Assembly (NCBI GenBank): GCA_003990765.1
Contig: RBNJ01000136.1
Span: forward strand, 1 to 39,722
Reading direction: 5' to 3'
Source: Jimgerdemannia flammicorona
Taxonomy: Eukaryota
Length of the DNA: 39,722 nt
The notes below the pieces were generated by a model that saw only the letters and a list, made by a program, of their open reading frames with translations, was not told where the DNA came from and made no database searches. The position numbers and the translations under genes are program-made. Below, piece after piece: positions 1-39,722 of this stretch; position 1 is the stretch's first letter; each line of letters starts with the position of its first letter.

Positions 1-92
1 AAACAAACAAAAAAAAAAAAAAAAAAAAAAAAAACCACAAAAAAAAAAAAAAAAAAGAAAAAAAAAACAAAAAAAAAAAAAAGAAAAAAAAA

Positions 93-150
<58 letters not shown>
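1..150. repeat. Poly(A)-rich tract with scattered C/G; probably low-quality contig-end sequence
   Basis: Nearly pure A with no periodic unit; joins directly onto the middle of a variant LTR at 151. Confidence 0.6.
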
Positions 151-152
<2 letters not shown>

Positions 153-1129
153 AAAGGAAACCAAAAGTACCAAAATCAAACCAAGACAAGAAGAACCCTA
201 TCTCATCCATCAAAAGGTTCATGAACTGCACTTATCAACTCAAGACCAAGATATACTATGACTATATAAGATCTCATTACTTAACAGAAGTAAAATATAT
301 TTGAATAACTTCATTCACTCTATCTGTATTACCTCTATTAGAGAGTGACAGATGTTTCATCTGAACTCAAAAAAGCCAACATTGTCAAAACCAATCTCAA
401 GCCATCCACATAATGGATATTACTACTAGAAATTGCCTTGGATTATAGAAAATATCATTTCTGAGAGGTTTGAACCCCCAGTTGCGATATTGGGAGCCCT
501 CACCCTAGATAAGAATGACCAGTCCTTATAAATGTGTCAGAAGTCCAAAAAAAAAAGAGAACCAAGACCTGTTATCCTTATACAATCACTGCCACCAAGG
601 ACAGTCTTAATCTTGCAAGAGATAGAAGTGATGACACCTTGGAAACTGATGATGTCAGAAGTTAGAAAACTGTTCAAACTTTGTCAGAGATGATATCATC
701 AATAGTGATATCATTAAAAACTAACCAGACAGCAGCTAAACTTATAAATAGCTTGCAGTTATAGTATAGTTAGATTAGTCTTATATGATATGACTGTGAA
801 CTGACTCAGCAGTCAGACAATCTCTTGATATGTCAGATCACACTTATACTATGTAACTGCATTCCAACTCAGCAAGGCACTAAGTACTATATCCATATCT
901 AGCATAGTCTAGATAGCCTCTCACTAGTATAAATACCTCCTCTCTCAGACCTCAGAATCTCAGTCTTAAATACTTGAATAATCTGAATATAACTTCTGAA
1001 TACTTTCCCACAATACTCCTTCATATAACTACTCTTAGTATAGCAATATCATGAATAGCGAATAAACTTATTTAATAACCCACAAACTACTCTTAAGTAA
1101 ATTCACTCCCTGTTAGGTCCCACTCCTAA
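151..1129 (+). repeat. Variant (type B) LTR fragment, interrupted at 1130 by an opposite-orientation LTR
   Basis: Reverse-complement match to ~35785-36763; contains family TATAAAT (928-934) and AATAAA (1061-1066). Confidence 0.85.
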
Positions 1130-2625
1130 TATTAGAGGGTTGCTTTTTAGGGCAACCATTATGTAGTTCTGGAAGGGTTTTCTGGAAGTTCTGGATATTC
1201 TGGAAGACTTTTTTTAAGGTCAAGATCAATTTCATATGGAGTATGTCCTCTATGCTTATTGATTTCAAGTTCAGATTAATATCTCAATCAAAGTCCTTTT
1301 TTGGACTAGTTCTGGATGTTCAGGATTTTCTATATTTCAGGAAGTTCAAGAGACTAAGACTAGCTTAGTTTAATCGGTGTATTACTGCAGACAATACCCA
1401 ATTAGGAAATTTCGTGACAGGGTTAGGAGTGGGACCTAATGGGGAGTAGATTTACTTAAGAGTAGTTTGTGGGTTATTAAATAGATTTATTCACTATTTA
1501 TGATATTACTATACTAGGAGTAGTTGTGTGAAGAGATATTATGAGGAAGTGTTCAGGAGTTGTGTTCAGATTGTTCAGATATTCAAGTCTGAGATTCTGA
1601 GGTCTAGGGGAGGGGGTATTTATACAAGTGAGGGGCTATCTGAACTATGCTGAATATGGATGTAGCACTTAGTACCTTGCTGAGTCAGAATGCAGTCATA
1701 TAGTATAAGTGTGATCTGACATATCAAGGGATCATCTGACTGCTGAGTCAGTTCACAGTTATGTTATATAAGACTAATCTAACTATACTATAATTGCTAA
1801 ACTATTTATAGATTTAGATACTGTCTGAGTAGTCTTTGGTGACATCACCATTAATGGTATCATCTCTGATGAAGTAGTTATCTAGGAAGAGTTGTTCATG
1901 GATTAATTCTCCTTATTTACTGAGATAGTAATACATTAGAACTTCATCACCATTCCACAGGATAGCATCATCTGTCTCATATACTGGATAAGGCATTGGT
2001 GGGCAAAGGAGGAGTATGTCATCTTTACTTTCATCAGATTTGCTATCTGTATATCTTCTATAGGTTACAGCACTATAAGTCATGGAGTTGTAGTATACTG
2101 GTAGCTGTAGTTCATATCACTCATACTTCAGTGGTGAAGTGGTTGGTTCAGTCTTGAGGATTATCTGAAGGTATAGATTGTGTTCTCCGATCTCTTCATT
2201 ATAGTTGAAGTAATTGGGAGTAAATGCAGATTAGTATTTATACCAGTGGTCATTGTCCCAATAGGTCTCATAGGTAGTTATGAACTGTTGTAAGTTCATT
2301 AGCAAGGTTAGCAGAGTGATCAGGGTTGGCAGAGATCCTTGGCTTGAGGTCATGTTGGTGTCAGAGGGGTCATTGTCTTCTGCTTCATCTTTATCAAATT
2401 AGATTATATTGTAGATATCCTTCATCACGTATCTGACTTGAGGCATTTGCAGAATATGGTTATCAGGGTGTGGGAAGGCTCTGTCTGTGGTTTGAATGTA
2501 TTCGAGATATATACTTATAGTTGAGTTCTTATATCATATCATTGATTTGGCTATAGAATAGAGTAGCAATCATTTCACTGGTAGTAACTTAGAGACAGGG
2601 AATAAAGGTAGAAGAGTTCTCGATG
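1130..2625 (-). repeat. Degenerate partial type A LTR (U5/R and 3' part of the LTR ORF), cut by element A
   Basis: Starts with decayed terminus tattagagggttgc (consensus tgtaagagggttgc); colinear with other LTRs up to ...ttctcgatg. Confidence 0.9.
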
Positions 2626-3108
2626 TGTAAGAGGATTGCTTTTTAGGGTAACCATTACATAGTTCTGGAAAGGTTTTCTGGATATTCTAGATATTCTGGA
2701 AGACCATTTTCTTATGGTCAAGATCAATTTTGTATGGAGTACATCCTCTATGCTTATTGATTTCAAGTTCGGGTTGATATCTCAACCAAAGTCCTTTTTT
2801 TTTGGACTAGATCTGGATGTTCAGGATTTTTCGTATTTTAGGAAGTTCAGGAAACTAAGACCAGCTTAGTTGAATCAGCATATTGCTACAGACAATACCC
2901 AATTAGGAAATTTCATGATGGGGTTAGGAGTGGGACCTAACAGGGAGCAGATTTACTTAAGAGTGGTTTGTGGGTTATTGAATAGGTTTATTTGCTATTC
3001 ATGATATTGCTATACTAGAAGTATTTGTGTAGAGGAATATTGTGGGGAAGTATTCAGGAATGTTCTTATGTGTTTAAGTCTGAGATTCTGAGGTCTGGGG
3101 GAGGGGGT

Positions 3109-3115
3109 ATTTATA
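3109..3115 (-). promoter_or_regulatory. Main LTR TATA box (TATAAAT)
   Basis: ctagTATAAATacc motif recurs in LTR copies (e.g. 15267-15273, 928-934); AATAAA ~120 nt downstream. Confidence 0.7.
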
Positions 3116-3289
3116 CTAGTGAGGAGCTATCTGGACTATGCTAGATATGGATATAGCACTAAGTGCCTTGCTGAGTTGGAATGTAGTCACATAGTATAAG
3201 TGTGATCTGACATATCAAGAGATCATCTGACTGCTGAGTCAGTTCACAGTCACATCATACAAGGCTAATCTAACTAGGCTATTTATGTT

Positions 3290-4387
3290 TTAGACACTGT
3301 CTGAGTAGTCTTCGATGATATCACTATCGATTGCATCATCTCTGATGAAGTAGTTGTCTAGGAAGAGTGATTCACGGATTACTTCTCCTTGTTCACTGAG
3401 GTAGTAATACATTGGAACTTTGTCTCCATCCCATAGGATAGCATTGTCTGTCTCGTAGGCTGGATAAGGTGTTAGTAGATAAAGGATGGGTATATTGTCT
3501 TCACTTTCATTGGATTCGCTGTCAGTATACCTTCTATAGGTTACAGCATTATGAGTTGCAGGATTGTAGTAAGCTGGTGGCTGTGATTTATGTTGCTCGT
3601 ACTCAGATGGTGGAGTGGTTGGTTCAATGTCAAGGGTTGTCTGGAGGTACAGGTTGTGTTCTCTGGTCTCTTCGTTGTAGTTGAAGTAATCGGGGGTGAA
3701 TGTGGGTTGGTATTCATACTAGTGGTCATTGTCCCAATAAGTCTTATATGCAGTTATAAACTGTTGTAAGTTCATCGGCAAGGTTGGCGGAGTGATCAGG
3801 GTTGGCAGAGATCCTTGGCTAGAGGTCATGTCGGCATCAGAAGGATCATTATCTTCTGCTTTATCTTCATCGAAGTGGATTATATCATAGATATCCTTCA
3901 TGGCATATCCAACTTAGGGCATTTGCAGGATATGATCATTAGAGTGTGGGAAGGTTCTGTCTGTGGTTTCAACATACTCGAGGTACTTGTGGTTGAGTTC
4001 TTGTATCATGTCATCAATTTGGCCATAGGACAGAGTAGCAACCATTTCGCTGGTAGTAACTCGGAGGCGAGGAATAATGGTACTGTACTTGTAGAAGAGT
4101 TCTCGATATTTGCGGGCGATGAGCTTCTGGTGTTGAGACATCTGGGTAATGTCTGTGTTGTGGTAGTGTTCAACCATGTCTTCCAGGAGGTGGCCGATCT
4201 GGTAGTAGCTTGAGATTTGTCTGATTCAGTGGGCCTCACTAAGCATGTTCAGAGCATTCCATCAGGCTTCCACGAAGTAGAGGAGTACTAGGCTATGGAT
4301 ATTCATGAGGGGCAGAGGGGGTGTGGCTCGGTTGACAATAGTATTCCAAATATCAGCACAGATATGGTTGTAGATCTCGGTGATCAT
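3290..4387 (-). pseudogene. LTR-encoded orphan ORF (365 codons), copy in A 3' LTR with premature stops
   Basis: 1098 nt ATG..TAA; track fragments 3719-3901, 3914-4177 and 4262-4468 share this frame and match the 338-aa ORF at 15463. Confidence 0.85.
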
Positions 4388-4645
4388 GTTTGTGTGTTTG
4401 GAAGTTTGTGGTTGTTGTTTGTTTTGGTTCTCTGTTTCAACGTGTCTCGGTGCTCGGTATATATACATTTGATCCTAATTGGTAAGATTCTGCTTGTATA
4501 AATCTTGTGTTCTGTGACTTCATATTAACTCAGCTTTGTGCACTGTGACTTCGGTTTGACTCAGCTTCATGATCAAGCAGGTGATTTCCAGATTTGTTCA
4601 GAGGTTGTGTGTGATTTCAGTGGCTTGGAGGTTGTGCGCTTACAA

Positions 4646-4658
4646 CTCTCCCCTTCTT
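4646..4658 (-). other. Polypurine tract AAGAAGGGGAGAG
   Basis: Purine run 1 nt before the TG of the 3' LTR; also at ~16818-16830 and ~32099-32111. Confidence 0.9.
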
Positions 4659-4869
4659 AGCTTTCGATGTCCTTGTTGGGGCCTTCTAATTTTATTCAGT
4701 GGTACAGGGAAAATAGGTTGCTTTTCAGTTTTGCTATTTTTCCAGAGAGTCAGTATTCTTGTTTTGTTTTGCTGAGTTCTTGGTTTGGTTTGTGATTATA
4801 ATGTTCAGGAGGATAATATATAGTATGTATGAATAGGTGTGGAGTATTTGGTTCTAGTTGTTCAAGGAA

Positions 4870-5025
4870 TCATATTCCTGAACTAGGTCAGTAGCATTCT
4901 GGAGATTGGTCTTGAGTTCCCAGGTTGCATCGTGGATTGGGTAACCTTTCCATTTGACAAGGTACTCAGGGTGGCTCTTGTTGCCATGTTTGTTGAGGAT
5001 TTGTTCAACTTCGTACTCTTCTTGG
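4870..5025 (-). pseudogene. Integrase C-terminal chromodomain (element A)
   Basis: EEYEVEQILNKH...EYLVKWKGYPIHDATWE after the GPY/F-region IHPVFNV motif. Confidence 0.92.
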
Positions 5026-8000
5026 TCATTAATAATGACAGGTGCAGGTGGTTTGGTGGTCCAGTTTGGAAATAGCTCATCATCATTCTCATTGTATTGC
5101 TTGAGACATTGAACATTAAAGACTGGGTGAATCTTAATGGTGTCTGGTAGCATCAATTTGTAGGAGGTTGGAGAGACTTGTGTGATGACTTCAAATGGTC
5201 CAATGAACTTGCTGTTTAGCTTTGTAGATGGTCTGTACTTGAGATTGTCAACTTGGTATCCTCTGATGTCCAGTAGAACTTTTTCTCCAATATCAAAAGT
5301 TTCTTCTCAGCAATGTTGGTTAACATACTGTGACTGTTGTTCTTGAGCTCATAATAAATTCTCAATGGCAATCTGGCTTAGATTGCGCATTCAAAGTAAG
5401 AATTCTTCAACAGCTTTGACTGTGGAGGGTTCTTCAGTGGTTTGGATAAGTGTCAAAGGGGTGTTTGGGTTTTGTCTAGTATTGGTGAAGAATGGGGTCA
5501 TTCCGAGAGAGGCTTGCTTGCTATTGTTATAGGCAAACTTGACTGCAGTGAGGTGTTCATGCCAATCATCTTGTCTGTAGGAAACATAGTTCCTTAGTAT
5601 TTATTCCAGAGTTTGGTTCATTCTTTCAGTTTGACCATCAGTTTCAGGGTGAAAGGCTGTGGATAGTACAAGTTTTGTTCCAAGATATGCATGGAGGGCT
5701 TTCCAAAAATGGCTGGTGAATTTCGGGTCTTGGTTGCTAATAATGATCTTAGGAAGACCATGATAGTGGAAGATGTTGTCAAATAAGAGTGTAGCTATGT
5801 CTGGTGCTGTTACAGTAGTAGTAGTAGGCATAAAGTGGGCTTGTTTGCTGAGATAGTCCACAAAGACAATAATTGCATCTTTCCCATTCTTGGTTCAGAG
5901 TAGTTGTACAATGAAGTTCATAGAGATTTGTTCCCAATTTGCAGATAGTACTGGGATAGGGTGGAGTAAGCCAGGTTTTGCTAGTGTTGAGGACTTGTTC
6001 TGTTGGCAGGTATCACAGAAAGTAATGTAGGTTTTGAGCTGATCTGCCATGTGGGGCCAATAGAAGTTTCGGGAGATAACTTCATAGCATTTATCAAATC
6101 CTAAATATCCAGCTATAGGAGTATCATGACATTCGAATAGGATAGTCCTTCAGAGGTCTCAGTTGTTTGGGACATACAGTCTGTCTTTGTAGTAGATAGC
6201 ATTGTCCTTCAGTTGGTATTGATGATACTATGTATATTTGTCAGTATCGTCACTATTTAGGATTTCTCACAGTGCTTGAGCTTCCTTATCATCAGCATAT
6301 GCTGTGATAATTTGTTCCATAATAGTGTTGGTAACCAAGGTGAGAGTTTGGATAACTTCTTCAATGGGTGGTCTGGAGATTGCATTGGTAATAATATTTT
6401 CCTTGCCAGGGCGGTACTGGATTTTGTAGTCAAAGTTGGTGAGGACTTTCATCCATCTGGCTTGCTTTTGAGAAAGGGTAGCCTGTGTCTTGATGTTAAC
6501 TAATGACTTGTGGTCAGTTAATACAGTGAAGTGTGCTCCTTCTAGATATGGTCACCATTTGATCAGAGTGTCTATGATAGCTAGTATTTCCTTCTTGTGG
6601 GTTGTATAGTTAATTTCAGTATCATTGAACTTGCAGGAGTGATAGGCCACAGGGTGTCCTTCTTGCATGAGTACTGCTCCAAGGGTTAGGTCAGAGGCAT
6701 CAGTGGTAACTTCATATGGCAGTGCAGGGTTTGCTGCTTGAAGTACTGAAGTGGTTATCAGGGTATCTTTTAGTGCTTGAAAGGCAGTATCTTGCTCGGG
6801 TCCCCAAGTTACAAGATTGTTGAAGTCTTTCTCTTGTTTCATGGTCCAGGGTTGTTCTTGTTTCTTGCTGTGCTTGGTCATTTGGGTGAGAGTGGTAGCA
6901 ATTTTATCAAAGTTGGCAACAAATCGCCTGTAATAGTTTGCTAATCCCAGGAATGACTGGAGGTCTTTCAGCTTCTTGGGTCTGGGCCAATCTTTGATTG
7001 CCGAGATTTTGCTGGGGTCTACTTTGATTCTATTTAGAGTGACAATGTATCCAAGGAATTGAATTTCTTTCAGGAGAAATTCACACTTGCTGAGTTTTGC
7101 AAAGAGTCGGTTTTCTCGGAGTTTCAGTAGTACTAGTTCAAGATATTCAAGATGTTCCTCTAGGGTTTTGCTGAAGACTAGGATGTTGTCAATATAGACA
7201 ACAACGAATTTGTCTAGATATGGATGCAGAATGGTATTCATCAGTATCTGGAAGATTGCTGGAGCATTAGTTAAGCCAAAGGGCATAACCAGGAACTCGA
7301 AGTGTCTATAGCGAGTTTGGAAAGCTGTCTTGTGGATGTCTTCTTCTTTTATAGCAATTTGCCAATAGCCATTTTACAGGTCAAAAGAGCTCATAAATTA
7401 TGGGTTGGTAAGTCTATCGAATATTTCATCAATCCTCGGTAGTGGACAACAGTTCTTGATGGTCTATTCATTGAGATCGCAGTAGTCAATGCACATTCAC
7501 AGGTCTCCTCCTTTCTTGACAACAAAGAGGACTGGTGCACCATAGGGAGATACACTGGATCTGATGAATCCTTATTCTAGGAGTTTGTCGATTTCCTTCT
7601 TGAGTGTATCAATTTCTCTTGGAGACATGTGGTAGATTAACTTGAGGGCTGGTTTGGCATCTGGGATAGTCTTGATAGCATAGTCTACTGCTCGTTTGGG
7701 AGGTAGGCCTTTCAGGAGCTTCTTTGGGAATATATTCCAGAATTTCTGGAGTAGTGGTCTGACACAGCTATCAACTTTGGAAAAATCTTCTTCAGAGTTC
7801 TCAGGTTCTCCTTTGGATAGACGGATGGAGATGGTAAAGAGAGGGCATTTTTTGGCCAATTTCTTGAGTTGTAGCTTGTTGATGTGGGTGATCTTTGGTC
7901 CAGGGTCACTAGAGTTGAGTGGGTCCTTTTTGCCTTATAGTTTGAAGTTGTGGTGTCCTTTCTTGATGGTCAGAGAATGGTTTACCCAATCTATCATGGG

Positions 8001-8514
8001 GTTCTCTTATTTTAACCATGAAGTCCCAAGGATGATTTCATTGTCAGAAAGTGGTATGATCTGGAGGGTAACATATACTCAGTAGTCACCAATTCGGAAG
8101 GGTAGATTGCAGACTTCTTTGCTAATAATGTGTGAGGTTCTATCAGCTGTAGCAACTGCTTAAGTTTGCTGTACTGGAGAGGTGAAGACCTTGAGTCTGT
8201 TGGCTGTTTCTTCATTGATGAAGTTTTCTGAGGCACCACTGTCTATCATAATCTTGACAGGTGCTCCATTGACAAAAGCCTTAAGGGTGAGCAGTTTGTC
8301 TGATCCAATAGTGGTGATTTTGGTTGTTTGAGCTTTCCTTCTGTTGGTTCTTCTTTGAGCCAGTTCATTGATACAAAAGAAGCAATCATCAATCATTTGG
8401 GAAGAGTACATTCCAATGCCATGAGGGCATTGGCCACTTGGTACATATCCATCTTCGATCTTCTTGTAGAATTGTTCTTCTTTGTTTGTGGTAGGTTGGG
8501 TTGGGGCCTTGTTT

Positions 8515-8920
8515 GATGAGCCAAATCTTTTGGATCCTCGGATGGTGGGCAGTAGTTCAGGGACTTCCTTGACTGTCAGAGTTGACTTGATTTTTTCGAA
8601 TAAGATCTGGGCAATGCAGAAACCAATAGGGATCTTGAAGGGTGTCCAACTGTGGTTTCGGATGAGGACAATAATTTCACCTGTGTAATCCTCATCAATG
8701 ACTCCTCCTTCTACTGAGAGTCCTTTCAATGCTAGGCTGCTGTGACAGCATATTCTTCTAACATGTCCTTTAGAGATTTGGATACTGATTCCTGTATAGA
8801 CTTATTTGACTTCTTGGTTGGAAACTGTAGCTTCTTTGGCTACATACAGGTCATATCCAGCTGCTTTTTAACTTCCTTTGATTGGGGCCTTAGCAGTTTG
8901 TCTTAACTTGACAAAGTCTA
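8515..8920 (-). pseudogene. dut: Trimeric dUTPase domain (element A)
   Basis: AAGYDL, degenerate motif II, GGVIDEDYTGEI, IAQI and RGSKxFGSS in canonical order. Confidence 0.92.
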
Positions 8921-9986
8921 GTGTTCTGGTGGTCAGGTTGTTGAGGTGGTGCAGAGTGGTAACAGTTGCTCATATTGCTGTTCGGGGTTTTCAGTTAGGG
9001 CAGGCACTGGCCATGTGTCCTGTCTTTCAGCAATAGAAGCATGCTCTGCTTCTTCAAAGTTTGTTCCTTTTGCCTTCAGTAAGTTTCTTGAAGATACTTG
9101 GCTGAGTGGGTTCATAATTTCTGGGTGTCCAAGAGGTGGATGTGGAGAGAGCTTGAGATGCTTCATGCTTGGGTTCTTCTTTCTTAGTCCAAGTCTTTTT
9201 CTTATTATTAAATTGCCTTCAAGGCAGAATTGGTCCAGCTGTTAGGATTCGCTTGACCATAGTCTTGATTCTTGCCAGGCACCATTGTTGGTGATCACAA
9301 CCAACTGGGTGGCCTTATTCTTGGATTTTTCTAGTAAGCTATTCAGATAGTGTATCAAATAAATGGTCTGCTCTTGTACCATTTCATGCTTCATCATTGG
9401 TAATATATCCTAGGCCAACAGTGTTCAGGAGTGACTTGAGTTTTATACAGAAGATTTTGAATTCTTCTTTGCCATGTATATCGAATTTGAGGTTGTGCAG
9501 TTTTACTCAAGATTCAGCAATCATGGTTTCACTGTGGTATTGAGCAATCATGAGTTGTTTGAGTGCAGGGGCTGCAGGGTGGGCTCCATATCCTGGGGCA
9601 TTGTTTGTTACATTCTGAGCAACTACTGCAGGTCGGGTATCCCATGTGAGGGGTTTTTCAGAAAGAGTTCACCACCATTCTTTGGCAGATCCTCAGAAGA
9701 ATGTAACAACTCAGCAGACATAGGCTGTAGTGGTAGCAAACAGTTGTTCCAGAGTGTGGTCTTGATTGTTTGTCAGAACGTGGTCAGCAACTCACTCATT
9801 GGTCCATTGATTGGCTTCGAAGTTGGTATCCACTACACTAATGAAGCTTTGGACTTCTTGTACAGTACCATTGAAGATAGGTAGGCTCAGATTTTTGGTA
9901 GGTCGGGTCTGTTCAGCTAAGGCAGTAATGATTGCTGCCATTATGGCTACCTGGACTGTGAGGTTAAGAATCTGTTGGTTCACTAT

Positions 9987-10841
9987 GTTGTTTACTGGAG
10001 GTAGTTGGACTGCTGGTAGTGGTATTACTAGTACTACTTGAGGTACTGGTGCAGAGTGTGATGGGGTTCTTTGAGTCTGTGTAAGTTGCTGGAGTAGTAG
10101 TTGTGGGTCTGAAGTAAGGGCTTGATAGATAACTATTTATTGCTGTGTAGGTGTATTCTGTCCTGATGGAGGTGCTTCTCCTTCAGTGGTGTATCCGGGA
10201 TCAAATTCACTGAGATACTCCTCCTCTTCTTCAGTTTGGTCCCCGTGTAATTGGGTTTGCTCAGCATCAAAGTAAACAGAATCAGTTGTATATCTGATTT
10301 CAGATAGACTTAATTCAAGGTCAAGTTCAGGTTCAGTATTGGTTTCAGATTCAGGTAGGGCTGTAGCAGGGCCTGCTTCAGGTTCGGGATCAGGTAGTTG
10401 ATGAAGGGTTTCTCTTACTTCTTCTTTAAGAATATGGCAGGTCTTGCTGTTCTGGAATCAGTAGTATAATGTAGTCTTGGTCCTGGTATGGTGAAAATTG
10501 GTAGAGTTGAGCCACTTGGCTACAGAGGCTTGGGATTTGTGAGGAACTAAGGCTAGAAAGACTGCTGCTAGTTGTCCTAGGTTGCTCAGATTTGTGGAGC
10601 TGACAAAACTCTTATTGAGAAGAGTAAAGAAGGCTTCAATAAGGCCTTCGTCATCTTGACTTGCTGGGTGTAGTGCAAGGAGTTCAGTGAATAGAGTTTC
10701 GCCTATTTGCTGGTTTAATCTGAGTACTTCTTTCTTTGAATGAAGTTTGTCCTACTTGTTGCAGGTGTGGAGGTCAAATTGTCCTTATATGTTAGGTTCA
10801 ATTCTCTCCAGATTGTCAGATGGTTCAGGATAAATTCCAGT
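9987..10841 (-). pseudogene. AUG-less 285-codon frame continuous with the gag N-terminus (element A)
   Basis: Manual translation gives ...KKEVLRLNQQIGETLFTELLALHPAS...EEEEEYLSEFDPGY... with three transition-type stops; 855 nt in all five copies. Confidence 0.7.
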
Positions 10842-10933
10842 TCAGAGGTTGGGCTTTATACCAACTTGTAGGAATTCGCAGAGGGGTTTGTAGCAGGGTG
10901 AGGAAGTGTCTTGAAGCAGAATTGGGTTGTAAA

Positions 10934-10945
10934 CTGCTACTACCA
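10934..10945 (-). other. Primer-binding site (consensus TGGTAGCAG), initiator tRNA-Met-like
   Basis: 3 nt inside the 5' LTR end; also 14366-14377, 23326-23337, ~29970-29981, ~35476-35487; tRNA identity inferred. Confidence 0.8.
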
Positions 10946-10948
10946 AGT

Positions 10949-12998
10949 TGTAAGAGGGTTGCTTTTTAGAGTAACCATTACGTAGTTCTGGAAAGGTTTT
11001 CTGGATATTCTAGATATTCTGGAAGACCGTTTTCTTATGTTCAAGATCAATTTTGTATGGTGTACATCCTCTATGCTTATTGATTTCAAGTTCAGGTTGA
11101 CGTCTCAACCAAAGTTCCTTTTTTTGGACTAGTTCTGGATGTTCAGGATTTTCCATATTTCAGGAAGTTCAGAAAACTAAGACCAGCTTAGTTGAATCAG
11201 TGTATTGCTGCAGACAATATCCAATTAGGAAATTTCATGACAGGGTTAGAAGTGGGACCTAACAGGGAGCAGATTTACTTAAGAGTGGTTTGTGGGTTAT
11301 TGAATAGGTTTATTTGCTATTCATGATATTGCTATACTAGGAGTATTTGTGTGAAGAGATATTGTGGGGAAGTATTCAGAAATGTTCTTGTGTGTTCGAG
11401 TCTGAGATTCTGAGGTCTGGGGGAGGGGGTATTTATACTAGTGAGGGGCTATCTGGACTATGCTAGATATGGATGTAGCACTAAGTGCCTTGCTGAGTTG
11501 GAATGCAGTCATATAGTACAAGTGTGATCTGACATGTCAAGAGATTATCTGACTGCTGAGTCAGTTCACAGTCACATCGTACAAGGCTAATCTAACTAGG
11601 CTATTTATGTTTTAGGCACTGTCTGGGTAGTCTTCAATGACATCACTATCGATTGCATCATCTCTGATGAAGTAGTCGTCTAGGAAGAGTGGTTCGCAGA
11701 TTACTTCTCCTTGTTCACTGAGATAGTAATATATTGGAACTTTGTCTCCATCTCACAGGATAGTATTGTCTGTCTCATAGGCTGGATAAGGTGTTGGTAG
11801 ATGAAGGATGGGAGTATTGTCTTCACTTTCATTGGATTCACTGTCTGCATACCTTCTATAGGTTATGGCACTATGAGTTGCAGGATTGTAGTAAGCTGGC
11901 AGCTGTAGTTCATGTCGCTCGTACTCAGGTGGTGGAGTGGTTGGTTCGATGTTGAGGGTTGTCTGGAGGTACAGGTTGTGTTCTCCTGTCTCTTCATTGT
12001 AGTTGAAGTAATCAGGGGTAAATGTGGGTTGGTATTCGTACCAGTGATCATTGTCCCAATAAGTCTCGTATGAAGTTATGAACTGTTGTAAGTTCATCGG
12101 CAAGGTTGGCAGAGTGATCAGGGTTGGCAGAGATCCTTGGCTAGAGGTCATATCAGCATCAGAGAGATCATTGTCTTCTGCTTCATCTTCATTGAAGTGG
12201 ATTATATCGTAGATGTCCTTCATGGTGTATCCAACTTGGGGCATTTGCAGGATATGATCATTGGGGTGTGGGAAGGTTCTGTCTGTGGTTTCGACATACT
12301 TGAGGTACTTGTGGTTGAGTTCTTATATCATGTCATCAATTTGGCCATAGGACAGAGTAGCAACCATTTTGCTGGTAGTAACTCGGAGGCAAGGAATAAT
12401 GGTACTGTACTTGTAGAAGAGTTCTCGATATTTGCGGGCGATGAGCTTCTGGTGTTAAGACATCTGGGTAATGTCTGTGTCATGGTAGTGTTCAACCATG
12501 TCTTTCAGGAGGTGGCCAATCTAGTAGTAGCTTGAGATTTGTCCGATTTGGTGGGCCTCGCTAAGCATGTTCAGAGCATTCCATTGGACTTCCACAAAGT
12601 AGAGGGGTGCTAGGCTATGGATATTCATGAGGGGAAGAGGGGGTGTGGCTTGGTTGACAATGGCATTCCAAATGTCAGCATGGATACAGTTGTAGATCTT
12701 GGTAGTCATGTTTGTATGTTTGGAAGTTTGTAGTTGTTGTTTGTTTCGGTTCTCTGTTTTGACATATCTCGGTGCTTGGTATATATACATTTGATCCTGA
12801 TTGGTAAGATTCTGCTTGTGTAAATCTTGTGTTCTGTGACTTCGTATTGACTCAGCTTTGTGCACTATGACTTCGGTTTGACTCAGCTTCATGATCAAGC
12901 AGGTGATTTCCAGATTTGTTCAGAGGTTGTGTGTAATTTCAGTGGCTTGTTCAGGGGGTGATATATAATTTTGGTGGCTTGGAGGTTGTGCACTTATA
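10949..12998 (-). repeat. 5' LTR of element A
   Basis: Direct repeat of 2626-4644 plus an extra 32-bp unit; PBS adjacent. Confidence 0.95.
11612..12709 (-). pseudogene. LTR-encoded ORF copy in A 5' LTR
   Basis: 1098 nt; track ORFs 11753-12244 and 12521-12898 in this frame. Confidence 0.85.
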
Positions 12999-14784
12999 AG
13001 GGGCTACAGGATGGACTCCATATTCTGGGGCATTATTTGCTACATTCTGAGCAACTACTGTAGGTCAGGTGTCCCAAGTGAGGGGTTTTTCAGGAAGGGT
13101 TCACTACTATTCTTCGGCAGGTCCTTGGAAGAATGTAATAACTTGGCAGAAATAGGCTGTGGTAGTAGCAAAGAGTTGTTCCAGAGTGTGGTCTTGATTG
13201 TTTGTCAGAAGGTGGTCAGCAACTTGCTCATTGGTCTATTGATTGGCTTCAAAGTTGGTATCAACTACACTAATGAAGCTTTGGACTTCTTGTACAGTAC
13301 CATTAAAGATAGGTAGGCTCAGATTTTTGGTAGGTTGGATCTGTTCAGCTAGGGCAATAATGGTTGCTGTCATTATAGCTACTTGAACTGTGAGGTCTAG
13401 AATCTGTTGGTTTGCCATATTGTTTACTGGAGATGGTTGGACTACTGATAGTGGTGTTACTGGTACTACTTGAGGTACTAGTGCAGAGTATGATGGAGTT
13501 CTTTGGATCTGTGTAAGTTGCTGGAGTAGTAGTTGTGGGTCTAGAGTGAGGGCTCAATAGATAGCTGTTTGTTGCTGTATAGGTGTGTTCTGTCCTGATG
13601 GAGATGCTTCTCCTTCTGTGGTGTATCCAGGATCGAATTCACTGAGATACTCCTCCTTCTCTTCAGTTTGGTCCCTGTGTAATTGGGTTTGCTCGATGTC
13701 AAAGTAGATAGAATTAGTTGTATATCTGATTTAAGATAGACTTAATTCAAAATCAAGTTCTGGTTCAGTGTTGGTTCCAGATTCAGATAGAGCTGTAGCA
13801 GGGCCTGCTTCTGGTTCTGGGTCAGGTAGTTGATAAAGGGTTTCTCTTGCTTCTTCTTTAAGAATATGATGGGCCTTGCTGTTCTGGAATTGGTAGTATA
13901 ATGTGGTCTTGGTCTTGGTATGGTGAAAGTCAGTAGAGTTGAGCCACTTGACTATAGAGGCTTGGGCTTCATGAGGGACTAAGGCTAGAAAGACTACTGC
14001 TAATTGTCCTAGGTTGCTCAGATTTGTAGTACTGACAAAACTCTTGTTGAGAAGAGTAAAGAAGATTTCTATAAGACCTTCTTTGTCTTGACTTGCTGGG
14101 TATAGAGCAAGGAGTTTGGTGAATAGGGTTTTGCCTATTTGCTGATTTAACTGGAGTATTTCTTTCTTTGAATGAAGTTTGTCCTACTTGTTGCAGGTGT
14201 GAAGGTCAAATTGTCCTTGTACATCAGGTTCAATTCTCTCCAGATTGTCAGATGGTTCAGGATAAATTCTAATTCAGAGGTTGGGCTCTATACCAACTTA
14301 TAGGAATTCACAGAGAGGTTTGTAGCTGAGTGAGAAAGTATCTTGAAGTAGAATTGGATTGTAAACCGCTGCTACCAAGTTGTAAAAGAGTTACTTTTTA
14401 GAGTAACCATTATGTAGTTCTGGAAGGGTTTTCTGGAAGTTTCTGGATATTCTGAAAGACTGTTTTCTTATGGTCAAGATCAATTTTGTATGGTGTATAT
14501 CCTCTATGCTTATTGATTTCAAGATTGGGTTGACATCTCAACCAAAGTCCTTTTTCAGACTAGTTCTGGATGTTCGGGATTTTCTATATTTCAGGAAGTT
14601 CAAGAAACTAAGACCAGCTTAGTTGAATTGGCATATCACTACAGACAATACCCAATTAGGAAATTTCATGATAAGGGTTAGGAGTGGGACCTAACAGAGA
14701 GTGGATTTACTTAAGAGTAGATTGTGGGTTATTAAATAGGTTTATTTGTTATTCATGATATTACTATACTAAGAGTAGTTGTAT
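12999..14784 (-). mobile_element. Element B remnant: gag N-terminus, leader, PBS and first 404 bp of a 5' LTR (14381-14784)
   Basis: MANQQILDL... at 13418; truncated at both ends by LTR termini of A and C. Confidence 0.9.
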
Positions 14785-15462
14785 TGTAAGAGGGTTGCTT
14801 TTTAGGGTAACCGTTACATAGTTCTGGAAGGATTTTCTGGATATTCTGGATGTTCTGGAAGACCGGTTTCTTATGGTCAAGATCAATTTCATATGGAGTA
14901 TGTCCTCTATGCTTATTGATTTCAAGATCGGGTTGATGTCTCAACTGAAGTCCTTTTCTGGACTAGTTCTGGATGTTCAGGATTTTCCGTATTTCAGGAA
15001 GTTCAAGAAACTAAGACCAGCTTAGTTGAATTGGTGTATCACTGCAGACAATACCCAATTAGGAAATTTCGTGATGGGGTTAGGAGTAGGACCTAACAGG
15101 GAGCGGATTTACTTAAGAGTAGTTTGTGGGTTATGGAATAGGTTTATTTGCTATTCATGATATTGCTATACTAGGAGTATTTGTGTGAAGGGGTATTGTG
15201 GAGAAGTGCTCAGGAGTTGTGTTCAGATTGTTTAAGTCTGAGATTCTGAGGTCTGGGAGAGGGGGTATTTATACTAGTGAGGGGCTATCTGAACTATACT
15301 AGATATAGATGTAGCACTAAGTGCCTTGCTGAGTCGGAATACAGTCATGTAGTACAAGTGTGATCTGACATGTCAAGAGATCGTCTGACTGCTGAGTCAG
15401 TTCACAGTCATGTCATACAAGGCTAATCTATCTATACTATGACTGCTAGACTATTTATAGGT

Positions 15463-16560
15463 TTAGGCACTATCTGGGTAGTCTTTGATGACATCACCAT
15501 CGATTGCATCATCTCTGATGAAGTAGTCGTCTAGGAATAATGATTCGTGAATTACTTCTCTTTGTTCGCTGAGGTAATAATACATTGGAACTTCATCTCC
15601 ATCCCACAGGATAGCATCATCTGTTTCGTATGCTGGATAAGGTGTTGGTGGGCGAAGAATGGGTGTATTATCTTTGCTTTCATCGGATTTGCTGTCTGCG
15701 TACCTTCTATAGGTTACAGCACTATGAGTTATGGGGTTGTAGTAAGCTAGCAGCTGTGGTTCATGTCGCTCATACTCGGGTGGTGGAGTGGTTGGTTCAA
15801 TCTCAAGGGTTGTCTGAAGGTATAGGTTGTATTCTCCGGTCTCTTCATTGTAATTGAAGTAATCGGGGGTGAATGCGGGTTGGTATTCGTGCCAGTGGTC
15901 ATTGTCCCAATAAGTCTTATATGTAGTTATGAACTGTTGTAAGTTCATCAGCAAGGTTGGCGGAGTGATCAGGGTTGGCAGAGATCCTTGGCTTGAGATC
16001 ATGTTGGCATCAGAGGGATCATTGTCTTCTGCTTCATCTTCGTTGAAGTGGATTATATCATAGACATCCTTCATGGCATATCCAACTTGAGGCATTTGTA
16101 GGATATGGTTATCAGGGTGCAGGAAGGTTCTGTCTGTGGTCTGGACATATTCGAGGTACTTGTGGTTGATTTCTTGTATCATGTCATTGATTTGGCCGTA
16201 GGACAGGGTAGTAACCATTTCGCTGGTAGTGACTCGGAGGCGGGGAATAAAGGTGTTATACTCATAGAAGAGTTCTCGATGTTTGTGGGTGATGAGCTTC
16301 TGGTGTTGAGACATCTGGGTCATATCTGTATCGTGGTGGTGTTCGACCATGTCTTCTAAGAGGCGGCCGATCTGGTAGTAGCTTGAGATTTGTCCTATTC
16401 GGTGGGCCTCACTAAGCATGTTCAGGGTGTTCCATCGGGCTTCCATGAAGTAGAGGGGGGCCAGGCTATGGATATTCATGAGGGGCAGAGGGGGTGTAGC
16501 TTAGTTGACAATGGCATTCCAAATGTCAGCACGGATGCGGTTGTAGATCTCAGTGGTCAT
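15463..16560 (-). CDS. LTR (U3)-encoded orphan protein, 365 aa consensus; near-intact copy with one stop at 16501-16503
   Basis: 338-aa open frame 15463-16479 plus 27 in-frame codons to a conserved ATG in ACACAAAC-ATG context; wholly inside the LTR. Confidence 0.85.
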
Positions 16561-16629
16561 GTTTGTGTGTTTGGAAGTTGTAGTTGTTGTTTGTTTTGAT
16601 TCTCTGATTCGATACGTCTCGGTGCTTGG

Positions 16630-16735
16630 TATATATACATTTGGTCCTGATTGGTAAGATTCCGTTTGTGTAATTCTTGTATTCTGTGACTTTGTATTGA
16701 CTCAGCTTTGTGCACTGTGACTTTGGTTTGACTCA
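16630..16735 (-). promoter_or_regulatory. Candidate internal promoter of the LTR ORF: two TGAGTCA sites and TATATA ~70 nt upstream of the ATG
   Basis: TGACTCA at 16698-16704 and 16729-16735, TATATATA at 16630-16637; recurring in type A LTRs. Confidence 0.5.
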
Positions 16736-17241
16736 GCTTCGTGATCAAGCAGGTGATTTCCAGATTTGTTCAGAGGTTGCGTGTGATTTCAGTAGCTTGG
16801 AGGTTGTGCACTTACAACTCTCCCCTTCTTAGCTTTTGACATCCTCATCAGGGCCTTCTAATTTGTTCTAGTGTTGTTATACCATTTGGGAGGTCAAAAG
16901 TCTGGTAAGGTCCATTTTCTCAGAAAGTGGCATGCTCGTAGTACAGTTGCCTAACATATTGGATTCACATGTTAAAGGGTCATATGTTCAATACCGTGTG
17001 CCGGAAGTGATTCTGACGTCATTCACTGCTGGAGAATTTCCTCTAAGAAATCTTCTTAAATGTCTACACCTTGTTTCTCACCAGTAGTACAGGGAGAATA
17101 GGCTTGCTTTCAGTTTTGCTATTTTTCCAGAGGGTCAGTATTCTTGTCTTGTTTTGCTGAGTTCGTGATTTGGTTCATGATAGTTATAATATTCAGGAGG
17201 GTAATATATAGTATGTATGGATAGGTGCAGAGTATTTGGTT

Positions 17242-20200
17242 CTAGTTGTTTAAGGAATCATATTCCTGAACTAGATCAGTAGCATTCCAGAGATTGGTCT
17301 TGGGTTCCCAGGTTGCATCATGGATTGAGTAACCTTTCCATTTGACAAGGTACTCCAGATGGTTCTTGTTTCCGTGTTTGTTGAGGATTTGTTCAACTTT
17401 GTACTCTTCTTAGTCATTAATGATGACAGGTGCAGGTAGTTTGGTGGTCTGGTTTGGAAATAGCTCATCATCATTGTCATTATATCGCTTGAGACATTGA
17501 ACATTAAAGACTGGGTGAATCTTAATGGTGTCTGGTAGCGCCAGTTTGTAGGAGGTTGGAGAGACTTGTGCAATGACTTCAAATGGTCCAATGAACTTGC
17601 TGTTCAGCTTTGTAGATGGTCTATGCTTGAGGTTGTCAACTCGGTATCCTCTGATGTCTAGTAGGACTTTTTCTCCAATATCAAAAGTTTCTTCTCGGTG
17701 GTGTTGGTTAACATACTGTGACTGTTGTTCTTGAGCTCGTGATAAATTCTCAATTGTAATCTGGCTTAGATTGCGTATTCAGAGTAGGAATTCTTTAATA
17801 GCTTCGACTGTGGAGGGTTCATTGGTAGTTCGGATAAGTGTCAAAGGGGTGTTTGGGTTTTGTCCAGTATTAGTGAAGAATGGGGTTATTCCAAGAGAGG
17901 CTTGCTTGCTGTTATTATAGGCAAACTCGACTGTGGTGAGAAGTTTATGCCAATCATCTTGTCTGTAGGAGACATAGTTCCTTAGCATTTGTTCCAGAGT
18001 TCGGTTCATTCTTTCAGTTTGGCCATCAGTTTCAGGGTGAAAGGCTGTGGATAGTACAAGTTTCATTCCAAGGTATGCATGGAGGGCTTTCCAAAAATAG
18101 CTGGTGAACTTTGGATCTTGGTCACTAATAATGATCTTAGGAAGACCATGATGGCGGAAGATATTGTCAAACAAGAGTGTAGCTATGTCTGGTGCTATTG
18201 CAGTAGTGGTAGTAGGCACAAAGTGGGCTTGTTTACTGAGGTAGTCCACAAAGACAACAATTGCATCTTTCCTGTTCTTAGTTCAAGATAGTTATACAAT
18301 GAAGTCCATAGAGATTTGTTCCCAATTTGCAGATAGTACTGGGATAGGGTGAAGTAAGCTGGGTTTTGCTAGTGTTGAGGACTTGTTTCGTTGGCAGGCA
18401 TCACAGGAAGTGATATAGGTTTTGAGCTGATCTGCCATGTGGGGCCAATAGAAGTTTTGGGAGATAACTTTATAATATTTATCAAATCCTAAATGTCCAG
18501 CTGTAGGGGCATCATGACATTTGAATAGGATAGTCCTTCGGAGGTCTCGGTTGTTTGGAACATACAATTTGTCCTTATAGTAGATAGCATTGTCCTTGAG
18601 TTGGTATTGATTGTGCTGGGTATGCTTGTCAGCATCATCATTGTTCAGGATTTCTTGGAGTACTTGAGCTTCTTTATCATCAACACATGCTGCGATGATT
18701 TGTTCCATGATAGTGTTGGTAACCAAGGTCAGAGTTTGGATAACCTCTTCGATTGGTGGTCTGAAGATTGCATCGGCAACAATATTTTCCTTGCCAGAGT
18801 GGTATTGGATTTCGTAGTCAAAGTTGGTAAGGACTTTCATCCATCTAGCTTACTTTCGAGAAAGGGTAGCCTGTGTCTTGATGTTGACTAATGACTTATG
18901 GTCAGTTAGTACAGTGAAGTGTGCTCCTTCTAGATATGGTCGCCATTTGATCAGAGTGTCTATGATGGCTAGCATTTCCTTCTCGTGAGTTGCGTAGTTG
19001 ATTTCAGTATCATTGAACTTACAGGAGTGATAGGCCACAGGGTGTCCTTCTTGCATGAACACTGCTCCAAGAGCTAGGTCAGAGGCATCAGTGGTGACTT
19101 CATATGGTAGGGCAGGGTTTGCCACTTGAAGTACTGGTGTGGTTATCAGAGTATCTTTCAGTGCTTAGAAGGCGGTATCTTATTCGGGTCCCCAATTTAC
19201 AAGATTGTTGAAGTCTTTCTCTTGTTTCATGGTCCAAGGTTGTTCTTGTTTCTTGCTGTACTTGGTCATTTGGGTGAGAGCAGTAGCAATTTTAGTGAAG
19301 TTGGCAACAAATTGCCTGTAATAGTTTGCTAATCCCAGGAATGACTGGAGGTCTTTCAGCTTCTTGGGTGTGGGCCAATCTTTGATTGTTGAGATTTTGC
19401 TGGGGTCCACTTTGATTCTATTTGGAGTGACAATGTGTCCAAGGAATTGAATTTCTTTCAGAAGAAATTTGCACTTGCTGAGTTTTGTGAAGAGTTGGTT
19501 TTCTCGGAGTTTTAGTAACACTAGTTCAAGGTGTTCAAGATGTTCTTCCAGGGTTTTGCTGAAGACTAGAATGTCATCAATGTAGACAACAATGAATTTG
19601 TCTAGGTATGGATGCAGAATGGTATTCATCAGTATCTGGAAGATTGCTGGAGCATTAGTTAAGCCAAAGGGCATAACCAGAAACTCGAAGTATCTATAGT
19701 GAGTTCGGAAAGCTGTCTTGTAGATGTCTTCTTCTTTCATGGCAATTTGCCAGTAACTATTTCACAGATCGAAAGAGCTCATGAATTGTGGGTTGGTAAG
19801 TCTATCGAATATTTCATCAATCTTCGGTAGTGGACAATAGTTCTTGATGGTCTGTTCATTGAGATCGCAGTAGTCAATGCACATTCGCAGGTCTCCTCCT
19901 TTTTTGACAACAAAGAGGACTGGTGCACCATAGAGTGATACACTGGGTCTGATGAATTCTTGTTCTAGGAGTTTATCGATTTCCTTCTTGAGTATATCAA
20001 TTTCTCTTGGAGATATATGGTAGATTGACTTGAAGGCTGGTTTGGCATCTGGGATAGTCTTGATTGCATGGTCTACTGCTCATTTGGGAGGTAGGCCTTT
20101 TGGGAGCTTCTTTGGAAATATGTCTTGGAATTTCTGGAGTAGTGGTCTGACATGGCTGTCAACTTTGGAAAAATCTTCTTCAGAGTTCTCGGGTTCTCCT

Positions 20201-22378
20201 TTGGATGGTCGGATGGAGATGGCGAAGAGAGGGCATTTCTTGGCCAATTTCTTGAGTTGTAGCTTGTTGATGTGGGTGATCTTTGGTCCAGGGTCACTAG
20301 AGTTGAGTGAGTCCTTTTTGCCTTGTAGTTTGAAGTTGTGGTGTCCTTTCTTGATGGTCAGAGAATGGTTTACCCAATCAATCATGGGGTTCTCTTGTTT
20401 TAACCATGGAGTCCCAAGGATGATTTCATTGTCAGGAAGTGGTACAATTTGGAGGGTAACATGTACTCGGTAGTTGCCAATTCGGAAGGGTAGATTGCGG
20501 ACTTCTTTGCTAATAACATGTGAGGTTCCATCAGCTGTAGTAACTGCTTGAGTTTGCTGTACTGGGGAGGTGAAGACCTTGAGTCTGTTGGCTGTCTCTT
20601 CATTAATGAAGTTGCCTGAGGCACCACTGTCTATCATAATCTTGACAGGTGCTCCATTGACAAAAGCTTTAAGGGTGAGCAGTTTGTCTGATCCAATGGT
20701 GGTGATTTCAGTTGTACATAGGAGCCTTTCTTCTGTTGGTTCTTCTTTGAGCCAGTTCGTTGACACAAGAGAAATAATCATCAATCATTCGAGAAGAGTA
20801 TATTTCAATGCCATGAGGGCATCGGCCACTTGGTATATATCCATCTTTGATCTTCTTGTAGAATTGTTCTTCTTTGCTCATGGTAGGTTGGGCTAGGGTC
20901 TTGTTTGATGAACCAAATCCTTTGGATTCTCGGATGGTGGGTAGTAGTTCAGGGACTTCCTTGACTGTCAGGGTTGACTCGATTTTTTCAAATAGGATCT
21001 GGGTGATGCAGAAGTCAGTAGGGATCTTGAAGGGTGTCCAACTGTGGTTTTGGATGAGGACAATAATTTCGCCTGTGTAATCCTCATCAATGACTCCTCC
21101 TTCTACTAAGAGTCCTTTCAATGCTAGGCTGCTGTAGCAGCATATTCTTCCAACATGTCCTTCAGGGATTTGGATACTGATTCCTGTATAGACTTGTTTG
21201 ACTTCTCAGTTGGAAACTGTAGTTTCTTCAGCTGCATACAGGTCATATCTGGCTGCTTTTAGATTTCCTTTGGTTGGGGCCTTAGCAGTTTGTCTTAACT
21301 TGACAAAGTCTAGTATTCTGGTGGTCAGGTTGTTGAGGTAGTGAAGAGTGGTAACAGTTGCTCGTGTTGCTGTTTGGAGTTTCTGATTAGGGCAGGCATT
21401 GGCCATGTGTCCTGTCTTTCGGCAATAGAAATATGCTCCACTTCTTCGAAGTTCATTCCTTTCACCTTCAGTGAGTTTCTTAAAGGTACTGGGCTGGGTG
21501 GGTTCAGGATTTCTGGGTATCCAAGAGGTGGATATGGAGGGAGCTCGAGATGCTTCATGCTTGGGTTCTTCTTTCTTGGTCCAAGTCTTTTCCTTGTTGT
21601 TAAATTGTCTTCGGGGCAGAATTGGTCCAGCTGTTGGGATTTGCTTGACCATGGACTTTATTCTTGTCAGGCACCATTGTTGGTGATCACAACCAACTGG
21701 ACAGTCTTGTTCTCGGATTTTTCTAGTAAGCCATTCAGACAGGGCATTGAATAAGTGGTCTACTCTTATACCATTTCGTGCTTCATCATTGGCAACATAT
21801 CCTAGGCCAACAGTGTTCAGAAGTGACTCGAGTTTTGTACAGAAGGTTTTGAATTCTTCTTTGCCATGTACATCAAATTTGAGGTTGTGGAGTTTTACTC
21901 GAGATTCGGCAATCATGGTTTTGCTGCGATATTGAGCAATCATGAGTTGTTTGAGTCCAGGGGCTGCAGGATGGGCTCCATATCCTGGGGCATTGTTTGC
22001 TGCATTCTGGGCAACTACTACAGGTCGGGTATCCTATGTGAGGGGTTTTTCAGGAAGGGTTCACCACCATTCTTCGGCAGGTCCTCGGAAGAATGTAACA
22101 ACTTGGCAGATATATGCTGTAGTGGTAGCAAAGAGTTGTTCTAGGGTGTGGTCTTGATTGTTTGTCGGAACATGGTCAGCAACTCACTCATTGGTCCATT
22201 GATTGACTTCAAAGTTGGTGTCAACTACACTAATGAAGCTTTGGACTTCTTGTACAGTACCATTGAAGGTAGGTAGGCTCAGATTTTTGGTAGGTCGGGT
22301 CTGTTCAGCTAAGGCAGTAATGGTTGCTGCCATTATAGCTACTTGGGCTGTGAGGTCTAGAATCTGTTGGTTTGCCAT
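17242..22378 (-). pseudogene. Gag-dUTPase-PR-RT-RH-IN-chromodomain polyprotein of element C (stops, 4-nt frameshift near 20715)
   Basis: YIDD intact; integrase HHCC (CHDAPTAGH...CDAC) and core; knuckle 21392-21433; dUTPase ~20905-21310; IDSGAS ~20625; 5137 nt = A + 4. Confidence 0.95.
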
Positions 22379-23233
22379 GTTGTTTACTGGAGGTGGCTGG
22401 ACTACTAGTAGTGGTGTTACTGATACTACTTGAGATACTGGTGCAGAGTGTGATGGGGTTCTTTGGGTCTGTATAAGCTGCTGGAGTAGTAGTTGTGGAT
22501 CTGGAGTGAGGGCTTGATAGATAACTGTTTGTTGTTGTATAGGTGTATTCTGTCCTGATGGGAGTGCATCTCCTTCAGTGGTGTATCCAGGATTGAATTT
22601 GGTGAGATACTCCTCCTCTTCTTCAGTTTGGTCCTCGTGTAATTGGGTTTGCTTGGCATCAAAGTAGATAGAATCAGTTGTATATCTGATTTCAGATGGA
22701 CTTAATTCAAAGTCAAGTTCAGGTTCAATATTGGTTTCAGATTCAGATAGGGCTGTAGCAGGGTCTGCTTCAGGTTCAGAATCAGATAGTTGATGAAGGG
22801 TTTCTCTTGCTTCTTCTTTAAGGATATGGTGAGCCTTGCTGTTCTAGAATCGGTAATATAAGGCGGTCTTGGTCCTGGTATGGTGGAAGTCAGTAGAGTT
22901 GAGCCACTTGACTACAGAGGCTTGGGCTTCATGAGGAACTAAGGCTAGAAAGACTGCTGCTGGTTGTCCTAGGTCGCTTGGATTTGTGGAGCTAACAAAA
23001 CTCTTGTTGAGAAGAGTAAAGAAGACTTCAATAAGACCTTCTTCATCTTGACTTGCTGGGTGTAGTGTAAGGAGTTTGGTGAATAGGGTTTCGCCTATTT
23101 GCTGGTTTAACCGGAGTACTTCTTTCTTTGAATGAAGTTTATCCCACTTGTTGCAGGTGTGGAGGTCAAATTGTCCTTGTACGTCAGATTCAATTCTCTT
23201 CAGATTGTCAGATAGTTCAGGATAAATTCCAGT
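22379..23233 (-). pseudogene. AUG-less gag-upstream frame, element C copy
   Basis: 855 nt, in frame with ATG 22378; the stops seen in copy A are sense codons here. Confidence 0.7.
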
Positions 23234-23340
23234 TCAGAGGTTGGGCTTTATACCAACTTGTAGGAATTCTCAGAAGAGTTTGTAGCAGGGTGAGGAAGCA
23301 TCTTGAAGTGGAATTGGATTGTAAACCACTGCTACCAAGT

Positions 23341-25402
23341 TGTAAGAGGGTTACTTTTTAGGATAACTGTTACGTAGTTCTGGAAAGATTTTCTGGATAT
23401 TCTGGATATTCTGGAAGACTGTTTTCTTATGGTCAAGATCAATTTCATATGGAGTACATCCTCTATACTTATTGATTTTAAGATTGGGTTGATGTCTCAA
23501 CCAAAGTCCTTTTCTGGACTAGTTCTGGATGTTCAGGATTTTCCGTATTTCAGAAAGTTCAAAAAACTAAGACCAGCTTAGTTGAATTGGCGTATCGCTG
23601 CAGACAATACCCAATTAGGAAATTTTGTGATGGGGTTAGGAGTAGGACCTAACAAGGAGCAGATTTACTTAAGAGTGGTTTGTGGGTTATGGAATAGGTT
23701 TATTTGCTATTTATGATATTGCTATACTAGGAGTAGTTGTGTGAAGAGGTATTGTGGGGAAGTATTCAGAAATATTCTTGTATGTTCAAGTCTGTTCAAG
23801 TCTGAGATTCTGAGGTCTGGGAGAGGGGGTATTTATACTAGTGAGGGGCTATCTGGACTATGCTAGATATGGATATAGCACTAAGTGCCTTGCTGAGTCG
23901 GAATGCAGTCACATAGTTCTGACATATCAAGAGATCGTCTGACTGCTAAGTCAGTTCACAGTCATGTTGTACAAGGCTAATCTAACTATACTATGACTGC
24001 TAGGCTATTTATGGGTTTAGGTGCTGTCTGGATAGTCCTTGATGATATCACCATCGATTGTATCATCTCTAATGAAGTAGTCATCTAGAAATAATGGTTC
24101 GTGGATTACTTCTCCTTGTTCACTGAGATAATAGTACATTGGAACTTCATCTTCATCCCACAGGATAGCATCATCCATCTCATATGCTGGATAAGGTGTT
24201 AGTAGACAAAGGAGTGGTGCATTGTCTTCACTTTTATCGGATTCACTATCTGCATACCTTCTATAGGTTACGGTACTGTGAGTTGCGGGGTTATAGTATG
24301 CTGGCAGCTGTGGTTCATGTCATTCGTACTCTGGTGGTAGAGTGGTTGGTTCGATCTCGAGGGTTGTCTGGAGGTACAGGTTGTATTCTCCGGTCTCTTC
24401 ATTATAGTTGAAGTAATCGGGGGTGAATGTGGGTTGGTATTCGTGCCAGTGGTTATTGTTCCAATAAGTCTCATATACAGTTATGAACTGTTGTAAGTTC
24501 ATCGGTAAGGTTGGCGGAGTGATCAGGGTTGGCAGAGATCCTTGGCTAGAGGTCATGTCAGTATCAGAGAGATCATTGTCTTCTGCTTCGTCTTCATCAA
24601 AGTAGATTATATCATAGATGTCCTTCATAGCATATCCAACTTGGGGCATTTGCAGGATATGATCATTGGGGTATGGGAAGGCTCTGTCTGTAGTTTCAAC
24701 ATACTTGAGATACTTATGGTTGAGTTCTTGTATCATGTCGTCGATTTGACTATAGGACAGGGTAGCAACCATTTCACTGATAGTGACTCGGAGGTAGGGA
24801 ATAAAGGTACTGTACTTATAGAAGAGTTCTCAATATTTGTGGGCGATGAGCTTCTGGTGTTGAGACATCTGGGTAATGTCTGTATCATGGTGGTGTTCGA
24901 TTATGTCTTCCAGGAGGCGGCTGATCTGGTAGTAGCTTGAGATTTGTCTGATTCAGTGGGCCTCGCTAAGCATGTTCAGAGTGTTCCATCAGGCTTCCAC
25001 AAAGTAGAGGGGTGCCAAGCTATGGATATTCATGAGGGGCAGAGGGGGTGTGGCTCGGTTGACAATGGCATTCCAAATGTCAGCACAGATATAGTTGTAG
25101 ATCTCAGTGGTCATGTTTGTCTGTTTGGAAGTTGTGGTTGTTGTTTGTTTTGGTTCTCTGATTTGATGTGTCTCGGTGCTCAGTATATATGCATTTAGTC
25201 CTGATTGGTAAGATTCTGTTTGTGTAAATCTTGTATTCTGTGACTTTGTATTGACTCAGCTTTGTGCACTGTGACTTCAGTTTGACTCAGCTTCATGATC
25301 ACACAGGTGATTTCCAGATTTGTTTAGAGGTCGCATGTGATTTCAGTGGCTTGTTCAGAGAGTGACGTGTAATTTCGGTAGCTTGGAGGTTGTGTGCTTA
25401 CA
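23341..25402 (-). repeat. 5' LTR of element C (LTR ORF pseudogene at 24017-25114)
   Basis: Termini, adjacent PBS, 1098-nt ORF remnant. Confidence 0.95.
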
Positions 25403-28400
25403 GGTAGTCTGGAGATTGTATCAGTAACAATATTTTTCTTGCCAGGGCAATACTGGATTTCATAGTCAAAGTTGGTGAGGACTTTCATCCATCTGGCTTG
25501 CTTTTGAGAAAGGGTAGCCTGTGTCTTGATGTTGACTAATGACTTGTAGTCAGTTAATACAGTAAAGTGTGCTCCTTCTAGATATGGTCACTATTTAATC
25601 AGAGTATCCACGATGGCTAGCATTTCCTTCTTGTGGGTTGTATAGTTAATTTCAGCATCATTGAACTTGCAGGAGTGATAGGCCACAGGGTGTCCTTCTT
25701 GCATGAGCACTGCTCCAAGAGCTAGATCAGAGGCATCAGTAGTGACTTCATATAGTAGGGTAGGATTTGCCACTTGAAGTACTGGAGTGGTTATCAGGGC
25801 ATCTTTCAGTGCTTGAAAGGTGGTATCTTGTTCGGGTCCCCAAGTTACAAGATTGTTGAAGTCTTTCTCTTGTTTCATGGTCCAGAGTTGTTCTTATTTC
25901 TTGTTGTGCTTAGTCATTTGGATCAGAGTGATAGCGATTTTAGCAAAGTTGGCTACAAATCACCTATAATAGTTTGCTAATCCCAGGAATGACTGGAGGT
26001 CTTTCAGCTTCTTGGGTCTGGGCTAATCTTTGATTGCAGAGATTTTGCTGGAGTCCACTTTGATTCCATTTGGTATAACAATGTGTCCAAGGAATTGAAT
26101 TTCTTTCAGGAGAAATTTGCACTTGCTGAGTTTTGCAAAGAGTCAGTTTTCTTGGAGTTTTAGTAGTACTAGTTCAAGATGTTCGAGGTATTCCTCCAGA
26201 GTTATGCTGAAGACTAGAATGTCGTCAATGTAGACAATAACAAATTTGTCCAGATATAGGTACAGGATAGTATTCATCAGGGTCTGGAAAGTTGCAGGAG
26301 CATTAGTTAAGCCAAAAGACATAACTAGAAACTCGAAGTGTCCATAGTGAGTTCGGAAAGCTGTCTTATAGATGTCTTCTTCTTTTATAGCAATTTGCCA
26401 GTAACCATTTCACAGATCAAAGGAGCTCATGAATTGCAGGTTGATGAGCCTATCGAATATTTCATTGATCCTCAGTAGTGGGCAACAGTTCTTGATGGTC
26501 TGTTCATTGAGATCATAGTAGTCAATACACATTCGCAGGTCTCCTCCTTTCTTGACAACAAATAGGACTGATGCACCATAAGGTGATATACTGGGTCTGA
26601 TGAATCCTTGTTCTAGGAGTTTGTCAATTTCTTTTTTGAGTGCATTGATTTCTCTCAGAGACATGTGGTAGATTGACTTGAAGGCTGGTTTGGCATCTGG
26701 GATAGTCTTGATGGTATGGTCTACTACTCATTTGGGAGGTAGGCCTTTCAGGAGCTTTTTTGGGAATATGTCTCAAAATTTCTGGAGTAGTGGTCTGACA
26801 TGGCTGTCAACTTTGGAAAAATCTTCTTCAGAGTTCTCGGGTTCTCCTTTGGATGGGCGGATGGAGATGGCAAAGAGAGGGCATTTCTTGGCAAATTTCT
26901 TGAGTTGTAGCTTGTTGATGTAAGTGATCTTTAGTCCAGGGTCACTAGAGTTGAGTGGGTCTTTTTCACCTTGTAGTTTGAAGTTGTGGCATCCTTTCTT
27001 GATGATCAGAGAATGGTTTACCCAATCAATCATAGGGTTCTCTTGTTTCAACCATGGGGTTTCAAGGATGATTTCATTGTTAGGAAGTGGTACGATTTGG
27101 AGGATAACATGTACTCAGTAGTCACCAATGCAGAAGGGTAGATTGCAGACTTCTTTGCTAATAACATGTGAGGTTCCATCAGCTGTGGTGACTGCTTGGG
27201 TTTGTTGTACCAGAGAGGTGAAAACCTTAAGTCTGTTGACTATCTCTTCACTAATGAAGTTGCCTGAGGCACCACTGTCTATCATAATCTTGACAGGTGT
27301 TTGGTTGACAAAAGCTTTAAGTGTAAGTAGTTTGTCTGATCCAATGGTAGTGATTTCAGTTGTAGGACCTTTCCTTCTGTTGGTTCTTCTTTAAGCCAGT
27401 TCATTGATACAAGAGAAGCAATCATTGATCATTCAGGAAGAGTACATTCCAATGCTATGAGGGTATCAGCCACTTGGTACATATCCATCTTTAATCTTCT
27501 TGTAGAATTGTTCTTCTTTGTTCATGGTAAATTGGATTGAGGCCTTATTTGACAAGCCAAATTCTTTGGATCCTTGGATGGTAGGTAGTAGTTTGAGGAC
27601 TTCTTTGACTGTCAGGGTTGACTCGATTTTTTCGAATAGGATCTGGACAATGCAGAAACCAATAGGGATCTTGAAGAGTGTCCAACTGTGGTTTCAGATA
27701 AGAACAATAATTTTGCCTGTGTAATCTTCATCAATGACTCCTCCTTTTACTGAGAGTCCTTTCAGTGCTAGGCTGCTGTGACAGCATATTCTTCCAACAT
27801 GTCCTTCAGAGATTTGGATACTGATTCCTGTGTAGACTTGTTTGACTTCTCAGTTGGAAACTGTAGCTTCTTTGGCTGCATACAGGTCATATTTGGCTGC
27901 TTTTTGACTTCTCTTAGTTGGGGCCTTGGCAGTTTATCGTAACTTGACAAAGTCCAGTATTCTGGTGGTCAGGTTATTAAGGTGGTGCAGAGTGGTAACA
28001 GTTGCTCATATTGCTGTTCAGGGTTTTCGGTTAGGGCAGGCACTTGCTATATGTCCTGTCTTTCGGCAGTAGAAGCATGCTCCACTTCTTTGAAGTTCAT
28101 TCCTTTCGCCTTTAGTGAGTTTTTTGAAGATGCTTGGCTGGGTGGGTTTATGATTTCTAGGTATCCAAGAGGTAGATGTGGAGAGATCTTGAGATGCTTC
28201 ATATTTGGGTTCTTCTTTCTTGGTCTAAGTCTTTTTCTTATTGTTGAATTATGTTCAAGGCAGAATTGGTCTAACTGTTAGGATTCGCTTGACCATAGTC
28301 TTGATTCTTGCCAGACACTATTATTGGTGATCACAACCAACTAGGTGGCCTTGTTCTCAGATTTTTCGAGTAAGCCATTCAGGCAGGGCATTAAATAAAT

Positions 28401-31400
28401 GGTCTGCTCTTGTACCATTTCATACTTTATCATTGGTGATATATCCTAAGCCAACAGTATTCAGGAGTAACTTGAGTTTTGTACAGAAGATTTCGAATTC
28501 TTCTTTGCTATGTACATCAAATTTGAGATTGCAGAGTTTTACTTGGGATTCAGCAATCATAGTTTCACTGCAGTATTGGGCAATTATGAGTTGTTTGAGT
28601 CCAGGGGCTGCAGGATGGGCTCTATATCCTGGGGCATTGTTTGCTGCATTCTGAGCAACTACTGCAGGTCGGGTATCCCATGTGAGGGGTTTTTCAGGAA
28701 GGGTTTGCCACCATTCTTCGGCAGGTCCTCGGAAGAATATAACAACTCAGTGGACATAAGCTGTAGTGATAGCAAAGAGTTGTTCCAGAGTGTGGTCTTG
28801 ATTGTTTGTCAGAACACAGTCAGCAACTCGCTCATTGGTCCATTGATTGGCTTCGAAGTTGGTGTCAACTATACTAATGAAGCTTTGGACTTCTTGTGCA
28901 GTACCATTGAAGGTAGGTAGGCTCAGATTTTTGGTAGGTCAGGTCTGTTCAGCTAAGGTAGTAATGGTTGCTGCCATTATTGCTACCTGGGCTGTGAGGT
29001 CTAGAATCTGTTGGTTCACCATATTGTTTACTGGAGGTGGTTGGACTGCTGGTAGTGGTGTTACTAGTACTATTTGAGATACTGGTGCAGAGTATGATGG
29101 GGTTCTTTGGGTCTGTGTAAGTTGCTGGAGTAGTAGTTGTGTATCTGGAGTAAGGGCTTGATAGATAGCTGTTTGTTGCTGTGTAGGTGTATTCTGTCCT
29201 GATGGAAGTGCATCTCCTTCGGTAGTGTATCCGGGATCGAATTTACTGAGATACTCCTCCTCTTCTTTGGTTTGGTCCTTATGTAATTGGGTTTGCTCAG
29301 TGTCAAAGTAGACAGAATCAATTATATATCTGATTTTAGATGGACTTAATTCAAAGTCAAGTTCAGGTTCAGTATTAGTTTCAGATTCAGGTAGGGCTGT
29401 AGTAGGACCTGCTTCAGGTTTGGGGTCAGGTAGTTGATGAAGGGTTTCTCTTGCTTTTTCTTTAAGAATATGGCAGGCCTTGCTGTTCTGGAATTGGTAG
29501 TATAATGCGGTCTTGGTCCTGGTATGGTGAAAATCAGTAGAGTTGAGCTACTTGGCTACAGAGGCTTGGGCTTCATGAGGAACTAAGACTAGAAAGACTG
29601 CTGCCAGTTGTCCTAGGTCGCTCGGGTTTGTGGAGCTGACAAAACTCTTGTTGAGAAGAGTAAAGAAGGCTTCGATAAGACCTTCTTCATCTTGACTTGC
29701 TGGGTATAGTACAAGGAGTTCGGTGAATAAGGTTTCACCTATTTGCTGATTTAACCAGAGTACTTCTTTCTTTGAATGAAGTTTGTCCCACTTGTTGCAG
29801 GTGTGGAGGTCAAATTGTCCTTATACGTCAGGTTCAATTCTCTCCAGATTATTAGATAGTTCAGGATAAATTCCAGTTCAGAGGTTGGGCTTTATACCAA
29901 CTTGTAGGAATTCTCAGAAGGGTTTGTAGCAAGGTGAGGAAGTGTCTTGAAGTGGATTTGGATTGTAAACCACTGCTACCAAGTTGTAAAAGGGTTGCTT
30001 TTTAGAGTAACTGTTATGTAGTTCTGGAAGGGTTTTCTGGAAGTTCTGGATGTTCTGAAAGGGTTTTCTGAAAGTTCTGGATATTCTGGAAGACTGTTTT
30101 CTTATGGTCAAGATCAATTTCATATGGAGTACATCCTCTATGCTTATTGATTTCAAGATTGGATTGATGTCTCAACCAAAGTCCTATTTCAGACTAGTTC
30201 TGGATGTTCAGGACTTTTCCGTATTCAGAAAGTTCAAGAAACTAAGACCAGCTTAGTTGAATTGGCGTATTGCTGTAGACAATACCCAATTAGGAAATTT
30301 CATGATGAAGTTAGGAGTGGGACCTAACAGAGAGCAAATTTACTTAAGAGTGGGTTGTGGATTATTAAATAGATTTATTCACTATTCATGATATTGCTAT
30401 ACTAGGAGTAGTTGTGTGAAGGGGTATTGTGGAGAAGTGCTCAAGAGTTGTGTTCAGATTATTCAGGTCTGAGATTCTGAGGTCTGGGAGAGGGGGTATT
30501 TATACTAGTGAGGGGCTATCTGGACTATGCTAAATATGGATGTAGCACTAAGTGCCTTACTGAGTCAGAATGCAGTCATGTAGTACAAGTGTGATCTGAT
30601 ATATCAAGAGATCATCTGACTGCTGAGTCAGTTCACAGTCACATCATACAAGACTAATCTAACTATACTATGACTGCTAGGCTATTTATAGTTTAGGCAC
30701 TATCTGGGTAGTCTTCGATGATATCACCATCAATTGCATCATCTCTGATGAAGTAGTCATCTAGGAAAAGGAGTTTGTGGATTACTTCTCCTTGTTTGCT
30801 GAGATAATAATACATTAGAACTTTGTCTCCATCTCATAAGATGGCATCATCAGTCTTGTATACTGGGTAAGGTATTGGTGGATGAAGGAGGGGTACATCA
30901 TCTTCACCTTCATCAGATTTGCTGTCTACATACCTTCTGTAGGTTACAGCACTATGAGTTGCAGGGTTGTAGTAAGCTGGTGACTGTGGTTCATGTCACT
31001 CATACTCAGGTGGTGGAGTGGTTGGTTCAATCTCGAGAGTTGTCTGGAGGTACAGGTTGTGTTCTCCAGTCTCTTCATTGTAGTTGAAGTAATTGGGGGT
31101 GAACATGGGTTAGTATTCGTGCCAGTGGTCATTGTCCCAATAAGTCTCATAGGCTGTTATGAATTATTGTAAGTTCATTGGCAAGATTGATAGTGTGATT
31201 AGGGTTGGTAGAGATTCTTGGCTTGAGGTTATATTGGCATCAAAGGGATCATTGTCTTCTGCTTCATCTTTATCAAAGTGGATTATATCGTAGATGTCCT
31301 TCATGGTATATCCGACTTGGGGCATTTGCAGAATATAATCATTGGGGTGTGGGAAGGTTCTGTCTGTGGTTTCGACATACTCGAGATACTTGTGGTTAAG

Positions 31401-32078
31401 TTCTTATATCATGTCGTCAATTTGGCCATAGGATAGGGTAGTGACCATTTTGGCTGTGGTAACTCGGAGGTAGAGAATAATAGTGCTATACTTGTAGAAG
31501 AGTTCTCAATGTTTGCGGGTGATGAGCTTCTGGTGTTGAGATATCTGGGTAATATCTGTATTATAGTAGTGTTCGATCATGTCTTCCAGAAGGCAGCCAA
31601 TCTGATAGTAGCTTGAATTTTGTCCGATCTAGTGGGCCTTACTAAGCATGTTCAGAGCATTCCATTGGGCTTCTACAAAGTAGAGGGGTACTAGGCTATA
31701 GATATTCATGAGGGGCAGAGGGGGTGTAGCTCAGTTGACAATGGCATTCCAAATGTCAGCATGGATATGGGTGTAGATCTTGGTGGTCATATTTGTGTGT
31801 TTGGAAGTTGTGGTTGTTGTTTGTTTTAGTTCTCTGATTTGATGCATCTCGGTACTTGGTATATATGCATTTGGTCCTGATTGGTAAGATTCTGTTTATG
31901 TGAATCTTGTGTTCTGTGACTTCGTATTGACTCAGCTTTGTATGCTGTGACTTTAGTTTGACTCAGCTTCATGATCGACCAGGTGATTTCCAGATTTGTT
32001 CAGAGGTCACATGTGATTTCAGTGGCTTGTTCAGAGGGTGACATGTAATTTCGGTAGCTTGGAGGTTATGTGCTTATA
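25403..32078 (-). mobile_element. Element D: 5' LTR (29985-32078; LTR ORF remnant 30693-31790) and gag-dUTPase-PR-RT-RH, truncated before integrase
   Basis: Colinear with A/C from the RH-IN linker to the PBS; cut exactly at the LTR terminus of C. Confidence 0.93.
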
Positions 32079-35000
32079 TAGAGGTTATGCACTTATAACT
32101 CTCCCCTTCTTAGCTTTCAATATCCTTGTCAGGGCCTTTTAATTTATTCTGGTATTGTTGTATTATTTGGAAGGTTCTTGTGGCTGTATTTGTTGAAAAT
32201 TTGTTCAACTTTATATTCTTTTTGGTCATTAATAATGACAGGTACAGGTGGTTCTGTGGTTTGGTTCAGAAATGTGTCTCAGACCTTCAGGAGTAGTGGT
32301 CTAACACAGCTGTCAACTTTGGAAAAGTCTTCTTTAGAGTTCTTGGGTTCTCCTTTGGATAGACAGATGGAGATAGCAAAGAGAGGGCATTTCTTGGCTA
32401 ATTTCTTGAGTTGTAGCTTGTTGATGTGGGTAATCTTTAGTCCAGGGTCACTAGAACTGAGTGGGTCCTTTTCACCTTGCAGTTTGAAGTTGTGGCATCC
32501 TTTCTTGATGGTTAGAGAATGGTTTACCCAATTGATCATGGGGTTTTCTTGTTTTAACTATGAAGTCCCAAGGATGATTTCATTGTCAGGAAGTGGTACA
32601 ATTTGGAGAGTAATATATACTTAATAGTCACCAATTCAGAAGAGCAGATTGCAGACTTCCTTGCTAATAATATGTGAGGTTTCATCAGCTGTGGTGACTG
32701 CTTGAGTTTGTTGTACTGGAGAGGTGAAGATCTTGAGTCTGTTGGCTGTTTCTTCATTGATAAAGTTGCTTGAGGTACTACTGTCTATCATAATCTTGAC
32801 AGGTGCTCAGTTGACAAAAGCTTTAAGTGTAAGCAGTTTGTCTAATCCAATGGTAGTGATTTTGGTTGTAGGAGTTTTCCTTCTGTTGGTTCTTCTTTGA
32901 GCCAGTTCATTGATACAAGAGAAGTAATCATTGATTATTCAGGAAGAGTACATTCCAATGCCATAGGGACATTGGCCACTTGGTACATATCTGTCTTCGA
33001 TTTTTTTGTAGAATTGTTCTTCCTTGCTCATGGTAGATTAGGCTGGGGTCTTGTTTGATGAGCCAAATCCTTTGGATCCTCAGATGGTAGGTAGTAGTTC
33101 AGGGACTTCCTTGACTATCAGAGTTAACTCAATTTTCTCAAATAGGATCTGGGCAATACAAAAACTAATAGAGATCTTGAAGAGTGTCCAACTGTGGTTT
33201 CAGATGAGGATAATAATTTCGCCTGTATAATCTTTGTCAATGACTCCTCCTTCTACTGAGAGTTCTTTTAATGCTAGACTGCTGCAACAGCATATTCTTC
33301 CAACATGTTCTTCAGAAATTTGGATGCTGATTCCTGTGTAGACTTGCTTGACTTCTTGGTTGGAAACTGTAGCTTCTTTGGCTGCATACAGATTATATCC
33401 AGCTGCTTTTTGACTTCCTTTGATTGGGGTCTTAGCAGTTTATCTTAACTTGACAAAGTCCAGTGTTCTGGTGGTCAGATTGTTGAGGTGGTGTAGAGTG
33501 GTAATAGTTGCTCATGTTGCTGTTCAGAGTTTTCGATTAGGGCAGGCACTGGCCATGTATCCTGTTTTTCAGCAATAGAAGTATGCTTCACTTCTTCAAA
33601 GTTCATTCCTTTCACCTTCAGTGAGTTTCTTGAAGGTATTTAGCTGGGTGAGTTTATGATTTCTGGGTGTCCATGAGATAGATGTAGAGGGAGCTTGCAA
33701 TACTTCATGCTTGAGTTCTTCTTTTTTGGTCCAAGTCTTTTCCTTGTTGTTGAATTGTCTTTGGAGCAGAATTGGTCCAGCTGTTAGGATTCACTTGACC
33801 ATAGTCTTGATTCTTGTCAGGCACCATTGTTGGTGATCACAACCAACTGGGCAGCCTTGTTCTCAGATTTTTCTAGTAAGCCATTCAGATAGTGCATCAA
33901 ATAAATGGTCTGCTTTTGTACTATTTCATACTTCATCATTGGCAATATATCCTAGACCAATAGTGTTCAGGAGTGACTCGAGTTTTGTACAGAAGGTTTT
34001 GAATTCTTCTTTGCCATGTACATCAAATTTGAGATTGCAGAGTTTTACTCAAGATTCAGTAATCATGGTTTCACTGTGATATTGAGCAATCATGAGTTAT
34101 TTGAGTTTAGGGGTTGCAGGATGGGCTCTATATCCTGGGGCATTATTTGCTGCATTCTGTACAACTACTGTAGGTCGGGTGTCCCAAGTAAGGGGTTTTT
34201 CAGGAAGGGTTCACCATCATTCTTCAGTAGGTCCTCAGAAGAATATAACAACTTAGTGGACATAGGCTGTAATGGTAGCAAAGAGTTGTTCCAGAGTGTT
34301 GTCCTGATTGTTTGTCAGAAGGCGGTCAGCAACTCGCTCATTGGTCCATTGATTGGCTTTGAAGTTGGTATCAACTACACTAATGAAGCTTTGGACTTCT
34401 TGTACAGTACCATTGAAGGTAGGTAGGCTCAGATTCTTTGTAGGTTAGGTCTGTTTGGCTAAGGTAGTAATGGTTGCTGCCATTATGGCTACCTGGGCTG
34501 TGAGGTCTAGAATCTGTTAGTTTGCTATGTTGTTTATTGGAGGCAGTTGGACTGCTGGTAGTAGTGTTACTGGTACTACTTGAGATACTGGTGCAGAGTG
34601 TGATGGTGTTCTTTGGGTCTATGTAAGTTGCTGGAGTAGTAGTTGTGGGTCTGGAGTGAGGGCTTGATAGATAACAGTTTGTTGCTGTGTAGGTGTATTC
34701 TGTCCTGATGGAGATACTTCTCCTTCAGTGGTGTATCCGGGATTGAATTCACTGAGATACTCCTCCTTCTCTTTGGTTTGGTCCCCTTGTAATTGGGTTT
34801 GCTCGGTGTCAAAGTAGACAGAATTAGTTATATATCTGATTTCAGATGGACTTAATTCAAAGTCAAGTTCAGGTTCAGTGTTGGTTTCAGGTTTAGATAA
34901 GGCTATAGTAGGGCCTGCTTTAGATTCGGGATCAGGTAGTTGATAAAGAGTTTCTCTTACTTCTTCTTTAAGAATATGGTGAGTCTTGCTATTCTGGAAT

Positions 35001-36991
35001 CGGTAGTATAATGCAGTCTTGGTTCTGGTATGGTGAAAGTCAGTAGAGTTGAGCCACTTGGCTACAGAGGCTTGGGCTTTATGAGAAACTAAGGCTAGAA
35101 AGACTGCTGCTGGTTGTTCTAGGTCACTCAGATTTGTGGAGCTGACAAAACTCTTATTGAGAAGGGTAAAGAAGGCTTCTATAAGACCCTCTTCATCTTG
35201 ACTTGCTGGGTGTAGAGTAAGGAGTTCAGTAAATAGGGTTTCACCTATTTGCTGGTTTAATTGAAGTACTTCTTTCTTTGAGTGAAGTTTGTCCCACTTA
35301 TTGTAGATGTAGAGGTCAAATTGTCCTTATATGTCAGGTTCAATTCTCTCCAGATTGTCAGATGGTTCAGGATAAATTCCAGTTCAGAGGTTGGGCTTTA
35401 TACCAACTTGTAGGAATTCTCAGAAGGGTTTGTAGTAAGATGAGGAAGTATCTTGAAGTGGAATTGGATTGTAAACTGCTGCTACTAAGTTGTAAGAGGG
35501 TTGCTTTTTAGGATAACTGTTATGTAGTTCTGGAAGGGTTTTCTAGGAGTTCTAGATATTCTGGAAGACTGTTTTCTTATGGTCAAGATCAATTTCATAT
35601 GGAGTATATCCTCTATACTTATTGATTTCAAGATCAGGTTGATGTCTCAATCAAAGTCCTTTTTCAGACTAGTTCTGGATATTCAGGATTTTCTGTATTT
35701 CAGGAAGTTTAAGAAACTAAGACCAGCTTAGTTGAATTGGCATATCACTGCAGACAATACCCAATTAGGAAATTTCATAATAGGGTTAGGAGTAGGACCT
35801 AATGGGGAGCGGATTTACTTAAGAGTAGTTTGTGGGTTATTAAATAGGTTTATTTGCTATTCATGATATTGCTATACTAGGAGTAGTTGTGTAAAGAGAT
35901 ATTGTGGGGAAGTGTTCAGAAATATTCTTATATGTTCGAGTCTGTTCAAGTCTGAGATTCTGAGGTCTGGGGGAGAGGGTATTTATACTAGTGAGGGGCT
36001 ATCTGGACTATGCTAGATATAGATGTAGTACTAAGTACCTTGCTGAGTCAGAATATAGTCATATAGTACAAGAGTGATCTGATATGTCAAGAGGTCATCT
36101 GGCTGCTGAGTCAGTTCACAATTATGTCATATAAGGCTAATCTAACTATACTATGACTGCTAGGCTATTTATAGGTTTAGATGCTGTCTGGGTAGTCTTT
36201 GATAATATCACCATCGATGACATTATTGCTGGCAAGATCTGAGTAGTTTTCTGACTTCTGACATTATTAGTTTCAAGGTGTTGTCACTTCTATCTCTTGT
36301 AAGATTAAGACTATCCTTGGTGGCAGTGGTTGTATAAGGATAACAGATCTTGGTTCTCTTTTTTTTTAGTCTACTGGCACATTTGTAAGGACTGGCCATT
36401 CTCATCTAGGGTGAGGGCTCTCAATGTCATGGCTGGGGGTTTGAACCTCTTGAAAATAATATTTTTTGTAATTCAAGGCAATTTCTAGTAGTAATATCTA
36501 TCATGTGGATAGCTTGAGATTGGTTTCGATGATATCAGCTTTCTTGAGTTTAGATGAAGCATCTGTCACTCTCCAATAGAGGTGATACAGATAGAGTGAA
36601 TAGAGTTATTCAAATGTGTTTTGCTTCTGCTAAGTAATGAGGTCTTATATAGTTACAGTGTATCTTGGTCTTGAGTTAATAAGTGCAGTTCATGAATCTT
36701 TTGGTAGATGAGATAGAGTTCTTCTTATCTCAATTTGAGTTTGGTACTTTCAGTTTCCTTTTGTAATAGTATAGTATACCAAACTAGTTATAGCAGTTCA
36801 GAGTCAGTCTTATGGTTGTAGTACTTCTTCTAGTATTCTTGTATCTTGGTAGTGGGTTCTCATACTTGCTGGCATATTTCATGTAACCAGATAATCTCTT
36901 CAGTAACTTGTTTTGTAGTCTTGCATATGGTTTCCAAATTAATTCTGAGGATGCCATGTGATTTTGGTGGCTTGGAGGTTGTATGCTTATA
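32079..36991 (-). mobile_element. Element E: deletion derivative lacking RT, RH and IN core; 19-bp 3' LTR stub and type B 5' LTR
   Basis: Stub 32079-32097 and PPT; chromodomain piece 32176-32272 joined to the post-protease linker; gag-dUTPase-PR retained. Confidence 0.9.
35491..36991 (-). repeat. Variant type B LTR (1501 bp) with alternative U3 insert ~36223-36930
   Basis: Family termini at both ends; identity to type A over 35491-36222 and ~36931-36991 only. Confidence 0.88.
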
Positions 36992-38024
36992 GTTATTAGT
37001 TTGATCTTGAGAGTTGTCTGGAGATATAGATTGTATTCTCTGGTCTCTTCATTATAGTTGAAGTAATTGAGAGTAAATGTAGATTAGTATTCATATTAGT
37101 GACTATTATCTCAATAAGTCTCATAAGTGGTTATGAACTATTGTAAGTTCATTGGTAAGATTGGTGAAGTAATCAGAGTTGGCAGAGATCCTTAGCTGGA
37201 GGTCATATCAGTATTGAAGAGATTATTATCTTCTACTTCATCTTCATTAAACTAAATTATATCATAGACATCCTTTATGGTATACCCAACTTGGGGCATT
37301 TGCAGAATATAATTATTAGGGTGTAGAAAGGTTCTGTCTATAGTTTGAATATATTCAATATACTTATAATTGAGTTCTTATATCATATCATTAATTTGAC
37401 CATAGGATAGAGTGGCAACCATTTCTATGATAGTAACTCAGAGGTAGGAAATAATAGTACTATACTTATAGAAGAGTTCTTGATATTTGTGGACAATGAG
37501 TTTCTGGTGTTAAGACATCTGAGTAATATCTATATTATAGTGGTGTTCAACTATGTCTTCTAGGAGATGGCTAATTTGATAGTAGCTTGAGATTTATCCA
37601 ATTCAGTAGGTCTCACTAAGTATGTTTAGAGCATTTTATCAGACTTCCACAAAGTAGAGGAGTGTTAGACTATGGATATTTATGAGAGATAGAGGAGGTA
37701 TAGCTTAGTTGATAATAGCATTCCAAATATTAGCACAGATGTAGTTATAGATCTCAATAATCATGTTTATATTCAGGAGTTAGGGTTGTTTGTTTTGTTT
37801 GTTGTGGTTCTCTGTCTTGATATATCTTAGTACTCAGTATATATATATTTGGTCCTAATTAATAAGATTCTGTTTGTATAAATCTTATATTCTGTAACTT
37901 TGAGTTGACTCAGCTTTGTGTGCTATGACTTTATTTTGACTCAGCTTTATGATCTTACAGGTGATTTCCAGATTTGTTCAGAGGTTGTATGTAATTTCAG
38001 TAGCTTGGAGGTTGTGCACTTATA
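36992..38024 (-). repeat. Heavily mutated 5' half of a type A LTR
   Basis: Colinear with the LTR ORF N-terminal region; ends ...gtgcacttata. Confidence 0.9.
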
Positions 38025-38671
38025 CTGATAGACTGACTCTTTGTGGCTCATTTTGGGGTTGTATGACTAGTTGTGACTGGTTTCCGAATTCATGTGAGGT
38101 TTCTTAATAAGGCAAGGTGTAATGACACTGCTGCTACCAAGTATAATGATTCAAGTTTCTTTAAGAGGAAGCAGCTAAATCTGGAAGTTCTAGTTAGTCT
38201 AAAGTAGCTCAAAGAGATACTTAAAGGTTCAAGTATTCTTGAAGGATTTCTGGGAGAAAATATTCTGAGCTTTATTCAGGCAGAGAACAAGGATATTTAT
38301 ATATGATCTGAAAGAAAGATCTGAAAAGATCTTAGAAAGAAAGAGAAATGCCAAGACATAGGTTCTCGGCAAAGCTGACTAATACTATTCTACAATATTC
38401 CAAAAGGTTCCATGGCTAGCTAAGACAAGATACTTGGTATCAAGAAAAGATAAAAATGTTTTAGTGGTGTCTGGGTACCAAGAGAAGGTTTCTAAGCAAG
38501 TAGAAGGTAATGGAATATAGTAGAATATTCAAGAAATGACAGAAAAAGACTAATTAAAAGATGCAAAAATATACTAAGACTAAATATGACTGTGAAATTA
38601 TTATATATTGAGTTATTGATATAAATATTTAATTGTCTAATTTGGAAATCAAAACAATAGTTGATTTGAAT
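38025..38671 (-). mobile_element. Probable leader, PBS and partial LTR of a different LTR family
   Basis: Unrelated sequence with TGGTAGCAGCAG (38128-38139) 2 nt from a decayed terminus (tataat, 38142) and TATATAAATA near 38295. Confidence 0.55.
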
Positions 38672-39416
38672 TGTAAGCACACAACCTCCAAGTCACCGAA
38701 ATTACACGTCACCCTCTGAACAAGCCACTGAAATCATATGTGACCTCTGAACAAATCTGGAAATTACTTGCTCGATCATGAAGCTGAGTTAAACTAAAGT
38801 CACAGTGCACAAAGCTGAGTCAATATGAAGTCACAGAACACAAGATTCATATAAATAAAATCTTACCAATCAGGATTAAATGCATATATACTAAGCACCA
38901 AGATGTATCAAAACAGAGAACCAAAATAAATAACAACTACAACTTCTAATATACAAACATAACTACTGAGATCTACAACTATATCCATGCTGACATTTGG
39001 AATGCTATTGTCAACTGAGTCATACCCCCTCTACTCCTCATGAATATCCATAGCCTAGCACCCCTTTACTTCATGGAAGCCTAATGGAATGCCCTGAACA
39101 TGCTTAATGAGGTCTATCAGATTGGACAAATCTCAAGCTACTACTAGATCGGCTGCCTCCTGAAAGATATGGTTGAACATCATTACAATACAGACATTAC
39201 CCAGATGTCTCAAAACCAGAAACCCATTGCCTGCAAATACCAAGAACTCTTCTATGAATATAGCACTGTTATTCCCTGCCTCTGAGTTACTATAGCTGAA
39301 ATGGTTGCTACCCTGTCCTATGGCCAAATTGATGACATGATACAAGAACTCAACCATAAGTACCTTAAGTACATTGAAACCACAGACAGAACCTTCCCCC
39401 ACCCCAATAATTATAT
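38672..39416 (+). repeat. Type A LTR 5' part, plus strand, interrupted by another LTR
   Basis: Starts tgtaagcacacaacctcc; LTR ORF remnant from 38959. Confidence 0.92.
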
Positions 39417-39722
39417 TGTAAGCGCACAACCTCCAAGCCACCGAAATTACACGTCACCCTCTGAACAAGCCACTGAAATCATGCGCGACCTCCAAACAAA
39501 TCTGGAAATCACCTGCTCAATCACGAAGCTGAGTCAAACCGAAGTCACAGCGCACAAAGCTGAGTCAATACGAAGTCACGGAACACAAGATCTACACAAA
39601 TGGAACCTTACCAATCAGGACCAAATGCATATATACTGAGCACCGAGATGCGTCGAATCAAAGAACCAAAACAAACAACAACCACAACTTCCAAACACAC
39701 AAACATGACCAGCGAGATCTAC
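39417..39722 (+). repeat. Start of a CpG-rich (likely younger) type A LTR running off the window
   Basis: tgtaagcgcacaacctcc terminus; LTR ORF ATG at 39705. Confidence 0.92.

Follow-up and report, generated by a model that had tools for sequence, protein, structure and literature searches.

The window, by which we mean the entire 39,722-nt stretch of DNA analyzed here, is a nest of a single minus-strand Ty3/Gypsy chromovirus family that carries a dUTPase, and the frame described below lies in its long terminal repeats (LTRs). The landmarks of the element whose 3' LTR holds the least decayed copy of this frame (element 2) are as follows.

14785..16816, minus strand: 3' LTR of element 2, with TGTAAG at 16811-16816 and CTTACA at 14785-14790 (self-BLAST and LTR-copy alignment)
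16818..16830, minus strand: polypurine tract (PPT) AAGAAGGGGAGAG, 1 base upstream of the LTR start
17272..23233, minus strand: internal region of element 2, with gag, dUTPase, PR, RT, RNase H, integrase, and chromodomain (Pfam and reading frames)
23326..23337, minus strand: primer-binding site (PBS) TGGTAGCAGTGG, 3 nt past the end of the 5' LTR (23341)

Pfam finds gag-asp_proteas (residues 40-130), RVT_1 (294-452), RT_RNaseH (557-655), Integrase_H2C2 (745-803), and rve (823-917) in the pol translation, which is the PR-RT-RNase H-integrase order of Ty3/Gypsy elements (Metaviridae), and a chromodomain lies at the integrase C-terminus (PF00385 Chromo, E=1.8e-12, residues 1128-1166 of 1171). The dUTPase was placed by Pfam at ~20906-21286, between gag and PR, and a CCHC motif was read by eye in the gag translation. 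The LTR is 2,032 bp long; its ends are set by the PPT, the PBS, and the TGTAAG/CTTACA termini, all read directly, and the TG...CA ends, the PBS after the 5' LTR, and the PPT before the 3' LTR are those of a chromovirus. An earlier note on this DNA had assigned the element to the chromoviruses and had deduced an LTR of about 2.0 kb from the same signals, and both assignments hold. The PPT AAGAAGGGGAGAG is also identical at the 3' LTR 2626-4645 and is present at the shared LTR 30016-32047, where its first A falls at the edge of the stretch examined. The best named matches of pol are from Closterium and Solanum (42-46% identity), and its identity to any protein found is at most 48%. Neither complete element is flanked by target-site duplications. 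The solo LTRs proposed earlier were not recovered, as the window contains recombined LTR-internal-LTR arrays without target-site duplications and no clean solo LTR. Rfam and tRNA scans of the window detected no RNA genes.

The frame runs on the minus strand, in the element's sense orientation, and its copies are listed below.

15463..16560, minus strand: least decayed copy, 365 codons plus TAA, with a sole internal stop (TAA, codon 20)
3290..4387, minus strand: full copy in the 3' LTR of element 1, 4 internal stops
11612..12709, minus strand: full copy in the 5' LTR of element 1, 4 internal stops
24017..25114, minus strand: full copy in the 5' LTR of element 2, 4 internal stops
30693..31790, minus strand: full copy in an LTR common to two internal regions, 8 internal stops
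1814..2626, minus strand: partial copy in a truncated LTR, codons ~86-365, 7 stops and 3 indels near the break
36995..37764, minus strand: partial copy, codons 1-257, interrupted where an ORF-less variant LTR begins
38960..39421, plus strand: partial copy on the opposite strand, codons 1-154, 4 stops and 0 indels

As reported earlier, the 1098-nt frame occurs in five copies, and all five coordinate pairs give 365 codons plus a stop in the same register. None of the copies in the window is intact, a decay on which the earlier note was silent. All 21 internal stops of the five full copies are transitions of CGA, CAA, CAG, or TGG codons that survive in other copies, a pattern typical of CpG-driven decay. 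CpG-bearing sites differ in 55-63% of cases, compared with 5-12% for CHG and 11-15% for CHH sites, and the observed/expected ratio of CpG is 0.23; this site pattern points to decay through CpG-only methylation. The other two sense frames of the same stretch contain 15-19 and 30-38 stops, indicating that an ancestral open frame of 365 codons did not arise by chance. The terminal stop is kept in 7/7 copies covering it. In two elements, each of the LTRs carries the frame. With the whole frame contained in the LTR, both LTRs receive it in reverse transcription, in agreement with the earlier proposal that it is duplicated at each transposition.

The distribution of indels distinguishes the frame from its flanks, as had been noticed before. 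When the other four full LTRs are compared with the LTR holding the 15463-16560 copy, 16 distinct indel events are found and none of them falls in the frame, although the frame makes up 54% of the aligned LTR; under a uniform spread, the probability of this result is about 0.455^16 = 3e-6. Substitutions tell a similar story. The non-CpG divergence at codon positions 1, 2, and 3 is 0.065-0.089, 0.023-0.054, and 0.129-0.158 in the LTR frame, and 0.059, 0.029, and 0.105 in the pol of the same elements. The dN/dS ratio, named as a check in the earlier note and calculated here with transition weighting at non-CpG sites of the LTR copies within the window, is 0.26-0.43 in 9/9 pairs other than B-C (p 1e-4 to 6e-8), while it is 0.63 and not significant in the closest LTR pair (B-C), and at least 1.18 in both off-frames. 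Under a composition-aware null, in which only C/G-bearing sites are eligible, 49 of 76 C/T changes are synonymous at sites where B and C agree, against at most 0.49 expected (p=0.004), and so are 15 of 35 G/A changes, against 0.24 expected (p=0.011). An effect of the same size is seen in the pol control (72/113 C/T changes against 0.47, and 27/66 G/A changes against 0.29). With all variable sites pooled, the excess under this null is modest (p=0.039 for C/T and p=0.050 for G/A), and it is absent in both off-frames. The sites that differ only between B and C look neutral, with 8/20 (C/T) and 0/7 (G/A) synonymous changes.

Two further comparisons showed no contrast: fixed between-element differences (13 synonymous to 9 not) against those of intra-element LTR pairs (85:83; Fisher p=0.50), and shared against singleton variants (60:63 and 74:88; p=0.63). 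The LTRs E and F of one element resemble a between-element pair, and therefore the division of changes into those before and after insertion holds for B-C only. The relative synonymous codon usage of the LTR frame correlates with that of pol (0.77) as closely as gag's does (0.78), and the correlations of the off-frames are 0.19 and 0.55. The frame thus behaves as a coding sequence in its indels, synonymous excess, codon usage, and the replacements seen in a homologue described below, as the earlier reading of it as a gene had implied.

Representatives of ~15 billion proteins include two real homologues of the product, P0003 and P0004, both metagenomic and both on contigs of ~1 kb. P0004 (128 aa, 89-90% identical) shares the start Met, is stop-free, and carries R or Q at 6 codons that are stops in window copies. 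P0003 (247 aa, 64% identical, 82% positives) is also open; the protein database holds open frames only, which biases any finding of stop-free homologues. We simulated neutral drift of the segment aligned with P0003 down to 64% identity in 2,000 runs. Only 0.7-1% of the runs remained without stops, and the simulated fraction of positives had a mean of 0.74-0.75 and a maximum of 0.81, compared to 0.82 observed, showing that the replacements in P0003 are more conservative than those of neutral drift. A profile search of the protein library yielded no relatives beyond P0003 and P0004, and no homologous DNA locus was found in scans of metagenomes, viruses, and prokaryote genomes. A repeat protein, P0005 (E=8e-5), was rejected as a relative: its hhalign probability is 17%, across 38 columns, and repeat noise accounts for its Pfam matches.

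The product has 365 residues, a pI of 4.5, no Cys, and a GRAVY of -0.71. Its highest 19-residue Kyte-Doolittle hydropathy is only 0.78, indicating that it has no membrane segment, and we would expect a soluble protein. The env hallmark, a signal peptide and/or a transmembrane segment, was sought and no hydrophobic segment was found, which sustains the earlier view that the product is not env-like. The C-half, described before as acidic and Pro/Tyr-rich, is indeed enriched in Tyr, Pro, Asp, and Glu, with a pI of 4.15 and an acidic-hydrophobic tail. For the N-half, a helical structure is probable, as had also been suggested: helices are predicted there, but only in an AlphaFold2 model of very low confidence (mean pLDDT 30.4, 7-row alignment). 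Given so poor a model, the product may be largely disordered, or the frame may have no folded product. The statement that the family is not a recognized one stands: the product has no Pfam match at E up to 10, P0003 and P0004 have none at E up to 1, nothing beyond noise (E=0.3) came from the PDB sequence profile, and the protein library added no named relative. The ESM Atlas scores (0.76 and 0.83) are below lead level, and the nearest clusters at this sub-lead level are unnamed Mucoromycota proteins and a closterovirus coat family. A Gag/capsid origin is not indicated by BLASTP of the product against the element's own gag-dUTPase translation (best E 1.0). A PPEY late-domain motif at residue 240 was discarded, being conserved neither in copy B nor in P0003.

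Three motifs around the frame bear on its placement within the LTR and on its expression.

16630..16637, minus strand: TATATATA, 77 nt upstream of the ATG, kept in 6/6 copies covering it
15266..15273, minus strand: TATAAATA, ~190 nt past the stop of the frame, kept in 7/7 aligned copies
15143..15148, minus strand: AATAAA poly(A) signal, downstream of the frame, kept in 7/7 aligned copies

TATAAATA is a candidate genomic promoter and, as such, would mark the 3' limit of U3, while the AATAAA would set the R/U5 border near 15125. Because both motifs are downstream of the frame, the frame is placed in U3. The earlier note had likewise put it there; that the frame is wholly inside the LTR is clear, and the U3 assignment itself is motif-based. 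TATATATA is followed by an A/C-rich leader without an ATG up to the ATG of the frame, and it is a candidate promoter for an mRNA of the frame's own. The 20 sequencing runs listed as sharing sequence words are soil or root metagenomes plus two organisms, each with at most 0.25 of the sampled words, and no RNA-type run is listed among them. In two contig runs that are only guessed to be RNA, depth over 14784-15353 far exceeds that over the frame and the internal region; such depth cannot rank parts of a gene or show a transcript start. The contig joints listed for four runs include no minus-strand introns and are replacements or low-likeness joins.

The window also contains a variant LTR that lacks the frame.

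35490..36994, minus strand: variant LTR without the frame, keeping the first ~50-70 nt and the last ~740 nt of the usual LTR
19..1129, plus strand: second copy of the variant LTR

The retained ~740 nt takes in the final ~62 nt of the frame. The cassette is swapped for ~700 nt with 14-18 shared stops in every frame, and this replacement is non-coding DNA. The variant borders a normal internal region, indicating that the cassette is not in every LTR of the family.

We consider it probable, at roughly 65%, that the frame is a real protein-coding accessory gene of a dUTPase-bearing chromovirus, located inside the LTR (likely in U3) and decayed in all window copies. Since the frame follows both pol and the PPT in sense orientation, it belongs to the LTR, most likely to U3, and each round of reverse transcription writes it into both LTRs. 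A monocistronic mRNA could run from TATATATA to the LTR's own AATAAA, in which case each LTR would be a self-contained gene; alternatively, a spliced subgenomic RNA could serve, as with retroviral 3' genes. The weakest step is the role of the product, which might be a trans-acting factor that aids expression of the element; a transcriptional activator or anti-silencing factor would be preferred over a structural protein.

It is quite improbable that the frame is not coding and that base composition, together with cis-acting roles of U3 such as enhancers or spacing, accounts for its openness and conservation. The sense strand is A/C-rich and T-poor, which leaves fewer stops, C/G decay is the main form of mutation, and C is frequent at third positions; the latter two alone lift the apparent synonymous fraction from 0.29 to ~0.47. 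The other sense frames of the same strand nevertheless hold 15-38 stops, the synonymous excess survives the composition-aware null and is missing in the off-frames, P0003 keeps conservative replacements, and the frame lacks indels of any length, multiples of three included, against 16 in the non-coding LTR flanks. Slightly less probable again is that the frame is a first coding exon, in which a transcript begun at the upstream TATA of the 5' LTR has a splice junction joining a site near the frame's end to the start of the ATG-less frame that enters gag, supplying the start codon for an extended Gag. Some 285 in-frame codons without an ATG do precede the first gag Met in 4/4 copies, the stops in this stretch are copy-specific, and out-of-frame ATGs in the gag leader argue that it is not simply an ATG-free UTR. 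Non-AUG initiation, known for the extended Gag of murine leukemia virus, would explain this frame more simply, however, and an RNA of that kind would have no R-U5-PBS and could not be genomic RNA. The terminal stop in 7/7 copies covering it also argues against such an exon, as do the absence of splice evidence and of BLASTP similarity between the two proteins.

A passenger relic, meaning a fragment that a single transduction brought into U3 from a host gene or another mobile element, that was open at capture, and that does the retrotransposon no service, is unlikely but less so than the two preceding explanations. The product has neither a functionally known homologue nor a fold, the cassette-less LTR variant adjoins a normal internal region, every window copy is dead, and passages of PMC7264820 document gene capture by LTR retrotransposons. 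Captured genes, according to the same passages, are usually found in one or a few copies (PMC7264820). Against a relic, this frame is found in 8 LTR pieces and has two diverged metagenomic relatives. Neither of these relatives has a name or a Pfam domain that marks a host gene, and only the rejected P0005 among the three matches of all lengths is longer than the frame. Codon usage that matches pol as closely as gag's does, a synonymous excess equal to that of pol, the lack of indels, and the P0003 replacements more conservative than neutral drift also favor a gene of the element over a relic.

Within the reading as an accessory gene, a bolder version is that each LTR is a self-contained gene (TATA, 365-codon frame, and poly(A) signal) for a new trans-acting activator or anti-silencing regulator, born in the retrotransposon and resembling those of foamy viruses and MMTV; we hold this only tentatively and think it rather unlikely. 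If true, every insertion and any solo LTR produced by recombination would seed a further expressible copy, and the LTR variant lacking the ORF would then be either a natural parasite of this arrangement or a form that escapes it.

A gene inside an LTR is otherwise known mainly from mouse mammary tumor virus (MMTV). Like the MMTV sag gene ("LTR ORF"), which lies in U3, the frame is a long sense frame (about 320-365 codons) within a long LTR, here probably in the U3 part, so that each ORF-bearing LTR brings a copy with it. Sag is a type II membrane glycoprotein, whereas the product of the LTR frame has no hydrophobic segment or membrane anchor and no similarity to Sag in Pfam, PDB, or protein-library searches, and its carrier is a Ty3/Gypsy chromovirus rather than a betaretrovirus. 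The lentiviral nef and foamy-virus bel/bet genes are 3'-terminal accessory genes that start in the internal region and only overlap U3, unlike the LTR frame, which is wholly inside the LTR. In Tas, the foamy-virus activator, the C-terminal activation region is acidic, and the acidic-hydrophobic tail of the LTR-frame product resembles it in composition only, with no sequence similarity. In the portions of the literature covered, accounts of ORFs in LTRs are almost exclusively of MMTV. For LTR retrotransposons other than retroviruses, the main texts of the open-access literature searched gave no description of a coding frame within the LTR.

The additional ORFs of LTR retrotransposons offer a second comparison. 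In passages of PMC7264820, the sense ones (aORF-3S, and the env-like ORFs of Athila and Bagy2) are internal, placed after pol and before the 3' LTR, occur in most copies of a family, and have no cellular homologue and no known function. The LTR frame is likewise sense, downstream of pol, and in most copies of its family (5 full and 3 partial, with 2 LTRs replaced). Unlike aORF-3S as described there, it has the PPT (16818-16830) and the LTR start (16816) upstream of its ATG (16560) and is also found in 5' LTRs, and unlike the env-like ORFs of Athila and Bagy2, it encodes no transmembrane segment. We regard the LTR frame as a new positional variant of these additional ORFs. Additional genes are poorly understood, and a coding gene within the LTR widens what an LTR can be. 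It would be duplicated with each insertion, and its expression could be independent of the remainder of the element. Any solo LTRs that this family may have would preserve the gene and be a ready source of new host genes. It also gives the LTR genes of complex retroviruses a counterpart among retrotransposons and bears on the origin of 3'-end accessory genes, for example through a polypurine tract shifting upstream of a 3' ORF.

Among fungal elements, the chromoviruses of Postia, Phanerochaete, and Tuber are chromodomain Gypsy elements with a dUTPase in variable positions (PMC2864245, in part); the present family shares the dUTPase and has it between gag and PR. A figure legend of that paper names an "add. 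ORF", and its text passages, figures and supplements aside, describe none inside an LTR (PMC2864245). In the sections of PMC10787394 covered, LTR variants of crapaud from Podospora share a common 3' half and differ in the 5' (U3) part, and recombination can leave a single element with two non-sister LTRs. The ORF-bearing and ORF-less LTRs of the window, and the pair E/F of one element, are similar in these respects, while the variable U3 of crapaud is <200 bp and those sections report no ORF in the LTR (PMC10787394). The ORF-bearing and ORF-less LTRs on similar internal regions provide a natural comparison for the role of the protein.

The 365-codon frame is probably a real, family-specific coding sequence inside the LTR of its chromovirus. 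The earlier note had placed a coding gene in U3; the coding frame within the LTR is upheld by substitutions, indels and homologues, and the U3 position is only probable, while the function, the expression route, the retention in solo LTRs and a fungal host are unproven. The frame lies on the minus strand, which is the sense strand of the element. As claimed, five copies have the same length, and all five coordinate pairs translate in one register as 365 codons plus a stop, with no copy intact (0/5). Three more copies are partial, including one on the plus strand.

Frame copies and their internal stops
15463-16560, minus strand: 1 internal stop, at codon 20
3290-4387, minus strand: 4 internal stops
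11612-12709, minus strand: 4 internal stops
24017-25114, minus strand: 4 internal stops
30693-31790, minus strand: 8 internal stops

Each of the 21 internal stops arose by a transition from a CGA, CAA, CAG or TGG codon still found in other copies, and the other two sense frames contain 15-19 and 30-38 stops. Transitions outnumber transversions by about 10:1, copies disagree at 55-63% of their CpG-bearing sites versus 5-15% at CHG and CHH, and the CpG observed/expected ratio is 0.23. The copies are old, and their CpG-specific decay suggests that the host methylates repeats at CpG only. This decay does not match the CHG pattern of land plants, and no clear trace of repeat-induced point mutation is seen in the window. 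The 16 distinct indel events among the five full LTRs all fall outside the frame (0/16 within it), in keeping with the earlier observation of a constant frame length beside indels in flanking LTR sequence.

Self-comparison shows that one repeat family makes up almost all 39.7 kb of the window. Its copies are nested or in tandem and mainly minus-strand; they include two complete elements (2626-12967 and 14785-25371), truncated elements, and one LTR (30016-32047) common to two internal regions. The following features, read from the sequence, set exact limits that give an LTR of 2,032 bp, 54% of which is the frame.

Limits of the LTR
16818-16830, minus strand: PPT
16811-16816, minus strand: TGTAAG, LTR start
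14785-14790, minus strand: CTTACA, LTR end
three bases past the 5' LTR end at 23341, minus strand: PBS, TGGTAGCAGTGG

No target-site duplications are found at 2626/12967 and 14785/25371, and the two LTRs of the second element (E and F) are 87.3% alike, no closer than LTRs from separate elements. This marks the arrays as recombinant, with most "private" changes older than insertion. LTR-LTR recombination shaped the array, so ages estimated from the divergence of LTR pairs would be misleading. A unit of ~45 nt just past the LTR start occurs twice in both 5' LTRs and the shared LTR (12950-12998, 25354-25403 and 32030-32078) and once in both 3' LTRs and an interrupted LTR (4582-4645, 16754-16816 and 37953-38024); the shared LTR also has a doubled TGTAAG-like start at about 32047-32080.

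Because the copies are old and have undergone heavy CpG decay, a naive dN/dS is unsafe. At non-CpG sites, divergence of the frame at codon positions 1, 2 and 3 is 0.065-0.089, 0.023-0.054 and 0.129-0.158, the same pattern as in pol of the same elements (0.059, 0.029 and 0.105). The dN/dS check raised in the earlier note gave transition-weighted values of 0.26-0.43 in 9 pairs, well under those of both off-frames (at least 1.18); for the remaining pair, B-C, whose LTRs are the closest, the value of 0.63 is not significant. Most of the mutation is C/G decay, and C is frequent at third positions, so we also used a stricter null in which only C/G-bearing sites are eligible. Under it, a synonymous share of about 0.47 is expected instead of 0.29, and the signal becomes smaller.

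Synonymous changes in the frame under the stricter null
Sites with B = C: C/T 49/76, expected at most 0.49, p=0.004; G/A 15/35, expected 0.24, p=0.011
Sites differing only between B and C: C/T 8/20, expected 0.42, not significant; G/A 0/7, expected 0.16-0.22, not significant
All variable sites pooled: C/T 59/104, expected 0.48, p=0.039; G/A 16/45, expected 0.24, p=0.050

Under the same null, the positive control pol shows an effect size like that of the frame (C/T 72/113 vs 0.47; G/A 27/66 vs 0.29), and the gag-dUTPase region shows a smaller synonymous excess than pol. Two cruder contrasts of synonymous to other changes show no difference, neither for fixed versus intra-element LTR-pair differences (13:9 vs 85:83, p=0.50) nor for shared versus singleton variants (60:63 vs 74:88, p=0.63), apparently because E and F are no closer than other copies and the arrays are recombinant. 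In codon usage, the frame and pol are correlated at 0.77, compared to 0.78 for gag with pol and 0.19 and 0.55 for the off-frames of the frame.

Word-indexed, exhaustive HMMER (over 1.84 billion representatives) and profile searches together yielded two real homologues, both metagenomic proteins on contigs of ~1 kb; a third match (P0005) is a repeat protein and was rejected. P0004 (128 aa) is 89-90% identical, shares the initiator Met and has no stops. P0003 (247 aa) spans the C-terminal two thirds with 64% identity, 82% positives and two 2-residue gaps. When neutral drift of the P0003-matching segment to 64% identity was simulated 2,000 times, only 0.7-1% of runs stayed stop-free, a result biased by the fact that protein databases contain open frames only. 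The conservative-replacement result is free of this bias: the mean of the simulated positives was 0.74-0.75 and no run went above 0.81, versus the observed 0.82.

The product of 365 residues is hydrophilic (pI 4.5), lacks Cys in the copy examined and shows no similarity to the element's own Gag. It has no membrane segment and no signal-like start, in agreement with the earlier description, and its C-half is indeed rich in Tyr, Pro, Thr, Asp and Glu, with an acidic-hydrophobic tail at the end. The helical N-half is less secure: an unreliable model (pLDDT 30) puts four long helices within the first ~120 of the 345 residues folded (the product minus its first 20 codons). An acidic linker separates the predicted helices from the C-half. 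We infer from composition that the protein would resemble a regulator whose tail is of the activation type more than a structural or envelope protein.

Candidate expression signals in the LTR
16630-16637, minus strand: TATATATA, 77 nt upstream of the ATG, conserved
15266-15273, minus strand: TATAAATA, ~190 nt past the frame stop, conserved in 7/7 aligned copies
15143-15148, minus strand: AATAAA, 118 nt beyond TATAAATA

On the simplest reading, U3 would extend from 16816 to about 15240, followed by an R of ~115 nt and a U5 of ~340 nt, and the frame would lie wholly in U3. A genomic RNA start at the upstream TATA would make R ~1.45 kb and was judged unlikely. The frame could be translated from an mRNA that is driven by a promoter inside the LTR and uses the poly(A) signal there, or from a spliced subgenomic RNA. 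The leader after TATATATA is A/C-rich and without ATG, with A at position -3, and a candidate splice donor, GGTATAA, lies ~85 nt past the 5' LTR. A second TATAAATA (15452-15459, minus strand) directly follows the frame stop in 5/7 copies; both LTRs of the first element read CATAAATA at this place.

Sequence comparison also revealed an LTR variant without the frame.

ORF-less LTR variant
35490-36994, minus strand: first copy
19-1129, plus strand: second copy

The variant matches the LTR over its first ~50-70 nt and again over its last ~740 nt, which contain the final ~62 nt of the frame; between them, ~700 nt with 14-18 shared stops in every frame replaces the promoter-plus-ORF cassette. Because it keeps this 3' stub, descent from the ORF-bearing form is the simplest origin for the variant. 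One copy directly adjoins a normal PBS-gag region, and the cassette is therefore missing from some LTRs of the family. This absence is compatible with a gene that is accessory, trans-acting or optional, and equally so with a passenger.

We rate the frame as a positional variant of the sense 3' additional ORFs of LTR retrotransposons, in the LTR rather than the internal region: it works alike, but with the PPT on its upstream side it differs from them in position. Such a frame could have arisen simply if the plus-strand primer site moved upstream and pulled a former 3' ORF into U3. Our searches for literature on ORFs in LTRs turned up MMTV papers almost exclusively; MMTV sag has a similar position in the LTR, but the frame product shares neither the sequence nor the membrane topology of Sag.

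Pfam searches of the internal region, translated with stops read as X, identify the carrier as a dUTPase-bearing Ty3/Gypsy chromovirus.

Domains of the internal region
~20906-21286, minus strand: dUTPase (E=7e-29), in the gag reading frame between gag and protease, upstream of protease
internal region, minus strand: aspartyl protease
internal region, minus strand: RVT_1 (E=4e-33)
internal region, minus strand: RNase H
internal region, minus strand: integrase zinc and core domains
internal region, minus strand: Tf2-type SH3 domain
internal region, minus strand: C-terminal chromodomain (E=2e-12)

Ty3/Gypsy chromoviruses that carry a dUTPase are on record in fungi (PMC2864245). The best named pol matches (Closterium and Solanum) are 42-46% identical, the best overall is a dUTPase-bearing metagenomic protein (48%), and words near-identical to the window's are found in soil and root metagenomes and two organisms. 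A plant may be the host. The gag-dUTPase and PR-pol frames overlap by ~77 nt with a one-base offset (20708-20784, minus strand), which may reflect a programmed frameshift or decay. The first gag Met (MANQQIL...) is preceded by an in-frame stretch of ~285 codons without ATG (22388-23233, minus strand, and matching parts of three other copies, 4/4), with out-of-frame ATGs and few stops. Each stop is copy-specific, so the stretch was open ancestrally, which suggests an N-terminally extended Gag from a non-AUG start or a spliced exon.
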